From a virus (Duplodnaviria > Caudoviricetes), in IMG/VR virus record IMGVR_UViG_3300042868_003570, positions 1 through 61,990 of that record: a stretch of DNA of 61,990 nt; one strand, written 5' to 3'. This document shows positions 1-61,990 of this stretch, piece after piece. How positions within the stretch are numbered: the first letter of the stretch is position 1; each line of letters starts with the position of its first letter. The notes beneath the pieces are model-generated. The model did not search any database. It was not told the DNA's origin and saw nothing but the letters and a program-made list of their open reading frames with translations. The translations under genes were made by a program, and so were the position numbers.

Positions 1-668
1 CGTATCTTTATAGTATTGCATCACAAGCAATTCTTGGGACAGTTGGTTCAGTACCAATAACTTTTAACCCCAACGGCACAGAAAGCGTCCGTATTTCCTC
101 CGATGGCACATTCCGAGTTAAGGGCGCAGGAACTGCTGGCTCAACTGATGCTTTCCAAGTGGCGGGAACTGCGCCAGCGGATGCAGCCCGTATTGACTCC
201 AGCGGGAGGCTTGGTGTTGGTACTACTAGCACAACTGCCGCCCGTACAACTTCTGTTGGCGTTGCAGATGATTACCCTGCTTTTAGAGCCGAGACAGGAG
301 CGACAACAAGCCAACAGCAGATTTCTTTTGTAAATCCGAACGGCGTAGTTGGGACGATTACAACATCAGGCTCCGTCACCGCGTACAACACCACTTCAGA
401 CCAGCGCCTGAAAGAAAACGTCCAAGACGCTGCGCCTGCCTCTGCTCTGATTGATTCTTTGCAAGTGCGTCAATACGATTGGAAGGCTGATGGTAATCAC
501 CAGAGTTACGGCTTTGTTGCCCAAGAACTTGTAACCGTGGCCCCTGAAGCTGTCCACCAACCCGCTGACCCTGACGAAATGATGGCAGTGGACTACTCCA
601 AACTTGTACCCATGCTGGTCAAGGAAATCCAAGACCTTCGCAAACGCCTTGCAGCCGCAGGCATCTAA
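1..668 (+). CDS. Tail fibre, C-terminal part with intramolecular chaperone (peptidase S74-like); 5'-truncated by window edge
   Basis: Frame open from position 3; TTSDQRLKENV autocleavage motif, YGFVAQE, and a C-terminal coiled coil (LVKEIQDLRKRL). Confidence 0.9.
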   Translation, partial: YLYSIASQAILGTVGSVPITFNPNGTESVRISSDGTFRVKGAGTAGSTDAFQVAGTAPADAARIDSSGRLGVGTTSTTAARTTSVGVADDYPAFRAETGATTSQQQISFVNPNGVVGTITTSGSVTAYNTTSDQRLKENVQDAAPASALIDSLQVRQYDWKADGNHQSYGFVAQELVTVAPEAVHQPADPDEMMAVDYSKLVPMLVKEIQDLRKRLAAAGI

Positions 669-685
669 CCTTAAAGGAAATCACC

Positions 686-1021
686 ATGACCACAATCACG
701 ACTTGGCAAATTGAGTGGATGAGCACCACTCCCACCACCGCAACCCCTCCTGAAGTCGTCCTGACCGCAGGCTGGCGCTGTTCTGGCGTTGACGGGCTGT
801 ACTCCGGCACTGTGTACTCCACTTGCTCTTTCCCGATGCCCACGGAAGGCGGCACGTTCACGCCCTACGCCGATTTGACGCAAGATCAGGTCTTGGGCTG
901 GTGCTGGGCCAACGGCGTCAACAAAGACGCTACAGAGGCCGCTGTGCAGGCTCAGATCGACAACCAGATCAACCCGCCCACGATCCAGCCGCCTTTGCCT
1001 TGGATCACTCCTTCGGCATAA
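686..1021 (+). CDS. Tail-fibre-associated/assembly protein
   Basis: RBS AAGGA; FTPYADLTQDQVLGW...PLPW pattern typical of small genes following phage tail fibres. Confidence 0.7.
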   Translation: MTTITTWQIEWMSTTPTTATPPEVVLTAGWRCSGVDGLYSGTVYSTCSFPMPTEGGTFTPYADLTQDQVLGWCWANGVNKDATEAAVQAQIDNQINPPTIQPPLPWITPSA

Positions 1022-1054
1022 TAGCCACTCCTTAACCACCACCCGGAGATACAC

Positions 1055-1234
1055 ATGGACGAGAAGAACATCAACATCGAACTCAAGCTGCCCCTGCCTG
1101 CTGTGAACTACATCATGTCGGTTCTGGCAAAGCAGCCGTTTGAGCAAGTTGCTGATCTGATCCAAGGCATCCGAGAGCAGGCAATGCCGCAGTTGCCCAT
1201 GCCCGAAGTGCCCCAGGCTGAGCAAGTCCAGTAA
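1055..1234 (+). CDS. Small tail-associated hypothetical protein (59 aa, MDEKNINIELKL...)
   Basis: GGAG RBS, ATG 1055, TAA 1232-1234; fills the operon gap; below the ORF track size cut-off. Confidence 0.75.
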   Translation: MDEKNINIELKLPLPAVNYIMSVLAKQPFEQVADLIQGIREQAMPQLPMPEVPQAEQVQ

Positions 1235-1243
1235 GGACGGCGC

Positions 1244-2173
1244 GTGTTTGCCGGATATGCGTTTGCAGAACAGCCCTTTGCCACCTCGGTAGGGTTTTAC
1301 TACAGCGCATTTACGGTAGACACCGCTACCGCCGCTGACGCGGCTTCAGTCCTCGCGGCCTTCCTTGCATCCATCTCAGAGACTGCCGCTGCACAAGATG
1401 CCGCCGCTACCACTGCGGCGTTTCTTTCTTCCGCATCAGACACCGCCACGGCCCAAGACGCAGCCCTTGGCAACACCGTCTACCTCAACTTTACGGTAGA
1501 ACAGGCCACGGCAATCGACGCCGCCTCGGCACTGCCGACCTATGTAACCAACACCGCAGACACCGCCACAGCAGCCGATCAAGCCTCTGCCCTGCCCACG
1601 TACGCAACGCAGGCCCAAGAAAGCGCCACAAGCCAAGACGCCGCCACATCGCTCTCAGTTTTCCTAGCCCTTGCGCAAGACACGGCCACAGGCTCGGATC
1701 AGGCTGACAGCACCCACTTCTTTGGTGTCCTGGCCGACGATGCCGCGTCCATTGCGGATACTGCCGCCTCGAACGTCACGTTCCTTGCTGCCGCCGACGA
1801 AGCCATCACTGCCTTTGATGCGGTCACAGTTAGCGTAAACGTCCCTGTCACTGCCGCTGAATCAGCCACGGCACTGGATGCCACACAAGCCAGCATCATT
1901 GCCCGTGCGTTTGTTTCTGAGTCAGCCATTGCCATTGACGCTACGTCCTTCCGGTACTTGTGGGAGCCCATCAACGACGATCAGTCGCCGGGTTGGACAG
2001 ACGTACTGCCATCCATCACAATAGCGGAAGTTGCAACTTTTGCGGGTGGCACATTTGGGGGCTTCCCGTTTGCGGGCACGTACAGCCGGACATTCACACC
2101 GTACGTCACAGTATGGGTTGAGATAAACAACGACCAGCCACCCGGATGGACCAACATTGATGCACCGTCTTAA
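1244..2173 (+). CDS. Ala/Thr-rich repetitive tail/virion protein
   Basis: About 19-aa repeats (ETATAxDAA); MFAGYAFAEQPFA N-terminus; tail module context. Confidence 0.7.
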   Translation: MFAGYAFAEQPFATSVGFYYSAFTVDTATAADAASVLAAFLASISETAAAQDAAATTAAFLSSASDTATAQDAALGNTVYLNFTVEQATAIDAASALPTYVTNTADTATAADQASALPTYATQAQESATSQDAATSLSVFLALAQDTATGSDQADSTHFFGVLADDAASIADTAASNVTFLAAADEAITAFDAVTVSVNVPVTAAESATALDATQASIIARAFVSESAIAIDATSFRYLWEPINDDQSPGWTDVLPSITIAEVATFAGGTFGGFPFAGTYSRTFTPYVTVWVEINNDQPPGWTNIDAPS

Positions 2174-2191
2174 ATCAGGTAAGGAACCAAA

Positions 2192-4312
2192 ATGCCCACC
2201 TATTCTCCCAGTCTGCGTGTTGAGCTGATTACCTCCGGCGATCAAGCCGGTACGTGGGGCAACACGACCAACAGCAATTTTGAGTACATTTTTGACAGCG
2301 CAATTGCAGGGTATCAGACGGTCAGTGTCACCACGGCAAACCAAGCGCTCACGTACAACTCCGGCCCGACCAGCACTCCCGCGCTGAATCAGTCCATCTA
2401 CGCCATGCTGCGTTTGACCACAACAACGGCGGCGGCGTTTAACGTCTACGCACCGCCTAACCCCAAGCAGTACATCATATGGAACAACAGCGGGTTTGCC
2501 GCAACCATCTACAACTCGTCCGTCATCGGCAACACCACAGCGGCAGGCACGGGCATCACTATTGCCAACAACGACCGCGTAGTGGTCTTTTCTGACGGCA
2601 CTAACTTCTACGACGTTAAGGCCAGCAGCATCACCGGCACCTTGCCAATTGCCAACGGCGGCACCGGGCAGACCACACAACAAGCCGCCATCAACGCCTT
2701 GGTGGGCACACAAGTTGCCAACCGTGTGCTGCGCTCGGACGGAACGAACTCTGCCCTCGGCCAAGTGGCGCTTGCCACAGATGTGACGGGCACACTGCCT
2801 GTGGCCAACGGCGGCACGGGGGTTACATCTTCGACGGGCACAGGCAGTGTTGTCTTAAACAACGCTCCGACGTTGACCGCCCCAAGGTTTGTTGACCAAG
2901 GCTTCATTGCAGATACGGCGGGCAACCGAGTTCTGAATTTCACCACCAATTCAGCGTCTGTAAACTACATCAACATAACCGCTTCTGTATCCGGGCAAAA
3001 CCCAACGGTATCGGCAGTGGGTGCGGGCACCAATATATCCTTGATACTGGCCGCAAAAGGCACGGGCAAAGTTCGCACTAACGCAGACCTTCTCATTGGT
3101 GGGTTTGTTTCTGCCGGTAATGGTACTGGGAGTTTTTCTGCCAACACCATATTTGGTGAATCCGTCCTTAGCAGCAATGTATCTGGAGAATATATTACAG
3201 CAATGGGTACTAACGCCGCCGCCGGTGTTACTACGGCTCAATACCTTACTGCTTTTGGCAATGGCGCTGGGCAAACTATCACTACATCAAATAAGCACTC
3301 GGCTTTTGGATATCGTGCATTGTATTCTATGGCCACGATGGCAGATTCCGGCGACAACTGGAACGGCTGTACGGCGGTTGGTTTTAGGGCGCTGCAAAGC
3401 AATACTGGTAATGCCAGTGTGTCTGATTCTGTGGGTGTTGGTGCAGGGGCGTTGTATTCGTCTACAACGGGCACATTAAACGTGGCTTTGGGTAACGGAG
3501 CTTTGTACTCGGCTACCACCGCCTCCAGTAACGTGGCGGTGGGCTGGAAAGCGCTGTTCCTGCACAACAATACTGATGCGGTTGGCATTGGGTACAACGC
3601 CGCAGCCACCATGGTCAACAGCCCGATTACTGCGGTAGGCTCTGGCGCTGCAGAAGTAGCCACTGGAAGTTCTGTTACTGCCATTGGGTATAGAGCGCTT
3701 CGCCTCAGCACTACAGGCACAGACATTACTGTAGTAGGCTCTGGGGCATTTCAAAACTGTGTTACGGGATGCAACAACAATACGGTCATTGGAGCCAGTG
3801 CCGCAAACAACATGACCTTTGGCCTCAGCAATACGTATGTGGGCGCTGCTGTTGTAGCCAGCACGGCATCATCTACATCCAACGAGATTGCAATCGGCGC
3901 TTCCGTTACTGGCAAGGGTTCCAACACTGCGTTCATCGGCGGCACCAGCGGCGCGTACAACGGCAAGAATGTGACCACCTGGGAAACCACCTCCGACGAG
4001 CGTATCAAGCGCAACATTGTGGACTCCCCCAAAGGTCTTGCGGAGATCAACCAGCTCCGCGTGCGCAACTTCCAATACAAGGAAGAGGCCGATATGCCAA
4101 AAACTGAAGACGGCGCACCCGTAGTTGTCGGCCTGGACCCCAACAAGCAAGTTACCGGGTTCATTGCGCAAGAAATTCAACCAATTTTCCCTGAAGCCGT
4201 GGCAACGCACGCGCACGATATCTTGTCGGTTTCCGCTGATCCGGTGCTCTATGCAATGGTCAAAGCAATCCAAGAACTCACAGCGCGGCTTGAGGCGCTG
4301 GAAGCCAAGTAA
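2192..4312 (+). CDS. Tail fibre/spike with YadA-head-like repeats and C-terminal S74 chaperone
   Basis: GTLPIANGGTG repeats, NxAxGxxAL repeats, TSDERIKRNI motif, GFIAQE, KAIQEL. Confidence 0.9.
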   Translation: MPTYSPSLRVELITSGDQAGTWGNTTNSNFEYIFDSAIAGYQTVSVTTANQALTYNSGPTSTPALNQSIYAMLRLTTTTAAAFNVYAPPNPKQYIIWNNSGFAATIYNSSVIGNTTAAGTGITIANNDRVVVFSDGTNFYDVKASSITGTLPIANGGTGQTTQQAAINALVGTQVANRVLRSDGTNSALGQVALATDVTGTLPVANGGTGVTSSTGTGSVVLNNAPTLTAPRFVDQGFIADTAGNRVLNFTTNSASVNYINITASVSGQNPTVSAVGAGTNISLILAAKGTGKVRTNADLLIGGFVSAGNGTGSFSANTIFGESVLSSNVSGEYITAMGTNAAAGVTTAQYLTAFGNGAGQTITTSNKHSAFGYRALYSMATMADSGDNWNGCTAVGFRALQSNTGNASVSDSVGVGAGALYSSTTGTLNVALGNGALYSATTASSNVAVGWKALFLHNNTDAVGIGYNAAATMVNSPITAVGSGAAEVATGSSVTAIGYRALRLSTTGTDITVVGSGAFQNCVTGCNNNTVIGASAANNMTFGLSNTYVGAAVVASTASSTSNEIAIGASVTGKGSNTAFIGGTSGAYNGKNVTTWETTSDERIKRNIVDSPKGLAEINQLRVRNFQYKEEADMPKTEDGAPVVVGLDPNKQVTGFIAQEIQPIFPEAVATHAHDILSVSADPVLYAMVKAIQELTARLEALEAK

Positions 4313-4323
4313 AGGAGCACATC

Positions 4324-4779
4324 ATGGCTGATCTCACCAAAGCCATCGGCGCAGTTGCTGCCAGTGTTGCCGCACTGGGCGGCAGTTACACCTTAGCCGA
4401 TAAATTTGGCTGGTTTGACCGTGCAATCATCGAATGGTCGCCTGAGAACTTCAAGATCACGGCTGAAGCTGGCAAACCGATCAACGTCACCGTTGCGCGA
4501 ATTAAAAAACGCGACGATTGCTCTGTTGAGAGCTTCACCCCAAGCATCCGAGACGCAGCAGGAATGGTTCATGCGGCCACAACAACTGCCAGTAAGTTTA
4601 GCGGCCCAGCAGGGCCAGAAGTTGACACCTTCACCTACCAATTGACCATGGTTCAGAAAGAGAAGATTGCTGCGGGTACGGCAACATTGCTTGCAACGAT
4701 CAAGTACAAGTGCCCGGAGGGTGAGCGCGTGGTTCAGTACCCGCGCCACCCCAACCTTAGTTTTGACCTGAAGGGGTAA
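4324..4779 (+). CDS. Membrane-anchored hypothetical protein (lysis-module neighbour)
   Basis: N-terminal hydrophobic helix, two Cys, AAGGAG RBS. Confidence 0.6.
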   Translation: MADLTKAIGAVAASVAALGGSYTLADKFGWFDRAIIEWSPENFKITAEAGKPINVTVARIKKRDDCSVESFTPSIRDAAGMVHAATTTASKFSGPAGPEVDTFTYQLTMVQKEKIAAGTATLLATIKYKCPEGERVVQYPRHPNLSFDLKG

Positions 4780-4781
4780 GC

Positions 4782-5273
4782 ATGGACTGGCTTAAACAAA
4801 TTGCACCCACCATCGCCACGGCACTTGGTGGGCCGCTTGCTGGCATGGCCGTGTCAGCTATCTCCAAAGCCATCGGCGTGGATGAAAACAAAGTCCAAGA
4901 CATGATCTCCAGCAACAAGCTGTCAGCCGATCAGATAGCTCAGGTCAAGCTGGCCGAGATTGAGTTGCAAAAGCAGGCGCAAGAGCTTGGCTTGAACTTT
5001 GAGAAACTGGAAGTTGAGGATCGCAAAAGCGCCAGGGAGATGCAGGCTACCACGCGCTCCATGATGCCCCCCATCTTGGCTGGCGCAGTCACGCTGGGCT
5101 TCTTCGGCATCATGGTGATGATGTTCTTCAACCAGATCGACAGCAGCAATCCGGCCATCCTGATGATGTTGGGCAGCTTGGGCACGGCGTGGACAGGCAT
5201 CATCGCCTACTACTTCGGCTCGTCTGCTGGCTCCCAAGCCAAGACTGATCTGTTATCAAAGGCTGCAAAATGA
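4782..5273 (+). CDS. Holin-like membrane protein (GTA-type 3TM holin family)
   Basis: DRKSAREM motif, two C-terminal TM helices, YYFGSS motif, directly before the endolysin. Confidence 0.75.
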   Translation: MDWLKQIAPTIATALGGPLAGMAVSAISKAIGVDENKVQDMISSNKLSADQIAQVKLAEIELQKQAQELGLNFEKLEVEDRKSAREMQATTRSMMPPILAGAVTLGFFGIMVMMFFNQIDSSNPAILMMLGSLGTAWTGIIAYYFGSSAGSQAKTDLLSKAAK

Positions 5274-5779
5274 AGCACAATTGGGAAGAAGCCCTGGCGC
5301 ACATCCTCAAGTACGAGGGCGGTTACGTCAACCATCCGTCTGACCCAGGCGGCATGACCAATCTAGGAGTGACAAAGCGTGTATGGGAAGAATGGACTGG
5401 CAAGCCTGCCACTGAAGCCGACATGCGTGCGCTCACACCTGCAATGGTTGGCCCGCTCTACAAGAAGCGCTACTGGGATGCTGTTCGCGGGGACGATCTA
5501 CCTAGTGGGGTTGATCTGTGCGTGTTCGATGCTTCTGTCAATGCTGGCGTTGGTCGCGCTAGTAAATTTCTTCAGCAAGCTGTTGGAGTGACCGCTGACG
5601 GGCAGATCGGACCCAAGACGATAAGTGCCGTGACAGCCAAGCCCGCAGATGAAATAATCGAGGCGTTTTGCGCTTTGCGCGAAGCCCACTACAAGAGCTT
5701 GAGCACCTTTGATACGTTTGGCAAAGGCTGGATGCGAAGGCTTGCAAGCGTCAAAGCTGAGTCAACAGACATGGCGTAA
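5270..5779 (+). CDS. Endolysin, glycoside hydrolase 108 with PG-binding domain
   Basis: EGGYVNHPSDPGGMTNLGVT catalytic motif; DGQIGPKT; FGKGWMRR. Confidence 0.92.
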   Translation: MKHNWEEALAHILKYEGGYVNHPSDPGGMTNLGVTKRVWEEWTGKPATEADMRALTPAMVGPLYKKRYWDAVRGDDLPSGVDLCVFDASVNAGVGRASKFLQQAVGVTADGQIGPKTISAVTAKPADEIIEAFCALREAHYKSLSTFDTFGKGWMRRLASVKAESTDMA

Positions 5780-5787
5780 GGTCCACA

Positions 5788-8010
5788 ATGCCGCTTCAAA
5801 AACTTCAACTGCGTCCCGGTGTCAACCGCGAATCGACCACGCTTGCCAACGAGGGTACGTGGTTTGAGATGGACAAGGTGCGGTTTCGCTCGGGCTATCC
5901 TGAAAAGTTGGGGGGCTGGGTTAAAGACAGCGGCCCCAACACATCCACGCTGCAGCCCAGCACAGGCACGCTGTGGGGAGTGTGCCGTTCCCTGTGGAAC
6001 TGGCTGAACCTTGTTGGTTTTAACTTGTTGGGGCTTGGCACCAACTTGAAATACTACATCCAAAACGGCACGGGCGGCGGCTTCTACGATATCACCCCGA
6101 TCAGAGACACGGCCACTGCGGTGGCCAATGCGTTTACAACCAACACCGCAACAAACACTGGCACGCAGACGACACTGGTCATTAACGATCCCGGACATGG
6201 CGCTCAGACCGGCGACTTTGTGACTATCTCGGCTACCTCTGGCCCAGTTAACGGCGTCCTTGCGGCCAACATAAACGGCGAGTACCGGATCACGTACCTG
6301 ACAACAGGCACCTACTCCATAGTTGTAATAGGCACAGCTTCGAGCAGCGGCACGCCAGCGGTCAGCGCTACGTTTGCCTACCAGATTACTACGGGCAGCG
6401 CGGTGTACACCGCAAACGTCGGTTGGGGCGCGGGGGGCTGGGGCGGCTCTTCTGGCCCGAGCGCTATAACCACAATAAACGGCGGCACCGCTGTTACTTC
6501 GAGTTCTACAACCCCTATCACTGTGGTGTCTACAACGGGCTTTGCTGCCAGCGGGACAATTTATATTGACACTGAAGGTATTTCATATACCGCAGTAACG
6601 GCAACCACATTTCAGGGCACCATAACGCGTGGTGTATCCGGCACTACTGCGGCTGCACACGCAAACGGTGCCAGTATTTATCAATATCCTTCGTCAGCTA
6701 CCGGGTGGGGTATAGCCGCTCCAACAGGTCTTGGTATCGGCCAACAGCTTCGTTTGTGGAGCGAGGCCAACTTTGGCCAGAACTTGGTGCTCAACCCACG
6801 AGGGGGTGCGTTGTACTATTGGGTGGTTGATAATACGCCAACGGTGTTTAATCGAGCGCAGGTGTTAAGTTCCACTAACACTAACACCCAAAACGGAATC
6901 CAGTACTGGCTAGCAGACGCTTACTGCCCCACCATATGCAACTTTGTGATGGTCTCTGATGCATCGCGGTTTGTCATTGCGTTTGGCTGCAACGTGCAGG
7001 GCTCAACAACACTTGACCCACTGCTTATCCGCTGGTCTGACGCAGAAGACATACTTGAGTGGGAGCCACTGGAGACCAACGACGCCGGGTTCTACCGGCT
7101 AAGCAACGGCTCCACAATTGTTGGTGCTATGCAGGCGCGGCAGGAAATATTAATCTGGACTGACGCAGCGCTGTACGCCATGCAGTTCGTTGGGCCACCG
7201 GATGCTTGGGGCTTTCAAATTCTGGCGGATAACATCTCGATTGCCGGTCCCAACGCCATGACATCTGCGGCCAACGTCACGTACTGGCTTGGCTTAGATA
7301 AGTTCTACATGTACTCAGGCCGCGTGGAAACGCTGTACTGCCCGCTTCGCCAGTACATTTTTGGCGATATCAACTTGCAGCAGCAGTACCAGTTTTTTGC
7401 AGGGACCAACGAAGGCTTCAACGAGATTTGGTGGTTCTACTGCTCGGCCAACTCTACCGTGATTGACCGCTACGTCATCTACAACCACTTGGAGCGCATT
7501 TGGTCGTACGGCAACTTAGGCCGCACAGCGTGGCTTGACACACCGCTGCGCAACTTTCCGTCAGCTACGGGAGAAACAGACACCAACGCCATACTGGTCT
7601 ACCACGAGAACGGCGTCAATGACGCGTCGGTGGACCCACCCGTGCCAATCAGCGCGTACATTCAGTCAGCGGACTTTGACATAGGTGACGGCCACAACTA
7701 CGGGTTTGCTTGGCGCATGATCCCGGACATCACGTTTGACGGCTCTACCGTCAACAACCCGCAGGTCACGTTCACGTTGCGTCCACGGCAGAACCCTGGT
7801 GCCAACTACAACACGGCAGATACGCCCACAGTGACCAGCGCCCAGAACTACCAAGGCCAGCGCAACTACACGGTGCAGCAGTTCACCCAGATTGTCTACA
7901 CCCGCATCCGTGGCAGGCAGATGGCGTTCAAAATTAGCTCGGACGGGCTGGGTGTGCAGTGGCAGTTGGGCGTGCCCTCGCTCGATGTGCGTCCTGATGG
8001 TCGTAGGTAA
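5788..8010 (+). CDS. Tail nozzle/DNA-stabilisation protein (P22 gp10-like beta-propeller) with inserted beta domains
   Basis: 740 aa; IRWSD motif; C-terminal RIRGRQMAFKI...DVRPDGRR; lies before the ejection proteins. Confidence 0.75.
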   Translation: MPLQKLQLRPGVNRESTTLANEGTWFEMDKVRFRSGYPEKLGGWVKDSGPNTSTLQPSTGTLWGVCRSLWNWLNLVGFNLLGLGTNLKYYIQNGTGGGFYDITPIRDTATAVANAFTTNTATNTGTQTTLVINDPGHGAQTGDFVTISATSGPVNGVLAANINGEYRITYLTTGTYSIVVIGTASSSGTPAVSATFAYQITTGSAVYTANVGWGAGGWGGSSGPSAITTINGGTAVTSSSTTPITVVSTTGFAASGTIYIDTEGISYTAVTATTFQGTITRGVSGTTAAAHANGASIYQYPSSATGWGIAAPTGLGIGQQLRLWSEANFGQNLVLNPRGGALYYWVVDNTPTVFNRAQVLSSTNTNTQNGIQYWLADAYCPTICNFVMVSDASRFVIAFGCNVQGSTTLDPLLIRWSDAEDILEWEPLETNDAGFYRLSNGSTIVGAMQARQEILIWTDAALYAMQFVGPPDAWGFQILADNISIAGPNAMTSAANVTYWLGLDKFYMYSGRVETLYCPLRQYIFGDINLQQQYQFFAGTNEGFNEIWWFYCSANSTVIDRYVIYNHLERIWSYGNLGRTAWLDTPLRNFPSATGETDTNAILVYHENGVNDASVDPPVPISAYIQSADFDIGDGHNYGFAWRMIPDITFDGSTVNNPQVTFTLRPRQNPGANYNTADTPTVTSAQNYQGQRNYTVQQFTQIVYTRIRGRQMAFKISSDGLGVQWQLGVPSLDVRPDGRR

Positions 8011-8018
8011 AAACCCGT

Positions 8019-8366
8019 ATGACACTGATCGTCACCTCTACCGCTGCGCTCACACGCGTTACGGCACCGCGCTTGCCTGCGGCTCCCACGGAGTACGAGT
8101 CGCGGTACCAGAACCAGTTTGCGGATACCCTACGCCTGTACTTTAATCAACTCGACAACACACTGCGCCAGTTTGGCGTGTCCAGTATTGTTCCGGCAGT
8201 AACGAACTTCACCGTAGCTGCGCTACCCAGTGCGGTTACATCAGGCGCGGGGGCAAGGGCTTTTGTGACCGACGCTTTGACACCCGTCTTTGGTGCTACG
8301 GTTGTTGGGGGCGGCGCTGTCTTCACGCCTGTGTACTCTGACGGGACCGACTGGAAAGTTGGCTAA
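8019..8366 (+). CDS. Tail-associated protein
   Basis: LRLYFNQLD coiled segment; C-terminal PVYSDGTDWKVG fibre-like motif. Confidence 0.6.
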   Translation: MTLIVTSTAALTRVTAPRLPAAPTEYESRYQNQFADTLRLYFNQLDNTLRQFGVSSIVPAVTNFTVAALPSAVTSGAGARAFVTDALTPVFGATVVGGGAVFTPVYSDGTDWKVG

Positions 8367-8415
8367 AAAACACCCCCATGATAGACTTGACCAACCCCTT
8401 CTTTGTGAGGCACCA

Positions 8416-9999
8416 ATGAGCCTTCAGCAACTAGCCGCACAGCGCATGGCAGCGCAAGGACGCGGCCCAGATTCACAGCTTGTCCACATGTCTCCCCGAG
8501 AAGTCGAGGGGCTGCAAGCGCTAGCTATGGCCGCTGGCGGATCACTGAGCATCAACCCCCAAACGGGCCTGCCTGAAGCGGGCTTCTTGGATAAGATGCT
8601 GCCGCTTTTGATTGGTGCTGGTATCACCGCCGCTACTGGCGGCGCTGCAACGCCCATGATGGTCGGTCTCGGCATGGGTGGCTTTGAAGCTGCTCGCACG
8701 GGCAGTTTGCAAAAAGGCTTGATGGCGGGCCTTGGCGCATACGGTGGCGCGGGGCTTGGTGCCGGTCTGATGGGTGCAGGCGCGGAAACGCTTGGCGCAA
8801 CCGCCAACGCAATGGGTGTCCCCGCAGCGACAGGGGCGGGATCGCAGGCAGCGATGCTAGCCGCACAGAACCAAGGTTTTGGTCAAGCCGGTTTAGAAGC
8901 CCTTGGGCAAAGCGCCGCTACAGCGCCGGGCGCATTTACCGACTTTGTAAAAACGCCTGTGCAGTCCATGACTTCTGGCGCAATGGGGTTGACAGAAGCT
9001 CCGGGGCGCACAGCGTTCATGAACGCGATTGGTGGGGGCAAAGAAGCGCTTAAATTTGGGGCAGCCGCCGCAGCGCCTATGCTGCTGGATCAGCCCAAGT
9101 TCACCCCACCCGCTCCTGACACGGAGCGCTACAACTACTCGTTTGATCCCGGACGCGTGGAAGACCCCGAAGCTGGGTATACCGGCCCGGTCAGTGGGCA
9201 GCGCAACTTTTTCAATCCAATTTTTAAACGCCAGTACGCCGAAGGCGGTCCCGTCGAGCAGATGTCGGAAAATAACATTTTTGATATGCAAAACGCCCGT
9301 GGCGGCGTCTCGGACATGGGCATCGACAGCTACACAGGCATGGAGCGCATGGCCGAAGGCGGCACTACGGACGAAAACAGGTACAGCGGGAACGCATACG
9401 CTTTTGCGCCTGTTGCACAAGCGGCCCCATCTCCGGGCAGGCGCAGGGTTGCGGCAGCACCAGCGCCCGTTGAGGACCCGGTGGCGCGTGGGCCAATGCC
9501 CGTTGAAGACCCGGTGGCGCGTGGGCCAATGCCTGTTGAACAACCCTACGTACCCCCAGTCGCAGCCGGTGAGTACACGTACGAGTACGACCCGGTAACA
9601 CAGACATACATAAATGTTGCGCCGCCTCCTGGCACAGTGCCGCAGCAACCGACAACGGTAGAGCCGGTGTACGAGAGTCTTGCATCTACAGGTTTTGCCG
9701 GTGGCGGCATCACTGACTTGGGCGGCTATTCTGACGGCGGCAGGCTCCTGCGCGGCCCTGGTGATGGCGTGAGTGACTCGATCCCTGCCATGATTGGCCG
9801 TAAGCAACCTGCCCGTCTCGCAGATGGTGAGTTTGTTGTGCCTGCCCGCATCGTCTCTGAGCTGGGCAACGGCTCGACCGAGGCTGGCGCTCGCAAGCTC
9901 TACGCCATGATGGACCGCGTGCAAAAAGCACGGCGCAAAACCGTGGGCAAGGGCAAAGTAGCCAACAACCCCCGCGCTGACAAGTACCTCCCTGCCTAA
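8416..9999 (+). CDS. Internal virion (ejection) protein
   Basis: Start reassigned to ATG 8416 after GAGG; GRGPDSQLVH...INPQTGLPEA, GPGDGVSDSIPA...ARLADGEFVVPA motifs; hydrophobic Gly-rich segment. Confidence 0.7.
   Translation: MSLQQLAAQRMAAQGRGPDSQLVHMSPREVEGLQALAMAAGGSLSINPQTGLPEAGFLDKMLPLLIGAGITAATGGAATPMMVGLGMGGFEAARTGSLQKGLMAGLGAYGGAGLGAGLMGAGAETLGATANAMGVPAATGAGSQAAMLAAQNQGFGQAGLEALGQSAATAPGAFTDFVKTPVQSMTSGAMGLTEAPGRTAFMNAIGGGKEALKFGAAAAAPMLLDQPKFTPPAPDTERYNYSFDPGRVEDPEAGYTGPVSGQRNFFNPIFKRQYAEGGPVEQMSENNIFDMQNARGGVSDMGIDSYTGMERMAEGGTTDENRYSGNAYAFAPVAQAAPSPGRRRVAAAPAPVEDPVARGPMPVEDPVARGPMPVEQPYVPPVAAGEYTYEYDPVTQTYINVAPPPGTVPQQPTTVEPVYESLASTGFAGGGITDLGGYSDGGRLLRGPGDGVSDSIPAMIGRKQPARLADGEFVVPARIVSELGNGSTEAGARKLYAMMDRVQKARRKTVGKGKVANNPRADKYLPA
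9465..9540 (+). repeat. 33-bp tandem repeat x2.3 (PVEDPVARGPM)
   Basis: Copies start at 9465, 9498 and 9531 (partial). Confidence 0.9.
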
Positions 10000-10001
10000 A
10001 C

Positions 10002-10409
10002 ATGCCTCTGTACCACATCACCCCCAACCAGTTGCCACAGGTTTGGCCCGTTGCCGCGCCGTTGCTGCAAAAAGCCATTGATCTTGACCCCAGCGCAATA
10101 ACGATTGAGCAAGTTGAGTACGCCGTGCGTACGGGCAAGACGTTTTTGCTGGTGTGGGAAGAGCCCGATGTGGGCGTCACGGGCGCGGTGACAGTGGAGT
10201 TTGTGGATTACCCACGAGAGCGCGTTGCACATGTCAATCTTATGGGCGGCAAGAGCATCGTCAGGACCCATGTTTTTGCAGAAGCTATGGACTGGATGCG
10301 GGCGTATGGCGCGACGAAAGCGCAGTGCTGGGCCAGAGGCACGCTCGTGCAGATGTATGAAAAGATGGGCATGGAAAACACCCATCAAGTGATGAGGATT
10401 ACGCTATGA
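10002..10409 (+). CDS. GNAT-like protein in the ejection-protein module
   Basis: 135 aa alpha/beta; C-terminal ...LVQMYEKMG resembles the end of GNAT folds; position among ejection genes. Confidence 0.5.
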   Translation: MPLYHITPNQLPQVWPVAAPLLQKAIDLDPSAITIEQVEYAVRTGKTFLLVWEEPDVGVTGAVTVEFVDYPRERVAHVNLMGGKSIVRTHVFAEAMDWMRAYGATKAQCWARGTLVQMYEKMGMENTHQVMRITL

Positions 10410-12145
10410 ACTTGCTTAAATGGCTCTTCAGCCCCGAGTGGTTTATCTTCCGCATGGACGGCGGCGGGGGTGGAGGCGGCGCACCAGCTACGCAGACACA
10501 AATCTCGGATGTGCCAGATTGGGCCAAGCCGTACGCCAAAGAAATTCTTGGCAGAACAAGTGCGCTGACCGACATCAATAAAAACCCATACCAGCAGTAC
10601 GGGGGCGAGCGGACTGCGCAGTTTTCTCCTCTGCAGGAAAAAGCGTTTTCAAGCGTTGGCAACATGCAAGTCCCCGGCCAGACCGGGGAAGCGTCAAACA
10701 TTACCCAGCAAGCAGCGTACCGGGCGTTGAACTCGCAGTACCAGCCAGGGAATTTTCAAAACCAGTACCAAGCACCCACGCAGTACCGGCCCGAGCAGTT
10801 CAGCTACATGGGCATCAATGCGCCCGAGCTGCAGCAGTACCAGATGGGGCCTGCGCAGCAAGTGCGAGGCGGGCAATATGCCGCCCCTGAGATGCGTGCT
10901 GCGCAGACGGACTACAACCCCAATCTGCAGCAGTACCAGATGGGGCCTGCCGAGCGTGCCAGCACACAGAGCTTCACCCAACCCGGCAGCGCAGAAGCCT
11001 ATATGGACCCGTTTATGCAGAGCGTGGTTGCTAAGCAGACCCGCGAAGCCGAGCGCCAGTCAGCGCTTACCGGGCGGCAGCAGCGAGCGCAAGCTATCCA
11101 ACGGGGCTCCTTTGGCGGGGGGCGCACGGCAGTCACAGAGGCCGCGCAGGCGCGTGATCTTGCGCAGCTCAAGAGCGACATCTACGGCACCGGCCAGCAA
11201 GCGGCATTTCAAAACGCGCAGCAGCAGTTCAACACCGAGCAGCAGGCTCGGATGCAGGCGCAGCTTGCCAACCAGCAGGCAGGACTTACTGTCGGCGGGC
11301 AAAACCTCGCGGCCAAGCTCGGCATCCAGCAGTTGGGCACGCAGACAGGGGCGCAGACAGCGCTTGCCAACCTGTCCTCGCAGCAGCAAGCTAACGTCCA
11401 AAATCAAGCAGCGCAGCTTCAGACGCAGGGGCTTACCGCAAACCAAGCCATGCAGGCGGCACTTGCCAATCAGCAAGCGGGCTTGACCACAGGGCAGCAA
11501 AATCTTGCCGCGCAGCTTGGTGTCCAGCAGCTAGGTTCCGGGCAGAACATGCAGGCGCAGCTTGCCGAGCAGCAGGCATATCAGAACATGCTTCAGCAAC
11601 GCGAAGCATCGCGTCAGTTTGGCTACGGCCAAGACATGAACGCCGCTGGGCAACGCGCTCAGTACGGCCAGTCCGCGCAGCAGCTCGGTGAGCAGTCGCG
11701 TCAGTACGGCGCTGGCTACGGTCTCCAAGGGCTGCAGGCGGCGACACAGGGTGCCGGGCAACTGGGCAATCTGGGGCAGCAACAGTTTGGCCAGCAAAGA
11801 GACATCGCTGGGATGCAGGGGCAGTATGGCTCGCAGCAGCAACAGCAGCGCCAGCAGTTGCTCAACCAGCAGTACCAAGACTTCCTCAACCAAGAGCGCT
11901 ATCCGTACCAGCAGATGGAGTACATGTCGGGCATGATGCGCGGCACGCCGATGGGCACGGTGAACACGATGTACCAAGCCCCACCCAGCGCACTGTCTCA
12001 GGTGGCAGGTCTTGGCGTTGCAGGAGCAGGCGCATACGGCTTGATGAACCGCAAAAAAGGCGGTGCGATCAAGGACAAGGACAAGGACAAAGCCAAGACA
12101 CGCGCAGGTCTGAACGAGCTGGCACTTATGAAGATGGGGGCTTGA
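10406..12145 (+). CDS. Gln-rich internal virion (ejection) protein
   Basis: PYQQYGGERTA, YMDPF, GSFGGGR, ANQQAGL repeats, YPYQQ. Confidence 0.75.
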   Translation: MNLLKWLFSPEWFIFRMDGGGGGGGAPATQTQISDVPDWAKPYAKEILGRTSALTDINKNPYQQYGGERTAQFSPLQEKAFSSVGNMQVPGQTGEASNITQQAAYRALNSQYQPGNFQNQYQAPTQYRPEQFSYMGINAPELQQYQMGPAQQVRGGQYAAPEMRAAQTDYNPNLQQYQMGPAERASTQSFTQPGSAEAYMDPFMQSVVAKQTREAERQSALTGRQQRAQAIQRGSFGGGRTAVTEAAQARDLAQLKSDIYGTGQQAAFQNAQQQFNTEQQARMQAQLANQQAGLTVGGQNLAAKLGIQQLGTQTGAQTALANLSSQQQANVQNQAAQLQTQGLTANQAMQAALANQQAGLTTGQQNLAAQLGVQQLGSGQNMQAQLAEQQAYQNMLQQREASRQFGYGQDMNAAGQRAQYGQSAQQLGEQSRQYGAGYGLQGLQAATQGAGQLGNLGQQQFGQQRDIAGMQGQYGSQQQQQRQQLLNQQYQDFLNQERYPYQQMEYMSGMMRGTPMGTVNTMYQAPPSALSQVAGLGVAGAGAYGLMNRKKGGAIKDKDKDKAKTRAGLNELALMKMGA

Positions 12146-12146
12146 G

Positions 12147-13856
12147 ATGATTAACGTCAACCAGATGACCTCGCAGCTTGCGCGGATGCCCGACCAAGCG
12201 TTGCAGCAGTACGCGCAGATGCACAAGAACGACCCGTACATCATGGCGCTGGCCATGTCGGAGTCCAACCGCCGCAAGAGTATGCGCACGGGTGCGCAGA
12301 TGAACGCGCCTGAAGAGCCCAAAGTTGTTGACCAAGCCATACAAAGCATGGCTTCTCCCATGCCCGAGGACGTCGGCATTGGCCAGCTCCCAGCAGGCGA
12401 GATGAATTTTGCTGGTGGTGGCATTGTGGCGTTCTCTGACGGCGGCGATGTGCCGAGGTATCAGGACCGGGGGCTGGTGCAAAGCTACGACCCGGAAGAA
12501 ATTAAAAAATTTGCCGAGCGCCGTTTAAAAATGGAGCAGGCGCGGGCAGCACTTAGCGCAGCGCCACCCGGCGCTGCAGCGGCCCCCGGCAGCCCCGGTT
12601 TTATGCAGTATCTGAAAGACACGCTGTCTCGTTTACGACCTGCAGGATTAGCCGGGTACGGTTTTGGTTTACATCACGGTAGCCTGAACGAGAATGAAGA
12701 AGCGGAGCTGCGCAAACGCCGTGAAATGGGCGCTACCATAGACACGCCGTCAGCAGTAGATCGCTTGAGTCCCGGCGACATGGCACTGCGCCAACAACCC
12801 GTACCGCTTGCACCTCCCGCACCTCCCCCTACCGCGTCCGGCCCCGGTGCTGGTGGCCCACGCCCCCTTGCTGCCGCAGCAGCAAAGCCCCCCGTAGACT
12901 CCGGCGCTGCTGCAACACCCCCACAAGGCGGTTTGCCTGATTTACAAAAAAAGTATGAAGAAATTCTGGCCAAGCAAAAGTACGAAGACCCAGCAAAAGC
13001 CAACTTGAGTGCGCTAACTGCCAAAGAGACTGCTGCCGCCCAAGACGAAAAAGCCGCGCTGGAGCGGGATCAGGCGCGTTTTGCTGAAGTGTTTAAGGGT
13101 CGCGAAGGGCGTATAGGTAAACGCGAAGCGGACATCAGCACGCAAAAAGACACCAACACCAGCTTGGCGCTGCTCAATGCGGGTTTTGCCATTATGTCTA
13201 CGCCCGGAGGGCTGGCTACTGCGTTGGGCAAAGGCGCTCAAGTAGGCACTGCGCAGTTTGCGGCAGGGCTGGACAAAATTCGCTCGGCGCAAGAGAAAAT
13301 AGACGATGCGCGTGACCGCCTTGAAGAACTGCGGCTTAACCGCGACGAGATGGGTGCCAAAGAAATTCGGGCAGCGGAAAGCAAAATTCGCAACGTCGGA
13401 GTTGAAGCTGAGAAACGCGTGATTGATGGTTTGCGGCAAGCTGGGCAAATTAACCGGGAAGCTGCCAAGACTGTTTTCACATCAACGGCGCAGCAGGGAA
13501 TTGCACAACTTGAAATTAGCGGACGAGAAAAAGTTGCAAATATTGGGCGTGAAGGCCAGATGGCCCAAGCGGCAGCAACTCGCGACAACGCTGCGGCTAC
13601 CCGTGCTCTGGCGGATAACGCTCGCATGGCCGCATTGGCGGAAAGCGTCCGCAAGAACATTGCAGACGAAGCGGTTAAGCGGTTTCCGTACAGCACAACC
13701 GACCAAGCAACCTACCAGCAACAGGCCATGCAAGCGGCTTTACGTAGCAACCCCGGTCTGTCACAATACTTGGGCGTTGCCGGGGGCGGCAACGCACCGT
13801 CTAAAGCCGACTTGCGGTTCAATGACAAGACGGGACAATTTGAACCAATGAGGTAA
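12147..13856 (+). CDS. Internal virion (ejection) protein, coiled-coil
   Basis: 569 aa; FAGGGIVAFSDGG motif; position between ejection genes. Confidence 0.7.
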   Translation: MINVNQMTSQLARMPDQALQQYAQMHKNDPYIMALAMSESNRRKSMRTGAQMNAPEEPKVVDQAIQSMASPMPEDVGIGQLPAGEMNFAGGGIVAFSDGGDVPRYQDRGLVQSYDPEEIKKFAERRLKMEQARAALSAAPPGAAAAPGSPGFMQYLKDTLSRLRPAGLAGYGFGLHHGSLNENEEAELRKRREMGATIDTPSAVDRLSPGDMALRQQPVPLAPPAPPPTASGPGAGGPRPLAAAAAKPPVDSGAAATPPQGGLPDLQKKYEEILAKQKYEDPAKANLSALTAKETAAAQDEKAALERDQARFAEVFKGREGRIGKREADISTQKDTNTSLALLNAGFAIMSTPGGLATALGKGAQVGTAQFAAGLDKIRSAQEKIDDARDRLEELRLNRDEMGAKEIRAAESKIRNVGVEAEKRVIDGLRQAGQINREAAKTVFTSTAQQGIAQLEISGREKVANIGREGQMAQAAATRDNAAATRALADNARMAALAESVRKNIADEAVKRFPYSTTDQATYQQQAMQAALRSNPGLSQYLGVAGGGNAPSKADLRFNDKTGQFEPMR

Positions 13857-13859
13857 AAC

Positions 13860-16800
13860 ATGACGTATACCGTTGCTCTTCCAGATGGCCGCACTGTTGA
13901 ATTTCCAGACAGCGTACCAAAAGAAAGGGCAGCGGAACTGTTGCGGCAACAGTTTCCAGCACCAGAAGCCAAAGCCGCTGGTTTCTCGGTTAGCGACATC
14001 TTCACTTCTCTGGGGTTAGGAGCGCTTGGCGGCACTAAAGCCCTGACTGACGTTGCTGGTGCAGGCAACGTCGTTTCTGAAAAACTGGGACAAGCAAGCG
14101 AGTCCCTCCAGCAACGCCTGTCCCCTGAGCGACAAGCCGAAATCAGACGCCAGCAAGAACGCGCTGAGAAGGCCGCAACCAGCGGCAGCACACTTGAAGA
14201 GATTAAAGCTGGCGCACAAAGCGTTTTTGAAGCCCCGCTCCAGTCCACAGCGCAGGCACTGGGCTCCTTTGCCCCCATCCTTGCCACTCTGTTCCTTGGC
14301 CCCGGCGCTGCCGCGCTAGGTCTTGGCGCTAGGGCCACTGCCGTAGCCACCAACATTGCCAAAGCAGCGCCCGTTGCAATCGGTACCGCGCAGGGAGCCG
14401 GTGCAGTCAAAGGCGCTATCTACGAGGGCGTCTACAAAGCAGAGCGCAAAGACGGCGTATCTGAAGACGAGGCGAAGGAAAAAGCCACCGCAGCGCAGGA
14501 CTATTTTGGCCAGAACATCGACCAGATTCTGGTGGGCGCTGGCGCAGGTTATGTCTCAGGCAGGTTTGGTGCGGAGCGCCTGCTTACTCCCGGCGCTGCC
14601 GCTAAAGCTGAAGGCTCGATGCTGGGCCGTGTTGGCACGGCGTTGGCAACAGATGTGCCAACCGAAGCCTTTCAAGGCGGTCAGGAACAGTTTGCACAGA
14701 ACCTTGCGCTGCAGCGCGAAGGACGCGATGTACCCCTCTTCCAAGGGGTGGCTGCACAAGCCACGCAAGAAGGTCTCATGGGGGCACTGGGGTCAGGCCC
14801 CATCGCGGCTATACGCGGCCCCGGAGATGCCCGCCTGCGGGAAGAGCAAGATCGCCGAGCCGCAGAGTCCGCACAACTGCAAGCGCAAGCTGACGCCCAG
14901 CGTGCCGAGCAAGAGGCGTTTAAACAGACGCCTGAGTACCTTGATGACATTGAAAAACGGTTTGCGCAAATAAAAGCGCAGGAGAAGCAACTCAAAGACG
15001 CCGTTCCGGCAAGGGCTGACAAAGACGATCTGCTGGCTGTTGAAGAACGCCGCAGGGCAGTCGAGGCGCTCAATGAGTTTAAAAAGAGCGACGAGTACGT
15101 CAACACCATTGACGAGTACACGCAGGCGTACGACCAACTTCGCCCTCGCGCACAAGAGCGCAAAGCGGCAGAGGTTGAGAAGCAGCGTGTTGAGCGTGTG
15201 CAAGCTGCCCCTGAAGGAACTCAGCTTGACCTAGCAGGAGAACCGGGCGCGGCGCAGGACATGTCGCAGCAAGGGCAGGTCGAGTCTCTTAAACAATACA
15301 TTGCATCTTTCGACAAGCAGATCAAACAAGCGCAGGCGGCAGGCGACCGGAATCAAGTGCTGGCGTTGCAAAACAAGCAGTACGAGGCACAGCAGCAACT
15401 TGCCACTATCGCCATCTCTGAATCGCTGCCGGAGCAGATCAAGTCACTTTCGCAGGACTTTGGCGGTTTTACTGAAAAAATTAAGCAGGCTGCGGGCGAT
15501 GAGGAACAGGTGCGCAAGCTGCTGGTTGAGCAGTACAAGGTGCAGCAGCAGATCACATCGCTGTTGCCTGACGCGTCGATGCTGGACGAGGCTAAGGCGT
15601 TGGCCCAGCGCAATCTAGAAAATTACCAGACGCAAATTCAAACGCTTACAGAGCAGCCTAATAAAAAACCTGAGCAGTACCGCCAGCTTGAGCAGCTTAG
15701 CAACACCGCCAATCAGGTTCGACAGGCAATTGCGGGCATTGAGTCCACGCAAAAAACGGTTGAACAGTACGCGCCCGTCGAGAAGCAAAAAGCTATTGAC
15801 AAGCCGCGAGAGATAGCCAAACTCAATAAAAAACTGGAAGATCAAGCCGCGCTGGGTGAAGACATCGGCCCAACGCTGGAAAAACTCCGGGCGCTGGATA
15901 CCGTTGCAGAGCAGCCAGCCCTGTTCGGTGATGAAGACCTGCGGGATGTAGTTCCTCGTGACTTAGGCGACATCATGGCCGACGAACGCGAGCGTGTTAA
16001 AGCCTTGCGAGAAAAGCTTGACGCCGAGCGTGCCTCCTTGCAGCGCATGGCTGCGACACCGCAGACGCAGCTCACGGAAGAAGTGCAGCGCAGAAAGAAA
16101 GAGCTTACTGAAGAGGCGCGAAAGACGGCTCAAGAACTTCAGCAACGCAACAAAGACCTGTACGAGTTTGAGAAGAAGCAGACGCTGCTCGACAAGCTGC
16201 GTAAAGAAAAACGTACGCCGCTGGTTGCCCAAGGCATTGAGGCCATTCAGCAGCAGATCGCTGCGTTGCAGAAAAAACTACAAGCGCAAGAACCCAAGGT
16301 CCGCGTACAGCAGCCACGAACCAAGCTGCCTGAAGCCGCCCCTGAAGGGGAGTTTGCACCTCGCGTAACTGACGCTCAACTTACTGAGCAGCGCGACCGC
16401 GACATTGCGGCGCTGTTGGACAAGTTCTTGCCCGGTGCACTGGGCGTAACACCCACGCTAGAGGTACTGAAAGTGCAGGGGCCGGAGGGTCCGCGTGAAG
16501 TAAGACTGACCACGCTGGGTAGCACAAGCAGCAAAGCTTTGCGCCAAGAACTGGAAAACGTAAACCGCCGCCGTGATGACGCTGTTGTGGAGTTGTTTGA
16601 CTCTAGAGGCCCAACGGCTAACGCGTTGCGCAGCGAAATCGTCATGTTGGTCACGCGTGAGGTGGAGCTAAACCGTCAACTGAGCAAACTTGACCCGCTC
16701 AGTAATGAGTACCGAAAAGACTTGCAGTCGCTTGTTCGGCAGACGTTTACGCGCCCCAGCGCCATACCCAAAAACCGCACACCAAACCTTGCGGAACAGC

Positions 16801-19800
16801 AGTACCTTGACGCCGTTGACAACATGCAGCGCGTTGAAGACGCCACGCTGGACGACATTTATGCAATGAACAAGCTGGCGTATAACGCTAGGCAGCGTGG
16901 GGTTGTAGATATAACCGCTTTGGTGCAGAACAACCCCGTCATGCAAGCGGGGCGGGATGCTGAAGCGCGTTTGTCCGCCGCCCAAAAGCGTGTTGATGAA
17001 GCGGCTAAAAGAATGCCGCAACTGCCGGACCTCACTGAGCAGGCGCTTGAAGACAAGATTGACACGCTTGCGGCGGAGTTTTCTGAGGGCACACCCCAGC
17101 AACTCTCAACCGCAACTAAAGCACGGCGTGTGCCAGCCGCCGTGCGGCCCCCGGCTTTGTTGGGCGTGGACATCCCTGCACAAATTGCAGCCAATAACCG
17201 GCAGATTGAGCAGCTCAACAAAGACATTCAGTACGCGGGTAAACCGTCAGGTGCTGAGAAAGTGGCAGCGCTCAATAAGATGAAGGCGGAGCGTGACCAG
17301 CGCCGGGAAGAGAACCAACGGCTTGACGCACAACTGACAACAATACGCGGCAAACTAGGACAAGCCGCAGAGCCCGCAGCGCCCGCAGAAGAAATTGGTG
17401 AAGTTGCCGAGATGCGGCAAGAGCTTGCCACCATTGAGCGCACGCTTGCATCAGATAAAAAAGAACTTAAACAACTGCAAGAGCAGTTGCAAGAACAGCA
17501 GAAAAAAGAACAAACGCCCAAAATTCAAGAAGAAGTTGCCACTTTGGGGCGGCGGATAAAACAATTTGAGGCTAGAGCCAACATCACGCGTCAGCTTGAG
17601 GCTGCACGCGATGACCTTAAAGAACGGCTTCAGGCGCAGGGGGCAAAACCTGTAGAAACGCCTAGCACAGAAGAACAGTTGGGGTTTAGGACAGGCCCCG
17701 CGTCAAAATTTCAGTTAACAGAACTCAAACCTGTTACCGCAGAAATGACCAAAGCGCGTACCGCTATTGTTGCGGCTACGCAGCGCATTGAGGACATACA
17801 CAAAGCCGCAGGTCGTGTTAGCGACATGGGCGAGCAGTACTTCCGCGAAGTTGCAACGACGTACCAGCTACAACTGGACAAAGACAACAATGCGCTGAAC
17901 AACATTAAAGCCGCCATTGCACGCGTGTTGAAAGGACAGGAGGAAGCGCAGCTTGCCATCAACGCCGCACGTACACCTGAACAAAAGGCAACTGCGGTCA
18001 AAAACTTAGACGAGCTGCGGCAGCGAGAAGTCGACCTCAAAGATTTGCAAACGGTGCGCGAGCGCCGAAAAGCAGGGATGCGTGAAGCCATTGCCGAAGT
18101 GCAGCGGTTTCTGAATCTGTCGCGGTTGGCGGGCGTAAACAAAACCACCAGCCTGCGCGAAAGCCTTGCCCAAGCACTTGACCGCGCTTTGGCAGATAGG
18201 GAGAAAAAAGAAGCCGCGCTTGCAGAATTGCAGAAAAAGCAACGCATGTACGAGCAGCAAGAGGCTGCTAGGCGCGGGATCGACCTCGGCGAAGCTGAAG
18301 CTGAGAAGATTACTGCGGGTGAGGCTGAAGGGTTTGTGTCGGTGTCTGGTAAAGCACTGGGCGAGAAACCTAAAGCACAACGCAGCGGGGTCATCAGCAA
18401 AGACAGCAAAGTCAAGGTCATCAAACCTGACCAAAGCAAGAAGTTGGAAGAGGCTATTCAAACTGCTGCGGCTTTGGTTGGCGAAGCTCGGCGCGAGAAA
18501 GAGACCGCCAAGGAAGCATTGCAAGCGCAAACGCCTTCCGCAGAGCGCTTGGCTTCGCTTAAACAAGCACTCACAGCGCTTGAAAAGCAGGTCAACGCAC
18601 ATTACAACGCGACACAGATTGCAGAACTTCAAGCCGAGATTGGGCAGTTGCAAGCGCGGTTGGCGGCGCTTCCCGTTGCACCGGCAATTGCTGACGTAGC
18701 TGAGCAATACAACAAGGCCAGCACTGCCACAAAGGGTTTACCCGCACCAGAGCGCGTTGCGCAGTTGATGTTTGATAAAAGCAGCGCTGAACAAAAAGCC
18801 GCCGCGCAGTTCAAGGCCGCTGAGCAAGCCGTTGCTGCTGCCCAAGCCAAGTACGCCGCCGCCGGAAAAGCGCTGAGTCAGGCTGAGAAAAAAGTTGCGA
18901 AGACGCTACCTCAAGGGTTTAAGGTACGAAATCCGCAGAGACTTCAGGGCATCAAGCTGCAGATCAGCAATTTGCTTGCTTCCGCACCAAAACTGCGTGA
19001 TGACATTCAAAACGCTTTGTACGCGCAGAGCGAGGCAGAGAAGAACTACATGGCAGCTCGCCTTGAGCGGCTGCTGCTTAACCAGCAGATGGGCGAACAT
19101 GCCAAGCGTGATGCTGCCAGCATCACGGCACAGTTGGCAAGCGCTGCCGACGCCGTTGCAAACCTGCAGAAACAACTGAGCACCGCAACTGCCAATGAAG
19201 TTGCAATGCGAAGCAAGCTCGACAAGAGCAGCGCAGCGTTGGAAAAAGCCCTGGACGACGCAGAGATTGCACGGCAAGCCGCACGCAACGCAGAGCGTTT
19301 GGCGCAGGAGCAAGCGCAGACATCTGCACTGGATGCCGCCAAAGACGCGCAAGACCGCGCTGATGCTTTACGCACAGGGCTTGGGTTGCCCGGCAGGCGC
19401 GTCGAGCGCGACACCGCAGGCAAGGTGATGACGGCGGTTCAAGCTGACATTCGTCAGCGCATGGCTGCGGCAGAGACCAACCTGTCCAAAGCAATCAAGG
19501 CAGGCAACCCAGACGCTATCAGGAAGTACACCGCCGAAGTTGAAGCCACGACTAGAGAGCTGGCGCAGGTGTACAGCAAAGCCCCGCTTACTGTTTCCGA
19601 GGTCGGTGCTGCAGCGCAAGCACGCAAACGCTCCGCAGGGCTTACCGCTAAACAAAAAGAAAAAACGCTGGAGAGCGTACAAAAAGAACTGGACGAGGCG
19701 GTCATCGAATTGCGCGATGCAACTAATCGTAACGACACCGCAGCGATTAAAGCAGCGGACGCTAAAGTTGAAGAACTGATTACGCTGCGCGATGCGTACG

Positions 19801-22800
19801 CAGTTCAAACGGCAGCACAACCAGAAGTTGTCGAGGGTGTGCGCTCGACTTCACGCCGGGAAGGTCCGGCTGTTCGTTATGTTCGTGGCGGCAGCAAAGC
19901 CATCATGCAGGCTGGCGCGGTCAAGTTGCGTGCGGCAGGCATGTCGCAAGACGCGGCCAATGCGGTCAGTTTGTACGTGGCCAAGAGCAGAATCCGTGGC
20001 GCTAAAGACACGGCAAAAGTGGAAGAGCTGACGCAAGCCTTTGACGCGCTCACTGATGGCATGACCGAAGAGCAGATCAAAGCCGCAGTTGCAGAAGGCA
20101 AGCGCCTCATGGGCCTCGGCCCCACTGCTGAACTTATAGCCAAGCGTGTAACGTACCAAGAGGCGTTGGCAAACGTCAGTAAAGCAGAGCAGGACTTGCG
20201 CGAAGCCAAATCCAATGTGACCAAAGAACTTGCGCAAGATGCGTTGGATTTGGCAAAACAGCGCGTAGAGTCTGCTTCCAACTCGTACGACCAAGCCAAG
20301 GCGCTGTACGAAACGTCGCAAATCAGGACCGCCAAGAAAGCCGAGAAGGACGCGGTCGAGGCGCTGTTTGATGAGACAGAGATTGCGCAGGACACGAAAG
20401 GTGCCAAGCTCGGCAAGGGCGCAGGTCGTACCGCAGCGGCGATTGAGGGGAGCGTGTTCCGTACCACTGACACCGCTGGACCCGGCATGAAAGCGCAACG
20501 TGTCCGTGACGTAGCGCTTAAAGTTGCGTCTGAGTGGTCTGTTGTGCCGGACATTTTTGTTGTAGAAGACATTGACGGGTTGCCAGAGAACATCCGGGAG
20601 CAGGCAATAAAAGCAGGTGTTGCCGACAACATTCCGGGCGTGTACGACCCAGCAACCAAGACTGCTTATCTGGTTGCTAGCAACCTTAAAACAACTGAAG
20701 ATGTGTTGTTGACCCTTGCGCACGAGGTAGCCGGTCACTTTGGTTTGCGAGAAGTTTTGGGTAGTTCGTACGCACGCACTATGCAAAAGCTGTATGCGGG
20801 CAACAAACTTGTGCGTGACCGTGCCAACGAGAAGATGCAGGCGCAAAAGTTTCTTGACCAGAATACGGCGGTGGAAGAGGTGCTGGCGGATATGGCTGAG
20901 ACGGGGGCGTCACCACAAGAGCGCAATCTTTTGCAACGCGTGTATGACTTTGTCAAGCGCTGGCTCAAGGACACGTTTCCAAGCTTGAAAATTGACCGCG
21001 TTACTGACAACGATGTGCGGCAGGTTGTGGCCAACGCTCGGCGCTATGTGACCAACGCAGACAAGTCTTTGCTGGAAGGCGGCGCTGCTGCTACCAGCGG
21101 CGTGGTCTATCGCACAGCGCCCGAGTCCTCCATCGTTGGGCGTCCTGCCGGTACGCTGGCTACGCTGCACGGCAACTTCTTCGGTCTGGCGGGGCGTGTG
21201 CAGCTCGTTGACAGGCTGGCGGCGGCAGACAAGGCGTTTGTCGAGGGCCAGAAGGACGGGAAGCTGTCATCGCTGGAGGCGGAGAACGCGCAGTATTTCT
21301 TGCGTATGGGCGACATGACAACGCAAGCTGCGGGGCAGTTCATTACCAACGGGCCTGTGCGTATCATCAAAGACCGCATCGCTGATCGCGTGGAAGAGCG
21401 CTACGAGTCACAGAGCGGCGCAACACTTGTTCGCGTGACGGACTACATGGAGCGTGCAGGTCAAGAAGGGCTGGGCTCAGCGCAAGAGGTTGAGACGCTG
21501 CTCACCGTCAAGATTGCCGGTGATCGCGCCAACACCATCCCTCGTGGCTGGGAGCGCCTGTTCTCAGAGAACCCCGCAAAAGCCAAGGCCGAGTACGACG
21601 CCGCTGTTGCCAAGATCAACGCTAACCCTGCAGCCAAGAAGTTCATGGACGCAGCAGCCGTAGAGTACAAGGCGTACAACGACGGGCTGATGGATTTTGC
21701 CGAGCAGACCGGGTTCATCACGACAGAGGACGCTCGCCGCTTGAAGAAGACACCGTACGTGCCTTACTACCGAATTGATGGCGGCGTGGTCAAACTGTTT
21801 GTGGACCGTGAGACCCCGCTGGTCATTGGCAACATCAAAGACAACCCTGACTTGCAGCAACTGCTTGGCGACAACAAGCAGATCATGCCGCTGCTGACCA
21901 GCGCTGTGCAGAACACTTTCATGCTGACTCGCATGGGGCTGCGCAACAAGGCTACGCAAGAGACAGCGTCGGCACTGGAGAAGGCCGGGTTCGTGTCCAA
22001 GATGGGTGAAGGCATGGGGCTGGCCAACGTCGATACTGTGCACTACAAGTACAAGGGCAAGCCGTACTTTGCAACCATTGACGCAGATCAGTTTGGCATC
22101 CCCGCAGACCTGATCGTCAAGGGCATGGAGGGTATCAAGACAACGATCCCTGACATCGTGCGGTTGATGGGTGTACCGGCGAACTGGATTCGCACATTCG
22201 TGACGCGTTCCCCCGCGTACGTGCTGCGGCAGTTGATCCGTGACCCATTGAGCGCGGCTATTACCGGCGGTGTGGACGGCGTGCCTGTGCTCAACGCAAT
22301 GAAGCAGCTTGCCAAGATGAAAGCGGGCACAAACACTTCAGCCGACGCCTTGATGCGCGGCCTGACTGTGAGCAGCAACATCTACACCGGCAACGAGCAG
22401 GACATGCAAAAGTTCCTTGAGGCTGCGTCTGGTGGGCGCGGGAAGTGGAGCAAACTGATGGGCGTGTTTGACCAACTGGCGCTGGAGTCGGATGCGGCCA
22501 CGCGTACTGTTGTGTACGAGGACTCGTTGAAAAAGGGGTTGTCCGAGCGGCAAGCGCAGTTCCGCGCACTGGAGGTGCAGAACTTTGGACGCCGGGGCTT
22601 GTCGCCCAGCGTGCAGTACATGGCTACGCTGGTGCCGTTCTTTAACGCGCAGATTCAGGGTCTTGATGTGCTGTACCGCAGCTTCCGTGGCGACATGCCG
22701 TTCTCCGAGAAGCTGGAGATTCGCAAGAAGATTGTGTCTCGCGGCTTGCTGTTGACGGCTACCGCGCTGGGGTACGCGTTCATGATGCGTGACAACGAGG

Positions 22801-23678
22801 AGTACAAGAAGGCCACGCCTGAAGAGCGCTACAGCAACTTCTTTGTGCCAATTCCAGGCACCAAAGACATGTTCAAAATACCAATCCCCTACGAGGTTGG
22901 CCTGCTCTTCAAAGCGTTGCCCGAGGCGTTGCTCGACGCCATCATCGGCGACACCAAAGCCACGGAAGCTGCCAAGGGTATAGGCAAGTTGCTGTTGCAG
23001 TCGGCCCCCGGCGTGATCCCAGCGGCAGGCAAGCCGTTGATTGAGGCGGCTTATGGGCAGACGCTTATTGGGCCAATTGAATCCGAGCGCGAGAAGCGGC
23101 TTTTTGCGGGCCAGCGCTTTCGTGAAAACACACCGGAGGTGCTCAAGACTCTGGGCTCGTACACCGGCGCAATCGGTATCTCACCGCTGCTACTGGAACA
23201 CTTTGCTAGAGGCTACACCAGCACGCTTGGCGTGTCAGTGCTGCGGGCGCTGGACCCCATCATGGGCGAAGCCCTTGACAACAAGGCCACAACGCCCTTG
23301 AGCAAAACACCTTTTATTGGCGGCTTGTTCCAGACAGCCGATGGCAGGTTCCTGATCGAGCGTGCGTACAACCGCATGGAAGAAGTCACGCAGGCGGCTG
23401 ATAGTTACAAGGACTTGCAAAAGCGAGGCAAAAAAGCCGAGGCAGAAGCGTTTGCGCAGCGGCACGCGGACTTGCTTGCGGCATCGGACATGGCGGGTAC
23501 ATTTCGGCAGCGCTCTGGTCAGATGTTTGCAGACGAGCGAGCAGTACGTGCAGACCCAAGCCTGTCCCGCGAGCAGAAAGACGCGTTGCTCGCAAAAATC
23601 AAAGCAGCGCAGCAGATGGAGGCGAAGCAGTTCAGCGAAGCTTCCGATAAAACCACACGCCAAGCCGCCCGTCCCTGA
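13860..23678 (+). CDS. Giant virion/ejection polyvalent protein (3272 aa) with zincin-like metallopeptidase motif and LPD38-like C-terminus
   Basis: TLAHEVAGHFGLR and AVEEVLAD motifs; FKIPIPYEVGLLFKALPE C-terminal region; long coiled coil; hydrophobic N-terminal segment. Confidence 0.8.
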   Translation: MTYTVALPDGRTVEFPDSVPKERAAELLRQQFPAPEAKAAGFSVSDIFTSLGLGALGGTKALTDVAGAGNVVSEKLGQASESLQQRLSPERQAEIRRQQERAEKAATSGSTLEEIKAGAQSVFEAPLQSTAQALGSFAPILATLFLGPGAAALGLGARATAVATNIAKAAPVAIGTAQGAGAVKGAIYEGVYKAERKDGVSEDEAKEKATAAQDYFGQNIDQILVGAGAGYVSGRFGAERLLTPGAAAKAEGSMLGRVGTALATDVPTEAFQGGQEQFAQNLALQREGRDVPLFQGVAAQATQEGLMGALGSGPIAAIRGPGDARLREEQDRRAAESAQLQAQADAQRAEQEAFKQTPEYLDDIEKRFAQIKAQEKQLKDAVPARADKDDLLAVEERRRAVEALNEFKKSDEYVNTIDEYTQAYDQLRPRAQERKAAEVEKQRVERVQAAPEGTQLDLAGEPGAAQDMSQQGQVESLKQYIASFDKQIKQAQAAGDRNQVLALQNKQYEAQQQLATIAISESLPEQIKSLSQDFGGFTEKIKQAAGDEEQVRKLLVEQYKVQQQITSLLPDASMLDEAKALAQRNLENYQTQIQTLTEQPNKKPEQYRQLEQLSNTANQVRQAIAGIESTQKTVEQYAPVEKQKAIDKPREIAKLNKKLEDQAALGEDIGPTLEKLRALDTVAEQPALFGDEDLRDVVPRDLGDIMADERERVKALREKLDAERASLQRMAATPQTQLTEEVQRRKKELTEEARKTAQELQQRNKDLYEFEKKQTLLDKLRKEKRTPLVAQGIEAIQQQIAALQKKLQAQEPKVRVQQPRTKLPEAAPEGEFAPRVTDAQLTEQRDRDIAALLDKFLPGALGVTPTLEVLKVQGPEGPREVRLTTLGSTSSKALRQELENVNRRRDDAVVELFDSRGPTANALRSEIVMLVTREVELNRQLSKLDPLSNEYRKDLQSLVRQTFTRPSAIPKNRTPNLAEQQYLDAVDNMQRVEDATLDDIYAMNKLAYNARQRGVVDITALVQNNPVMQAGRDAEARLSAAQKRVDEAAKRMPQLPDLTEQALEDKIDTLAAEFSEGTPQQLSTATKARRVPAAVRPPALLGVDIPAQIAANNRQIEQLNKDIQYAGKPSGAEKVAALNKMKAERDQRREENQRLDAQLTTIRGKLGQAAEPAAPAEEIGEVAEMRQELATIERTLASDKKELKQLQEQLQEQQKKEQTPKIQEEVATLGRRIKQFEARANITRQLEAARDDLKERLQAQGAKPVETPSTEEQLGFRTGPASKFQLTELKPVTAEMTKARTAIVAATQRIEDIHKAAGRVSDMGEQYFREVATTYQLQLDKDNNALNNIKAAIARVLKGQEEAQLAINAARTPEQKATAVKNLDELRQREVDLKDLQTVRERRKAGMREAIAEVQRFLNLSRLAGVNKTTSLRESLAQALDRALADREKKEAALAELQKKQRMYEQQEAARRGIDLGEAEAEKITAGEAEGFVSVSGKALGEKPKAQRSGVISKDSKVKVIKPDQSKKLEEAIQTAAALVGEARREKETAKEALQAQTPSAERLASLKQALTALEKQVNAHYNATQIAELQAEIGQLQARLAALPVAPAIADVAEQYNKASTATKGLPAPERVAQLMFDKSSAEQKAAAQFKAAEQAVAAAQAKYAAAGKALSQAEKKVAKTLPQGFKVRNPQRLQGIKLQISNLLASAPKLRDDIQNALYAQSEAEKNYMAARLERLLLNQQMGEHAKRDAASITAQLASAADAVANLQKQLSTATANEVAMRSKLDKSSAALEKALDDAEIARQAARNAERLAQEQAQTSALDAAKDAQDRADALRTGLGLPGRRVERDTAGKVMTAVQADIRQRMAAAETNLSKAIKAGNPDAIRKYTAEVEATTRELAQVYSKAPLTVSEVGAAAQARKRSAGLTAKQKEKTLESVQKELDEAVIELRDATNRNDTAAIKAADAKVEELITLRDAYAVQTAAQPEVVEGVRSTSRREGPAVRYVRGGSKAIMQAGAVKLRAAGMSQDAANAVSLYVAKSRIRGAKDTAKVEELTQAFDALTDGMTEEQIKAAVAEGKRLMGLGPTAELIAKRVTYQEALANVSKAEQDLREAKSNVTKELAQDALDLAKQRVESASNSYDQAKALYETSQIRTAKKAEKDAVEALFDETEIAQDTKGAKLGKGAGRTAAAIEGSVFRTTDTAGPGMKAQRVRDVALKVASEWSVVPDIFVVEDIDGLPENIREQAIKAGVADNIPGVYDPATKTAYLVASNLKTTEDVLLTLAHEVAGHFGLREVLGSSYARTMQKLYAGNKLVRDRANEKMQAQKFLDQNTAVEEVLADMAETGASPQERNLLQRVYDFVKRWLKDTFPSLKIDRVTDNDVRQVVANARRYVTNADKSLLEGGAAATSGVVYRTAPESSIVGRPAGTLATLHGNFFGLAGRVQLVDRLAAADKAFVEGQKDGKLSSLEAENAQYFLRMGDMTTQAAGQFITNGPVRIIKDRIADRVEERYESQSGATLVRVTDYMERAGQEGLGSAQEVETLLTVKIAGDRANTIPRGWERLFSENPAKAKAEYDAAVAKINANPAAKKFMDAAAVEYKAYNDGLMDFAEQTGFITTEDARRLKKTPYVPYYRIDGGVVKLFVDRETPLVIGNIKDNPDLQQLLGDNKQIMPLLTSAVQNTFMLTRMGLRNKATQETASALEKAGFVSKMGEGMGLANVDTVHYKYKGKPYFATIDADQFGIPADLIVKGMEGIKTTIPDIVRLMGVPANWIRTFVTRSPAYVLRQLIRDPLSAAITGGVDGVPVLNAMKQLAKMKAGTNTSADALMRGLTVSSNIYTGNEQDMQKFLEAASGGRGKWSKLMGVFDQLALESDAATRTVVYEDSLKKGLSERQAQFRALEVQNFGRRGLSPSVQYMATLVPFFNAQIQGLDVLYRSFRGDMPFSEKLEIRKKIVSRGLLLTATALGYAFMMRDNEEYKKATPEERYSNFFVPIPGTKDMFKIPIPYEVGLLFKALPEALLDAIIGDTKATEAAKGIGKLLLQSAPGVIPAAGKPLIEAAYGQTLIGPIESEREKRLFAGQRFRENTPEVLKTLGSYTGAIGISPLLLEHFARGYTSTLGVSVLRALDPIMGEALDNKATTPLSKTPFIGGLFQTADGRFLIERAYNRMEEVTQAADSYKDLQKRGKKAEAEAFAQRHADLLAASDMAGTFRQRSGQMFADERAVRADPSLSREQKDALLAKIKAAQQMEAKQFSEASDKTTRQAARP

Positions 23679-23829
23679 TACTGGGGCGGGCCTGAGCGTC
23701 GAGGATGCGGCAGCGCAGGGCTTCCTTGAGACCTGCTTGCCGCACCTCTTCTGTGTCGATGCAGGGGATGAAAAACCCCTGCCCTCGCTCAACGGATCGC
23801 CACGGGAACAAGCGGCTGTAGGATGACAT
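23632..23829 (-). CDS. Small hypothetical protein (possible DNA-binding)
   Basis: FPWRSVERGQGFFIPC...GVWFYR; last gene of the minus-strand arm, overlaps the primase stop. Confidence 0.6.
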   Translation of the reverse strand: MSSYSRLFPWRSVERGQGFFIPCIDTEEVRQAGLKEALRCRILDAQARPSIRDGRLGVWFYRKLR

Positions 23830-26770
23830 CGTCTACGTCTTCTGCGCGTCTGGTGATCTTGACGGCACTGACCCGCATGGGCGGGCCGTCCGTCTTGGCC
23901 AGCATGTCCTTGCGCTGCATGAAGCTGACGATGAACTGCGCGGATATCTGCTCGCGGAACGTGTTGTAGCTAAAGCTCATGGCCGAGCAGTACGCCCGCA
24001 GCAGCCGCTCCTCTATGAAGAAGTCCACACCACCGCCACCAACGCCGTGCTCGACGCGGCCCATGATCTCTGTGCGCGTGGTGTTCTTGCCGACGATAGA
24101 GCCGTCGCTGAACGCGGCCAGGACACCCGCCTTCTCGCCAAACTTGACCACTACGAACTTGCCCTGGTACTCCTGAATGTAGGCGTTGAGCACATCCTCT
24201 GCCGTACGCTTGCCGCCCGCAATGCTGCGGCGCTGCTCCTCAAACGTGGCGTTGAGCACCTTGATGATCTCTTGCATTGGGATGTCCACGAGCCCCGTGT
24301 GCTGGCTATTGCACAGCACACCAGCGGCAACGATGACCCCGGCACCAGCCATCCAAAACCGCTCATCGTTCGGCGCGTTAAACGTCTTATACATCTGCGC
24401 CACGGTCTGCGGCACAAGCGTCTTGAGGTAGCCGATGTTGTTCACAAAGTACCGCGACAGCACATCCCCTGCAAGGCCGTAATTGCCTTGCAAAGACTTG
24501 ATGATCTCGATCTCTTCTTCACTCCACTCCAGCTTCTCGTCCATCGCCATCTCAATCAAGCGGCGAAGCTCACCCTCAGATGAGTGCTGCCGCACGCTTG
24601 TCAGGTAGTCAACCGCTGGCCTGTTCGATGACATCAGCGCCAGTGCTGCCCAAGTTGACAGGTTCAGCCGCTCACGGTTGGTGCCCGACTCCATCCTTTC
24701 TTTGCCGCGCCCCTCGGACATACTAAAGAGGAATGCAGGGAACCACTCGAAGTCTTTGCGGTTGTTGGTGGTGATCTCGTCGGTCACAAGCGGCAAGCTG
24801 CGCAGGTGCCCCAAGCGCTGCTGCATGGCCACGCCCGATGTGCCAGAGCCGGTACGATAGTGGACCGGGTGCCCCCACACAGATGCCGCAGTGTCCAGCG
24901 CCAAGGACTTACCCGTGCCGGACTCTGCCGAGGCGCAGTGGACGGTCAGGCCGAACAGGCCCGTGAAGCGCATGAGAGGCGAGCCCACACCGACCAAGAA
25001 GATCGTTAAGTGCTTCCACAGTTTGCGGCGCACAAGCATGTTGATGACCGCCTGCCACGCATCCAACGAACCTGCGGGCTTGGTGTTGCTGACAATGTTC
25101 TCCAGCCCCGCCATAGGCACGAACACGGGCTCGGCACCGGGCTTGTAGATGGAGCTGTTGAAGACGAAGCTGTCGTCTTCTTGCCAGCCATACGCCGAGG
25201 GGATGCGTATAGGCTCCCTCTCAGTGCTCATCTTCTCCACACTTGCGCGGACATACTCATACAGGTTCTTGTCATTGCCCGAGCCGAACGCGGCCAAGAT
25301 GTTCTGGTTAGCCAGATGCTTGAGCGCATCGTCCCTAGCGGCCATGCTCCTTTGCGGCAGCAGCACTTCTTGAACTTGGTTGTTGCGCACGGCCAGAAAG
25401 TGAACATCGTGTGTGCCGTTGTTGTTCAGGATGTCCACGGGGAACAAGTCGTAGGGCAGCAGCATGTGCTGGCGCTTTTGCGTGTTGCCGTCCCCGTCTT
25501 CTTCTTCCTTCTCGATGAACACGCCGCCGTACTTGCCAAACGCATACCCCCGAGGGGGCTCTGGGCGGTACATTTTCTGCGGTGCAGCATCAGCAACCTG
25601 CACCTCAATCTCGACTGCCTCGGTCACAGAGTTGACCTCGCGCCCCCAGCCCAGCGGGTTTGTGATCTTGCCCCTGTGCTGGCACTTATTACACACGCCG
25701 GGGTTGGCATCGTTCATGGCCTCGCACGAGTACGGCCCCTTGATCTCGTGCAGCTTCCTGTACATCCTGTCGTGGTCGTACGGGTGCATGTCGCTCAACC
25801 ACACCGCCGCTTTCGGGCCATCTACGCAGACCTTGGTCCAGCTCAGCAGCCCACGCCACAGCGGCTCCGTGCCATCCTCATCAGCGTTCTCGATGTAGTG
25901 GGCAATCTGCCCGCAGCCTGTGCCGTCACGGGTCTTGAGCAAGATTTTCTTGAAGCGCGTGATGCTGTTGCCAATGATGGCCTGCGCCGTGGGCGACAGT
26001 GCTTTGACACTGGTCGGACGCTGCCCTGGCAACGTTAGCGTGTTGATGGTGGTGGGTGGGGGCGGTGGTGCTGTTTTGTCAATGCCTTCAGCCGTCAAGA
26101 TAGCGTCGATGTCGTCCACGGCGAAGCGGTTGCCCTCAGTGATGAAGCGAACCTTGGTGGCTTCGCGCACACGCTTGCCGTTCTTGACCCCGGTATTGGT
26201 CGTATCAAACACACGCAGCACCCTGGACGCGTCCCCCGTCACAGCGTTGTCGATCTTCAAGCCATGCTTGTGGCACAGCTCCTTGAACCGCTTGGCCACG
26301 GGGAACCAGTCCTCCTTGAACATCATCTCGCTTAGCGGCCAGTAGGCGTGTATGCCGCCGCCCGAGTGCACTATCCACGGATCACCCAGTGCTGCGAGCC
26401 CCGTGTCCTCACAGAACTTTTGCAATGCCTGCGCGGCAGCTTTGGCGCTTGGGTATGCCTTGGGCTTGATGACCATCTCGCCCGTGTCTTTGTCGGGTTG
26501 CGGGATGTCCTTGGGGTGGTTGCAGTCAAGGTCAACTGCCAGCACTTGGCTGGCGTGCATGTTGTCCTTGGTGCGGTCTTTGCTCGTGCCGAACGTGCCC
26601 AGCGCAAAGTACGTGTCGTAGCCCTTGGCGGACCAGCGCTCAATTGTTGGAAGTAGCTCTTCGAGTGTCTCCTTGAAAACGTGTTCTTTTTTGTTTGTAA
26701 GCTCAGCGGCGCAGTAATACCCATTACCCGGCGACGGCAGAACCTCCGCTAGAAACTCAAGCGGTGTCAT
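23789..26770 (-). CDS. Primase-helicase (N-terminal primase domain, DUF927-type region, P-loop helicase)
   Basis: VDLD and SGGGIHAYW primase motifs; Cys cluster; Walker A SAESGTGKS; LVTDE Walker B. Confidence 0.88.
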   Translation of the reverse strand: MTPLEFLAEVLPSPGNGYYCAAELTNKKEHVFKETLEELLPTIERWSAKGYDTYFALGTFGTSKDRTKDNMHASQVLAVDLDCNHPKDIPQPDKDTGEMVIKPKAYPSAKAAAQALQKFCEDTGLAALGDPWIVHSGGGIHAYWPLSEMMFKEDWFPVAKRFKELCHKHGLKIDNAVTGDASRVLRVFDTTNTGVKNGKRVREATKVRFITEGNRFAVDDIDAILTAEGIDKTAPPPPPTTINTLTLPGQRPTSVKALSPTAQAIIGNSITRFKKILLKTRDGTGCGQIAHYIENADEDGTEPLWRGLLSWTKVCVDGPKAAVWLSDMHPYDHDRMYRKLHEIKGPYSCEAMNDANPGVCNKCQHRGKITNPLGWGREVNSVTEAVEIEVQVADAAPQKMYRPEPPRGYAFGKYGGVFIEKEEEDGDGNTQKRQHMLLPYDLFPVDILNNNGTHDVHFLAVRNNQVQEVLLPQRSMAARDDALKHLANQNILAAFGSGNDKNLYEYVRASVEKMSTEREPIRIPSAYGWQEDDSFVFNSSIYKPGAEPVFVPMAGLENIVSNTKPAGSLDAWQAVINMLVRRKLWKHLTIFLVGVGSPLMRFTGLFGLTVHCASAESGTGKSLALDTAASVWGHPVHYRTGSGTSGVAMQQRLGHLRSLPLVTDEITTNNRKDFEWFPAFLFSMSEGRGKERMESGTNRERLNLSTWAALALMSSNRPAVDYLTSVRQHSSEGELRRLIEMAMDEKLEWSEEEIEIIKSLQGNYGLAGDVLSRYFVNNIGYLKTLVPQTVAQMYKTFNAPNDERFWMAGAGVIVAAGVLCNSQHTGLVDIPMQEIIKVLNATFEEQRRSIAGGKRTAEDVLNAYIQEYQGKFVVVKFGEKAGVLAAFSDGSIVGKNTTRTEIMGRVEHGVGGGGVDFFIEERLLRAYCSAMSFSYNTFREQISAQFIVSFMQRKDMLAKTDGPPMRVSAVKITRRAEDVDDVILQPLVPVAIR

Positions 26771-26791
26771 AAGGCTCCTTAGCGCTGGGGG

Positions 26792-26920
26792 TTAGGCTGT
26801 CAGTTGGGCTTTGAGTTCGGCGTTCTCATCAATGAGTTGGGCCACACGGGCGCACAGCTCCTGCACCAGCGGGTCGTCCTTTTCCATGTACGCGTGGCGC
26901 AGGATTTCTTCCGTGGTCAT
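26792..26920 (-). CDS. Small coiled-coil protein (42 aa, MTTEEILRHAY...)
   Basis: ATG overlaps the upstream TGA (ATGA); TAA 26792-26794. Confidence 0.6.
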   Translation of the reverse strand: MTTEEILRHAYMEKDDPLVQELCARVAQLIDENAELKAQLTA

Positions 26921-27195
26921 GTTGGCAAGTTGTACTCGTGACATATTTTTCTCCATGCCTCATCCGCTGTGCGTGAGGACTTCATGATTGTTAGTAAAAG
27001 CTCCACGCGATTTTGATACGCGATGAAAACGTCTTTGCCGAAGAACCAGTTGTATACGGTCTGTCGGGTAACGCCAAGTGCTATCGCAATTTTGGTCACG
27101 GGAAAATCAAGGTGGACAGCCCATCGCCCCAACTGGTTGCCGGGGGTCTTGGGCGCTGACATTACAGCGTCAACAACTTTTTGGGAATAGGGCAT
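26917..27195 (-). CDS. Cro-like HTH transcriptional regulator
   Basis: VTKIAIALGVTRQTVYNWF helix-turn-helix. Confidence 0.85.
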   Translation of the reverse strand: MPYSQKVVDAVMSAPKTPGNQLGRWAVHLDFPVTKIAIALGVTRQTVYNWFFGKDVFIAYQNRVELLLTIMKSSRTADEAWRKICHEYNLPT

Positions 27196-27205
27196 TGTGA
27201 TAGGT

Positions 27206-27317
27206 GGGGGTACTCGCTGCGTCTGCGGCTATAGCTGGCTATACGGCTGCTTCTTTATCCAGCTAGGTGAGCATCCTTGCGGTCTGGCCGACCCGCCGCA
27301 GCATCCGCTTTCCCCCC
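27206..27317 (-). ncRNA. Candidate structured intergenic RNA (multi-stem, loop-E-like motif)
   Basis: GGGGG/CCCCC closing stem, GAAA/GAGUA internal loop, nested stems CUGCGGC/GCCGCAG and UAGCUGG/CCAGCUA. Confidence 0.55.
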
Positions 27318-27324
27318 GAACTCC

Positions 27325-28299
27325 TTACTCGTCGTCCCAGTCGCTCACGATGTCAGCGAGCTTGGACTTCTTGGCGGGCACCGCAGTCTCCTTGGAGGGA
27401 GTCTTGCGCACTTCTGGCTCGTCGTCCTCGGACGCCACGGGCTTGGTCTTGGGGGCCTTGGCGGGCTTGGGCGGTGGAGCCTCTTCCTCCTCGGCTTCAG
27501 GCTCGACCTTGGGCGCGGCACGGGCTTGCGTGGGCTTGCCGGGGATGGCCATCGGCGGGGCCTTGACGCCATCAGCTTGCGCCACGGTCATCACCACAGC
27601 ACGTTTGGCATCGTCGCTGTCGGCCTGCGTCATGACGGTCTCGTACTCCGCGTCCTCCAACCAGCGCACGGGCGTGAAGAACAGCTTGGGGCTCTCGGCC
27701 TTGGTGTCAAACTTCATGCGGGTGATGATCTGCTCGGGGTTAACTGGCGGGGTCTGCGCGGCCAAGAAGCGGGCGTATGCCTGCAGTGGGCGCTTGTCGC
27801 CGTCCTCCTTGCCGAAGATCGACGTTGCGGGCAGCGTGAGCTGCAGCACATCACCTTCTGGGTTGTTGGCCAGCACCACCGCCAAGCGCTGCTGGTAGCG
27901 ACAGGCGCGGCTATTGCCGTTGCCCGACCCGGCTTCGTTCTGGGGGCAACCCATGCAGGTGGCGTTCTGCGGCTCCTTGAGGGATGCGTCGGGCTTCTCG
28001 CCGTCGTTGCTCCAGCAGTTGGGCGCAGCAGCGGCAGCGTCCTTGTCATACGCGCCTGCGTAGAAGATACGGCTGACCTTGGGCGCGGCCTTAACGATCA
28101 CCACATCGAGGTGGCGGTCTTCGATGGCTGCGATCTCCTTGCCACCAGAGACCAGACGAAACACGCCGCCCTTGATGGAGATGCGCTTGGTGGACAGGCC
28201 CGTGCCGCCACCCGTCAGGGCCTTGGCGGTTTCAGACAGCTCGTTGTTGCGAGCGAAGGCGGGGACGTTGGATGCGCTAAAAAGTGTGATATTGCTCAT
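27325..28299 (-). CDS. Single-stranded DNA-binding/annealing protein
   Basis: RISIKGGVF, CWSNDG, CxxCP, Pro/Glu-rich linker, acidic tail DWDDE. Confidence 0.7.
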   Translation of the reverse strand: MSNITLFSASNVPAFARNNELSETAKALTGGGTGLSTKRISIKGGVFRLVSGGKEIAAIEDRHLDVVIVKAAPKVSRIFYAGAYDKDAAAAAPNCWSNDGEKPDASLKEPQNATCMGCPQNEAGSGNGNSRACRYQQRLAVVLANNPEGDVLQLTLPATSIFGKEDGDKRPLQAYARFLAAQTPPVNPEQIITRMKFDTKAESPKLFFTPVRWLEDAEYETVMTQADSDDAKRAVVMTVAQADGVKAPPMAIPGKPTQARAAPKVEPEAEEEEAPPPKPAKAPKTKPVASEDDEPEVRKTPSKETAVPAKKSKLADIVSDWDDE

Positions 28300-28306
28300 G
28301 GTTAAC

Positions 28307-28717
28307 TCATTTGGATTTAGTTACACGAATCTCGAACTCGGTGTACGAGTTCAGTCCGGGTGGCACGGCCCCCGGATTCTCTTGCAGGAAGGTCGCCATG
28401 TTCGTCTGTGCGATGCGTTTTTCCAGCAGGTCAACGACTTGGTGCTCAAGAATGAACTTCTTGAACGAGTCCCAGTCCTGCGTGTTGTAGCGCGTCTTGG
28501 TCGAGAGGGAGACCGTCCCGTAGGAGGTATTGACAGACTTCAGGCCGAGCGCCTTCATCTTGTCTTTGATGGCAAAGCGCACCTCGTCTTGCTGTGCCTT
28601 GAGTTGCTCCACCGCAGTGTCGTACTCCTTGGTCAGCGCGTCGATGCGCCCTTTAATCCTGCTGTGGATTTTCACGAGGAGGTCAATTGGAACCACCTCA
28701 TCTTCAGTTTCGTTCAT
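28307..28717 (-). CDS. Conserved replication-module protein (coiled coil; Gam-like?)
   Basis: SVNTSYGTV...DWDSF...LLEKRI...PPG pattern. Confidence 0.6.
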   Translation of the reverse strand: MNETEDEVVPIDLLVKIHSRIKGRIDALTKEYDTAVEQLKAQQDEVRFAIKDKMKALGLKSVNTSYGTVSLSTKTRYNTQDWDSFKKFILEHQVVDLLEKRIAQTNMATFLQENPGAVPPGLNSYTEFEIRVTKSK

Positions 28718-28736
28718 GTGCTTTCTCCTGTTGTTT

Positions 28737-28752
28737 TGTCAAGCGTTGGACA
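28737..28752. promoter_or_regulatory. Operator-like site TGTCAAGCGTTGGACA (copy 1)
   Basis: Identical copy at 37228; abuts the -10 of a minus-strand promoter. Confidence 0.7.
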
Positions 28753-28779
28753 GTGTACATGGGTTTTTGGGTTGTGCAA
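28752..28779 (-). promoter_or_regulatory. Sigma70-like promoter TTGCAC-N16-TACACT
   Basis: Intergenic, upstream of the 28717 gene. Confidence 0.6.
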
Positions 28780-28789
28780 GTGCCTCCTT

Positions 28790-30349
28790 TTAAGATTTAA
28801 TTTCTGCCTCGAACATGGCCGTGAGCAGGTCGTTGTCAGTGACGCGGGCCGTCAGCGCCTTGAACATCTTGCGCTCGATGGGGGAGCCTTGGATGTGCAG
28901 CACCGTCACCTTGTCGCTGTTCTGGCCCTTGCGGTCAGCCCGTGCAATGCACTGGATGTACTGCTCGACCGACATCAACGGGCCGTAGAAGACCACCGTG
29001 TCGGCAGCGGTTAGGGTAATCCCGTGTGCCGTTGCTTGCGGCTGCATGACAAGCAGCCGTGGGTCGGGCTGGGTCTGGAACCTGTGGATGATGTCAGCGC
29101 GTTTTGTCGCGCTCACACCGCCGTGGATGACCTCGGCCTTGATGCCCTTTTTGGTCAGGTGCGTGTGGATGGCGTCAATGGTGGAGCGAAACAGCGCGAA
29201 GACGATGACCTTGCGCTCGGTCTCCTCCAGTATCTCTTCGAGCACGCCCAAGCGCGGCGCTGAGTCGAACTCGACCACCGCCTTCTCGTCTGTGTAGGCC
29301 GCACCACAACTGATCTGCAGCAGCTTGCTGACGCCCGCAGCGGCGTTGACCGCAGTGATGGTCGTTCCGGCTGTGTGCACCAGCATCTGATCCTTGAGCA
29401 AGTTGTAGTACTTGGTCTGCTGCGGCGTGAGCGGCACCTCGCGCACCAGCGTCATGACAGGCGGCAGGTCAAGGCACTGCTCCTTGGTGAACCTGATGGC
29501 GGGCTGCAACGCGTTGAACACATCGTCCTTGGCCGTGGGCTTAGGCCCCCACTTGAACATGGTGAGCTTCATCATCACCAGATCACGCCATGCTGTGAAG
29601 AACTGCGGCACGCCTTGTGGGTTGACCAGCTTGGCCAGACCATACGCATCAGCAGGCGACTGCGAAGCAGGTGTGCCCGTCATCATCCACAGGTACGTGT
29701 CAGGCTTGATGATGGCCTTGAGCGTCTTCCACCGCCTAGTGGTCATGGTCTTGTAGGCGTTGGCCTCATCGACGATCACAAGGTCGAACCTGCCGTCTGC
29801 GTTGATCTCATCTGCGATCAGGTTGAGCCCGTCGTAGTTGCAGATCACAAACTCGTAGTCCGACTGAATCATCTCGATGCGCTTGGCAGACTGCGCATGG
29901 TGCGCGACGATGGCCGAGCGATGAATGATTGAGTTGTTGAGATCACTCATCCACGCTGCGTGCATGATCGACAGTGGGCACAGTATCAGCACACGGCGCA
30001 CAAGCCCACGGTTCATCAGGTAGTCAGCCGCCCACAGCGCTGCAAGCGTCTTGCCAGTGCCGGGGTCGTTAAAGACGAAGGCTTTGCGGTTGACGGTGAG
30101 GAACGATGCAGTATCGACTTGGTGCGCCATAGGCTTGTAGCGCCCCGGCCAGTTGTAGCGCCGCGTGATGGGCGAGGGCACATCTTTGACGCCGAGGTTG
30201 CGCAGCACCCGCACCTCTTCGAGCCCCCAGTACACCGCGATTTTGTACGTGTCACCCTCGCGCTCAAGTATCTTGTGCTTGGGGATTAGGTTGTATCTTT
30301 GCGGGTTACGCGTTCGAAAGACGAGCGCCTTGTCTTCAACTATCTCCAT
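28790..30349 (-). CDS. SNF2-family helicase
   Basis: DPGTGKT, VIVDEA, MTGTP, HGITLT, QCIARADRKGQ. Confidence 0.92.
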   Translation of the reverse strand: MEIVEDKALVFRTRNPQRYNLIPKHKILEREGDTYKIAVYWGLEEVRVLRNLGVKDVPSPITRRYNWPGRYKPMAHQVDTASFLTVNRKAFVFNDPGTGKTLAALWAADYLMNRGLVRRVLILCPLSIMHAAWMSDLNNSIIHRSAIVAHHAQSAKRIEMIQSDYEFVICNYDGLNLIADEINADGRFDLVIVDEANAYKTMTTRRWKTLKAIIKPDTYLWMMTGTPASQSPADAYGLAKLVNPQGVPQFFTAWRDLVMMKLTMFKWGPKPTAKDDVFNALQPAIRFTKEQCLDLPPVMTLVREVPLTPQQTKYYNLLKDQMLVHTAGTTITAVNAAAGVSKLLQISCGAAYTDEKAVVEFDSAPRLGVLEEILEETERKVIVFALFRSTIDAIHTHLTKKGIKAEVIHGGVSATKRADIIHRFQTQPDPRLLVMQPQATAHGITLTAADTVVFYGPLMSVEQYIQCIARADRKGQNSDKVTVLHIQGSPIERKMFKALTARVTDNDLLTAMFEAEIKS

Positions 30350-30367
30350 TTACTTCCTCCTTGTGTT

Positions 30368-30550
30368 TTAAAAATTCTTATTGAAGAACTCGTTGACGAC
30401 CGCATCGAACGCTGCAATATCGAAGAGGCCCCCTTCTCCTTTGCCCGGCCCCTCCGTGCGTATGATGATTACTCGGTCTTTTGAGCACGACACAATGAAG
30501 CTTGGCAGTGCAATAACTGCGTTTGCTTGTGTGGGTAGAGGATCGCTCAC
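30368..30550 (-). CDS. Hypothetical protein
   Basis: GGAG RBS, GTG start overlapping the upstream stop. Confidence 0.6.
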   Translation of the reverse strand: MSDPLPTQANAVIALPSFIVSCSKDRVIIIRTEGPGKGEGGLFDIAAFDAVVNEFFNKNF

Positions 30551-30780
30551 TTGTTGTCTCCTTGGTTGGCGCTCTTGTTGCGCAGCCGCAGGTTGCCCGG
30601 TGTGGACTTGCCGCCCTTGCGCAGTGGTTTGATGTGGTCGATGTCCTTGCCAGCCCGCTCGATGCCTTTTGCATCGTACTCACGCCGAGCACGTTGGCGC
30701 TCGACTTGGTCCTTGGTCTCGCCTGTTGCTTTTTGTAGCTTGTAGGCGTGCTTGTAATCGCGCTTGCCGTTCGTCTGCAT
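30547..30780 (-). CDS. Small HNH endonuclease-like protein
   Basis: DIDHIKPLRKGG...NLRL...N. Confidence 0.8.
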   Translation of the reverse strand: MQTNGKRDYKHAYKLQKATGETKDQVERQRARREYDAKGIERAGKDIDHIKPLRKGGKSTPGNLRLRNKSANQGDNK

Positions 30781-30781
30781 A

Positions 30782-31450
30782 TCAGCCTCTCTTTCGGTTG
30801 TGTTCACATGAATTAACAGGGCACCAGCCGCACAGCGGCGTGGGCTTGGGGTTCCACACGCCTGATGCGTGGGCTCTCTCGATGCGGGCTACGCGCTCTC
30901 TGTAGTCCCACCAGTACTCCGTGGCCTCCCCACTCATGAAGCTGGCCGTGGCCATGTCCTCCTTGACCACGAACAGCAGTGCGCCAGCAACGCGCCTGAT
31001 GTGCGGGAAGTGGGCGAACACCATGAGCGCCATCAACCTTAACTGCTCGCGGTCTGGGTACTTGTTGTTGCCCGACTTGTAGTCCACCACCTTGGCCGTG
31101 AGGTTGTCGTCGTCAATGATGAGCAGGTCAGCGATGCCGCGCACCCACACATCTTTGGCCATGAACCCGCAGGGCTTTAAGTCCTTGGTCACGCCCATCT
31201 CGTGCTCGCACAGTTTGCGTCCGGGCTTGGCTTTGAGCGCATCGAGCGTGTCCTTGAGGAACGCGAACTGCGCAGGCAGCGGCGTGTCGTCCTTGATGTA
31301 CAACTCAGCCGCTGTGTGCAGCTCCTTGCCGTAAAGCGTTGCGTCGGTGTCCTTGAACGGGTAGTTCTTGAGCACCTTGACCTCGTGGTAGCGGCGAGGG
31401 CAGCCCTCGTAGTCTTTGAGTGCGCTGTGTGACCAAGTGATTGGCTTCAT
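30782..31450 (-). CDS. PD-(D/E)XK (Cas4/RecB-like) exonuclease
   Basis: WSHS..CP, RGIAD, VDYKSG, Q..LM, C-terminal CxxC...C. Confidence 0.88.
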   Translation of the reverse strand: MKPITWSHSALKDYEGCPRRYHEVKVLKNYPFKDTDATLYGKELHTAAELYIKDDTPLPAQFAFLKDTLDALKAKPGRKLCEHEMGVTKDLKPCGFMAKDVWVRGIADLLIIDDDNLTAKVVDYKSGNNKYPDREQLRLMALMVFAHFPHIRRVAGALLFVVKEDMATASFMSGEATEYWWDYRERVARIERAHASGVWNPKPTPLCGWCPVNSCEHNRKRG

Positions 31451-31758
31451 TAAAACCTCGCTGTTCGTATTGCTCGGGCCAGTCGTTGCGCGAACTCTTC
31501 GACAAAGTTCTCGCGGTTATTGAGTGCGTGCTCACCCATGTCGTGCAGTATTGCGTGCGTCAGCTCGTGCCAGAAGGTCTCCTCCAGCGCTGTCAGTTTG
31601 AGCGGTATGCCGTGATGCGTGCGCCGTGCAAGCTCGATCTTTTGCGTGTCATAAGTTACGCGTCCGACCTCACTCTTTCTGCGCATCGACTCAACGACAT
31701 CGACGCTGTACCACTTGCTGCCCACCTGCACTTTCTTGGGCAGTACCAGTTGCTTCAT
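31450..31758 (-). CDS. Small HExxH metallopeptidase-like protein
   Basis: TFWHELTHAIL...E.FV. Confidence 0.7.
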   Translation of the reverse strand: MKQLVLPKKVQVGSKWYSVDVVESMRRKSEVGRVTYDTQKIELARRTHHGIPLKLTALEETFWHELTHAILHDMGEHALNNRENFVEEFAQRLARAIRTARF

Positions 31759-31769
31759 GCTTTCTCCTT

Positions 31770-33740
31770 TTACTTCTTTGCCAGTCCATAGCGGCGATGT
31801 GCGCCGCCCTCAACAGCCAGTGGAACCCCCGGCATATATCTAGGCTCCACGGTCATCTGCGCCAAGACCCAAGTCTTAGCGTCATCCACCTCATCGTCGG
31901 GCACCACAACGATCTGTTCATCATGCACTGTGCCTGCCACAAAGTACTTCTTCGAAGTACGTAGCATCCCGTCCGTCATCACGATCCTAGCCAGTGCCTG
32001 CGTCACGTTGTTCGTGATCTTGCCAGCATAGAGCTTGGTCGCGTCCTCGCCGTACACCCAGCTCTTTTGCCGGGTCTCCTTGTCGGTGACTTGGCGCAGG
32101 TTGGGGTACAAGAGCTTCATCCCATTGGGCAGCTCAATCTCGTCCTTGCGGAAGGTCAGGCATTTATACACGACCTCTTCGCCGCCTGCAAGAGATGACA
32201 CCAGCAACTTGCTGCACATGTCCCAGAAGCTCACCACGGGGTGCGCTGTGGCCCGGTAGATGTCGATGATCTTCTTGGCTGCGACACAGTGGATGAGCAG
32301 CTCACGCTCGGTGCAGGTGTGCGGTATCTCCTGCATCTTGGTGACGTTATCCTCCCAGCCCACGAACCGTTCGATGTACTCAATCGTCACGCCCAGCTTC
32401 TTGGCAAAGTCCTTGCTGTAGCGCACGGGTGGAGCGCCCAGGAACCCCACCAGAAGCTGCGAGGCGAAGCTCGCCCACCCCAGGCCATACCCACACCCCA
32501 GCAACGCGCTCTTGGCGCTCTGGCGCAGGTCCGGGTGGCTGTCCTTGGTCATGCCGGGAACGCCGAACATCTGTGCGCCGAACTGTGCGTATGCGTCCTG
32601 GCCCGAGCGGAAGATGTCGAGCAGGTCATCGTAGTCAGCTAGCCACGCCAACACACGCGGCTCAATCTGCGAGAGGTCGCCCACCAAGAGCTGGTGTCCC
32701 TCCGGGGCCATGATGGCTTTGCGCAGGAAGCTGCCGCGCTTTAGGTTCTGCATGTTGATGGCGCTGCCCTTAGACGCCGTCCAGCGGCCCGACTTGGCAC
32801 CGTAGTAGGACAGGGGCACGGGCAGCTTGCCGCGCTGGGAGATGTCCAGGAACCGCTGCGCACGGGTGCGCTCGGTGGTGGACTTGACCTTGAGCCGTGC
32901 CTCGCACAGCAGCGACACATCCTCGTTGTCCCCGTTGAGCAGGGCTTGGAACATGGCGTCGTTCTTGGCCAGCGCCAGTGCGGGCTTGCCCGTGGTCTTG
33001 CTCACCTTGGTGGGGGCCACAACACCCAGGCTCTCCAAGAGAGCTGCGAACTTGGGGTTCGATGCAAGCTCGCTTTCGTCCACGCCCAGCTTGGCCAGCA
33101 AGCCTTCGCGCTTTTGGCTCTCCTCGGACAGCGCCTCGATCAGCATCTTCTGGTCAAGCTCCAGCACGGGGCGTGTGTACATCTTGAGCGTCATGTCGAT
33201 GAGCCGCAGCTCCGACTTGGGGTAGCCTTCTACAAGCCGCTCGAATATCTGCTCGCACAGGTACACATCGTGTTTGCAGTACTCGGCAAGCTCAGCCTCC
33301 AGCTCTGCTTCGATCTCTTCAAGACCGTCTGTGCTATGTACGGCTCGCCCTTTTGCGGGAAGACCAAAATCTGCTGCAAGTTTGGCGAGACTGTTGCCAA
33401 CCTCCACGCCGCGAAGAGCACGCGCCATTGATAGCGTGTCGAAGATGAAGCACGGGTGTACTCCGTAGCGCCACCCAAGGATTGAAACGTCGAACTGTGC
33501 GTTATGGGCGAGGATGGCTGTCTTGCTCCAGTCGTAAGTCCCCAAGATTCTAGGAAGCTCATCTCCTCGATACCACTGGGTGACGGCCTCACTTCCGTAC
33601 TCTCGTATACATGCCCCGAATGCCTTGAATCTCTTGTCACGGATGTACTCCTCGGTGGTCATCTTGGACAAGGTGTAGTCGTTCTTGTCCCAGCGGGTTT
33701 CAAAGTCAATGCTGACGATGCGTTGGTATGGTGCTGACAT
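31770..33740 (-). CDS. polA: DNA polymerase family A (3'-5' exonuclease + polymerase), Leu762 type
   Basis: DFET, AHNAQFD, DLSQIEPR (motif A), RQSAKSALLGCGYG (motif B), TVHDE (motif C). Confidence 0.95.
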   Translation of the reverse strand: MSAPYQRIVSIDFETRWDKNDYTLSKMTTEEYIRDKRFKAFGACIREYGSEAVTQWYRGDELPRILGTYDWSKTAILAHNAQFDVSILGWRYGVHPCFIFDTLSMARALRGVEVGNSLAKLAADFGLPAKGRAVHSTDGLEEIEAELEAELAEYCKHDVYLCEQIFERLVEGYPKSELRLIDMTLKMYTRPVLELDQKMLIEALSEESQKREGLLAKLGVDESELASNPKFAALLESLGVVAPTKVSKTTGKPALALAKNDAMFQALLNGDNEDVSLLCEARLKVKSTTERTRAQRFLDISQRGKLPVPLSYYGAKSGRWTASKGSAINMQNLKRGSFLRKAIMAPEGHQLLVGDLSQIEPRVLAWLADYDDLLDIFRSGQDAYAQFGAQMFGVPGMTKDSHPDLRQSAKSALLGCGYGLGWASFASQLLVGFLGAPPVRYSKDFAKKLGVTIEYIERFVGWEDNVTKMQEIPHTCTERELLIHCVAAKKIIDIYRATAHPVVSFWDMCSKLLVSSLAGGEEVVYKCLTFRKDEIELPNGMKLLYPNLRQVTDKETRQKSWVYGEDATKLYAGKITNNVTQALARIVMTDGMLRTSKKYFVAGTVHDEQIVVVPDDEVDDAKTWVLAQMTVEPRYMPGVPLAVEGGAHRRYGLAKK

Positions 33741-34078
33741 CAGATACCTTTTAGGCTTTTTTCTTGCCACATAAAGAGCGCGATCTCAAATGCCTCTTCA
33801 GCAAGCAGCTCGCCCCATGCGTACTTGCCGTCGCCGTCTTTGTGCAGTTCTATCTCGGCGTGCACACCGCTATAAACGCTGTGCGTAAACAACTCTCCGT
33901 CTTGTTCAGGCCCATCGCGTTGCGTGCCTTGTTGCTCATCTTGCAACCTGCTGTCTGACAGGTTCCGCGCTTGCGCGGCCTCCGTAATAGCACGGGCTTG
34001 GATCATGGCTTGCATTGCAGCAATAGCTGCTTGCGTGATGAAGTCCCTGTCTTTGTAGTTCAGTTGGTACATACCCAT
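33740..34078 (-). CDS. Hypothetical protein
   Basis: AAGGAG RBS; RDFITQAAIAAMQA...AFEIA pattern. Confidence 0.65.
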   Translation of the reverse strand: MGMYQLNYKDRDFITQAAIAAMQAMIQARAITEAAQARNLSDSRLQDEQQGTQRDGPEQDGELFTHSVYSGVHAEIELHKDGDGKYAWGELLAEEAFEIALFMWQEKSLKGI

Positions 34079-34085
34079 TCTCCTT

Positions 34086-34379
34086 TCAGTTAAACATCTC
34101 TTTTGGTGGTGCGTCTTTGGTGTTGACATAGCTTAGAAAATCATTGGCCCCTTGCAGCAAGTTGGCGGCAACCATGCTGTCGCAGTTAAGCGAGACGAAG
34201 CTGTCGATGGACGCGTCGCTGCCAAAGATAATCAAGGCGCAGTCCGAGTTGTCAGTGGCGTAGCACCTGACGATGGCGTAGATGATGCCCCGCAGGTGTG
34301 CGCGTTCAATATCGGGTAGCCCCGCGACGATGCGCTCCATCTCGGCCTCTTGTTGTTTGCCTGTCATGGCGGTGTTCAT
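34086..34379 (-). CDS. Hypothetical protein
   Basis: Start overlaps the upstream stop; fits the operon. Confidence 0.65.
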   Translation of the reverse strand: MNTAMTGKQQEAEMERIVAGLPDIERAHLRGIIYAIVRCYATDNSDCALIIFGSDASIDSFVSLNCDSMVAANLLQGANDFLSYVNTKDAPPKEMFN

Positions 34380-34660
34380 GAGAGTTCCTTTCGTAGTGTG
34401 TCCATGTTGTCTTCGTTGATTACAAGTGCGACACCGCCTGCTGCGCGTATCTTGGCCAAGTGCATCTCTTGCAGTGCTGTTGGCTTGTTGCTGCCTGCCT
34501 TGGCTTCGACCGCGATGAAGCGGCCCTTGTGGCACAGCAAGAAGTCGGGCACGCCTGAGTTGCCGTAGCCCGTGCCGATGGGCATGGCGTAGTAAGCGCC
34601 CGCCTCATCGAGCAGCTTCCTGAGTTGCTTCTTGACTTTTACTTCCGGTGTTGCTGCCAT
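34376..34660 (-). CDS. VRR-NUC nuclease / Holliday junction resolvase-like
   Basis: TPEVKVK, GVPDFL, FIAVEAKA, PTALQ. Confidence 0.88.
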   Translation of the reverse strand: MAATPEVKVKKQLRKLLDEAGAYYAMPIGTGYGNSGVPDFLLCHKGRFIAVEAKAGSNKPTALQEMHLAKIRAAGGVALVINEDNMDTLRKELS

Positions 34661-34862
34661 CGTTTTTCCTGTTCTCTCTGTCTCGCGCCAGTACAAGCGT
34701 GAGTCTGTTGGGGTAGCCGTTGGCAAGCATGGCCTTGGCCACGTAGTTCTCGATTGATCTGCGGTTCTTGTTGAGCCGCCTTGCGGCAAGGTCTGTCTGG
34801 CCAAACTCGCACAGTGCATCAAGTGCTGCCGCTTGGCCGGGTGTCAGTATGAGTGGCTTCAT
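34605..34862 (-). CDS. LuxR-like HTH protein
   Basis: LTPGQ...AARRLNKNRRSIENY...NR pattern. Confidence 0.65.
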   Translation of the reverse strand: MKPLILTPGQAAALDALCEFGQTDLAARRLNKNRRSIENYVAKAMLANGYPNRLTLVLARDRENRKNDGSNTGSKSQEATQEAAR

Positions 34863-35058
34863 TTGTTCCTGCTTTGTATCCGTCTGCGAACCCGGCATCC
34901 CATGCCTTTGACCAGCACTGACACCATAGCTCGTAGTATCCCCGGTCAAGCGGGAACTTGAACTCCTGCGGGAACATCTCTTTCACATGCTTGCGTTTAA
35001 TAAACGCAGCCCAAGCCTTGTCGCGGGCAGTGTTTTGGATGGGTATGTCGTCAAGCAT
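34819..35058 (-). CDS. Hypothetical protein
   Basis: ORF in a tightly packed operon. Confidence 0.6.
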   Translation of the reverse strand: MLDDIPIQNTARDKAWAAFIKRKHVKEMFPQEFKFPLDRGYYELWCQCWSKAWDAGFADGYKAGTNEATHTDTRPSGST

Positions 35059-35233
35059 TTAGTTTGTCCCAGTGTGTGCCATAGATGTCCTCCACCATAG
35101 CGTAGTAAAAGAGTTGCAGCCACATGGATCGGTCGTTACCTAGCTGGTGATGTACCTCGGCCCAGTGCAGATGTTCAGCGGCCTGCCTGCGGGCGTAAGA
35201 TTCTCGCGTTTCGTTGTTGTAGGGGATGCTCAT
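35051..35233 (-). CDS. Hypothetical protein
   Basis: Start overlaps the upstream stop. Confidence 0.55.
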   Translation of the reverse strand: MSIPYNNETRESYARRQAAEHLHWAEVHHQLGNDRSMWLQLFYYAMVEDIYGTHWDKLNA

Positions 35234-35517
35234 GATGCTTGCCCCCTTGCTCTGATCTGTGCCGCCACCCCCACACGGGGTGCCCCATTGCAGTTCCAGT
35301 TTTCTGCGATGTCTGCACACGCCTCACGCTCGGCTTGTATCAAGTTTTTTATGTGGGCATCCAACGTATTGATAACGTGCTGTGCGGCTTCGTCAAGGGC
35401 CATCTCTGGGTTAACAGTCACGCCGTTCTTATGAATGCGCATGACCTCCACGCTTGCGCCTGCCAGGAAGGTGAAGTTTGGCTCAATGGCTCCACGAATA
35501 CGTATGTCTTGGGTCAT
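35230..35517 (-). CDS. Hypothetical protein (AEREACA...IRAR family)
   Basis: AAGGAG RBS; shares a 21-bp repeat with the neighbouring gene. Confidence 0.65.
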   Translation of the reverse strand: MTQDIRIRGAIEPNFTFLAGASVEVMRIHKNGVTVNPEMALDEAAQHVINTLDAHIKNLIQAEREACADIAENWNCNGAPRVGVAAQIRARGQAS

Positions 35518-35804
35518 TTGTCGCTCCTTGCTCGGATGGCGTGAGCGCAGTCAGCGGGCGTGGGCCATTTGCAGCATTCCGTGCCTTCTGCCTCTTGTTC
35601 CATCCGGTCACACACCTTTGCACACGCCTCACGCTCGGCAAGCACATAAGCGTTCTCACGCGTAGCACGATCACGCTCGTCAGCACGTACAAGGGTGGCG
35701 AAGCGTTGAAGTTGCCCCTCCTCTGAAAACACCCATGCGTCACCCATAGGGAGTTCCGCAAACTCAGCCCCTGCCTCCCGCGCCATTGCGATGATGTCAT
35801 CCAT
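35514..35804 (-). CDS. Hypothetical protein (AEREACA...IRAR family)
   Basis: AAGGAG RBS; MAREAG...LQRFA...AEREACAKVC. Confidence 0.7.
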   Translation of the reverse strand: MDDIIAMAREAGAEFAELPMGDAWVFSEEGQLQRFATLVRADERDRATRENAYVLAEREACAKVCDRMEQEAEGTECCKWPTPADCAHAIRARSDK

Positions 35805-35982
35805 TGTTCTTCTCCTTAATCATCCTTGCAACGTCAGCCACAGTGATCCCAAGCGCCTCTAAATCTGCCGGTCGAACCATAAAGTAAGTTGGTATTGCAG
35901 AGATTTTTTCGCCGCTCTCATCCATGTGCTCACGGATTTTTATGAGCATGGCCTCCAAGCTGGCCTGTGATAATTCAGTCAT
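35797..35982 (-). CDS. Hypothetical protein
   Basis: AAGGAG RBS before ATG 35982. Confidence 0.6.
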   Translation of the reverse strand: MTELSQASLEAMLIKIREHMDESGEKISAIPTYFMVRPADLEALGITVADVARMIKEKNNG

Positions 35983-36317
35983 GTGTTCTTCTCCTTTAGT
36001 CGTTGCTCGATGGCCCTGTACAAATCCTTTGTCTCGTAGCATCCTCGGAGTTTGACCATTAGCGTGGCGTGCATGTCAACCAATTCAGCATCCGTCAGCC
36101 CAACCCATGTGCGCTGCGCTGCGGGTGGGGTGGTGTAAACGTTGGTCGGTTCAAGGCGCTTTCCATCCCGTACCCAAGCCGACCCGATGGTCAACGCGTC
36201 CCACATCATGTCCTGCGTCTGTTTTGCAGCACGTAAAGCTGTAAGCTCACCCAGGTATTCGTAGCACAGATTAGTCAGTCGCTCAATTTCGTCATGTTGG
36301 CGGTCAGTCATTCCCAT
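35979..36317 (-). CDS. Hypothetical protein
   Basis: YTTPP...WVGLT...RAIEQRLKEKN pattern common in small phage genes. Confidence 0.65.
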   Translation of the reverse strand: MGMTDRQHDEIERLTNLCYEYLGELTALRAAKQTQDMMWDALTIGSAWVRDGKRLEPTNVYTTPPAAQRTWVGLTDAELVDMHATLMVKLRGCYETKDLYRAIEQRLKEKNT

Positions 36318-36490
36318 GCTCCTTCATCAAACGCGCCTTCATGTGCCATTGCAAACTCCAGCAGCTTCTTAACCACTCGTGGCGTAATCTTCACGGATGC
36401 ACCCTCGCCATCAGTGAACTTGATCCAGTCACCGTAGACTTCCATGTTGGTCGCGCCGTCAATCTCAGAGCCATCATCGTTAATAATCAT
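36308..36490 (-). CDS. Hypothetical protein
   Basis: GGAGG RBS, overlapping start/stop. Confidence 0.6.
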   Translation of the reverse strand: MIINDDGSEIDGATNMEVYGDWIKFTDGEGASVKITPRVVKKLLEFAMAHEGAFDEGAWE

Positions 36491-37029
36491 TTCCCACCTC
36501 CAAAGATTTTGTGCAGCGCATCGTACAGCTCACGGGCCTGCTTGATGGGCAGGGTGTTCAGCAGGTAGTCCACATCGTTGGTAGTCACTACAGGAGCTGG
36601 CGCAGGCGCAAATGCAAATGTGGGTTCGGCTTTGGGGGCCTTGGCGGGCTTGGCGGGCTTGTTGGTGAGGTGTTTGACGGACTTGTGGTTGGATTTCGCA
36701 GCCGCCTTCATGGGCCTGTATTCAGTGCCCACTGCCGTGTACCTGTCATCGGCGTCTCGCACGAGCAGGCCAGCCCTGCGCATCTGTGAGAAGAGGGCGG
36801 TGATCGAATTCTCTTTGAACCCTTGTGCTGTGAGCGCGTAAAGGGCCTGCCTATACATGACGCCGGGGTTGTCGCGCACGAACTCGAACGTGGCGCGTGT
36901 GACGTTATTGGTGACACTGAAAGGTGACTTTGGCATAGGTGCTTTCTCTTGGGGTTGTTGTTGTTGGTCTGGCTCGTCCTTTGACCACTCGGTCAAGGCG
37001 CGGCTAAGGGCAGTCTGAATATCAGGCAT
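36487..37029 (-). CDS. Probable winged-helix DNA-binding protein
   Basis: TRATFEFVRDNPG...SITALFSQM..AG; Lys/Pro/Ala-rich linker. Confidence 0.6.
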   Translation of the reverse strand: MPDIQTALSRALTEWSKDEPDQQQQPQEKAPMPKSPFSVTNNVTRATFEFVRDNPGVMYRQALYALTAQGFKENSITALFSQMRRAGLLVRDADDRYTAVGTEYRPMKAAAKSNHKSVKHLTNKPAKPAKAPKAEPTFAFAPAPAPVVTTNDVDYLLNTLPIKQARELYDALHKIFGGGK

Positions 37030-37183
37030 GGGTCTTCCTCTGGATGTGTTGTGCAAGCAGCCACTTGTCTCCCAAGAGCCGCACAGACCTCACCCACTTG
37101 CGTTGGTTGGCCCGATTAGTCTCAAGCGATACGTGCTCTACGTTCCATAACTCGCGCACATGGCGCAGCATTCTTACGTTCAT
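37022..37183 (-). CDS. Small protein (53 aa, MNVRMLRHVRELW...)
   Basis: AAGGAGAAAGCAAAATG start; TGA 37022-37024; below the ORF track size cut-off. Confidence 0.7.
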   Translation of the reverse strand: MNVRMLRHVRELWNVEHVSLETNRANQRKWVRSVRLLGDKWLLAQHIQRKTHA

Positions 37184-37227
37184 TTTGCTTTCTCCTTGTT
37201 GTGAATGGTGCCTGACAACCCGAAGGT

Positions 37228-37243
37228 TGTCAAGCGTTGGACA
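37228..37243. promoter_or_regulatory. Operator-like site TGTCAAGCGTTGGACA (copy 2), overlapping a cUUCGg hairpin at 37213-37232
   Basis: 16/16 identical to 28737-28752; intergenic. Confidence 0.7.
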
Positions 37244-37246
37244 TTA

Positions 37247-38359
37247 TTACACCTCTGCGTACGCCTCGTCAAACAGTCGTGCAAGCACTGCGTCAGCCCC
37301 GTAGGTGAACAGGTCGGCGAGGTGCTCTTTGAGCAGGTCTGGGTCGCGCAGCTTGCTTGTGCGTATGTAGCGCCGTGCAAGCTCGGGGTCTTCTGGGTAC
37401 GCCGACTCGCAGATCAGCTCCACAAGGTAGCCTGGGTAGCCTGCTAGCGCGTCGTGGATGGCCTCCTTGACATCGTCCTCCCCCGTCCAGCCGTCCACGT
37501 ACTTCTGCGTGCTGCCAGGGTACGCACTGACACTGGTCGTCAGGGCCGATGCCTCCCACGCGTTGTCCCAGACGGTGTCCCACTTGGTGTCGATCACCAG
37601 CGGGTCACGCGAGGTGGGCAGCTCGTCCCACTTGATCTGCACCACACGGTCAGCCAGCGCCATGAAGTGGTAGGTGTCGAGCGACTCCTTGTCCGAGTGC
37701 TCGTGGTCATACCCTACGCTCACGTTGGTGCACTCAGGGATGATGTCCGTGAACTCGGCAGTGTCGGTATACACACCTGTGTCGTCGGGCAGGTACATGA
37801 GTCTGTCGTCCCCGTTGAGGGCATCAGACAGCGCCTGGGCAAACGCATCAGAGCAGCAGCGGCCATACCCTTGGTGCGTGATGACCGAGTCGATGCCGCG
37901 TCTGTCGAACGCGATGGCACGGTCGAACTGCGCAAGCAAGTCAGCGTGCTCTGCTGCAAGATGCTTGGCACCGATGCCGCCCACCTCCTCGCCCTGCGTG
38001 AAGATGTAGTACCCAGGCACACCGCTGTGAAGCAGGTGCATGAGCAGCGCACAGCCAGCGCCATCGTCAGCACCGAGCGGCGCGTCCTTGGCGAACCACT
38101 TGCCGTGTGCCTTGATGAACTTGTTGGGGCCATCAGCGCGGTGCACGGTGTCAACGTGTGCGACAAAGAGAGTCCTGTTCGCTGCCCCACGACGCGCATC
38201 TACATGGATATTACCCGCTACGTCGATGGTCAGGTCAAGGTGGCGCGGCACGTTGTCGCACAGCCAGCCCATGAAGAGCGATGCACCCTCACCGTAATGG
38301 GGGCGTTTGAGGGACAGCGCACGGCACAGGGTCTTGTACAGGATAGATGATTTACGCAT
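37247..38359 (-). CDS. M28/M20-like zinc peptidase
   Basis: AHVDTV, LGADDGAG, GEEVGG, AFDRRG, YTD, GYDHEH. Confidence 0.85.
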   Translation of the reverse strand: MRKSSILYKTLCRALSLKRPHYGEGASLFMGWLCDNVPRHLDLTIDVAGNIHVDARRGAANRTLFVAHVDTVHRADGPNKFIKAHGKWFAKDAPLGADDGAGCALLMHLLHSGVPGYYIFTQGEEVGGIGAKHLAAEHADLLAQFDRAIAFDRRGIDSVITHQGYGRCCSDAFAQALSDALNGDDRLMYLPDDTGVYTDTAEFTDIIPECTNVSVGYDHEHSDKESLDTYHFMALADRVVQIKWDELPTSRDPLVIDTKWDTVWDNAWEASALTTSVSAYPGSTQKYVDGWTGEDDVKEAIHDALAGYPGYLVELICESAYPEDPELARRYIRTSKLRDPDLLKEHLADLFTYGADAVLARLFDEAYAEV

Positions 38360-38364
38360 GGTGA

Positions 38365-39747
38365 TTATTCCTTAGTGGTTGTGGTTTCAGTTTCTTCGAT
38401 CTCGGGCACATGGTCAGGGTGGTACATCAGGTCATCGACCGTCACGAAGTCCGTGCTGTCGCTGTACCAGTTGTTGCTGCCCTCGCACTGCCACGCATCG
38501 TCCTCGTGCACCCAGCCTTTGTCCTGGGTCTCTACGCAGTTGTCGATGTGGTGGTAGTTGTCGTCGTACTCGCAGTACACAATGCTGTCGTCATCGTTGC
38601 GGTACCACTCGTCATCGTCCACGCACAGCACAGCGTTGTCACGGTGCGTGTAGTCGCCGCAAGACAACTCCACGATGCCGTTGCGGTCAAGGTAGTTCTC
38701 GTCATAGTAGTCACCATCGACCTCGACAGCGCAGTCGTTGCTCACGTAGTACGAGTCACCTGCACGGCCCGTGACGTACGTGTAGTCGTTCTCGATGCAG
38801 CTCGAACAGGCGCTGTCATCGCCGTGGTAGCCGATGCTTGACATATCGTCCACATCGACACGATCACCGCACTGAGGGCAGGTGTGCCTGCTGGTCTCCT
38901 CGGCATAGCCGTCCTGCCTGCGCAGCTCGTAGTCGCCGTCTGAGTCGAGGAACATCTTGAGGCCGTCGCCCCGGTCTTCTATCCGCGCTGTGTACAGGTC
39001 GCCGTCAACGTATGGCCCGAGGAAGTCGCAGCGATTGACCTTGTAGCACGCAAGCTGCGCATCGTCATGCCATTGGCCATACTTGACATACCCCCGCTCC
39101 TTGAGCCACGCTTCCAGCTTCTCGTCGGTGTACGAGTAGCTGCTCCCCGGCTTGTAGCCGAACGATCTGACCCAGTACAGCGTGTCGTCAGTGTCGTCGT
39201 TGTTGAGCAGCGCACGGCCCACGATCTCACCCTCCGGTGATATGCGCACCGCCATGTGCCAGCCATACTGCGGGTCATACGCGGCGTAGGGATGGCGCTC
39301 GTAGCCGTCAGCGCAGTGCACGTTGTCACGACACGACCACTTCATGCACGAGTGCGGCCCGCTGTTGACCGCATCCACCATCGCCGCGACCGTGCGCAGT
39401 ATCTCGTACCTGTCCACGTTGCCGATGTAGCTGGCTACAGCGTCCCGGATGATGTGGTCAGGCAGGTCGAAGTGGCGAGACAAGTACTTGCCCACCGTCG
39501 TGATCGTCTGCCTGTCGGCCTCACCTGAGCGCTCATCGCGGGTGTATGCGATGCGCTCACGGTCAGTGTCAGAGACATGGGGCCACTCAAGCAAGAGACG
39601 CTGCCAGTAGACGGGACGGTGGTCACGCTCAAGCAGGCGCTTGACTGCGGGGTGCAGCTCGCTGCGCAGCCTCTCGCGGTCGAACCACGGGCGGTGCTTG
39701 CTGACGATTTGCGATGCGGGGGCGAAGGTGTTGTTGTAAAAACTCAT
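38365..39747 (-). CDS. Protein with acidic Cys/His-rich C-terminal repeats
   Basis: SCM, GRALL, PYVDG motifs; CxxC pairs followed by about 19-aa acidic repeats. Confidence 0.75.
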   Translation of the reverse strand: MSFYNNTFAPASQIVSKHRPWFDRERLRSELHPAVKRLLERDHRPVYWQRLLLEWPHVSDTDRERIAYTRDERSGEADRQTITTVGKYLSRHFDLPDHIIRDAVASYIGNVDRYEILRTVAAMVDAVNSGPHSCMKWSCRDNVHCADGYERHPYAAYDPQYGWHMAVRISPEGEIVGRALLNNDDTDDTLYWVRSFGYKPGSSYSYTDEKLEAWLKERGYVKYGQWHDDAQLACYKVNRCDFLGPYVDGDLYTARIEDRGDGLKMFLDSDGDYELRRQDGYAEETSRHTCPQCGDRVDVDDMSSIGYHGDDSACSSCIENDYTYVTGRAGDSYYVSNDCAVEVDGDYYDENYLDRNGIVELSCGDYTHRDNAVLCVDDDEWYRNDDDSIVYCEYDDNYHHIDNCVETQDKGWVHEDDAWQCEGSNNWYSDSTDFVTVDDLMYHPDHVPEIEETETTTTKE

Positions 39748-39829
39748 GACTGCTTTCTCCTAGTTTGCTAGTGCCGGGCATTGGCGCTGCCCGGCGATGC
39801 GCTGGTGGGACACGGTGTCCCACGCTTTC

Positions 39830-40054
39830 TTACTCGGTAACTGTCCAGCCCATCGCCTTGATGACGCGGGCCAGCGATGGGTCTGGCACGATGCCCTGCG
39901 CAAGCAAGACACGGCGCTCTGACTTGTAGACTCGCAGTATGGTCATCGAGCGCGGCACTACCCACACCCCACCATCCTTCATGTTCTCGAACAGGTTGCG
40001 CGTCCACTCGACGGCGCGGTTCATGCCACCCACGGTGTTGAGGTCGTAGTTCAT
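39830..40054 (-). CDS. Hypothetical protein
   Basis: GAGGAG RBS, overlapping start/stop. Confidence 0.65.
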   Translation of the reverse strand: MNYDLNTVGGMNRAVEWTRNLFENMKDGGVWVVPRSMTILRVYKSERRVLLAQGIVPDPSLARVIKAMGWTVTE

Positions 40055-40392
40055 GTCAGCTCCTCTGGTACATCAACGGTGTCGCCCAGCTTGCTGGCAA
40101 CGTAGCAGCGCATGGCTGCGATGAGGGGCGTTGGGCCATCATGCGGGATGTGTTGATTTCTGTACATGGCTTCCCACAAGGCAGGGCTTTGCGGTACAAG
40201 CTCAATCATCTCCCGCTCAATGATCGGGCCAGCTTGATCCCATTTCATGGTCGGTATGAAGTACTCGGCCTCACCTGTTGACAGGGTTATCAGCAGTAGC
40301 CCCCCGTCATCCTTGTAGCCGTAGGCTAAAAGCCCCTCACACTTCGCCACTACCCAATCAAGAGTAATGTCCGTTAGTTCACTCGTTTTCAT
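40051..40392 (-). CDS. DUF2591/NinX-like protein
   Basis: LDWVVAK...WDQAGPIIERE...GPTPLIAAMRCYVASKLG. Confidence 0.8.
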   Translation of the reverse strand: MKTSELTDITLDWVVAKCEGLLAYGYKDDGGLLLITLSTGEAEYFIPTMKWDQAGPIIEREMIELVPQSPALWEAMYRNQHIPHDGPTPLIAAMRCYVASKLGDTVDVPEELT

Positions 40393-40553
40393 CTGCCATC
40401 TCCTTCTTTACGGTTGAGAAAATACTCGTCGGCCTTGCGGTCTTGCTCTTGGTCGTAGGCGTCCGATGCCCAGTCCATAACCTGCTGCTCGGCCTCGTCC
40501 CATGTGTAGCCCTGCTCCATGAGCCGGTTGCGTAGCTGCTGTGGGTTATTCAT
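40389..40553 (-). CDS. Hypothetical protein
   Basis: GAGG RBS before ATG 40553. Confidence 0.6.
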   Translation of the reverse strand: MNNPQQLRNRLMEQGYTWDEAEQQVMDWASDAYDQEQDRKADEYFLNRKEGDGR

Positions 40554-40722
40554 GTGCGTACCTCTCGAACAGATGCCCGAAGGCGTTGACCAACAGCACT
40601 TGGTTGGTGCTGTCTGCACGGAAGAATGCCAGTGCTATCGCAGAGGCAAAGCCTCCGCCTTCGCGCTCCATCCTGCGTGCTGCTATCAACAGCTCGTCTT
40701 CACTCATATCGTTTGCTTTCAT
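40546..40722 (-). CDS. Small protein (58 aa, ...GGGFASAIALAFFRADSTN...)
   Basis: AAGGAGAAACCAAATG start; below the ORF track size cut-off. Confidence 0.7.
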   Translation of the reverse strand: MKANDMSEDELLIAARRMEREGGGFASAIALAFFRADSTNQVLLVNAFGHLFERYAHE

Positions 40723-41006
40723 TTGGTTTCTCCTTTGGTTGACTTACGTTTGGGTGCGACCTCGTCCAGCACGAAGCTGCCCTCGACCTGCGGTTGGTAG
40801 AAGCTGATTTCGTAGCTTGCGGACTTGTCACCCGGCACATACCACACCCAATAGAGCATGGGCTTTTTGTTGTAGCGCAGCTTGTCCATCGTCTGCATCA
40901 GGGCGTGTAAGTCCGTGCCTGAGCGCCACTCGAACACGTTGACGAGCAGGTAGTGGAACTCGGGCTGGGTGTGCTTCATTAAGCGTTCTGTCATGTCGAT
41001 CTTCAT
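40719..41006 (-). CDS. Hypothetical protein
   Basis: AAGGAG RBS before ATG 41006. Confidence 0.65.
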   Translation of the reverse strand: MKIDMTERLMKHTQPEFHYLLVNVFEWRSGTDLHALMQTMDKLRYNKKPMLYWVWYVPGDKSASYEISFYQPQVEGSFVLDEVAPKRKSTKGETK

Positions 41007-41299
41007 TTGTGTAGCTCCTTTGGTTGAAGTGCGCAGTACCAGCGATTGACGCCGATGCGTCGAGACACGACTTTCAGGCGTGGGGTTTGTTTTTGGTTGT
41101 GCACGTATGCCACCAGACACTTAACCAGCACAGACTCTGCGCCACCGCTGGGCGTTTTGCGTAGCTGGTCACTCTCGATAACCACAAAACCCTGCGCTTT
41201 TATCGTCTCGCAGAGTGCGGCCCAGTCGTACACAACCTTGGTCGGCACCGTGGTAGGTTCCGCAGTCCATCCGTTATGGTGTATGTCTTCAACCTTCAT
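41003..41299 (-). CDS. Hypothetical protein
   Basis: AAGGAGAAAGCAAATG start. Confidence 0.7.
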   Translation of the reverse strand: MKVEDIHHNGWTAEPTTVPTKVVYDWAALCETIKAQGFVVIESDQLRKTPSGGAESVLVKCLVAYVHNQKQTPRLKVVSRRIGVNRWYCALQPKELHK

Positions 41300-41315
41300 T
41301 TGCTTTCTCCTTTGG

Positions 41316-41633
41316 TTATGCTGCTACTAAGCGCAGGGGTTGGGGGTTACTTCGGATAGCTGCGGCTGCAATCGTTCTTCGTGCGTTGTCGCACTTGACC
41401 TCGTGGTTATCAAAGTCGGTCTGGTAGTCCGCTATATCCCGGTTAAAGGCCAGTGAGTGCGCGGCCAGCGCCTCTTTGAACTCAACTTCAGCCTTTTCTA
41501 CGTCATCGGGGTGTTGGTCAAGGTCACAAACCATGCAGGTCTTGTACCAATCCAGCCCCGCAACACGCTCCAGCGACTTCTCAAAAGGCGTCAATGTGGC
41601 TTTGAATTCTTTCCATGCGATTTCGGTGTCCAT
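41316..41633 (-). CDS. Hypothetical protein
   Basis: AAGGAG RBS before ATG 41633. Confidence 0.65.
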   Translation of the reverse strand: MDTEIAWKEFKATLTPFEKSLERVAGLDWYKTCMVCDLDQHPDDVEKAEVEFKEALAAHSLAFNRDIADYQTDFDNHEVKCDNARRTIAAAAIRSNPQPLRLVAA

Positions 41634-41635
41634 TT

Positions 41636-41857
41636 TCACTCTCCTTTGATGTTGTGTATCTGACCGACGGTCGAGACAAGCTCTCGGTTCACCTTGGCTA
41701 AGTTGTGGTGGATAACTTCTAGCTGGTGCTGCACCAAGGTATTGCCCGCCTCGTGCGCGGCCTCGCCGATGCGCATGATGGCTGCGTTGAGCGTATCGAG
41801 TGCTACCCACGCTTGGGCCACCCTTGCGATGGCGTGCTGCTTTTCTTCGTTCGTCAT
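41636..41857 (-). CDS. Hypothetical helical protein
   Basis: AAGGA RBS. Confidence 0.65.
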   Translation of the reverse strand: MTNEEKQHAIARVAQAWVALDTLNAAIMRIGEAAHEAGNTLVQHQLEVIHHNLAKVNRELVSTVGQIHNIKGE

Positions 41858-41860
41858 TTT

Positions 41861-42124
41861 TTATCCTTCCAGCTTTTCTTCGTTGATGAACATCTGGCCA
41901 AACTGCTCCCACAGGGGGATGTACCCGCTGTCTTCGACGGGCTCATCTTCAGCAAGCTCAAACATTTCACGGTACTCACGCTCACATTCTTTGGTGTGCT
42001 CATCGACTACAGCCTGCGCTGCTTCGCGGGTGCGGTATGCCCCATAGAAAGATGCGCTGGCTTGGTAGTACGGGTCGTCGCAGATGTAGAGTTTGGTGAC
42101 GATGTAAACGATGGTTGACTTCAT
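41861..42124 (-). CDS. Acidic hypothetical protein
   Basis: AAGGAGAAAGCAAATG start; YGAYRTREAA motif. Confidence 0.7.
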   Translation of the reverse strand: MKSTIVYIVTKLYICDDPYYQASASFYGAYRTREAAQAVVDEHTKECEREYREMFELAEDEPVEDSGYIPLWEQFGQMFINEEKLEG

Positions 42125-42190
42125 TTGCTTTCTCCTTTTTACAAGTGCCGCACATTTGTCATGGCTGTGCGGCATGGCCATATTTGAAAA

Positions 42191-42229
42191 CTGGGGTGAA
42201 CTTTCACCCCAGAGAGATATCTCTCTGGG
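42191..42229. repeat. Two fused palindromes: CTGGGGTGAACTTTCACCCCAG and CCCAGAGAGATATCTCTCTGGG
   Basis: Directly visible; both have additional copies in 43557-44440. Confidence 0.85.
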
Positions 42230-42244
42230 CGTGTTTGACACTGG

Positions 42245-42892
42245 TCATGTCAGCTCTGCCCAGTGGTTGGGTATGTGTGCGTTAGTTGGCAGCGCCCTGA
42301 GTGCGTCCCGCGCTGCTTTGAGCTTGTGCACCTTGTCCGTGTCGTCCGAGGAAACGGCAGAGTCAAGCTCACTGTTGATGTGCCTGAGCAGTCGCCCTCG
42401 TCTGCGGTTGTGGATAACGGCTGGCACCGTGCGGGTGAACGGCTCTTTGAACTTGGCCTTGGCGCGTATGGGGACGAGGCTGGCCTCCACAATGAACGCG
42501 TCTTTGATGCGCTCGGGCACGTAGTCCGTCCAGTGACTGTGCGCTGGCAGTGTGTCCCTGGCATCGCGCATGGATGCGAGCTTGGTGTACGCCTTGTTCA
42601 GCAGGTCGTAGTAATCTTGAACGAACACCTCGCGTTCTGGCGCTGGTGTGCTCGGCTTGTACTTGACCATCGAGCGCACTATGCGCCTCTCGTGCTGCAA
42701 CGGGGCGATCAGCTCGTCCCATGCCTGCCTGTGTGCGGTGCGTTGGCGCTTGGCTGTGCTGATGGCACGGCGTTGCTCCTTGATCGCCTCGATGGTGCGG
42801 TCGATGATTACTTCGGGCATCTCCTCACGGCGCAAGACCCAAATGATCTCGCGGTACGTTTTGTTGGCGAAGCGGCGGTGTGGATCACGCAT
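42245..42892 (-). CDS. Basic hypothetical protein next to the origin-like repeat
   Basis: GGAGGA RBS; 215 aa, Arg-rich. Confidence 0.75.
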   Translation of the reverse strand: MRDPHRRFANKTYREIIWVLRREEMPEVIIDRTIEAIKEQRRAISTAKRQRTAHRQAWDELIAPLQHERRIVRSMVKYKPSTPAPEREVFVQDYYDLLNKAYTKLASMRDARDTLPAHSHWTDYVPERIKDAFIVEASLVPIRAKAKFKEPFTRTVPAVIHNRRRGRLLRHINSELDSAVSSDDTDKVHKLKAARDALRALPTNAHIPNHWAELT

Positions 42893-42933
42893 GATTCCTC
42901 CGGTGTGGTTGCAAGTTCTGCCATTTTACCATA

Positions 42934-43205
42934 GATTACTACGCGAGTACCGCGTTTGAGTGTGCGTAAGTCGTTGATGTGTAAGGTGATTTGCGGGTTG
43001 TGTCCCCTCTATCAGTATTTTTTCCAGCTTCCGTGCGCCAGAGATTCTCAAAGAGATTACAGAAAGATGGAAAAAGATGGAGAGAAAATTTCTTTCTTCT
43101 TTCTTTAAAAGTTTATTTATATATAGATAGAGGGGACACAACATGGACAACGCCATATGAATCAACGACTTACGCAACCTTGAACGCGGTACGGTCGTAG
43201 TAATC
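42934..43205. repeat. 80-bp imperfect inverted repeat around a 112-bp AT-rich spacer; putative replication origin
   Basis: Arms 42934-43013 and 43126-43205 are collinear with four identical boxes of 10, 10, 16 and 17 bp. Confidence 0.8.
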
Positions 43206-43230
43206 ACTGGCGAGCTCGAAGGCGTAGTAA

Positions 43231-43404
43231 TCATGGAGATTCCTCCGCACTAAAGTGATTTCGCCACAGTGGGAGGTTGCGCCAGTCGAGGCGGGCTTGT
43301 CGGGCCTCGTCGATACGCCGCTGCTCTTGTGGGGGCAGCTTGGCGTACAGCTCAGAGCGCAGCTTGTGGAGCTGCGCTAGGTGATACCGTTTAACGGCGG
43401 TCAT
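43231..43404 (-). CDS. Early hypothetical protein
   Basis: ATG 43404 overlapping the upstream gene end. Confidence 0.5.
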   Translation of the reverse strand: MTAVKRYHLAQLHKLRSELYAKLPPQEQRRIDEARQARLDWRNLPLWRNHFSAEESP

Positions 43405-43609
43405 GTGTCCCACGCAGAGCAGCCATCGCCTGCTGGCCCACGAACCAGCCCTCAAGGGCGTTGACGGATGCCAGCACGGTCTCCTCGCCAGTGCTGGCGA
43501 CAACGCGCCAGATGCAGAACTCGGGCCGCGTCTCGCCAAGGGGCAGCTCCTCGTAAAGAGAGAATTCTCTCTGGCCGATTTGAACAGTGCCGGTGTGCTT
43601 AGTTGTCAT
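43391..43609 (-). CDS. Early hypothetical protein
   Basis: GAGGAGAAACTTCCATG start. Confidence 0.65.
   Translation of the reverse strand: MTTKHTGTVQIGQREFSLYEELPLGETRPEFCIWRVVASTGEETVLASVNALEGWFVGQQAMAALRGTHDRR
43557..43572. repeat. Palindrome AGAGAGAATTCTCTCT
   Basis: Perfect 16-bp palindrome, intragenic copy. Confidence 0.85.
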
Positions 43610-43626
43610 GGAAGTTTCTCCTCTGA

Positions 43627-43652
43627 AACTGGGGTGAAAGTTAACCCCAGTT
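43627..43652. repeat. Palindrome AACTGGGGTGAAAGTTAACCCCAGTT
   Basis: 21/22 match to the reverse complement of 42191-42212. Confidence 0.8.
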
Positions 43653-43708
43653 GGTTCGGGCAAGATCGCCCCCACAACCCACGCTACGCATGGGCTGGGA
43701 GAGTTGAC

Positions 43709-43888
43709 TTACTGCCAGACGACAGTGCCTACGCCAGAAGCGCCGAAGTGCTCGACGGTGTGGTTCTTGCCAAGGCCGTTGGCTAGCTCGATGGCGAGCG
43801 TTCGGGCACGTTGCCAATCTCTGCCCTCGCGCTCGTAGGGGAAGACGCGGATTTTGATTGCTTTATGGAAGACTGCGTAGCAAAACAT
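43709..43888 (-). CDS. Early hypothetical protein
   Basis: AGGA RBS before ATG 43888. Confidence 0.6.
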   Translation of the reverse strand: MFCYAVFHKAIKIRVFPYEREGRDWQRARTLAIELANGLGKNHTVEHFGASGVGTVVWQ

Positions 43889-43962
43889 GTTGATTGTTCC
43901 TGTTGGTGGAAAACTGTTAGACATGGGATGCAACAGCGGGCCGGACAGACCCGCTGTGATCG

Positions 43963-43978
43963 AGAGAGATTTCTCTCT
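43963..43978. repeat. Near-palindrome AGAGAGATTTCTCTCT
   Basis: 15/16 match to the consensus, intergenic. Confidence 0.8.
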
Positions 43979-43981
43979 GAG

Positions 43982-44404
43982 TTACTTGGCAACAGCTTCG
44001 AGAGCAGCGATGGCAGCGGCCAAGCTGTCGAACTGCTCAAGGTAAGCCTTGGCTGCTGCCCTGTGCTGCTTGCTGATGCGAGCGTGGGCCTTGGGCTGAG
44101 CCACCACCGCTTTCACAGGGCGCACCACGCAGTACCTGAAGTCACTGCTGGCCCTGTCAATCGCCTGTACGTGCTCAATCTTTGCGCCATCGCCTTTGCC
44201 CCTAGAGAGAATTCTCTCTGGGACACCCTTGATGGCCTTGCACTCTACCTGCCCTTCAAGATAACCCAGCATCCACCTACGGCGAAGGTCTGACTGCTGC
44301 TCGGCAGTAGCGCCGACATAAGCCACATGAAAGGCATCGGCGCCGTTGCGCATCTCATGCCGTGTGCGGCCCACACGGGCTGCATATTGTTGAATCGAGA
44401 TCAT
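43982..44404 (-). CDS. First gene of the early arm, hypothetical
   Basis: AGGAGCAACTTCCATG start. Confidence 0.7.
   Translation of the reverse strand: MISIQQYAARVGRTRHEMRNGADAFHVAYVGATAEQQSDLRRRWMLGYLEGQVECKAIKGVPERILSRGKGDGAKIEHVQAIDRASSDFRYCVVRPVKAVVAQPKAHARISKQHRAAAKAYLEQFDSLAAAIAALEAVAK
44204..44219. repeat. Palindrome AGAGAGAATTCTCTCT
   Basis: Perfect, intragenic. Confidence 0.85.
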
Positions 44405-44424
44405 GGAAGTTGCTCCTACGAACG

Positions 44425-44440
44425 AGAGAGAATTCTCTCT
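44425..44440. repeat. Palindrome AGAGAGAATTCTCTCT
   Basis: Perfect, just upstream of the RBS of the first early gene. Confidence 0.85.
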
Positions 44441-44719
44441 GGGTTGATGACCACTACACGTATGTGCAGTGGGTTGATCGGGCTGCTGTTGCTGCTCCGA
44501 TATCTCTATTTGACTTATGGGGGGTTTGGGGAAGGTCATGGCAGACCCCCTTCTTCGACCCCCACCGTACCCCCACCCACCATATATAGGCATGACGGGA
44601 CGCTGCCACACGAACACTGTTTCACACCTACCCCCACAACTTCCGTAACACTTAGCTACTACTTCCCTAATACCTTTTACATACCCCCCTAAATTTTTAT
44701 AAAAATTACAGACAATCTG

Positions 44720-44735
44720 TGTCTAACGCTAGACA
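44720..44735. promoter_or_regulatory. Operator-like site TGTCTAACGCTAGACA (copy 3)
   Basis: 14/16 match to the reverse complement of copies 1 and 2. Confidence 0.6.
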
Positions 44736-44744
44736 ACATCAGGC

Positions 44745-44776
44745 AAAAAAATGCCCCCGGTTGCAACCGGGGGCAT
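44745..44776 (-). terminator. Intrinsic terminator of the sRNA
   Basis: ATGCCCCCGG-TTGCAA-CCGGGGGCAT running into a T7 tract on the minus strand. Confidence 0.85.
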
Positions 44777-44828
44777 AAAGGAAACTTCCATTCCCAAGGA
44801 GAAAGCAAATGTCTTGCGACAACTGCTG
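44745..44828 (-). ncRNA. Candidate anti-Shine-Dalgarno small RNA (about 85 nt)
   Basis: Promoter TTGCTT-N17-TACACT, GUC-GCAA-GAC hairpin, CAUUUGCUUUCUCCUU seed complementary to early RBSs, intrinsic terminator. Confidence 0.7.
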
Positions 44829-44843
44829 CACTAAGTGTATAGT
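44814..44843 (+). promoter_or_regulatory. Putative late promoter TTGCGA-N18-TATAGT
   Basis: Upstream of terS; overlaps the -10 of the divergent sRNA promoter. Confidence 0.55.
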
Positions 44844-44862
44844 CCGCAGCATCGGTAAGCAA
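44834..44862 (-). promoter_or_regulatory. Sigma70-like promoter TTGCTT-N17-TACACT
   Basis: -35 at 44862-44857, -10 at 44839-44834. Confidence 0.7.
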
Positions 44863-44885
44863 GGGCTTCGCGCCTAAACCCGCAC

Positions 44886-45494
44886 ATGCTTGAACACTTG
44901 TTGGATTTTGAACCAGACGTTCTCACAGAGGATGGGCAAGCACGCGCTGTCGAAAAGCACAGCGCCGCGCAAGTGATAGACGCGCAGGTCTCGACCGCAG
45001 ACTTTCTTGCGTCTTTAGGATGCCCCGACACCAACGCCGCTGTCTCAGCGCTGGAGCAGCAGGCCGCACGCACCGCCTTTAACGCGGTCGTCACGCACGA
45101 GGACAGCACCCACCACAAACTCGCCCAGATACAAACGCCTGCAGCCGTGCGCCATCTTGTAGGGATGCTGACCGCCTATGACTGGGAGTTTGTGCAGCAA
45201 GCCAAGGAGCTGCGCGGCTATACGGTGGCCAAGTTGGTGGAGGAATCTCAGAACCCCAACGCCAATATAAGGCTCAAAGCGCTGGGCCTGCTGGGCAAGG
45301 TCACAGAGGTGGGGCTCTTTACTGACAAGATCGAGGTCAAAAAGACAGACCTCACGGAAGACGAGATCGACAAAAAGCTTAAAGAAAAGCTGGCCAAGTT
45401 CATGGGCGTGACGGATGTTGCGCACGAAGACATTGAAGATGTGATCCCTCTTGGGGAAAACCCTAATGACGAACAGCCCGACACTGACGCCTGA
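44886..45494 (+). CDS. terS: Terminase small subunit (probable)
   Basis: Directly upstream of TerL; RLKALGLLGK...GLF motif. Confidence 0.7.
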   Translation: MLEHLLDFEPDVLTEDGQARAVEKHSAAQVIDAQVSTADFLASLGCPDTNAAVSALEQQAARTAFNAVVTHEDSTHHKLAQIQTPAAVRHLVGMLTAYDWEFVQQAKELRGYTVAKLVEESQNPNANIRLKALGLLGKVTEVGLFTDKIEVKKTDLTEDEIDKKLKEKLAKFMGVTDVAHEDIEDVIPLGENPNDEQPDTDA

Positions 45495-46998
45495 GCAGGC
45501 CAAAGCGATGCTCATGCACATGGGCAAGCTGTCCTTGGAGGAAAAGCTCGAAGCGCTGGAGCTGCTCGATAAGGCCGAGGATCAGAAAAAGCGCACGCTG
45601 GCAAGAACTGACATGATCGAGTTTGCCAAGTCCGTGTACCCTGGCTTTAAGGTGGGGCCGCATCACAAAAAACTGGCGCGTATATTCGGTGATGTGATCT
45701 CGGGCAAGAAAAAGCGCGTCATCATCAACATCGCCCCGCGTATGGGCAAGTCCGAGTTCAGCTCGTACCTGTTCCCGTCTTTCTTTCTAGGTAGTTTCCC
45801 GGAGAAAAAGATCATCATGGCCACGCACACCGCAGGCTTGTCCGAGGACTTTGGACGCCGGGTCAGGAACTTGATCGACAGCGAGGACTACAAAGACCTG
45901 TTTGCCACCAAAATAGCCGATGACCAAAAAGCTGCGGGCAAGTGGAGCACTTCTGCTGGTGGGCAGTACTACGCGGCAGGTGTCGGTGGCGCTCTTGCCG
46001 GTCGTGGCGCTGATCTATTCGTTATCGACGATCCTCACTCGGAGCAAGACGTAAAGGCCAACAGCCGCTTGGCGTTTGATACAGCGTGGTCGTGGTTCCA
46101 GACCGGCCCGCTGCAGCGCTTGATGCCTGGGGGCGCGATCATTATCATCATGACGCGCTGGGGCAAGCTCGACCTTACAGGACGCTTGCTGGACTACCAG
46201 ACCAAGAACCCCGAGGCCGATCCGTGGGAGGTGGTGGAGCTGCCTGCCATACTGCACGAGGACACGGCCAACGAGAAAAGCCTGTGGCCCGAGCAGTGGC
46301 CGCTGGAGTCGCTCAAGCAAAAGAAAATGTCGCTGGACCCGCAGTACTGGAACGCGCAGTACATGCAAAACCCAGTATCTAATACTGCGGCCATCGTCAG
46401 CCGCAAGTCTTGGCGCATATGGCTTGCGGAAGAGCCGCCCCGCTGCGACTACATCATCCAGTCGTGGGACACGGCCTTTGAAGCCAAAACCAGCGCCGAC
46501 TATTCGGCGTGCACCACCTGGGGCGTGTTCTACAACGAGGAAGAAAACGACGCCGCTCAGATTATCTTGCTCGACGCGTTCAAAGACCGGATGCAGTTCC
46601 CGGAGTTAAAGGCCGCAGCGCTCAAGCACTATAAAGAGTGGGAGCCCGATGCGTTCATTGTGGAGAAAAAGGCCGCTGGCGCTCCGCTGATACAAGAACT
46701 CAGGCGCATGGGCATACCCGTGCAAGAGACCAACCCCAGCCGGGGCAACGACAAGATCGTGCGCCTGAACGCGGTTGCTGATTTATTTGCATCAAGTACA
46801 GTGTGGGCTCCAGATACTCGCTGGGCACGCGAGGTCATTGAGGAAGTTGCATCCTTTCCCAACGGCGAGAATGACGACTTCGTGGACACGACCTCCCAAG
46901 CACTACTCAGGTTCAGGCAAGGCGGGTTCATCTCGCTGGCAACGGACGAGCAAGATGCACCACGATTTTTTCGACGCCGCAGCGCGGCGTACTACTAA
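45466..46998 (+). CDS. terL: Terminase large subunit
   Basis: APRMGKS Walker A, VIDDP Walker B, MTRW, QSWDTA, IVEKKAAG, FPNGENDDFVDT. Confidence 0.96.
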   Translation: MTNSPTLTPEQAKAMLMHMGKLSLEEKLEALELLDKAEDQKKRTLARTDMIEFAKSVYPGFKVGPHHKKLARIFGDVISGKKKRVIINIAPRMGKSEFSSYLFPSFFLGSFPEKKIIMATHTAGLSEDFGRRVRNLIDSEDYKDLFATKIADDQKAAGKWSTSAGGQYYAAGVGGALAGRGADLFVIDDPHSEQDVKANSRLAFDTAWSWFQTGPLQRLMPGGAIIIIMTRWGKLDLTGRLLDYQTKNPEADPWEVVELPAILHEDTANEKSLWPEQWPLESLKQKKMSLDPQYWNAQYMQNPVSNTAAIVSRKSWRIWLAEEPPRCDYIIQSWDTAFEAKTSADYSACTTWGVFYNEEENDAAQIILLDAFKDRMQFPELKAAALKHYKEWEPDAFIVEKKAAGAPLIQELRRMGIPVQETNPSRGNDKIVRLNAVADLFASSTVWAPDTRWAREVIEEVASFPNGENDDFVDTTSQALLRFRQGGFISLATDEQDAPRFFRRRSAAYY

Positions 46999-47007
46999 GG
47001 ACACGAC

Positions 47008-49518
47008 ATGGCTACAAACATCGACAAAGCGCTGTACCAGCAGCCCAAGGGCATCGAGACGCTTGCGCAGGACGAAGAACCCATTGAGATCGAGATTATT
47101 GACCCCGAGGAGGTCAACATCCACGCAGGCGACATGGAGCTGTCCATACGCCCAGGTGAGGACGACGAGGACACGTTTGGCCAGAACCTTGCAGAAGAAC
47201 TCACGGAAAGCGAGCTGACCACGCTGGCAGGCGAGCTGTCCGAAGATATTATTAATGACCTGGGCTCACGCCGTGAGTGGGAGAAGTCCTACGTGCAGGG
47301 CATCAAGCTGCTGGGCCTGCAGTACGAGGAGCGCACAGAGCCGTGGGACGGCGCGTGTGGGGTGTTTCATCCCATGATTACAGAAGCCGTGGTCAGGTTC
47401 CAGTCAGAGTCGATCACGGAGACCTTCCCCGCGCAGGGGCCGGTCAAGACCAAGATACTGGGCAAGCAGACGCCGGAGAAGGACGAGGCGGCAGACCGGG
47501 TGCAGGACGACATGAACTACGAGCTGACCGAGGTCATGCGCGAGTTTCGCCCAGAGCACGAGAGGATGCTCTGGAGCCTGCCCGCCACGGGCTCTGCGTT
47601 CAAGAAGGTCTACTACGACCCCGGCCTGGGCCGTCAGGTCAGCATGTTCATACCGGCTGAAGACATCATCTTGCCGTACGGGGCGACGGACCTTGACACC
47701 TGCTACCGCGTCACGCACACGTTGAGAAAAACCAAGAGCGAGATCATCAAGCTCCAGCAAGCTGGGTTCTACCGCGACATCGAGCTGCCAGAGCCCGACA
47801 AGAGCAAGACCGACATCCAGCAGGCCAAGGACAAGGAGACGGGGTTCTCGGACTTGAACGATGACCGCTACACCCTGTACGAGAGCCACGTTGCGTTGGT
47901 GGTCAAGGGTGACGAGCACACCGAGATGGACGATGACGGCCAGCCCCTTGGCGTTACGCTGCCATACGTGATGACCATACTAAAGGGCAGCAACGAGGTG
48001 CTGTCCCTGCGCAGGAACTGGAGCGAGGACGACAAGCTGTGCCTCAAGCGCCAGCACTTTGTGCACTACCAGTACATCCCCGGCTTCGGAGCGTACGGGT
48101 TCGGGCTGTTCCACCTGATCGGTGGCTACGCCAAGAGCGCCACAAGCATCATGCGCCAGTTGGTGGATGCGGGCACGCTGTCTAACCTGCCGGGGGGTCT
48201 GAAGACCCGTGGCCTGCGGATCAAGGGAGATGACACTCCCATCGCGCCGGGTGAGTTCCGGGACGTAGACATCGGCTCAGGAGCGCTGCGCGACAACATC
48301 CTGCCGCTGCCCTACAAAGAGCCCTCTGCCGTGCTGGCAGCGCTCATGGACAAGATCGTCGAGGAGGGCCGCAGGTTCGCCGCTACGGCTGACATGAAGG
48401 TCTCGGACATGTCCGCGCAGGCCCCTGTGGGCACCACGCTTGCGCTGCTGGAGCGCCAGCTCAAGGTGATGACAGCAGTCTCAGCGCGTCTGCACTTCTC
48501 GTTCAAACAAGAGTTAAAACTTTTGGCGGGGCTCATTAGGGATTACACGGAGGACAGCTATGACTACGACCCGGTCGATGCCCCTCGTAAAGCCAAGAAG
48601 GCCGACTACAGCCACGTAGAGATCATCCCCGTGAGCGACCCCAACGCGGCCACCATGAGCCAGCGCGTGGTGCAGTACCAAGCGGTGATCCAGATGGCGC
48701 AGATGGCCCCTGACATCTACGACCTGCCCAAGCTGCACCGGGGAATGCTGGAGGTGTTGGGCATCAAGAACGCGGCTGATCTGGTGCCGCTGGAGGATGA
48801 CCAGAAACCCAAGGACCCCGTCTCCGAGAACATGGCAGCGCTCAAGGGCGAGCCGCTCAAGGCGTTCCAGTACCAAGACCACGAGTCCCACATTAAGGTG
48901 CACAGCTCGGCCATGCAGGACCCGATCATCATGCAGCTCGTCGGGCAGAACCCCAAAGCGCCGCAGATTCAAGCGGCCATGATGGCCCACATTGCCGAGC
49001 ACGTTGGCTTTGGCTACCGCCAAAAGATCGAGCAGCAGCTCGGGATGCCCCTGCCGCCGCAAGACGAGAAGCTGCCGCCCGAGATCGAGCTGCAGCTCAG
49101 CGCCATGATGGCGCAGGCCGCGCAGCAGGTCCTGCAGCAAAACCAAGCGATGGCTGCGCAGCAGCAAGCGCAGCAGCAACAGCAAGACCCGCTCATCCAG
49201 ATGCAGCAGCAAGAGCTTCAGATTCGCACGCAAGAGGTGCAGATCAAGGCCCAGGAGGTGCAGATCAAGGAGAAACAGATGGCCATCGACGCCGCTGCTC
49301 GGGCAGACGAGCTGGCGCTCAAGCGCGAGGACTTGACCACACGTATGCAGCTCGAAGGCACAAAGGTCGCGGCCAAGATGCGCTACGACAACGAGCGGCT
49401 GGCCGCTGAACAGCAGCGCGACGGTGCACGCATGGGCATTGATATTGCCAAAAGCAAAGACCAGATGGCGCAGCAGCAGCGGATGCAGCAACAGCAAAAA
49501 GGAAAGACCACCAAATGA
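47008..49518 (+). CDS. Portal protein
   Basis: 836 aa after TerL; GSAFKKVYYD, GFGAYGFG; Q-rich C-terminal coiled barrel. Confidence 0.9.
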   Translation: MATNIDKALYQQPKGIETLAQDEEPIEIEIIDPEEVNIHAGDMELSIRPGEDDEDTFGQNLAEELTESELTTLAGELSEDIINDLGSRREWEKSYVQGIKLLGLQYEERTEPWDGACGVFHPMITEAVVRFQSESITETFPAQGPVKTKILGKQTPEKDEAADRVQDDMNYELTEVMREFRPEHERMLWSLPATGSAFKKVYYDPGLGRQVSMFIPAEDIILPYGATDLDTCYRVTHTLRKTKSEIIKLQQAGFYRDIELPEPDKSKTDIQQAKDKETGFSDLNDDRYTLYESHVALVVKGDEHTEMDDDGQPLGVTLPYVMTILKGSNEVLSLRRNWSEDDKLCLKRQHFVHYQYIPGFGAYGFGLFHLIGGYAKSATSIMRQLVDAGTLSNLPGGLKTRGLRIKGDDTPIAPGEFRDVDIGSGALRDNILPLPYKEPSAVLAALMDKIVEEGRRFAATADMKVSDMSAQAPVGTTLALLERQLKVMTAVSARLHFSFKQELKLLAGLIRDYTEDSYDYDPVDAPRKAKKADYSHVEIIPVSDPNAATMSQRVVQYQAVIQMAQMAPDIYDLPKLHRGMLEVLGIKNAADLVPLEDDQKPKDPVSENMAALKGEPLKAFQYQDHESHIKVHSSAMQDPIIMQLVGQNPKAPQIQAAMMAHIAEHVGFGYRQKIEQQLGMPLPPQDEKLPPEIELQLSAMMAQAAQQVLQQNQAMAAQQQAQQQQQDPLIQMQQQELQIRTQEVQIKAQEVQIKEKQMAIDAAARADELALKREDLTTRMQLEGTKVAAKMRYDNERLAAEQQRDGARMGIDIAKSKDQMAQQQRMQQQQKGKTTK

Positions 49519-49709
49519 TCCAAGATTTCACACGCGTGCTGCGCGAAAAACTACGTGCCGACATGAACAACTACGCCGATGACTTGGCGGGGGGAGGCTG
49601 TCGCACTTTTGAGGAGTACCAAAAACTTTGCGGGGTAATTCAGGGTCTTGCTACCGCAGAGCGCCATCTACTTGACCTTGCAGAGAAAGTTGAAAAAGCC
49701 CATGAGTGA
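49515..49709 (+). CDS. Small head-module protein
   Basis: EEYQKLCGVIQGL motif; follows the portal. Confidence 0.75.
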   Translation: MIQDFTRVLREKLRADMNNYADDLAGGGCRTFEEYQKLCGVIQGLATAERHLLDLAEKVEKAHE

Positions 49710-50136
49710 AATCCTCCTGCCTCCCGGCATTAGTCTGCCGCCCACTATTCAGCCAAAGCACGCGCCTGCACCAGAGGCAGCGGCAGAGGAGAAAGCAACA
49801 AGCTTGCCTATCCCCACTGGCTGGAAACTGCTGTGTATCGTGCCCGATGTGTCCGAAAAACTCGACGGTACGGAGCTTGACTTGGTCAAACCAACGTCAT
49901 TTCTCAAACAAGAAGAGCACGCGACCACCGTGTTGTTCGTCTTGGATGTTGGCCCTGATGCATATAAAGATCAGGCTAAGTTCCCCAACGGCGCTTGGTG
50001 CAAAAAAGGCGACTTCGTCTTGGTCCGTACGTACTCCGGTACCCGGTTTAAGATTTTTGGCAAAGAGTTTCGCTTGATTAATGACGATCAGGTGGACGCA
50101 GTAGTGCAAGACCCTCGCGGCGTAACCCGCGCATAA
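49702..50136 (+). CDS. groES: GroES-like co-chaperonin
   Basis: PTGWKLL, VGPDAY, WCKKGDFV, YSGTR, FRLINDDQVDA. Confidence 0.85.
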   Translation: MSEILLPPGISLPPTIQPKHAPAPEAAAEEKATSLPIPTGWKLLCIVPDVSEKLDGTELDLVKPTSFLKQEEHATTVLFVLDVGPDAYKDQAKFPNGAWCKKGDFVLVRTYSGTRFKIFGKEFRLINDDQVDAVVQDPRGVTRA

Positions 50137-50145
50137 GGAGCGATC

Positions 50146-51102
50146 ATGGCAAACGAGTTTAAATTTCCTGACGAAAAGGAAAATGACGAGTCCAAGATTG
50201 AGATCACGACAGCCGGTGAGAGCGATGTCGAGATTGATATTGTTGACGACACCCCAGAGCGTGACAGAGGCCGCAGGCCGCTGGACCGTGAGGTAAACGA
50301 CCCGACCGATGAGGAGTTGGACAGCTACACCGACGGCGTTAAAAAGCGCCTCAAAGAGCTGACGCACGCACGCCACGACGAGCGCAGGGCAAAAGAGTCC
50401 CTGGCACGGGAGAAAGCGGAGCTTGAGCGCTTGGCCTACGCAATGGTGGACGAGAACAACCGGCTCAAGCAGTACGTGCAGGCGGGCACTCAGCAGTACA
50501 TGTCGCTTACTCAGGAGGCTGCAGAGGCCAAACTGGAGAAAGCCCGCCGAGAACTTAAAGCGGCGCAAGAAGCGTTTGATACTGACGCCATTATTGCCGC
50601 CCAAGAGGCGCTGGCTGAAGCTAAGTGGGACTCGCAAAGTGCAAAAAATATGCGTGCACCCACTTTACAACAGTCGCAAGACCGTGTACAAACTCAGCAA
50701 CCGCAACCAGAACCTGTGCGGGCCGACGAGAAAACACTGCGCTGGCAGGCAAAAAACCAGTGGTTCGGCTCTGATGGTTTTGAGGAAGTCACCAGCTACG
50801 CACTAGGGCTGCATCAAAAGCTAGTCAATAACGGGGTTGATCCCCGCAGTGATGAATATTTCGAGCAGATCAATGCTCGCGTACAGTCCAAGTTCCCTGA
50901 AGTTTTTGGGGAAGACAGGCAACGGTCACAAGGTTCTTCCACGGCGAGAAAACCTACATCTGTTGTGGCTCCCGCCAGTCGTTCGACAGGCAAGAGACGG
51001 GTTGAATTTACGCCCACGCAAGCCGCGTTGGTTAAGAGGTTCAATCTCGATCCGCAAAAGTATGCACAGGAAGTTTTAAAACTGGAGTCCCAAAATGGCT
51101 GA
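50146..51102 (+). CDS. Capsid scaffolding protein (probable)
   Basis: Acidic N-terminus, coiled coil, NQWFG motif; lies before the capsid genes. Confidence 0.7.
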   Translation: MANEFKFPDEKENDESKIEITTAGESDVEIDIVDDTPERDRGRRPLDREVNDPTDEELDSYTDGVKKRLKELTHARHDERRAKESLAREKAELERLAYAMVDENNRLKQYVQAGTQQYMSLTQEAAEAKLEKARRELKAAQEAFDTDAIIAAQEALAEAKWDSQSAKNMRAPTLQQSQDRVQTQQPQPEPVRADEKTLRWQAKNQWFGSDGFEEVTSYALGLHQKLVNNGVDPRSDEYFEQINARVQSKFPEVFGEDRQRSQGSSTARKPTSVVAPASRSTGKRRVEFTPTQAALVKRFNLDPQKYAQEVLKLESQNG

Positions 51103-51553
51103 ACTACAAGACCGTACCAATCGTGACCTGAAGTCACGCGAAAAATCTGCTCGTGCTGTGTATACACCGCCGAGTAACTTGCCTGATCCGACACCTGAGC
51201 CGGGGTGGGTTTACCATTGGGTTGGTACTCATATCCTCGGGCAGTCAAACCCCACCAACGTGTCCCAAAAGATGCGTGAAGGCTGGGAGCCGGTAAAGGC
51301 CGTGGACCATCCAGAACTGATGCTTATGGGCAGTGAGAAGACTGGCAATGTGGAAATTGGTGGCTTGATGCTTTGCAAAATGCCCACCGAGCGTTTCCGC
51401 TCCCGCCAGGACTACTACAACAACCAAGCTCAGGGACAGATGGACTCAGTGGACAACCACTTTTTGCGTAATAACGACCCCCGTATGCCCTTGTTTGCGG
51501 AGAAGAAATCTTCCACGACACGCGGCGTCGGATTTGGTTCTGGTTCAAAGTAA
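51095..51553 (+). CDS. Head-module hypothetical protein
   Basis: REGWEPV, GGLMLCK. Confidence 0.75.
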   Translation: MAELQDRTNRDLKSREKSARAVYTPPSNLPDPTPEPGWVYHWVGTHILGQSNPTNVSQKMREGWEPVKAVDHPELMLMGSEKTGNVEIGGLMLCKMPTERFRSRQDYYNNQAQGQMDSVDNHFLRNNDPRMPLFAEKKSSTTRGVGFGSGSK

Positions 51554-51566
51554 CAAGGAGTCTTAA

Positions 51567-52193
51567 ATGGCATCAGTAGCAGCCCCTTACGGTCTCAAAC
51601 CCGTAAATCAGTTGGGTGGCACCCCATATGCAGGTGCAACCCGTTCCTATCTCATTGACCCCGCAGGCACCGCCTCAAACATTTTCAACGGCTCGCCCGT
51701 GTACGTAAATGCAAGCGGCTACTTGGCTGTGGCAACTGCAACCGGCGCTGACGCGACGACCAACGGCTTTCCTGTCGGTACCGCTAACACGGGTATCGTG
51801 GGTGTGTTTGTTGGCTGCTCGTTCTTCAACGCTCAAGGGCAGTTGATTTTCTCGCAGTACTACCCCACGGGTACCACTGGCGTTATCCAAGCGTCGGTTG
51901 TTGACGATCCCAACGTGGTGTTTCAGGTCCAGTCCGCTGGCTCTGTGACGCAAGCCGCTGTGGGCGCGAACTTGTTCTTCACCACAAGCGCTGTGGCAAC
52001 TGGTAGCACAACCACGGGTAACTCTACGGCTTCTGTCGTAGCAGGCTCCTCGGCTGTGACCACCACTGCAGCCTTCCGTGTTGTCGGGTTTCCCAACGTG
52101 CAGGGATTTTCGGTTGTGGGCGACGCCTTCACTGATGTCTATGTGAAGATCAACCCCGGCTATCACAGCTTCACCAACGCCGTTGGTCTGTAA
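51567..52193 (+). CDS. Capsid decoration/auxiliary protein
   Basis: PYGLKP, GVFVGC, VDDPNVVF; directly before the major capsid gene. Confidence 0.7.
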   Translation: MASVAAPYGLKPVNQLGGTPYAGATRSYLIDPAGTASNIFNGSPVYVNASGYLAVATATGADATTNGFPVGTANTGIVGVFVGCSFFNAQGQLIFSQYYPTGTTGVIQASVVDDPNVVFQVQSAGSVTQAAVGANLFFTTSAVATGSTTTGNSTASVVAGSSAVTTTAAFRVVGFPNVQGFSVVGDAFTDVYVKINPGYHSFTNAVGL

Positions 52194-52206
52194 GGAGTAT
52201 TAAAAA

Positions 52207-53139
52207 ATGGCTATTTCACGCGCACAACTGCTCAAAGAGCTGCTCCCCGGTCTGAACGCCCTGTTTGGCATGGAGTACTCTCGTTACGGCGAAGAGCACA
52301 AGGAACTCTACGAGACCGAGAAATCGGAGCGTAGCTTTGAAGAAGAGACCAAGCTGGCTGGCTTCAGCGCTGCACCTGTCAAGAGCGAGGGTTCTGCCAT
52401 CGCTTATGACAATGCGCAAGAGGCGTTCACTGCCCGCTACACCCACGAGACCATTGCTCTGGGCTTCTCGATCACCGAAGAGGCGGTTGAGGACAACCTG
52501 TACGACAGCCTGTCTGCTCGTTACACCAAAGCTCTGGCCCGCGCCATGTCCTACACCAAGCAGGTCAAGGCTGCAGCCGTTGTCAACAACGGTTTCAACG
52601 GCTCGTATCTCGGCGGTGACGGTGTCACGTTGTTTGGCAACAACAGCTCCAACACTCGTGTTGGCCACCCGCTCGTTGGCGGCGGTGTCAACTTCAACAG
52701 CCCAACCACGGGCGTTGACTTGAACGAGACTGCTCTGGAAAACGCTGTGATTCAAATCGCTGCGTGGACCGATGAGCGTGGTCTGCTGATTGCTGCCAAG
52801 CCGCGCAAGATGGTGATCCCTCCGGCCCTGATGTTCGTTGCCAAGCGTCTGCTTGACACTGAGCTGCGGGTTTCCACTGCTGATAACGACATCAACGCGA
52901 TCAAGCAGATGGGCGCTATCCCAGAAGGCTACACGGTCAACCACTTCTTCACCGATCCGAACGCATGGTTCCTGTGCACTGACGTTCCCAACGGCATGAA
53001 GCACTTTGAGCGTATGCCTTTGTCAAACTCAATGGACGGTGATTTTGATACTGGCAACGTGCGCTACAAGGCCCGCGAGCGTTACAGTTTTGGCTGGTCT
53101 GACCCCCTCGGCATGTGGGGTTCGTCAGGTTCGTCCTGA
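52207..53139 (+). CDS. Major capsid protein (Mu gpT-like HK97 fold)
   Basis: MAISRAQLLKELLPGLNALFG; DFDTGNVRYKARERYSFGWSDP; followed by a terminator. Confidence 0.92.
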   Translation: MAISRAQLLKELLPGLNALFGMEYSRYGEEHKELYETEKSERSFEEETKLAGFSAAPVKSEGSAIAYDNAQEAFTARYTHETIALGFSITEEAVEDNLYDSLSARYTKALARAMSYTKQVKAAAVVNNGFNGSYLGGDGVTLFGNNSSNTRVGHPLVGGGVNFNSPTTGVDLNETALENAVIQIAAWTDERGLLIAAKPRKMVIPPALMFVAKRLLDTELRVSTADNDINAIKQMGAIPEGYTVNHFFTDPNAWFLCTDVPNGMKHFERMPLSNSMDGDFDTGNVRYKARERYSFGWSDPLGMWGSSGSS

Positions 53140-53160
53140 TTTTGTAGGGTAATCCCTAGT

Positions 53161-53189
53161 AAAAACGGCCCTTCGGGGCCGTTTTTCTT
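53161..53189 (+). terminator. Intrinsic terminator after the major capsid gene
   Basis: AAAAACGGCCC-TTCG-GGGCCGTTTTT. Confidence 0.9.
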
Positions 53190-53240
53190 TGCCTGCGTAC
53201 GGTGTACACTGTTACCTGTGTCAAACCACAGGAGCACCAC

Positions 53241-53861
53241 ATGGACACCGCAACACTACCCAAGACCCGTGCCGATGCAAAGGCGACGGGGGCATCGCAC
53301 TACTTCACTGGAGAGCCCTGCAAGCACGGCCACATTGCCCCCCGCAAAACCAAAGGCGCGTGTGTTGAGTGCCTCAAGGTTGAGTGGGCTCTCGGCAACA
53401 CAGAGCGGGCGGAGTACTTCCGTGAGTACAACCGTTCAGACGCAGGTAAGGAGGCAAAACAGCGGTACTACGAGGCTAACAAACCAGCCGTAGTTGCTAA
53501 AGCGCGGGCAACCCCCAACGCACTGAAGAACGCGTATCGAAAGAGGTGGAAAGAAGAAAACACGTTGCAAGTTTTGGCGGATAACAAGGTGCGTCGGCGT
53601 AAACACCGGACAGCTACACCCCCGTGGATGACGCGCAGGCAAAAAAGTGAGATACGCTCCATGTACCAAGCCGCTATTCTGTCGTCCAAGATTACGGGGG
53701 AGAAGTACGTTGTGGACCACATCTACCCGTTGCGCTCAGAAGTCGTTTGTGGGCTGCATGTGCCGTGGAACTTGCGCATCATTACGCAGCAACAGAATTT
53801 GCAAAAATCAAACGCCATGCCGGGAGACGAAGAAGCGCTTGCGTTCCCCCCAAAGCCGTGA
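53241..53861 (+). CDS. Freestanding HNH homing endonuclease
   Basis: YFTGEPCKHGH, CVEC, VDHIYPL...GLHVPWNL...N..KSN. Confidence 0.9.
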   Translation: MDTATLPKTRADAKATGASHYFTGEPCKHGHIAPRKTKGACVECLKVEWALGNTERAEYFREYNRSDAGKEAKQRYYEANKPAVVAKARATPNALKNAYRKRWKEENTLQVLADNKVRRRKHRTATPPWMTRRQKSEIRSMYQAAILSSKITGEKYVVDHIYPLRSEVVCGLHVPWNLRIITQQQNLQKSNAMPGDEEALAFPPKP

Positions 53862-53867
53862 TACAAA
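53839..53867 (+). promoter_or_regulatory. Sigma70-like promoter TTGCGT-N17-TACAAA with extended -10 TG
   Basis: -35 at 53839-53844, TG 53859-53860, -10 at 53862-53867. Confidence 0.55.
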
Positions 53868-53876
53868 CACCGTATT

Positions 53877-53951
53877 CCGGGGTTCCCGGCGTTCTGACAG
53901 TCCCGGCTGACGACATGCAGACAGAACGCCCACAATACTCGCATGTGAGGA
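53877..53951 (+). ncRNA. Candidate cis-regulatory leader RNA with interlocked pairings
   Basis: GGCGTTCTG/CAGAACGCC stem, CCGGG/CCCGG and ACATGC/GCATGT crossing pairings; the last abuts the GAGGA RBS. Confidence 0.6.
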
Positions 53952-53955
53952 AATC

Positions 53956-54474
53956 ATGGCTAATACCACCTTCAACGGCCCAGTTCGTTCCGAGAATGGC
54001 TTTCAAACCATCTCCACCAACGCTACAACGGGTGCGGTTACTGTCACCAGCACGCTTGGCGTCACCACCAGCGTGACCAACTTGACTGCGACGAACTTGG
54101 TCTTCACCGACCAAAACCACCCAACGACAGCCGCAATTAACGCCACTGCAACAGCCACTGCTGCTGAAGTTGCCACTGGCTACATCACCTCCACCTCGGC
54201 TGCCGCAACGACCATCACGCTGCCTACGGGCACGGCGCTTGGTGCTGCTATTAGTGCTGTTAAAGGTACCGTTCTCGATCTGTACGTGGACAACACTGGG
54301 GGCGCATCGACCGTGACCATTGCGGTTGCTACCAACGGCATCTTGTCCAGCGCTGCTGCGGACACTCCAGGCTCGTTTGGTGACTTGACCATTGCCGCTG
54401 GTGCCACGGGCCTTGCCCGGTTCACCATCATGTTCTCCAGTGCCACCGCCTACGTGTTTACCCGTACGGCTTAA
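53956..54474 (+). CDS. Virion structural protein (head fibre/decoration-like)
   Basis: MANTTFNGPVRSENGF; Thr/Ala-rich, TITLPT. Confidence 0.75.
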   Translation: MANTTFNGPVRSENGFQTISTNATTGAVTVTSTLGVTTSVTNLTATNLVFTDQNHPTTAAINATATATAAEVATGYITSTSAAATTITLPTGTALGAAISAVKGTVLDLYVDNTGGASTVTIAVATNGILSSAAADTPGSFGDLTIAAGATGLARFTIMFSSATAYVFTRTA

Positions 54475-54486
54475 TAGGAGCGCATC

Positions 54487-54768
54487 ATGACGATGCAAAC
54501 AGACGTTAAGGCGGCGCACGCCGAAGCCACAGGCACAATTGTCTCTGGACGAAACCGCCTGAAGGGGTATCAGTGCATATCGGGCGGGACGGCGGGCGAT
54601 ATTATTTTTAGAGACGGGGGAGCTTCCGGCACTATCCGTCTGCAATTTAACATTGGTACAGGCACGCAGCCAATTGGGCTACCAATTCCGGGCGAGGGCA
54701 TCCTGTACTACACAGACATTCACGTTACGCTTCCAACAAGCGCGAAAGTGACGGTGTTTTATGGCTAA
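54487..54768 (+). CDS. Small structural protein
   Basis: IPGEGIL...VTVFYG. Confidence 0.7.
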   Translation: MTMQTDVKAAHAEATGTIVSGRNRLKGYQCISGGTAGDIIFRDGGASGTIRLQFNIGTGTQPIGLPIPGEGILYYTDIHVTLPTSAKVTVFYG

Positions 54769-55015
54769 GTCACCCGCATGGACACGCAAAGAAGGCAAGT
54801 CGGAAAAGGGTGGCTTGAACGCCAAGGGGCGGGCGTCCTACAACAAGGCCAATCCGGGAAAACCCGGACTGAAAGCCCCCCAGCCCGAGGGCGGCAGCAG
54901 GCGCGACTCTTTCTGTGCCCGTATGACCGGCATGAAAAAGAAGTTGACCAGCGAGAAGACTGCCAAAGACCCCAACAGCCGCATCAACAAGAGCCTTCGG
55001 GCGTGGAAATGCTGA
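54761..55015 (+). CDS. Small basic protein (DUF6321-like)
   Basis: PAWTRKEGK...GGLNAKGR...RRDSFCARM...SLRAWKC. Confidence 0.75.
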   Translation: MAKSPAWTRKEGKSEKGGLNAKGRASYNKANPGKPGLKAPQPEGGSRRDSFCARMTGMKKKLTSEKTAKDPNSRINKSLRAWKC

Positions 55016-55016
55016 C

Positions 55017-55214
55017 ATGAGCCAGAACACAGACCTTGTAAAAAACACCGTGGATATTGTCTCGGTGTTTGCGGCCATTGGCTCGTTCTTGGAGCTGCTC
55101 ACGCCCGTGTTTGGCTTGATTGGTGCGGTGTGGACGCTGATGCGGATTATTGAGATGGTTTCCGGTAAGCCTTTTGCGGAGTTGATCCGCAAGGGCAATT
55201 CAAAGCAAGAGTAA
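55017..55214 (+). CDS. Small membrane protein
   Basis: Hydrophobic core, basic tail. Confidence 0.65.
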   Translation: MSQNTDLVKNTVDIVSVFAAIGSFLELLTPVFGLIGAVWTLMRIIEMVSGKPFAELIRKGNSKQE

Positions 55215-55232
55215 TTTTTAAAAGGTGACACT

Positions 55233-55451
55233 ATGGCTTCCAAAATGAACCCTGGTTTTATGGCAATGATGGCCAAGAAAAAAGGCGCACCGGCTAAGAA
55301 GATGGCTGGTGGCGGCATGTCCAGCATGGGCTCGGTTCGCACCGCAGCTCCTAGCAAAGACGGTCTTTCTAGCGTCAAGACCAAGGGCAAGATGGTCAAA
55401 ATGTCGGGCAGCAAACCTCTGGGCATGAAGTCCGGCGGCAAAACTTGCTGA
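55233..55451 (+). CDS. Small basic Met/Lys/Gly-rich protein
   Basis: AAGG RBS; MAGGG and MKSGG motifs. Confidence 0.7.
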   Translation: MASKMNPGFMAMMAKKKGAPAKKMAGGGMSSMGSVRTAAPSKDGLSSVKTKGKMVKMSGSKPLGMKSGGKTC

Positions 55452-55452
55452 T

Positions 55453-55728
55453 ATGAGAGCGAGTCGCGGGATGGGGGACATCAACCCCTCCAAAATGCCC
55501 GGTGGAGTCAAGAAGGCTCGCAGGGACGACACCGACTTCACGCAGTACGCTGAAGGCGGCAAGGTCAACGCGGCTGGCAACTACACCAAGCCTGAGTTGC
55601 GCAAGCGCATCTTGTCGCAAGTCAAGGCCGCTGCCACACAAGGCACGGGCGCTGGGCAGTGGAGCGCGAGAAAAGCACAGCTTGTTGCCAAAAAGTACAA
55701 AGCCGCAGGGGGTTCTTACCGTGACTGA
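55453..55728 (+). CDS. Small basic protein
   Basis: NYTKPELRKR...GQWSARKAQLVAKKYKAAGG. Confidence 0.75.
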   Translation: MRASRGMGDINPSKMPGGVKKARRDDTDFTQYAEGGKVNAAGNYTKPELRKRILSQVKAAATQGTGAGQWSARKAQLVAKKYKAAGGSYRD

Positions 55729-56101
55729 TAGCGCAACACAAAAGCAAACTCAGCAGAGCAGAGAAGCCGACATAGCTAAGTTGGCGCTTGAGTTGAAGAA
55801 ACTCAATGAAGCGCACAAACAGGCGGGAGTTGAACGCCTGTCTAAGTCCGCCAGTAAAGCTGACCGTGAGTTGGCAGATTCGTGGAAAAAAAGTCTTTCC
55901 AGCGGCACAGCAACGATGATTCAGGACAAAGACGGCGCTGGGCGTCGGATTGGTCCAGATGGTCGCCCCATAGGCCCGGAACTTAAAAAAGTTGACGGCG
56001 AGTACAAAACTGAGACCAAGAAAAAAGGCGGCGTTGTATCTGCTTCCAAACGTGCAGACGGCATCGCCCAACGTGGCAAAACTCGCGGTCAAATGAGATG
56101 A
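55721..56101 (+). CDS. Protein ending in SKRADGIAQRGKTRGQMR
   Basis: GTG 55721 overlapping the upstream stop; C-terminus identical to that of the 56143 gene. Confidence 0.65.
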   Translation: MTDSATQKQTQQSREADIAKLALELKKLNEAHKQAGVERLSKSASKADRELADSWKKSLSSGTATMIQDKDGAGRRIGPDGRPIGPELKKVDGEYKTETKKKGGVVSASKRADGIAQRGKTRGQMR

Positions 56102-56142
56102 AAGCCACCCAAAGTGGCAGCAAAAACGGCGAGGTACAGATA

Positions 56143-56490
56143 ATGGCTAACGAAGAACTCTTGCCAGAAGGCGAAATGAGCAGCGGGGATGGAGCGCAGC
56201 TTAAAAAAGACATTGCCCGCATGGACAAATTCAACAAAGTTGCCTCCAAAAAAGGAGTCAATAATGTGCCCTTAAAGCTGCGCAAATACGCCCCGGTGTC
56301 GGGGGATTTATCAGACCCCAAGACTATGGCCGCGTATCAAGCCGGTGAGTACATGGCCGGTGCAGGCCGGGGTAAGCAGGGTGGCCCTACGGCCAAGGAA
56401 GTCCAAGGATATAAGGTGGGCGGTACGGTTGCGTCCAAACGCGCAGACGGCATTGCCCAGCGCGGCAAGACTCGCGGTCAAATGAGATGA
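56143..56490 (+). CDS. Protein ending in SKRADGIAQRGKTRGQMR
   Basis: GAGGT RBS before ATG 56143 (alternative start 56098). Confidence 0.7.
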   Translation: MANEELLPEGEMSSGDGAQLKKDIARMDKFNKVASKKGVNNVPLKLRKYAPVSGDLSDPKTMAAYQAGEYMAGAGRGKQGGPTAKEVQGYKVGGTVASKRADGIAQRGKTRGQMR

Positions 56491-56720
56491 AAGCCCCGCA
56501 GAAATCGCTCAAGGACTGGGGGGACCAGAAATGGCGCACCAAGTCCGGCAAACCGTCGAGTAAGACGGGGGAGCGGTATCTGCCCGAGGCAGCGATCAAG
56601 TCTTTGAGCCCTGCGGAGTACGCGGCTACCACAAAGGCCAAGCGGGCTGGGAAAGCCGCAGGCAAGCAGTTCGTGAAACAGCCCCCCAAAGTGGCCGCAA
56701 AAACGGCGAGGTACAGATAA
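56487..56720 (+). CDS. Small basic protein (DUF5872-like)
   Basis: QKSLKDWGDQKWRTKSGK...TGERYLP...GKQFVKQP. Confidence 0.75.
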   Translation: MKAPQKSLKDWGDQKWRTKSGKPSSKTGERYLPEAAIKSLSPAEYAATTKAKRAGKAAGKQFVKQPPKVAAKTARYR

Positions 56721-57586
56721 TGGCAAACGGCGCAGGCACCCCAGCGGCAACACCCAACCCTTTTGGGCCGCAACAGCAACCCCCATCAACTCCTATGGGC
56801 GGCGGCGCTTCGCCGTTGAACACTGGCGGCGGCATGGGCGGTCAGAACCAAATGGTTGGCACTATGGGCGGCTTTGGCGGCAACCTCGGAACTGCAGGGA
56901 CTCTGGGCGGTCAGCAGAACACCATTGGGACTATGGGCGGCTTTGGTGGCAACCTTGGAACTGCTGGAACTTTGGGCGGGCAGCAGAACAACGTCCCCCA
57001 GTTTGCGCAGAACTACTTGCAAAATCAACAGCCCGCGCTGACCATGATGCCGCAGAATCAGGGACCGTACACAGGGCCTACTGACCCATCGGCGGTGCTT
57101 AATCGGGCGGGCAACATGGGCGGCTTTTTTCAACAGCAGCAGATGGGGCTGCAGCCGCAACAGCAGCAACAGCAACCTCTGCAGCCCCCGCAACAAGTTG
57201 CGCAACCGATACCGCTGCCCCAGCAACAGCCAGACATGTCCACCGCTATTGGTCAGCTCAAGGGGGGCGATCAGTTTGCCGCACAGAACACGATGCGGCA
57301 GCTCGTTGGCTTACCACCGCTGCAGGCCCCGGCCTACAACGCGAACCCCACAATGTCTGACGTTCAGCAGTTGCTGCAGTCGGGCGACAAAGCCAGTGCG
57401 CAAGAGATGATGCAGCGTATGGTGGGCCTGCCTGCCACGGGAGTGCCAAATCAAAGAACGAGCCCAGCCCCAGCAGTCCCACAAGGGATTCAGCGTTTGA
57501 TGCAAGCTCGCCCAACGCTCCCCACAAACGCCATGCAGGGGGCTCGCGTTCCCCCACAGTTTCGTAGGTCTTTTGGACGCAGGTAA
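56720..57586 (+). CDS. Low-complexity Q/G/P/M-rich protein
   Basis: GAGGT RBS; 69-bp internal duplication. Confidence 0.65.
   Translation: MANGAGTPAATPNPFGPQQQPPSTPMGGGASPLNTGGGMGGQNQMVGTMGGFGGNLGTAGTLGGQQNTIGTMGGFGGNLGTAGTLGGQQNNVPQFAQNYLQNQQPALTMMPQNQGPYTGPTDPSAVLNRAGNMGGFFQQQQMGLQPQQQQQQPLQPPQQVAQPIPLPQQQPDMSTAIGQLKGGDQFAAQNTMRQLVGLPPLQAPAYNANPTMSDVQQLLQSGDKASAQEMMQRMVGLPATGVPNQRTSPAPAVPQGIQRLMQARPTLPTNAMQGARVPPQFRRSFGRR
56858..56989 (+). repeat. 69-bp tandem duplication (GTMGGFGGNLGTAGTLGGQQN)
   Basis: Copies start at 56858 and 56927. Confidence 0.85.
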
Positions 57587-57592
57587 AAAACA

Positions 57593-58537
57593 ATGGCCAC
57601 CACATCTGGAGCAGCCGGTTTCAACCTCGATCTGACTGAGATCGTCGAGGAGGCGTTCGAGCGCGTGGGCTCAGAGATGCGCACGGGGTACGACCTCAGA
57701 ACAGCGCGTCGCTCCATGAACTTGATGTTTGCCGACTGGGCCAATCGCGGCATCAACATGTGGACCTTCGAGCAGGGCACGATCCCGCTGGTCCAAGGCA
57801 TAAACACATACGCGCTGCCCACCGACACGGTGGACCTGCTCGATCATGTGATCCGCACCCAACCCAACCAGCAGTCCAATCAGGCCGACCTGACCATCAC
57901 GCGTATTAGTGTTTCTACCTACGCCACGATCCCCAACAAGCTAACGCAGGCCCGGCCAATCCAGCTCTGGGTGCAGCGGTTGGATGGCCAAGTCTCCCCC
58001 ACGGGTTACACATTTCAAAGTGCTGACACTGGTGCTCAGACCATCACGCTGTCTTCTACGGCCAACCTGCCCACGTTGGGCTACCTGAACATCGGCACTG
58101 AGACCATCTACTACGGCTGGATCAACAGCGCAACGCAGCTCGGTGGGGTGTTCCGTGCGCAAAATGGCACCAGCCAGACTACCCCCACCGTGGGCACTGC
58201 GGTCTACATCAACAACACGCCTCGGGTCACAGTGTGGCCCACGCCGGACCAGGGCACCGTGGGCAACCCCACATACCAGTTCGTGTACTGGCGTATGCGC
58301 CGTGTGCAGGACGCAGGAGGCGGCGTCAACGTCATGGATGTGCCGTTCCGGTTTATCCCCTGCATGGTGGCAGGGCTGTCGTACTACATGGCGCTCAAGG
58401 TGCCAGGGGCGATGGAGCGGTTGCCGATCCTCAAACAGCAGTATGACGAGGCTTGGGACTTGGCCTCGCAGGAAGACCATGAGAAGGCAGCAGTGCGGTT
58501 TGTGCCGCGCAGACAGTACATCGCCGGGGGGTTCTAA
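57593..58537 (+). CDS. Head-tail adaptor-like protein
   Basis: ARRSMNLMFADWANRGIN, WPTPD, DVPFRFIPCMVAGLSYY. Confidence 0.7.
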   Translation: MATTSGAAGFNLDLTEIVEEAFERVGSEMRTGYDLRTARRSMNLMFADWANRGINMWTFEQGTIPLVQGINTYALPTDTVDLLDHVIRTQPNQQSNQADLTITRISVSTYATIPNKLTQARPIQLWVQRLDGQVSPTGYTFQSADTGAQTITLSSTANLPTLGYLNIGTETIYYGWINSATQLGGVFRAQNGTSQTTPTVGTAVYINNTPRVTVWPTPDQGTVGNPTYQFVYWRMRRVQDAGGGVNVMDVPFRFIPCMVAGLSYYMALKVPGAMERLPILKQQYDEAWDLASQEDHEKAAVRFVPRRQYIAGGF

Positions 58538-58965
58538 TGCCCAATCGTTTTTCGTCTGGCAAGTTTGCGATTGCGCAGTGTGATCGCTGCGGCTTTCGGT
58601 TCAAGCTCAAGGAGCTGAAGACCTACACGCTCAAGACCAAAAACGTGAACATGCTGGTGTGCACCGTTTGCTGGGACCCCGACCATCCGCAGTTGCAGCT
58701 TGGCATGTATCCGGTGGAAGACCCACAGGCTGTGCGCAACCCAAGGCCCGACACAACGTACCAACTGGGCGGTAACAGCGGGCTGCAGATTGCACCGAAC
58801 AGCGGCACAGACCCAGACGAGGACGGCACGGCTACAGGCGGTAGCCGGGTGTTTCAGTGGGGGTGGAGCCCAGTGGGGGGATCGAGCTTCTTTGACGCGG
58901 CGCTCACCCCAAATAATTTGGTTTTGACCGTGAACCTTGGTACAGTAACAATTGCAACGACATAA
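58537..58965 (+). CDS. Zn-ribbon protein
   Basis: CDRCG...VCTVC..PDHPQL...DPQAVRNPRPD. Confidence 0.7.
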   Translation: MPNRFSSGKFAIAQCDRCGFRFKLKELKTYTLKTKNVNMLVCTVCWDPDHPQLQLGMYPVEDPQAVRNPRPDTTYQLGGNSGLQIAPNSGTDPDEDGTATGGSRVFQWGWSPVGGSSFFDAALTPNNLVLTVNLGTVTIATT

Positions 58966-58975
58966 GGAGTCGATC

Positions 58976-59143
58976 ATGATGGACGCAAAAAAAGCAGTAC
59001 ATACGCACGAGAAAGCACTGCACCCCGGCAAGCCCCTGACCAAAATGAAGGCTGGCGGCAAAACCAACAGCGACATGCTGAAGATGGGTCGCAATCTGGC
59101 CAAGGTGGCAAATCAAAAGTCGCCCGGTCGCAAAGGAGCTTGA
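58976..59143 (+). CDS. Small basic protein
   Basis: AAGGAG RBS; MKAGG motif. Confidence 0.65.
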   Translation: MMDAKKAVHTHEKALHPGKPLTKMKAGGKTNSDMLKMGRNLAKVANQKSPGRKGA

Positions 59144-59144
59144 T

Positions 59145-59345
59145 ATGGCCACGTACAAACAACCTACAAAAGTAGCGTCGGTTGTGGTGGGCGAGGAGCC
59201 CGCTAAGACAACCATGCGTAAAGCCAATGTGGCTGTGGCCAACACCCGCAGTCAAGACTACCCGCCCATGAAGACCAGCGGCATCAAAATCCGTGGTACG
59301 GGTTGTGCGACCAAAGGCGTGACGGCTAGAGGCCCGATGGCATGA
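59145..59345 (+). CDS. Small basic protein
   Basis: AAGGAG RBS; RGTGCATKG. Confidence 0.65.
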   Translation: MATYKQPTKVASVVVGEEPAKTTMRKANVAVANTRSQDYPPMKTSGIKIRGTGCATKGVTARGPMA

Positions 59346-60019
59346 ACTACGCCGCGTTGTCTGCTGCGATTCAGGATTACACCCAGAACTACGAGCAAGA
59401 GTTCGTGGCGAATATCCCTGTCTTCGTCAAACAGGCGGAGCAGCGCATCTACAACACGGTCCAGTTCCCATCACTGCGCAAAAACGTCACGGGCAATTTC
59501 ACACCCAACAACAAGTATCTGTCGTGCCCGGATGACTTTTTGTCGGTGTACTCAATTGCGGTGGTTGATACCACAGGCGCGTACGAGTACCTGCTCAACA
59601 AGGATGTGAACTTCATCCGGCAGGCGTACCCCACGCCAACAGATACGGGTACCCCCAAGTACTACGCGCTGTTTGGCCCCACATTCAGTGCTAGCACGGA
59701 GCTGTCGTTTATTTTGGGGCCAACCCCGGACCTCAACTACCAAGTTGAGCTGCACTACTTCTTCTATCCAGCATCAATTGTCACGGCCAACAATACATGG
59801 CTGGGTGACAACTTCGACACCGTGTTGCTCTACGGCTCGTTGGTGGAGGCGTACACCTTCATGAAGGGGGAGCAAGACATGATGGCGCTGTACGACGGCA
59901 AGTACAAAGAAGCGCTCATGCAGGCTAAACGTCTGGGCGATGGGCTGGAGCGCAGCGATGCGTACCGCAGCGGGCAGGCGCGTGTCGCGCCCCTGCCGCA
60001 GAATAACGGGGTGCAGTGA
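59342..60019 (+). CDS. Head-tail connector/adaptor protein
   Basis: FVKQAEQRI, GTPKYYA, GPTPD, LLYGSLVEA. Confidence 0.75.
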   Translation: MNYAALSAAIQDYTQNYEQEFVANIPVFVKQAEQRIYNTVQFPSLRKNVTGNFTPNNKYLSCPDDFLSVYSIAVVDTTGAYEYLLNKDVNFIRQAYPTPTDTGTPKYYALFGPTFSASTELSFILGPTPDLNYQVELHYFFYPASIVTANNTWLGDNFDTVLLYGSLVEAYTFMKGEQDMMALYDGKYKEALMQAKRLGDGLERSDAYRSGQARVAPLPQNNGVQ

Positions 60020-60441
60020 TGGCCTTTACCGGCAACTACTCCTGCAACACGCTGCGCTCGGGCCTTGTCAACGGCACGATCAACTTCGCCACGGACACGT
60101 TCTACTTGGCGCTGTACACCAACTCGGCAACGCTGGACTCGACAACCACCGAGTACACGACACTTGGCGAGGCCACGGGCGGTAACTACAGCCCCACGGG
60201 CCTGCCCGTCACGGCAACGATCTCCAGCGCGGTTGTGGGTGCAGGCAGCACTACATACGTCAGCTTCTCATCTCCCGCATGGACGGGCGTTATCACGGCT
60301 CGTGGGGCGCTGATCTACACGCCCGGTGCCAATGGGGCTGTCTGCGTGCTGGACTTCGGCTCCGACAAGACCTCGGCCAACACTTTCACTGTGCAGATGC
60401 CTGCAAACACCAGCACATCCGCACTCATCCGTCTCGTTTAA
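60019..60441 (+). CDS. Tail structural protein
   Basis: FYLALYT, TARGALIY, VLDFGSDKT. Confidence 0.75.
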   Translation: MAFTGNYSCNTLRSGLVNGTINFATDTFYLALYTNSATLDSTTTEYTTLGEATGGNYSPTGLPVTATISSAVVGAGSTTYVSFSSPAWTGVITARGALIYTPGANGAVCVLDFGSDKTSANTFTVQMPANTSTSALIRLV

Positions 60442-60450
60442 GGAGCAACC

Positions 60451-61035
60451 ATGTTGAACGACAAAGCAAAATCCACGGACACCGCTATCGCTGCCGCATC
60501 CGTTGGTGCAACCCCTCAAGCCGCTGCCAAAGCAGGTGGCGTGTTCCATGTTCAGTGCCATGACGCTCAGGGCAACCTGAAGTGGGAAGTCGAGGAGCAC
60601 AACCTCGTGGTCAATGTCGGCTTGCAAGACATGAACACCAAGTACTTCTCGGGCTCTAGCTACACGGCAACGTGGTATCTGGGTTTGTATGGTGCCTCGG
60701 GAACTAACAACCCCGCTGCTGGTGACACGATGGCTTCGCACGCTGGCTGGACTGAGGTTACAGATTACAGCCAAGCAACTCGCCCGCAGGCGGTGTTTGG
60801 CACGGCCACCACGGCTGACCCCTCAGTAATTAGCAACTCGGGCTCCCCGGCTGTGTACACCATCAACGCAACCACAACTGTGGGCGGGGCGTTCCTGACC
60901 AGCAGCAACGTTAAGGTGCCCGGCAACACGGGCACGTTGTTTTCGGCGGTGGACTTCTCAGCTCCTGGGGATCGCGCCGTTGTTGCCAACGACACGGTCA
61001 CAGTGACCTATACCTTCAGCCTTGACGCAGCATAA
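60451..61035 (+). CDS. Tail structural protein
   Basis: HNLVVNVG, WYLGL, GTLFSA. Confidence 0.75.
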   Translation: MLNDKAKSTDTAIAAASVGATPQAAAKAGGVFHVQCHDAQGNLKWEVEEHNLVVNVGLQDMNTKYFSGSSYTATWYLGLYGASGTNNPAAGDTMASHAGWTEVTDYSQATRPQAVFGTATTADPSVISNSGSPAVYTINATTTVGGAFLTSSNVKVPGNTGTLFSAVDFSAPGDRAVVANDTVTVTYTFSLDAA

Positions 61036-61046
61036 GGAGCCACATC

Positions 61047-61229
61047 ATGGCAACGATGTTTAAAAAAGGTGATGTGGTCAAGGTCAACACCGTGGTCCCA
61101 CACGGCCCGGTCAAGGCTTTGCGCATGGACGAGGATGGCAATGTGTATTGCCTGATTGAGTGGACTGATGTGAACGGTTCAACGCAAGAACGCTGGATTG
61201 ATGAGTCACTGCTGACTTCTGGAGATTGA
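61047..61229 (+). CDS. Small SH3-like (YodC/DUF2158-like) protein
   Basis: FKKGDVVKV...W...E..L. Confidence 0.6.
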   Translation: MATMFKKGDVVKVNTVVPHGPVKALRMDEDGNVYCLIEWTDVNGSTQERWIDESLLTSGD

Positions 61230-61230
61230 T

Positions 61231-61990
61231 ATGGCATTAGTACTGGCGGATCGCGTACGGGAGACTACAACCACCACAGGCACGGGAACAATCTCGCTGG
61301 GTGGCCCGGTTTCGGGCTTCCAGGGCTTCAGCACGGCCATTGGCAACGCAAACACCACGTACTACACGATTGCTGACGCCGCCACGGGCGCGTGGGAGGT
61401 GGGCCTTGGCACGTACACATCTTCGGGCAGCACACTGGCCCGCACGACCATCCTGTCGTCCAGCAACGCTGGGGCAGCGGTTAACTTCGCCGCAGGCACA
61501 AAAGATGTGTTTGTCACCCAGCCCGCAGAAAGGGCTCTTTACCTGAATGGCGCAGGCACAGGTGTTGACGCCGGGGCGGCAGCGTTTACAGCCAACGGTG
61601 TTGTGTACGCAAGCTCTACAAGTGCGTTGGCTACTGGCTCTGCGCTGACGTTTGATGGGACGAATTTGGGTGTTGGCGGCACTGCTACTGCACTTAGCAC
61701 TTATCGTGGTGCAGAGTTTGCAGGAACAAGCACAACAACTGGCGGCTTCTTGAGAATGCGAAGCAGCAATTCAAGCGTAAACAGCCTTGATTTTTTGGAT
61801 GAAAATGGTAGAGGTATTTTTACAACTACAAATCACCCAATCCGTCTTGGTGTAAACGACACAGAACAAGCCCGCCTTACCGCTGATGGTCTAGAAATCA
61901 AGCAATCCCAACTGATCGGATATTCCTCCTACGCAGGCATCGGCACAAACGGCTTGGCTGTTGCTGGTAATGTGGGGATTGGGACTGCTT
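61231..61990 (+). CDS. Tail fibre N-terminal part; 3'-truncated by window edge
   Basis: MALVLADRVRETTTTTGTGT, WEVGLGTY, TLARTTILSSSN, GTKDVFVT, GNVGIGT. Confidence 0.88.
   Translation, partial: MALVLADRVRETTTTTGTGTISLGGPVSGFQGFSTAIGNANTTYYTIADAATGAWEVGLGTYTSSGSTLARTTILSSSNAGAAVNFAAGTKDVFVTQPAERALYLNGAGTGVDAGAAAFTANGVVYASSTSALATGSALTFDGTNLGVGGTATALSTYRGAEFAGTSTTTGGFLRMRSSNSSVNSLDFLDENGRGIFTTTNHPIRLGVNDTEQARLTADGLEIKQSQLIGYSSYAGIGTNGLAVAGNVGIGTA

Follow-up and report, generated by a model that had tools for sequence, protein, structure and literature searches.

Does the small RNA (sRNA) encoded in the control region of this phage address two classes of early gene through two separate seeds? 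The locus lies in an uncultured virus record of 61,990 bases, analysed over its whole length (the window) and complete or nearly so (98%). Genes on the minus strand, from ~44404 down to 23789, encode among others a DNA polymerase, helicases and a primase-helicase; those on the plus strand begin at 44886, and their products include the large terminase (45451-46998), a portal, tail proteins and a 3272-aa protein. In or beside the divergent control region (44440-44885) lie a segment of the sRNA, 44791-44781 on the minus strand, and the starts of two early genes, which the initial annotation read as a second seed and its targets.

The complementarity itself is exact. The plus strand reads GAAACTTCCAT at 44781-44791, ATGGAAGTTTC at 43608-43618 and ATGGAAGTT at 44403-44411, and a minus-strand RNA from the first site is therefore perfectly complementary to the minus-strand mRNAs of the other two, over 11 nt and 9 nt, respectively. 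Both targets are SD-spacer-ATG regions of minus-strand genes. The 11-nt target belongs to GGAGAAACTTCCATG (43607-43621), the start region of a 72-aa gene with its ATG at 43609, whose motif is kept in relatives; the 9-nt target belongs to GGAGCAACTTCCATG (44402-44416), the start region of a 140-aa gene with its ATG at 44404. Within the 61,990-base record, the 9-mer AACTTCCAT is found exactly at only three sites, the claimed seed and its two targets; with one mismatch there are 8 matches against 8.93 expected.

Relatives of the window were gathered through the large terminase. The nearest cultured phages by this protein are Phage DSL-LC04 (53%) and the Pelagibacter phages HTVC027P and HTVC023P (~50%), and a DNA search against cultured phage records returned no match. 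Among viral metagenome contigs, at least 598 stretches encode a terminase relative, and 80 of these were kept as loci L003-L082. Early regions were compared over up to 3-4 kb per relative, with at least 1.2 kb in 52 loci and with gene starts assigned by a simple ad hoc rule. Pfam and PHROGs searches of the early small proteins, both target genes included, gave no family. One metatranscriptome run (X1; 0.05 of sampled words) yielded five short contigs covering parts of 45165-46678 at 85-99% likeness; none lies over the sRNA or the early genes, and the run carries no weight either way.

The control region predicts a self-contained transcription unit. An RNA of ~83 nt would run from ~44827 to 44745 on the minus strand, its 5' end placed by the promoter and its 3' end by the terminator. 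The candidate sigma-70-type promoter (P_left) comprises a -35 box TTGCTT (44857-44862) and a -10 box TACACT (44834-44839) on the minus strand, assigned from the sequence and from the pattern in relatives. On the sRNA strand, a consensus match to TTGNNN-N17/18-TAnnnT is present in 50/50 distinct relatives, the -10 reading TACACT in 33 of the 50 and TATACT in 15, with a 17-nt spacer in 47. On the plus strand, a consensus scan placed the promoter of the rightward structural-gene operon at 44814-44843 (TTGCGA, 18 nt, TATAGT), and this pattern too is found in 50/50 relatives with its -10 overlapping that of the sRNA promoter. In the window the two hexamers overlap by 2 bp, and the sRNA would share its -10 region with the divergent structural-gene promoter. 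Bidirectional promoters, in which divergent pairs have overlapping -10 elements, are known; the arrangement here is like them in the opposite strands and the overlapping hexamers, and differs in that the predicted starts lie ~23 bp apart.

At the 3' end, an 11-bp stem with a 4-nt loop followed by a U run (44744-44776, minus strand; stem-loop 44776-44751) has the form of an intrinsic terminator. Downstream of it, we read by eye a probable early leftward promoter (TAGACA, 17 nt, TTATAA; 44697-44734, minus strand), whose -35 falls within a conserved palindrome, GTCTAAnnTTAGAC (44721-44734), and which is absent from the consensus-scan output. The sRNA unit is separate from promoter to terminator and stands upstream of this putative early promoter. 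Its transcription and 5' end we infer from this layout.

Folding of the 83-nt RNA (44827 to 44745) gave a minimum free energy of -37.2 kcal/mol (z -5.37). In the predicted fold, stem-loop 1 (44804-44827, minus strand), with UUUGC, part of the conserved motif, in its 3' arm, is followed by eight unpaired bases, UUCUCCUU, with the CU-rich sequence UUCUCCU, by stem-loop 2 (GGGAAU / GGAA / GUUUCC; 44780-44795, minus strand), and by the terminator. A simple pattern search found the unit in 64 of 81 sources, representing 49 distinct sequences; a second hairpin lies between the CU-rich stretch and the terminator in 46 of the 49 and is absent in 3.

A covariance model built from seven close sequences extended this picture. 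In the 81 sources it returned 70 matches at E≤0.01; the expected site accounts for 67, one apiece in 66 of the 80 loci and in the window, where the single match scores 81.6 bits (E 9.9e-19). Across the alignment the paired fraction of cells is 94.2%, compared with 74.0% in shuffles (0/500 reach the observed value); both-sided change affects 17 of 23 pairs, and the covariation score is 0.467 against 0.153 in shuffles and 0.03-0.14 in slid controls, all counted on an alignment that was fitted to the covariance model and so leans toward the modelled structure. Helix 1 is 95.0% paired, with both-sided change in 4/9 pairs; helix 2 is 91.1% paired, with compensatory changes in 4/4 pairs; and helix 3, the terminator, has both-sided change in 9/10 pairs. 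When a plain MAFFT alignment of 42 homologues (A1) was given to RNAalifold, the result was a meaningless 4-pair structure, because the hairpins were unaligned; this approach was dropped in favour of single-sequence folds and the covariance model. Judged from sequence, a real and conserved small RNA is well backed: it has a predicted promoter, three helices with covariation and a single-stranded motif.

The conserved sequence of this RNA is its CU-rich stretch. Across 42 sequences the columns GCTT..C(T)CC show little or no variation, and the folds leave them unpaired. They mark an antisense copy of a stock start region, CCCAAGGAGAAAGCAAATG (44793-44811, minus strand), delimited by the invariant columns and the folds and predicted to be single-stranded only at ~44796-44803; this copy is probably what the initial annotation called the first seed. 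The conserved single-stranded seed, UUCUCCU, is part of the copy, and together with its flanks it complements 13-19 nt of a second stock start region, (CCCA)AGGAGAAAGCAAATG. In the window, the 13-mer AGGAGAAAGCAAA stands exactly at three minus-strand gene starts (37184, 41299 and 42124) and nearly so at several more. The 19-mer CCCAAGGAGAAAGCAAATG is exact in 45 viral-contig stretches, 14 of them sRNA genes and 31 ordinary gene starts; all 31 open frames of at least 54 codons, and 19 have a stop codon no more than 5 nt before. In four contigs the 19-mer lies in the sRNA gene and also, on the opposite strand, at a gene start. Over 57 loci, GGAGAAAGCA occurs 34 times in the early sense and twice in the late sense.

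The same CU-rich stretch and flanks also complement 8 nt, AGGAGAAA, of the 43609 start region, so that the conserved stretch can already pair there; the 44404 start region reads AGGAGCAA and has only AGGAG in common with the stock motif. Complementarity of the conserved seed region to early regions (up to 3 kb) averaged 9.68 nt within genomes and 9.56 nt across genomes, giving no genome-specific co-evolution. In these comparisons, then, the seed and the second stock start region show shared conservation, not co-evolution. A variant shorter by one U, GGAGAAGCA, occurs 11 times in early regions of loci with a same-variant sRNA and 0 times otherwise; these loci also hold 19 long-form sites and are not independent, and we draw no inference from the count. 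Any contact with mRNA would most likely be made through the conserved single-stranded CU-rich stretch and its flanks, and the putative action of the sRNA would be translational repression, through this stretch, of genes that carry the stock start regions. The initial annotation had argued from the second seed that chance was an unlikely explanation for the first. That argument is unneeded, as the first seed is conserved by itself.

Could the plus strand be the functional one? The start-like sequences would then serve a 22-codon ORF from the ATG at 44809-44811, and the complementarity would reflect shared ribosome-binding signals. The 19-mer, ATG included, is indeed identical to real gene starts, and the ATG keeps the same spacing in most homologues. 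The frame itself is not kept, running to 22, 27 or 120 codons in close relatives, with the long form of low complexity, and the ATG is missing from about 20 of 57 homologues. Promoter, terminator and helices, the last with their many G-U pairs, are all consistent with the minus strand as the RNA strand, and the sole plus-strand promoter from the scan sits downstream of the ATG. A small plus-strand protein was rejected on its inconsistent frame length and missing ATGs, and we consider this reading very improbable.

What are the claimed targets of the minus-strand sRNA? The initial annotation correctly noted that an unusual start region is common to the 43609 and 44404 genes; it proves to be one that recurs as a stock motif in the phage family. 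Searching the early-sense strand of 52 loci turns up ACTTCCATG in 24, the window included, and the full 11-mer in 21; there are often two or three copies per locus, preceding different coding sequences. By this distribution, GGAGAAACTTCCATG is a stock translation start of the family, not special to two genes. The two targets are not independent events, because both carry one family-wide start-region motif: as the motif is repeated, a single match is enough to give two "targets".

The claimed seed occupies sRNA positions 37-47, and stem-loop 2 occupies positions 33-48 in the fold. All 11 nt fall inside the stem-loop, with four loop bases predicted to be free, and 44791-44781 is, in the folded model, the loop and 3' arm of stem-loop 2. 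Across homologues the pairing of this element is kept and its sequence varies freely; what selection retains in stem-loop 2 is the helix and not the particular sequence. The claimed seed appears in 0 of 46 other distinct stem-loop-2 sequences. A stem-loop 2 of the window type was found elsewhere in L126 alone, a truncated locus 98.2% identical to the window and without the early region. In L004 (91% terminase identity), the 43609 start region is preserved letter for letter and stem-loop 2 is unrelated. The nearest relative with an early region, L003, has AUGGAAG in a predicted 7-nt loop, where 8 nt are complementary to its own start region. Among homologues generally, the target motif is present in 24 of 52 loci and the relatives' own stem-loop 2 is not complementary to it.

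How surprising is the match in the window? When the 16-nt stem-loop 2 was compared with 232 candidate start regions, a contiguous Watson-Crick match of at least 11 nt arose in 10 of 2000 mononucleotide shuffles, and natural stem-loop-2 sequences gave a match this long to early regions in 26 of 1821 cross-genome pairs. Matches of stem-loop 2 to early regions of its own genome span 6-9 nt in every locus except the window (11 nt), and those of at least 9 nt number 5 in 52 loci, against ~7.9 expected from the cross-genome rate of 0.151. One 11-nt case among ~49 distinct homologues is roughly what the shuffle and cross-genome rates predict. By duplex energy, the 43609 and 44404 genes take the first two places among the 232 start regions (-17.5 and -16.9 kcal/mol), and 119 of 300 shuffles reach the observed best of -17.5 kcal/mol. 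Against shuffled controls, which the initial annotation had named as a refuting comparison, the targets thus stand out in contiguous length and not in energy. With the cost of opening included, the 43609 gene has a hybrid energy of -13.7 kcal/mol, +3.60 for the sRNA site and +4.43 for the target, a net of about -5.7 kcal/mol; the 44404 gene has -9.9, +2.91 and +1.77, a net of about -5.2 kcal/mol.

These results bear on whether the window's lineage has acquired a working second seed. On that account, the loop and 3' arm of stem-loop 2 would pair with the GGAGAAACUUCCAUG starts of the 43609 and 44404 genes and block ribosomes, and one sRNA would address both classes of start region. Both perfect matches include the first two bases of the start codon, the contiguous length is uncommon by either count, and the two genes head the ranking of start regions. 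AUGGAAG in the predicted loop of L003 also favours such a seed, as does a weak stem-loop 2, whose opening costs only 3.6 kcal/mol and leaves pairing possible. A match to start regions would, moreover, suit the theme of the conserved part of the RNA, and published work on the Burkholderia double-hairpin RNAs describes one sRNA with two CU-rich regions that bind ribosome-binding sites (RBSs) (PMC5688073). The evidence against it is that the seed is sequestered in a helix in the fold and missing from all 46 other distinct versions of that helix, even with the target motif in 24 of 52 loci. A single 11-nt locus in 52 is close to the cross-genome rate of 0.014, the net energy is only about -5 to -6 kcal/mol, and at the 43609 site the CU-rich stretch can already pair with AGGAGAAA, which overlaps the claimed target. 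We regard a lineage-specific second seed as unlikely, while keeping it as a tentative alternative.

The match might instead be a relic. An inverted patch of the GGAGAAACTTCCATG type would have been copied into the sRNA gene by recombination or gene conversion between start regions; it would have no regulatory role and would persist because the helix can still form. The plus strand of the sRNA gene does resemble tandem start regions, AGGAAACTTCCAT then CCCAAGGAGAAAGCAAATG, and the 19-mer is exact at 31 unrelated gene starts, with the four contigs holding both forms on opposite strands. Against this, identity ends at exactly 11 nt, three mismatches lie immediately 5', and there is no ATG. In the stem-loop-2 stretch, L003 and L004 differ from the window by stepwise point and indel changes, not by a replaced block, and recombination itself drew support from none of the tests here. 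This history appears improbable.

The reading we favour, at a probability of roughly 60%, is that 44791-44781 plays a structural role and matches a stock start region by coincidence, without being a conserved site of regulatory contact. In the window's lineage, stem-loop 2 would simply happen to complement GGAGAAACTTCCATG, a sequence reused before many early genes. As a second seed the segment fared poorly, being buried in stem-loop 2, unconserved and energetically no better than shuffles. The broader proposal of a two-seed sRNA addressing two gene classes survives in part: the sRNA and the two classes of start region are real, and a functional second seed is unlikely.

An Rfam scan of the window found no family at gathering score. 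Three matches below it fall on the correct strand: RF02278, the Betaproteobacteria toxic sRNA (23.8 bits against a gathering score of 50), RF02871, ncS54 (29.1 against 43), and suhB/mmgR (24.1 against 41). In the double-hairpin RNAs of Burkholderia, unpaired CU-rich regions are reported to be complementary to the RBSs of predicted targets and, for ncS03, both CU-rich regions to join in one duplex (PMC5688073). The phage RNA is like the RF02278 and RF02871 RNAs in having a predicted unpaired CU-rich stretch complementary to RBSs, an internal hairpin and an intrinsic terminator. It is unlike them in being phage-encoded, in its extra 5' stem-loop, and in a conserved stretch that extends to 13-19 nt antisense to the phage's own stock start region. 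By these comparisons it resembles the Burkholderia RNAs in build and is by score a member of neither family.

Phages have comparable devices of their own. The c4 antisense RNA of phages P1 and P7 is phage-encoded and acts in trans by pairing at the RBS region of a phage gene; a single precursor transcript yields both c4 and its target, and the control covers one operon. Like c4, the RNA described here is phage-encoded and complementary to the RBS region of phage genes, but it is a separate promoter-to-terminator unit rather than a product of c4-type processing, and its complement recurs at many gene starts. In phage T4, two proteins, the repressor RegA and the endonuclease RegB, shut off early mRNAs through their translation start regions. 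If the sRNA represses the genes it complements, the likeness would be that a phage factor reads a sequence common to early starts; the difference is that the recognising agent here would, putatively, be an RNA. Literature titles and abstracts, from a search not aimed at this phage family, describe phage-encoded sRNAs, the present RNA not among them.

What would such an RNA mean for these phages? One speculative possibility, which we hold doubtful, is a master key: the core of the sRNA, with its 13-19 nt of antisense, would shut off early translation, and the window's lineage would have gained in stem-loop 2 a second key for GGAGAAACUUCCAUG. If true, uncultured aquatic podophages would have an RNA-based shut-off akin to that exerted by the T4 proteins RegA and RegB. 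The second seed, if true, would be relevant to the window's lineage alone. There are two stock forms of start region in this family, a point of relevance to annotation and to the exchange of early-gene modules. The sRNA is a new and well-supported small-RNA family, present in the majority of the members sampled from a large environmental phage group, and the stock start region antisense to its core is reused almost letter for letter before many early genes. It thereby offers a concrete example, open to experiment, in which a lytic-type phage may time its own translation through an RNA.

Close inspection of the divergent control region, which separates the minus-strand early genes from the plus-strand structural genes, revealed that the promoter of the predicted sRNA and that of the structural genes lie on opposite strands within 44814-44862, where their -10 hexamers overlap by 2 bp. 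The -35 element of the sRNA promoter falls within the structural-gene transcribed region, and vice versa, and all 50 of the 50 relatives share this layout. Hence, occupancy of the two promoters by RNA polymerase should be mutually exclusive.

Directly downstream of the sRNA terminator, we located a palindrome, GTCTAAnnTTAGAC (44721-44734), and an AT box, TTTTTATAAAAATT (44694-44707), both kept in most relatives. Read on the minus strand, this stretch gives TAGACA-17 nt-TTATAA, a likely early promoter with its -35 element inside the operator-like palindrome.

A second palindrome, GAGAGAATTCTCTC, recurs in perfect or near-perfect form at 42212-42225, 43558-43571, 43964-43977, 44205-44218 and 44426-44439, five copies within a 2.3-kb stretch of early region where 0.11 would be expected. 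Seven relatives carry exact copies in their own early regions. Two of the five window copies fall within reading frames, each in a different frame, which points to a signal at the DNA or RNA level; it could serve as an operator or as a processing site.

We also surveyed individual start regions. Directly upstream of that of the 43609 gene (72 aa), two small GC hairpins (43627-43650 and 43658-43672, minus-strand reading) are formed by GGGCGATCTTGCCC and by CTGGGG..CCCAG followed by TTTCAG. Kept in four related loci (L004, L005, L012 and L038), they may function as an attenuator or mark a processing site. Upstream of ATG 44404, the reading frame of the 140-aa gene remains uninterrupted as far as a GTG at 44617 (44405-44617), passing through a series of G-rich and C-rich tracts. 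Since the Shine-Dalgarno-ATG pair at 44404 is conserved in relatives, comparison favours the short form over a start at the GTG. For the first rightward gene (ATG 44886), we found no Shine-Dalgarno at normal distance within 44850-44888, where a small hairpin separates an upstream AAGG from the ATG; by eye, its stem covaries in relatives (GGGC..GCCT versus GGGG..CCCC).

Elsewhere in the window, a 3272-aa open reading frame (13860-23678) had no PHROG match, and the sole domain found in it was a C-terminal LPD38 (large polyvalent protein; 1.4e-28). Searching the related loci with the sRNA covariance model returned three weak additional minus-strand matches (L017:7476-7553, L015:7189-7267 and L016:3514-3592; 22-22.6 bits, E 0.003-0.004), all downstream of the terminase gene. 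These may reflect chance or a second terminator-bearing element.

Finally, start regions are unusually stereotyped in this phage family. An exact copy of the 19-mer CCCAAGGAGAAAGCAAATG stands at each of 31 unrelated gene starts on viral contigs (L083-L127), and versions with one to three mismatches stand at four gene starts of the window (41297-41315, 42122-42140, 40720-40738 and 30347-30365).

What the first reader, a model, noticed from the sequence alone, without database searches (positions are those of the whole stretch)
44745..44862. Phage-encoded anti-Shine-Dalgarno sRNA predicted to silence the phage's own early genes in trans
Seen on the minus strand: promoter TTGCTT-N17-TACACT, then GCAGUU-GUC-GCAA-GAC-AUUUGCUUUCUCCUUGGG-AAUGGAAGUUUCCUUUAU-GCCCCCGGUUGCAACCGGGGGC-AUUUUUUU. 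This is a complete non-coding unit of about 85 nt with a GNRA hairpin and an intrinsic terminator. Its CAUUUGCUUUCUCCUU (44811-44796) is the exact 16-nt complement of SD+spacer+AUG of the genes starting at 42124 and 41299. It also matches 15/16 at 40722, 15 contiguous nt at 37183, and 11-12 nt at 39747, 31758 and 28717, all kilobases away. Established: bacterial sRNAs repress translation by occluding the RBS. Inference: a multi-target RNA switch that shuts off early/middle translation and might also hit host AGGAG mRNAs. I do not know of a description for this phage group but cannot check the literature.
Basis: partly seen in the sequence, partly recalled or inferred. Interest (0 to 1): 0.9.

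Follow-up and report, generated by a model that had tools for sequence, protein, structure and literature searches.

The report
Conserved phage small RNA with anti-RBS seed
A group of uncultured freshwater phages carries a small structured RNA gene, placed back to back with the late-gene promoter, whose most conserved exposed stretch mirrors the ribosome-binding site shared by the phage's own early genes; it probably switches those genes off, but nobody has yet seen the RNA.

Summary
The 16-mer is exact at 44796-44811 (+), 41297-41312 (-) and 42122-42137 (-). A strong minus-strand terminator follows it.

Comparative data support a real minus-strand RNA gene of about 83 nt. Of 122 distinct control regions from relatives, 119 keep the promoter, three hairpins, a CUCC block and the terminator. 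A covariance model finds one copy per locus. Covariation supports all three helices, and many G.U pairs work only on the minus strand. The plus-strand 22-aa ORF is not conserved.

The conserved core is UUGCUU(U)CUCCUU, about 13 nt rather than 16. In 15 larger relatives its complement occurs 83 times on the early-gene strand. On the late strand it occurs only at the RNA gene itself.

Repression of early-gene translation is therefore plausible but not shown. No RNA data cover the site, seed/target covariation is weak, and half of the core lies in a stem.

The closest analogues are the CU-rich anti-RBS sRNAs of Betaproteobacteria (RF02278, below threshold) and phage P1 c4 RNA. The scan noted the same element on another genome (e1-6190123).

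The parts
44857..44862 (-). -35 hexamer (TTGCTT) of the small-RNA promoter
   Evidence: Read. TTG lies 16-18 nt from the -10 in 119 of 119 relatives that have the RNA and in 0 of 3 that lack it. Its distance to the -10 is fixed while its distance to the terS start varies.
44834..44843 (.). Near-palindromic shared -10 block. TACACT (44839-44834) is read on the minus strand and TATAGT (44838-44843) on the plus strand.
   Evidence: The GTrTAyAyT core is conserved in 59 distinct promoter blocks. The plus-strand promoter was listed by the scan.
44814..44819 (+). -35 hexamer (TTGCGA) of the divergent late (terS/terL/portal) promoter
   Evidence: One search lists TTGCGA-18-TATAGT with 9 of 12 matches. 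A cTTGC lies at an 18-nt spacer in 48 and at 17 nt in 7 of 59 distinct blocks.
44746..44828 (-). Predicted small RNA of about 83 nt. The 5' end is inferred from the -10 and the 3' end from the U run.
   Evidence: The covariance model hits 44746-44830 at 43.1 bits, E 3.2e-07, and this is the only hit in the window. The fold has z = -4.99.
44804..44827 (-). Stem-loop 1. The outer stem pairs the RNA's 5' end with UUGCU; the inner hairpin has a GCAA loop.
   Evidence: In helix 1, 8 of 12 pairs show changes on both sides and 90.3% of cells are paired. The minus-strand fold is more stable than the plus-strand fold in 55 of 55 sequences.
44796..44808 (-). Conserved core UUGCUUUCUCCUU (the seed). Bases 44803-44796 are predicted to be single-stranded.
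   Evidence: These are the most conserved columns of the 87-row alignment, at 0.76-1.00 identity. The probability that the CUCC core is unpaired has a median of 0.95 and is at least 0.5 in 43 of 55 sequences.
44780..44795 (-). Stem-loop 2
   Evidence: A hairpin is present in 53 of 55 distinct RNAs, with 50 different segment sequences. In helix 2, 8 of 8 pairs show changes on both sides.
44745..44776 (-). Intrinsic terminator: stem-loop 44776-44751 followed by a U run
   Evidence: In helix 3, 9 of 10 pairs show changes on both sides. A T run is present in all 55 distinct sequences.
42122..42137 (-). Predicted target: ribosome-binding site and ATG of an 87-aa early ORF (exact 16-mer)
   Evidence: duplex -25.2 kcal/mol.
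41297..41312 (-). Predicted target: ribosome-binding site and ATG of a 98-aa early ORF (exact 16-mer)
   Evidence: duplex -27.8 kcal/mol.
40720..40735 (-). Predicted target (15/16)
   Evidence: -21.1 kcal/mol.
37182..37197 (-). Predicted target (one extra A before the ATG)
   Evidence: -24.5 kcal/mol.
30347..30362 (-). Predicted target: ribosome-binding site of the SNF2-type helicase gene (519 aa)
   Evidence: 2 mismatches; -26.3 kcal/mol; Pfam domains.
28715..28730 (-). Predicted weaker target (11-nt core)
   Evidence: -20.1 kcal/mol.
44696..44735 (-). Early promoter directly downstream of the terminator: TAGACA (44725-44720), 18-nt spacer, TATAAA (44701-44696). The -35 sits inside the palindrome 44720-44735.
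   Evidence: Read. A strict pattern finds it in 50 of 110 relatives.
44809..44877 (+). 22-aa plus-strand ORF, judged not to be a gene
   Evidence: Its start lies upstream of the late promoter's -35. The start codon and the peptide are not conserved. A conserved upstream plus-strand -35 is seen in only 2 of 50 loci.

Best explanation
The stretch 44746-44828 (minus strand) is a small-RNA gene conserved in a clade of uncultured freshwater phages; the host is unknown.

How it is made. Host sigma-70-type RNA polymerase would start at a promoter whose -10 is a near-palindrome shared with the divergent late (terS/terL/portal) promoter. It would stop about 83 nt later at an intrinsic terminator. That terminator lies just before the early promoter.

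What it looks like. The RNA has three hairpins. Between hairpins 1 and 2 it exposes UUCUCCUU. This is part of the invariant core UUGCUU(U)CUCCUU.

How it would act. The exposed anti-Shine-Dalgarno bases would nucleate pairing with the stereotyped site AAGGAGAA(A)GCAA(ATG) of early/middle genes. Pairing would then extend by opening the weak lower stem of hairpin 1. The result would be blocked ribosome binding and perhaps cleavage of the mRNA.

When it would act. Because the RNA shares a promoter region and promoter type with the late operon, the shut-off would coincide with late transcription.

What is shown by sequence comparison: the gene, its strand, its structure, the conserved core, and the restriction of the complementary site to the early strand. 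What is inferred: expression, timing, pairing in vivo, repression, and any need for Hfq.
For: Gene and strand:
- 119 of 122 distinct control regions have the terminator plus the CUCC block, and all 119 have a minus-strand TTG -35. The 3 without the RNA lack that -35.
- The covariance model gives 99 hits in 100 sources and 19 of 19 further carriers. There is one hit per source, always opposite to terL, and 0 hits in the 3 non-carriers.
- 85.3% of cells are paired against 69.4% in shuffles. 25 of 30 pairs show changes on both sides. The covariation score is 0.412 against 0.169, and at most 0.103 when partners are slid.
- The minus-strand fold is the more stable in 53 of 55 whole RNAs and in 55 of 55 for hairpin 1. 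The z-score of hairpin 1 is -2.77 on the minus strand and -0.83 on the plus strand.
- 151 of 667 hairpin-1 pairs are G.U.

Seed:
- The core columns are 0.76-1.00 identical. The 5' arm that pairs with the core varies through wobble changes while the core stays fixed.

Targets:
- 10 sites against 0.48 expected, 9 of them at minus-strand gene starts.
- In 15 larger relatives GGAGAA(N)GCAA occurs 83 times on the early strand. On the terL strand it occurs only once per genome, at the RNA gene itself. The reversed control pattern gives 2 hits.
- In the window a duplex of -18 kcal/mol or stronger is found at 10 of 46 early and 3 of 49 late crude gene starts.
- The two-A form of the site (GGAGAAGCAA) occurs only in genomes whose RNA has the matching form: 12 of 12 in loci and 28 of 28 in genomes with a typed seed.
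- A genome's own seed pairs better than the mean of the foreign seeds in 24 of 32 loci.
- The 3 relatives without the RNA have 0 such sites in 10.1 kb of early DNA.

Against a plus-strand reading.
Against: - No transcript evidence. The only RNA run found has 3 contigs, all inside terL.
- The promoter is weak by consensus (7 of 12 by my count) and was not listed by the scan.
- UUGCU of the core is predicted to be paired, and opening the longer block costs 3-7 kcal/mol.
- Complementarity beyond the core is not conserved. The complement of ATG is missing in 38 of 101 distinct regions.
- Genomes whose RNA has the shorter seed often carry mostly the longer site. G006 and G007 have 5 of 5, G014 has 6 of 8, and in loci the split is 21 long to 12 short. 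Pairing there needs a bulge.
- About ten carriers show no such site in the first 3 kb of their early region.
- The own-seed advantage is small (-1.15 kcal/mol). It is not corrected for relatedness, so shared descent or gene conversion could produce it.
- The exposed CUCCUU would also pair with ordinary AAGGAG sites of late and host genes.
Confidence: 0.5

Rival explanations
1. The RNA is real but mainly aims at the host. On this reading it is a phage copy or mimic of the CU-rich anti-RBS small RNAs of Betaproteobacteria. It would damp translation of many host mRNAs with strong AGGAG sites, and the match to phage early genes would be secondary.
For: - There are sub-threshold Rfam matches on the minus strand to RF02278 (23.8 bits in the window, best 33.5 in L037, gathering 50), RF00519 mmgR (24.1-29.1, gathering 41) and anti-hemB.
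- The RF02278 alignment places its 5' UGUCUCC on the phage UUUCUCC, followed by a hairpin and the terminator.
- Passages read in PMC5688073 say these double-hairpin RNAs carry unpaired CU-rich stretches that are reverse complements of ribosome-binding sites, and that overexpression of ncS27 attenuates growth.
- Short contigs binned into a Burkholderiaceae MAG and a Limnohabitans MAG hold relatives, and one of them carries the RNA (L215).
Against: - The invariant core extends 6-7 nt beyond CUCC (UUGCUU). That extension matches the spacer of the phage's own early sites, which are never used on the late strand.
- Host targeting alone does not explain this.
- The host is unknown, so no host target could be examined.
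- MAG binning of short contigs is weak evidence; one relative is binned with Phycisphaerales.
Confidence: 0.2
2. The transcript is a by-product of a symmetric, bidirectional late promoter. The terminator is an insulator that keeps this divergent transcription from running into the early promoter and the early genes. The RNA itself would have no trans function.
For: - The shared palindromic -10 has a -35 on both sides.
- Bidirectional promoters that arise from promoter symmetry are common in bacteria (abstracts seen for 10.1101/2020.01.31.928960 and PMC12825309).
- The terminator sits directly before the early promoter.
- Three relatives do without the whole module.
Against: - An insulator needs only a terminator. 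Here two further hairpins covary.
- A 13-nt unstructured or weakly paired core is the best conserved part, better conserved than the promoter hexamers.
- The minus-strand -35 is kept in 119 of 119 carriers, although a single change would abolish an unwanted promoter, as in the 3 non-carriers.
Confidence: 0.1
3. The functional element is on the plus strand. Either AAGGAGAAAGCAAATG is the ribosome-binding site of the 22-aa ORF 44809-44877, perhaps coupled to terS, or the minus RNA is a cis-antisense regulator of such a leader.
For: - The spacing of the site to an ATG is ideal.
- The ORF ends 8 nt before the terS-like ATG at 44886, which has no site of its own in this lineage.
- The ORF stays open in the closest relatives.
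Against: - The ORF start lies upstream of the conserved late promoter's -35, so the late transcript cannot contain it.
- A plus-strand -35 upstream is seen in only 2 of 50 loci.
- An ATG is present in 54 of 101 distinct regions, only GTG or TTG in 9, and no start in 38. Peptide lengths run from 10 to more than 100 aa and the sequences are unrelated.
- The conserved residues of the close relatives coincide with promoter hexamers.
- The spacer is conserved but the start codon is not, which is the opposite of what a ribosome-binding site needs.
- The structure works only on the minus strand.
Confidence: 0.07
4. The RNA works through a protein or a machine rather than by pairing with mRNA. Examples would be a sponge for an RNA-binding protein, or a packaging cofactor in view of its place next to the terminase genes.
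For: Only its position beside terS/terL and its compact three-hairpin form.
Against: No feature of known protein sponges or of phi29-type packaging RNA was found. The Rfam scan down to E = 10 lists none. The conserved part is a linear pyrimidine block that mirrors a ribosome-binding site.
Confidence: 0.05

Closest known systems
Betaproteobacteria 'toxic small RNA' / double-hairpin RNAs of Burkholderia (Rfam RF02278; ncS03, ncS05, ncS27, ncS62), and the similar NmsRs of Neisseria
   Same: Both are short RNAs (57-92 nt) made of hairpins plus a terminator. Both have unpaired CU-rich stretches that are reverse complements of ribosome-binding sites, and many targets are predicted at start regions (passages of PMC5688073 and PMC4603805). 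The Rfam model aligns its 5' UGUCUCC with the phage UUUCUCC.
   Different: The phage RNA scores 23.8-33.5 bits against a gathering score of 50, so it is not a member. It is encoded by a phage. It has an extra 5' hairpin that masks part of the seed. Its core is longer and fits the spacer of the phage's own early genes.
c4 antisense RNA of phages P1 and P7
   Same: Both are phage-encoded small RNAs that pair with complementary regions around a ribosome-binding site of a phage mRNA and block translation (passage of review PMC12197685).
   Different: c4 serves immunity in temperate phages and acts on the ant operon. That it is processed from the very transcript it controls is recalled, not read here. 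The present RNA has its own promoter and terminator. It sits in a genome where I found no integrase or repressor, though I did not search for them systematically. It would address many separate genes. The Rfam scan down to E = 10 shows no C4 match.
P22 sar and lambda OOP (cis-antisense phage RNAs)
   Same: They are small phage RNAs with their own promoter and terminator that lower expression of a phage gene by pairing (cited in the reference list and text of PMC12197685; the mechanisms are recalled).
   Different: Those are transcribed opposite to their single target. Here no conserved plus-strand transcript over the site is apparent, and the targets lie 2.6-16 kb away.
T4 RegA (translational repressor) and RegB (endoribonuclease cutting in GGAG)
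   Same: The logic is the same: a post-transcriptional shut-off of many early phage mRNAs through their ribosome-binding sites. I saw the title and abstract of PMC3014915 in the listing; the details are recalled.
   Different: Those are proteins. Here the proposed effector is an RNA, and the common tag in the targets extends through the spacer.
Bidirectional bacterial promoters with a symmetric -10
   Same: Two divergent promoters share an overlapping, near-palindromic -10 and each has its own -35 (abstracts of 10.1101/2020.01.31.928960 and PMC12825309).
   Different: Here one arm drives a terminated small RNA and the other a phage late operon. The activity of either arm has not been measured.

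Membership tests
Trans-acting base-pairing small RNA (general class) | Own transcription unit: promoter and intrinsic terminator | tested here: met
   Hexamers at 44862-44857 and 44839-44834. The -35 TTG is kept in 119 of 119 carriers. This is sequence evidence only.
Trans-acting base-pairing small RNA (general class) | Conserved secondary structure with a conserved, accessible seed | tested here: met
   Covariation in 25 of 30 pairs. Core identity is 0.76-1.00. The probability that CUCC is unpaired has a median of 0.95, but UUGCU is predicted to be paired.
Trans-acting base-pairing small RNA (general class) | Complementarity to start regions of distant mRNAs beyond chance | tested here: met
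   10 sites against 0.48 expected. 83 early-strand sites and none on the late strand outside the gene itself in 15 genomes.
Trans-acting base-pairing small RNA (general class) | The RNA is expressed | tested here: inconclusive
   One metatranscriptome run was laid. Its 3 contigs lie in terL only, and contigs cannot show small RNAs.
Trans-acting base-pairing small RNA (general class) | Regulatory effect on targets, restored by compensatory mutations | not testable with these tools
   Needs reporters or infection experiments.
Rfam RF02278 Betaproteobacteria toxic sRNA | Score at or above the gathering threshold (50 bits) | tested here: not met
   23.8 bits in the window. The best of 14 relatives is 33.5 bits in L037.
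Rfam RF00519 suhB/mmgR | Score at or above the gathering threshold (41 bits) | tested here: not met
   24.1 bits in the window; 29.1 bits in L007 and L025.
Any Rfam 15 family | Match at the gathering score anywhere in the window | tested here: not met
   0 matches in 61990 bases.
P1/P7 c4 RNA | Sequence and structure match to the C4 model; processing from the target's own transcript | tested here: not met
   C4 is not among the 11 matches with E up to 10 in 44400-44950. The RNA has its own promoter and lies on a separate unit upstream of the early promoter.
Intrinsic (Rho-independent) terminator | G+C-rich hairpin directly followed by a U run on the transcribed strand | tested here: met
   11-bp stem, 8 G-C pairs, T run. 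Kept with covariation in relatives. The plus strand has an A run before the hairpin and no T run after it.
Bidirectional sigma-70 promoter | Overlapping -10 elements on both strands, each with a -35 at 16-19 nt | tested here: met
   Plus-strand TTG at 17-18 nt in 55 of 59 blocks and minus-strand TTG at 17-18 nt in 56 of 59. Activity was not tested.
Hfq-dependent small RNA | Binding to Hfq. Sequence hallmarks are a terminator with a long U tail and a nearby A/U-rich single strand. | not testable with these tools
   A tail of 6-9 U and a short U/A-rich linker before the terminator are present. The host and its Hfq are unknown.
Small protein gene (plus-strand 22-aa ORF) | Conserved start codon, length and peptide | tested here: not met
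   ATG in 54 of 101 distinct regions. Lengths run from 10 to more than 100 aa and the sequences are unrelated.

The most novel reading that the evidence does not exclude
The phage tags a set of its early and middle genes with a common ribosome-binding-site 'address', AAGGAGAA(A)GCAA. It reads that address with one small RNA fired from the same symmetric promoter as the late operon. Turning on late transcription would then automatically silence the tagged early mRNAs. This would be an RNA counterpart of T4 RegA/RegB, in a phage that relies on host RNA polymerase. The RNA may descend from, or imitate, host CU-rich anti-RBS RNAs and so dampen host translation at the same time.
Probability: 0.35. 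Interest if true: 0.85.

Novelty: new variant of a known kind. Interest (0 to 1): 0.7.

Why it matters
Small RNAs of virulent phages are barely understood. The examples in the 2025 review I consulted (passages) are mostly from temperate phages. They act on one phage gene or on host genes.

This would be a conserved RNA family found in at least 119 distinct phage contigs from lakes and wastewater. It comes with a clear, testable model for temporal control: one RNA, tied to the late promoter, and many early genes that share an extended ribosome-binding site.

If true, it would explain why unrelated early genes keep identical spacers. It would give a handle on gene timing in an abundant uncultured phage group. 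It would also offer a compact natural design for switching off many genes at once.

If the RNA acts on the host instead, it would be a phage use of the CU-rich 'toxic' RNA principle. Either outcome can be tested with reporters, without needing the unknown host.

Tried and rejected
- **Expression data.** The look-up of sequencing runs listed 19 DNA runs and 1 RNA run. The RNA run X20 gave 3 contigs, all inside terL, and none over 44700-44900. Contigs cannot show a small RNA, so this says nothing either way.
- **DNA similarity to cultured phages.** No match. The best terL relatives reach only 53% identity at most. One of them, DSL-LC04, has a different gene order and no model hit, so cultured relatives gave no help.
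- **RNAalifold on a plain MAFFT alignment.** I used 48 of the 55 distinct RNAs. It gave only 7 pairs because the hairpins were misaligned. I replaced this with a covariance-model alignment, which leans towards the model's structure.
- **Virion RNA polymerase idea.** I considered N4-like hairpin promoters for the 3272-aa ORF. Pfam finds only LPD38, so I dropped the idea.
- **Second seed (note e1-6268403).** The 11-nt complement to the AACUUCCAUG-type sites is present in the window and as 8 nt in L003. It is 6 nt or less in the other 85 of 87 distinct RNAs. It is lineage-specific or chance.
- **Minus-strand peptide.** A 20-aa frame runs through hairpin 2 and the terminator, but it has no ribosome-binding site and is not kept. 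Rejected.
- **Activator or pac-site reading of the plus-strand motif.** Its distance to the late -35 varies from a few to about 47 nt, which argues against a fixed promoter element.
- **Host identification.** Only short MAG-binned contigs were found: Burkholderiaceae, Limnohabitans and Phycisphaerales. This is too weak to name a host. The Limnohabitans phages of PMC12195039 differ in size and G+C content.
- **Literature.** Searches and passages of PMC12197685, PMC10914365, PMC4603805 and PMC5688073 showed no description of this RNA or of a virulent-phage RNA aimed at a shared early-gene ribosome-binding site. Supplementary tables, for example the ncRNA lists of PMC10914365, could not be seen and might hold similar candidates.
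- **Crude gene calls.** The gene calls are my own heuristic and contain wrong starts. I use them only for the early/late contrast.
Full report
**Setting.** The window is a 61,990-base IMG/VR virus record estimated to be 98% complete. Long ORFs run on the minus strand from about 44,600 down to 23,789. They include DNA polymerase A, an SNF2-type helicase, a DUF927 primase/helicase-like protein and a PD-(D/E)XK nuclease. On the plus strand they run from 44,886 onward and, after the record's end, from 1 to 23,678. These include the terminase large subunit at 45451, the portal at 47008, and a 3272-aa ORF with an LPD38 domain. The finding therefore sits in the divergent control region between the early/replication arm and the packaging/structural arm. 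No phage RNA polymerase was found among the large ORFs I scanned. The nearest cultured relatives reach only 53% identity in terL at most.

**The observation.** The 16-mer is exact three times: twice as a ribosome-binding site plus ATG of minus-strand ORFs (41297-41312, 42122-42137) and once on the plus strand at 44796-44811. With up to three mismatches there are ten sites, nine of them on the minus strand. Shuffles give 0.48 on average. A minus-strand terminator (44776-44751, 11 bp, then a T run) is the strongest terminator-like site in 40-47 kb. The scan instead lists a plus-strand promoter, TTGCGA-18-TATAGT, at 44814-44843. The 83-nt RNA folds into three hairpins with z = -4.99.

**Relatives.** Three terL-anchored scans of IMG/VR returned 208 loci. 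Of these, 190 have a recognisable -10 block followed by the terS-like start. After I removed duplicates and loci with less than 230 nt upstream, 122 distinct control regions remain, the window included.
- 119 have a hairpin-plus-T-run terminator and a GCU..CUCC block between it and the -10.
- All 119 have TTG at 16-18 nt from the -10 on the minus strand.
- The three without the RNA (L084, L035, L085) lack this TTG, have the early promoter directly next to the late promoter, and carry no GGAGAA(A)GCA in 10.1 kb of early DNA.

**The promoter block.** In 59 distinct promoter blocks the core GTrTAyAyT is flanked by cTTGC 17-18 nt upstream on the plus strand (55 of 59). On the minus strand TTG lies 17-18 nt upstream (56 of 59). 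The minus -35 keeps its distance to the -10 while its distance to the terS start varies between about 38 and 73 nt. It is therefore not simply the terS ribosome-binding site. This is a bidirectional promoter of the symmetric -10 kind (abstracts).

**Structure and strand.** All 55 distinct RNAs of the first set fold as hairpin 1, linker, hairpin 2, terminator.
- The minus strand folds better than the plus strand in 53 of 55 (mean -39.5 against -32.0 kcal/mol). 151 of 667 hairpin-1 pairs are G.U, which would be A.C mismatches on the other strand.
- Hairpin 1 alone is more stable on the minus strand in 55 of 55 (z -2.77 against -0.83). Hairpin 2 exists in 53 of 55, with 50 different sequences.
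- A covariance model built from 12 of the RNAs finds exactly one hit in 99 of 100 sources (859 kb, both strands) and in 19 of 19 further carriers. It finds none in the three non-carriers, in DSL-LC04 or in a 54%-identity MAG relative. It finds one each in two MAG-binned contigs.
- On the resulting 87-row alignment 85.3% of cells pair (shuffles 69.4%, 0 of 500 as high). 25 of 30 pairs change on both sides. The covariation score is 0.412 against 0.169, and at most 0.103 after sliding partners.
- Caveat: that alignment is fitted to the model.

**The conserved core.** The best conserved columns are U U G C U U (U) C U C C U U, at 0.76-1.00 identity. The linker (U)UCUCCUU is unpaired in the minimum-energy folds. 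For the CUCC core the median probability of being unpaired is 0.95, and it is at least 0.5 in 43 of 55 (my pattern mis-picked some rows). UUGCU pairs with the RNA's 5' end. The 5' partners vary (G/A, C/U, A/G) while UUGCU does not. So the core is constrained by more than this stem.

**The plus-strand ORF.** On the plus strand the core reads as a Shine-Dalgarno sequence plus spacer.
- An ATG follows in only 54 of 101 distinct regions, GTG or TTG in 9, and nothing in 38. The possible peptides run from 10 to more than 100 aa and are unrelated.
- The site lies upstream of the late promoter's -35.
- A plus-strand -35 further upstream is seen in only 2 of 50 loci.

I therefore reject the plus-strand ORF.

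**Targets.**
- In the window the strongest predicted duplexes outside the gene itself are at the starts of minus-strand ORFs at 41299, 30349, 42124, 37183, 40392 and 40722.
- With my crude gene calls, 10 of 46 early and 3 of 49 late starts reach -18 kcal/mol.
- In 15 larger relatives the pattern GGAGAA(N)GCAA occurs 83 times on the strand opposite terL (12 of them in G001, five of which repeat at the record's two ends). On the terL strand it occurs once per genome, at the RNA gene by position. G004 has none there because its seed is a variant. The reversed control pattern occurs twice. The early arm uses this site type and the late arm never does.

**Does the seed covary with the sites?** Only in part.
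- The two-A form of the site occurs only where the RNA has the two-A form: 12 of 12 in loci, and 28 of 28 in the genomes with a typed seed.
- The three-A form occurs with both. In loci there are 22 with three-A seeds and 21 with two-A seeds. In genomes with two-A seeds there are 24 three-A sites against 28 two-A sites. G006 and G007 carry 5 three-A sites and no two-A sites each.
- A genome's own seed gives better duplexes than the mean of the foreign seeds in 24 of 32 loci, by 1.15 kcal/mol on average. L060 and L064 rank first of 22.
- None of this is corrected for relatedness, so it is compatible with pairing but does not prove it.

**Surroundings.** Directly after the terminator lies a consensus-like early promoter, TAGACA-18-TATAAA. 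Its -35 sits inside a palindrome (44720-44735). The RNA and late promoters are of another type, TTGCnn-17/18-TAyAyT. A third promoter of that type lies before the gene at 28717. This places the RNA in the same promoter class as the late operon, which is the basis for the timing I infer.

**Comparison with known systems.**
- Rfam finds nothing at gathering scores.
- Below threshold, all on the minus strand, it lists mmgR, the Betaproteobacteria toxic sRNA, anti-hemB and others. These are CU-rich anti-RBS RNAs (passages). The phage RNA resembles them in design but fails their thresholds.
- Among phage RNAs, c4 of P1/P7 is the nearest in mechanism (passage).
- I found no description of a virulent-phage RNA aimed at a shared early-gene ribosome-binding site. 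Supplements were closed.

**Verdict.** The RNA gene is well supported by comparison (my odds about 0.85). That it silences the tagged early genes is the best reading (about 0.5 for the whole statement). Host targeting, an insulator by-product and a plus-strand reading are the rivals. The same element was noted by the scan on another genome (e1-6190123).

Noticed in passing
window 44720-44735; also about 37215-37235 and 28745-28765 (minus strand): A palindrome of the type TGTCyAnCGyTwGACA overlaps the -35 of the early promoter. It recurs just upstream of the genes starting at 37183 and 28717. It looks like an operator for a dimeric regulator of early/middle promoters.
   Followed up: partly
window about 44545-44625 (minus strand): The long leader after the early promoter holds motifs that are almost invariant across relatives: AAACAGTGTTC and a G-rich block GGTGGGGGTAyGGTGGGG. 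Its function is unknown. It could be a structured leader, a G-quadruplex, a packaging site or an origin signal. Rfam lists nothing convincing there.
   Followed up: no
window 44404 and 43609 gene starts; many relatives: A second stereotyped site, AGGAGAAACTTCCATG, marks the first early genes in the window and in many relatives. The loop of hairpin 2 is complementary to it only in the window (11 nt) and in L003 (8 nt), out of 87 distinct RNAs.
   Followed up: yes
L084 (same contig as L031), L035, L085: Three relatives lack the small RNA, its terminator and the minus-strand -35. The early and late promoters abut there, and no GGAGAA(A)GCA site occurs in 10.1 kb of their early DNA.
   Followed up: yes
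L050:1310-1918; also L063 and L080 downstream of the terminator: Some relatives carry tRNA genes inserted between the small-RNA terminator and the early promoter. L050 has five tRNA hits plus one sub-threshold tRNA-Sec-like hit. L063 and L080 have tRNA-like sequence by eye.
   Followed up: partly
window 44886-45494 (+): The 202-aa ORF before terL, presumably the small terminase, matches no PHROG or Pfam family. In this lineage it has no Shine-Dalgarno sequence before its ATG, whereas other clades have AAGGG or CAGGAC there.
   Followed up: no
window 13860-23678 (+): A 3272-aa ORF whose only Pfam match is LPD38 near the C-terminus (residues 2980-3153). It is probably a large virion or ejection protein, not an N4-type RNA polymerase as far as Pfam can tell.
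   Followed up: partly
L060:3247-3344 and L064:2539-2636 (minus strand): In these two relatives hairpin 2 is itself followed by a run of six U before the main terminator, giving two terminator-like sites in tandem.
   Followed up: no
L213, L215, L212 (genome contigs): Short contigs holding close terL relatives are binned into a Burkholderiaceae MAG, a Limnohabitans MAG and a Phycisphaerales MAG. L212 and L215 carry the small RNA. This is a weak hint at a betaproteobacterial host.
   Followed up: partly
window 28752-28779 (minus strand): A promoter-like site, TTGCAC-16-TACACT, of the same type as the small-RNA and late promoters lies upstream of the gene at 28717.
   Followed up: no

Follow-up and report, generated by a model that had tools for sequence, protein, structure and literature searches.

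A double-pseudoknot RNA element in the predicted 5′ leader of a putative capsid-accessory gene of freshwater and marine phages

Introduction

Several small riboswitches, namely SAM-II and SAM-V, preQ1-II, guanidine-III and fluoride, are H-type pseudoknots in 5′ leaders, with a 3′ strand that lies at or over the ribosome site. Pseudoknotted leaders can also be bound by the product of their own message, as is the case for the double pseudoknot of the S4 α operon and the S15 pseudoknot in E. coli. Furthermore, 5′-terminal stem-loops stabilise the E. coli ompA and T7 late mRNAs, HK022 put is an antitermination RNA, and HDV-like ribozymes, in which the helices follow the order P1, P2, P3, P3′, P1′, P4, P4′, P2′, cleave 5′ of P1. 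In phage T4, gene 32 has an autoregulatory leader pseudoknot that is bound by the gene's own product (PMC10690425). The flaviviral xrRNAs are described as a stem with an inner hairpin, in which the 5′ end pairs into the junction and the 3′ tail forms a second pseudoknot that serves as a latch, and they also stop the bacterial RNase J1 (PMC8374639).

The described RNA that comes closest to the locus studied here is Mu-gpT-DE (RF03012), a catalogued motif that is an orphan as to function and is typed by Rfam as 'Gene; sRNA'. The version of its own authors (ZWD), as far as the accessible record goes, differs from that of Rfam. Here we describe an element that is a larger relative of Mu-gpT-DE, though it lies outside the RF03012 model, and we weigh what it may do for the phages that carry it.

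Results

The window, that is, the whole stretch of DNA analysed, is an IMG/VR virus record of 61,990 bp and is 98% complete according to CheckV. Its gene order runs from terminase, portal and scaffold-like genes through the major capsid gene, a terminator, an HNH gene, a promoter and the leader to a gene for a 172-aa protein (Table 1). The capsid gene was assigned through Phage_capsid_4 of Pfam (E = 1.7e-11), the PHROG major head protein (E = 1.8e-17) and Mu-like_gpT of Pfam (E = 4.5e-5), and its product is 60–70% identical to the capsid proteins of HTVC023P-type phages. The HNH gene matched the PHROG families endonuclease VII (E = 3.4e-12) and HNH endonuclease (E = 0.0059), and its stop codon falls within the promoter spacer. 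Promoter and terminator are both our own reading of the sequence, and a consensus promoter/terminator scanner called neither the leader promoter nor the capsid terminator; the latter aligned with portions of several Rfam models that resemble terminators. In relatives the same terminator is found just 5′ of the leader's promoter, and TTG..-17-TATATT or TATAAA at the promoter position. Most of them pass from terminator to promoter directly, without the HNH insertion, and nearly all show the same succession of capsid gene, terminator, promoter of this form, about 9 nt, motif, Shine-Dalgarno (SD) sequence and ATG.

Table 1. Features of the locus in the window and positions of the element in cultured phages.
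Feature	Position	Strand	Remark
Major capsid protein gene (Mu gpT-like / HK97-fold)	52207..53139	+	Upstream neighbour in all relatives
Intrinsic terminator after capsid gene	53166..53190	+	6-bp G+C stem, TTCG loop, T run; read from sequence
HNH / endonuclease VII-like gene	53202..53861	+	Between terminator and leader promoter; outside the RNA element
Predicted sigma-70-type promoter, TTGCGT-17 nt-TACAAA	53839..53867	+	Read from sequence; TG two bases before -10
PK1 5′ strand, CCGGG	53877..53881	+	Pairs with CCCGG 53902-53906; 2-3 nt after predicted start at about A53874
P1 5′ strand, GGCGTTCTG	53888..53896	+	Pairs with CAGAACGCC 53922-53930
Junction J1, single unpaired A	53897	+	Between P1 and P2
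P2 hairpin, CAG 53898-53900 and CTG 53907-53909	53898..53909	+	Loop T-CCCGG holds PK1 3′ strand 53902-53906
Junction J2, ACG, unpaired, conserved	53910..53912	+	ACG in 185/193 parsed leaders; parser required AC
PK2 5′ strand, ACATGC, within P1 loop	53913..53918	+	Pairs with GCATGT 53941-53946
Junction J3, AGA, unpaired	53919..53921	+	193/193 parsed leaders; parser allowed A[AG]A; also kept in marine forms
P1 3′ strand, CAGAACGCC	53922..53930	+	Partner of 53888-53896
PK2 3′ strand, GCATGT	53941..53946	+	Flush with Shine-Dalgarno sequence
Shine-Dalgarno GAGGA 53947-53951, spacer, ATG 53956	53947..53958	+	
Putatively regulated gene, 172-aa protein	53956..54474	+	Conserved N-terminus MANTTFNGPVRSENGF
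Pelagibacter phage HTVC023P	before gp41		Model score 37.7 bits, E 1.4e-6
Lake phage DSL-LC04	before its 'cement protein'		Model score 23.4 bits
HTVC027P	before gp62		Model score 11.6 bits; second marine form, four helices all readable

Bases 53874–53955 are predicted to form the 5′ leader of the mRNA of the 172-aa gene. A first-pass annotation had proposed three interleaved helices at this place, and all three are present, but its CCCGG strand was off by one (53901–53905 instead of 53902–53906). The GAGGA that it placed directly after the last pairing, and the ATG behind it, can both be read in the sequence. In addition to the three helices first seen there is a fourth of 3 bp, P2. Because P2 pairs and covaries, the 5′ strand pairs with the loop of a very small hairpin. 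The strand order a-b-a′-c-b′-c′ of the three original helices is that of a double pseudoknot, and the full order reads PK1, P1, P2, PK1′, P2′, PK2, P1′, PK2′. In its overall shape, P1 encloses the P2 hairpin and a 12-nt junction, and the whole measures about 70 nt. When bases 53874–53958 were shuffled by mononucleotides, the interleaved arrangement of 5, 9 and 6 bp appeared in none of 20,000 shuffles, in a test set up post hoc, and a perfect helix of 9 bp or more of any kind appeared in 153 of them. The nested minimum-energy fold was unremarkable (-26.3 kcal/mol vs -25.0 ± 3.5 for shuffled sequences, z = -0.37), with 63 of 200 shuffles as good.

Relatives of the 172-aa protein were then collected from viral contigs. 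Of 598 candidate stretches, 567 proved to be relatives, and the 80 best of these 567 were retained; after two more rounds of searching, with divergent members as queries, the set stood at 194 loci. An ATG and no fewer than 110 nt of upstream sequence were available in 187 of the 194, which together with the window gave 89 unique leaders and 87 distinct rows. In an unfitted MAFFT alignment of these leaders, 93.4% of 2047 cells were paired vs 84.1% after shuffling, and 20 of the 24 pairs had changed on both sides; none of 500 shuffles reached any of these measures, and slid partners gave at most 42.5%. The 9-bp P1 of the window is out of register with the 10-bp majority in that alignment. We also made a covariance model to which only P1 and P2 contributed, so that the alignment based on it was not fitted to the pseudoknots. 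For the 87 distinct leaders it raised the paired fraction to 98.0% (84.2% shuffled; slid partners at most 49.0%), again with double changes in 20 of 24 pairs, which no shuffle of 500 reached. The covariation for which the first-pass annotation proposed to test the leaders of homologues holds for all three of its helices.

In the model-based alignment PK1 was paired in 99.3% of cells with changes on both sides in five of five pairs, P1 in 97.2% with such changes in ten of ten model pairs, P2 in 100% and PK2 in 97.0%. The middle pair of P2 was AU in 67, GC in 9, UA in 5 and CG in 4 leaders, and its strands covaried as CTAG/CTAG, CGG/CCG, CTG/CAG and CCG/CGG; the fifth pair of PK2 was GC in 55, AU in 28 and UG in 2. 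G-U pairs are frequent when the + strand is read, and only then (at two P1 pairs, for example, GU was counted 22 and UG 28 times), which assigns the fold to the + strand RNA. RNAalifold recovered P1 and P2 independently.

Searched against the sources of the 89 leaders, the covariance model found exactly one site in 88 of them, always ending at the start codon, and none in the remaining one (L048), where an unrelated leader takes its place; the other matches in those sources were three unrelated weak ones (E = 0.32). The whole 61,990-bp record gave a single match. A helix parser found all four helices in 193 of 224 unique leaders, with 51 distinct strand sequences for P1, 7 for P2, 16 for PK1 and 13 for PK2; in shuffled tails the longest duplex averaged 3.4–3.9 bp. 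The 31 leaders that failed the parser mostly had a bulge or mismatch in P1, and two were without the motif. Across the family of the element P1 measures 9–11 bp and P2 2–4 bp, and the GAC around A 53897 in J1 is at least 90% conserved. In one relative, L021, a natural deletion has left no more than the 3′ third of the element. An alternative 5′ hairpin, P0, in which 53877–81 can pair with 53885–89, was considered as the second state of a switch and rejected: its covariation did not exceed that of shuffles (91.5% vs 91.1%, with 114 of 500 shuffles as high). Marine forms, as judged by eye, have no counterpart of P0.

The placement of the fold against promoter and ribosome site is nearly fixed. 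Of 184 unique leaders 154 were parsed, and in 133 of these a -10-like hexamer has its end 9 nt before PK1; in 144 of the 154 the distance is 8–10 nt. With this fixed distance, the transcript would begin 1–3 nt before the knot, in line with the earlier claim that the leader begins just after the predicted transcription start. At the other end, RAGG follows directly on the 3′ strand of PK2 in 171 of 173 parsed unique leaders; from the end of PK2 to the ATG there are 8–14 nt, and no terminator lies between element and gene. The SD itself is unpaired in the window's class. In L029 and L075, PK2 is a plain anti-SD/SD duplex, and in marine type 2 it covers the first AGG of AGGAGG. Third codon positions vary freely within the first 20 codons (1.4 bits vs 0.8–0.9), which indicates that the conserved element stops at the start codon.

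The models of Rfam 15 had no match on the leader, neither within positions 53000–55000 of the window (E ≤ 10) nor in 15 other loci (nine at E ≤ 1, six at E ≤ 5). Families without a match on the leader include SAM-II, SAM-V, preQ1-II/III, guanidine-III, fluoride, HDV-like, twister, pistol and hatchet, and the earlier remark that the leader fits neither SAM-II/V nor HDV-like patterns proved right. RF03012 itself did not match 53862–53958 at E ≤ 10 or the 15 other loci at E ≤ 1 or 5, and its best match in the whole record scored 12.4 bits at 53214–53243, inside the HNH gene, against a gathering score of 49 bits. In contrast, true Mu-gpT-DE members that we fetched by the printed consensus scored 55.6–74.7 bits with RF03012 in seven cases out of seven. 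The element's own covariance model, run on Mu-gpT-DE members, reached at best 9.2 bits at the motif site (E = 5.6).

A comparison by skeleton and context nevertheless revealed a close likeness. Both RNAs follow a Mu gpT-like capsid gene, a terminator and a promoter, and both end at the start codon of the next gene, with the one difference in placement that an HNH gene is inserted after the capsid gene in the window. The gene next to Mu-gpT-DE has the same N-terminal module, M[AG]xTTFxGP. In both RNAs P1 ends in CUG and is followed by one A, by P2 (CAG...CUG), by AC, by a 12–13-nt junction ending in GA, and by a P1′ that starts with CAG, and in both a strand of this junction is paired to sequence at the ribosome site. 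They differ in how that site is reached. Mu-gpT-DE, with 53 positions in RF03012, has a 4-bp P1 that contributes its 3′ strand to the SD (CAGGAG), whereas here P1 stays away from the SD (it ends at 53930, and the SD begins at 53947) and PK2 adjoins the SD instead. The P2 of Mu-gpT-DE measures 5–7 bp and its loop does not pair with the 5′ tail, so that there is no PK1, whereas the P2 loop of our element is locked to the 5′ end. Finally, the pseudoknot of Mu-gpT-DE lies over the start codon, and PK2 lies just before the SD. The junction strand of Mu-gpT-DE is complementary to the start codon and codon 2 and covaries with codon 2, ACCCA going with GGT in 54 of 59 cases and (T)AGCCA with GCT in 19 of 22. 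The two RNAs look like variants of one design in which a junction strand clamps the ribosome site.

As to the novelty assumed at first, the lack of any Rfam match stands, but the element is a relative of the catalogued Mu-gpT-DE, with which it shares skeleton, junction letters and gene context. We found no description of the element in the literature. Fremin et al. (2023; PMC10690425) list 8495 candidate RNAs from IMG/VR, and their main text does not describe it; it may be among these candidates, unnamed, or within the ZWD version of Mu-gpT-DE. The accessible portion of the Minerva preprint contains nothing on it.

The 172-aa protein probably belongs to the virion, as a capsid spike, a cement protein or a minor capsid protein. 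It has no Pfam family, its PHROG match is to a family without an assigned function, and a Pfam search recognised no RNA-binding domain in it. At E ≤ 0.001 it has 4799 relatives among 8000 scored, and the family thus comprises at least 4799 cluster representatives. Its AlphaFold2 model is mediocre (pLDDT 66.5). Foldseek returned no solved structure at E ≤ 0.001, the best being a weak match to the capsid spike of phage Pa223 (E = 4e-3); predicted viral look-alikes include fibre and collagen-repeat proteins, and the matches in a language-model structure atlas were unnamed viral clusters only. Positional counterparts in GenBank are labelled 'minor capsid protein' and 'cement protein'.

An exact 19-nt core pattern occurred in at least 120 viral stretches, 119 loci of which were read. 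Among the pattern matches listed, an ORF lay right 3′ of the motif in 115 of 119 loci, 109 of these 115 ORFs began with M..T.[FYH]..GP, and the parts past residue 30 fell into 19 unrelated clusters. This constant start with unrelated C-terminal parts suggests that the RNA and a 16-residue N-terminal module form a constant head, to which swappable C-terminal domains are attached, and such a pattern is that of virion fibres and spikes. The link between RNA and module (109 of 115, among the matches listed) may be mere adjacency. The element was always found before a gene with the conserved N-terminus, in one copy per genome.

Carriers of the element are freshwater contigs and the cultured phages DSL-LC04, HTVC023P and HTVC027P, the last two with SAR11 hosts. 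In a BLAST search of cultured phages the 87-nt leader matched nothing beyond chance (best E = 0.8), and tblastn with the 172-aa protein gave none at 1e-3; the cultured members were reached only via the capsid gene and the covariance model. Among unique marine leaders, 33 of 37 matched the model at E ≤ 1. Every helix is rewritten in the marine forms (for example, PK1 as ACUAUAC/GUAUAGU, P2 as CG/CG and PK2 as CCUAG/CUAGG), and the A, ACG and AGA junctions are kept as near-invariant unpaired nucleotides. Phage Pag-Yong1 has a different leader, with a hairpin loop complementary to the SD region. We also tried to infer hosts from nine binned-genome contigs; the bins belonged to many different phyla and the contigs carry the phage gene, and we took them as binned phage DNA. 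In four metatranscriptome runs, Logan contigs of relatives touch the end of the capsid gene, the leader and the gene; starts, strands and levels are unreadable from contigs.

Discussion

Starting from the fold, placement and distribution observed above, we infer every functional statement that follows. The reading that we prefer, at a probability of about one half, is that the element acts in cis as a translational gate for the capsid-accessory protein and also hides the 5′ end of the mRNA. In the fold, the loop of P2 pairs with the first nucleotides of the predicted transcript (PK1), and the junction with the six nucleotides flush against the SD (PK2). Once folded, a rigid knot would stand directly against the ribosome-binding site, and over that site in the sister classes, where it would limit or condition 30S loading and presumably lower translation; the same fold would bury the 5′ end of the message. 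Translational control is favoured by the pairing of the junction strand, which in this element as in the sister classes is always beside the ribosome site or over it. The leaders of T4 gene 32, S4 and S15 offer a parallel, in that a pseudoknotted leader adjoins the ribosome site and the gene behind it has to yield its product in set amounts, but they share no sequence or model similarity with the element, and our gene product is without a recognisable RNA-binding domain.

As a trigger for this gate we favour a protein, for instance the gene product before its assembly or some other late protein of the phage; alternatively the gate would need no trigger, and the knot would be a fixed throttle that sets stoichiometry relative to the capsid protein. 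Both are ranked above a metabolite, since the element goes with a single family of virion genes and shows no covarying second conformer. Likewise, with P0 showing no covariation and being absent from marine forms, a static structure fits better than a two-state switch. Some points count against the gate. As the SD is unpaired in the window's class, occlusion may be weak, and the knot could equally present the site. Some relatives do without the element, as in L021 and L048, and repression would be odd for a gene that has a promoter to itself and apparently encodes an abundant virion protein.

Several other readings have to be weighed against the gate. A tentative one takes the knot as a purely protective cap at the 5′ end that would stabilise a heavily used late mRNA against decay by RppH/RNase E or RNase J, with no translational role, and in its extreme version as an exoribonuclease-resistant fold. 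The fixed spacing from the -10 hexamer would leave only about 2 nt unpaired at the 5′ end, and the layout resembles that of flaviviral xrRNAs: as topology judged from secondary structure only, the two share a junction-centred fold, a PK1-like 5′ pairing and a latch by the 3′ tail, and xrRNAs stop RNase J1 (PMC8374639). However, xrRNAs are three-way junctions of hairpins with a ring of 15–16 nt in the 3′ UTRs of RNA viruses, and they act inside an RNA on an enzyme loaded upstream, whereas our element runs from a primary 5′ end to the ribosome site. For mere protection a plain hairpin would suffice, the locking of PK2 to the SD and the covering of the SD in sister classes would be left unexplained, and Mu-gpT-DE does without PK1.

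We consider it unlikely that the element is a riboswitch, in which a small molecule or ion would stabilise the double pseudoknot and shut or open the ribosome site. Its compactness would suit this idea, as would the seven unpaired junction nucleotides that are conserved from AT-rich marine to GC-rich freshwater forms and have the look of a binding pocket; yet a binding site for a protein, or a core with a purely structural role, would be expected to have conserved junctions just as well. Several small riboswitch classes, such as SAM-II/V and preQ1-II, are built around a pseudoknot at the SD and likewise combine conserved junction nucleotides with a 3′ strand at the ribosome site. Those riboswitches, however, have one pseudoknot and serve genes of metabolism and transport, whereas two interlocked pseudoknots are found here before a virion gene of a single family with no metabolic link, and neither a known riboswitch model nor a covarying alternative fold was found. 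Very unlikely, in our judgement, is a role outside a cis leader, be it as a trans-acting sRNA, as a self-cleaving ribozyme trimming the 5′ end, or as an antitermination RNA for a long late operon. The Rfam typing of Mu-gpT-DE would agree with an sRNA, but element and gene are joined at short distance without a terminator. A double pseudoknot at the 5′ end recalls HDV-like ribozymes; the helix order is different, there is no equivalent of their P3 or P4, no ribozyme model matched, and the fixed promoter distance argues that initiation and not cleavage sets the 5′ end. Antitermination would agree with a location directly behind a promoter and in front of a long series of + strand genes, but terminator-like sites downstream of the leader are not in excess (23 vs 21.1 ± 4.3 in shuffles). 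Rather doubtful, lastly, is the more far-reaching idea that the element represents either a new class of sensing RNA, a riboswitch that times capsid-spike synthesis by a metabolite of host or infection state, or the first phage-encoded nuclease-proof 5′ knot. If true, either would also give the orphan Mu-gpT-DE a function, and a sensing class would sit in some of the most abundant phages on Earth.

In summary, the element is not rare: it is conserved among thousands of uncultured phages from lakes and the ocean, and the protein family it would regulate has at least 4799 cluster representatives. It is also present in cultured SAR11 phages. With two pseudoknots in about 70 nt and with compensatory rewriting of every helix from marine to freshwater forms, the RNA makes a clean target for structural studies. 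The 'downstream element' Mu-gpT-DE would be recast as a 5′ leader that buries the ribosome site of the next gene, and the element may offer a way to study how podoviruses adjust the ratio of a capsid accessory protein to the major capsid protein.

Junction pairing and alternative leaders

We found that the 13-nt junction of the Mu-gpT-DE motif (Rfam RF03012), a related element upstream of genes with the same N-terminal module, is complementary to the start codon and codon 2 in its members (retrieved loci L410 onward). The junction covaries with codon 2, ACCCA being accompanied by GGT in 54/59 and (T)AGCCA by GCT in 19/22. This pseudoknot between junction and start codon is missing from the Rfam structure line of RF03012. 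Planktothrix phage Pag-Yong1 carries a different leader in the equivalent position, a GC-rich hairpin, and the SD region of the 'minor capsid protein' gene is complementary to part of its loop; another structure seems to clamp the ribosome site there.

Features discussed in the text
Feature	Location	Strand	Remark
HNH/endonuclease VII-like gene	window 53202-53861		between capsid terminator and leader's promoter
T-A-T-N-L-like repeats, 172-aa protein	window 54090-54110		
Adjacent ORFs	window 55502-56101, 56098-56490		
Leader deletion variant	L021:2931-3003		contig shared with L142
Region upstream of close 172-aa-gene homologue	L048:2911-3003		
Pag-Yong1 leader	L324:3404-3510		
Mu-gpT-DE member, example	L424:2150-2202	-	

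Deletion and apparent insertion around the leader

One relative (L021) is a natural deletion variant of the double-pseudoknot leader, in which the -10 box is joined directly to the final junction bases; it has lost PK1 and P2 together with the 5' strands of P1 and PK2, while the 3' third of the leader and the gene are kept. In another (L048), whose gene is closely homologous to that of the 172-aa protein, the upstream sequence is unrelated, and the covariance model of the leader gives no match there. The HNH/endonuclease VII-like gene of the window is absent from most relatives and therefore has the look of a homing-endonuclease gene that inserted here without damaging promoter or RNA; its stop codon lies within the spacer of the leader's promoter.

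The phage motif and its gene were also present on nine contigs (L196-L204) from metagenome bins labeled Nitrosomonadales, Armatimonadetes, Acidibacter, Caulobacteraceae, Chloroflexota, Nanopelagicales and others. These contigs are probably phage DNA mis-binned into genomes.

The presumably regulated proteins

The 172-aa protein and its relatives of 164 to 182 aa contain T-A-T-N-L-like pentapeptide repeats in variable copy number, with a conserved VFTDQNHP C-terminal of them. Further along the window, two adjacent ORFs are identical in their last 19 residues (ASKRADGIAQRGKTRGQMR).

Genes 3' of the motif (L205-L323) have about 16 N-terminal residues in common, and the remainders of their proteins, 61-236 aa in length, fall into 19 unrelated clusters. 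This common N-terminus with unrelated remainders points to a modular family of capsid-attached proteins.
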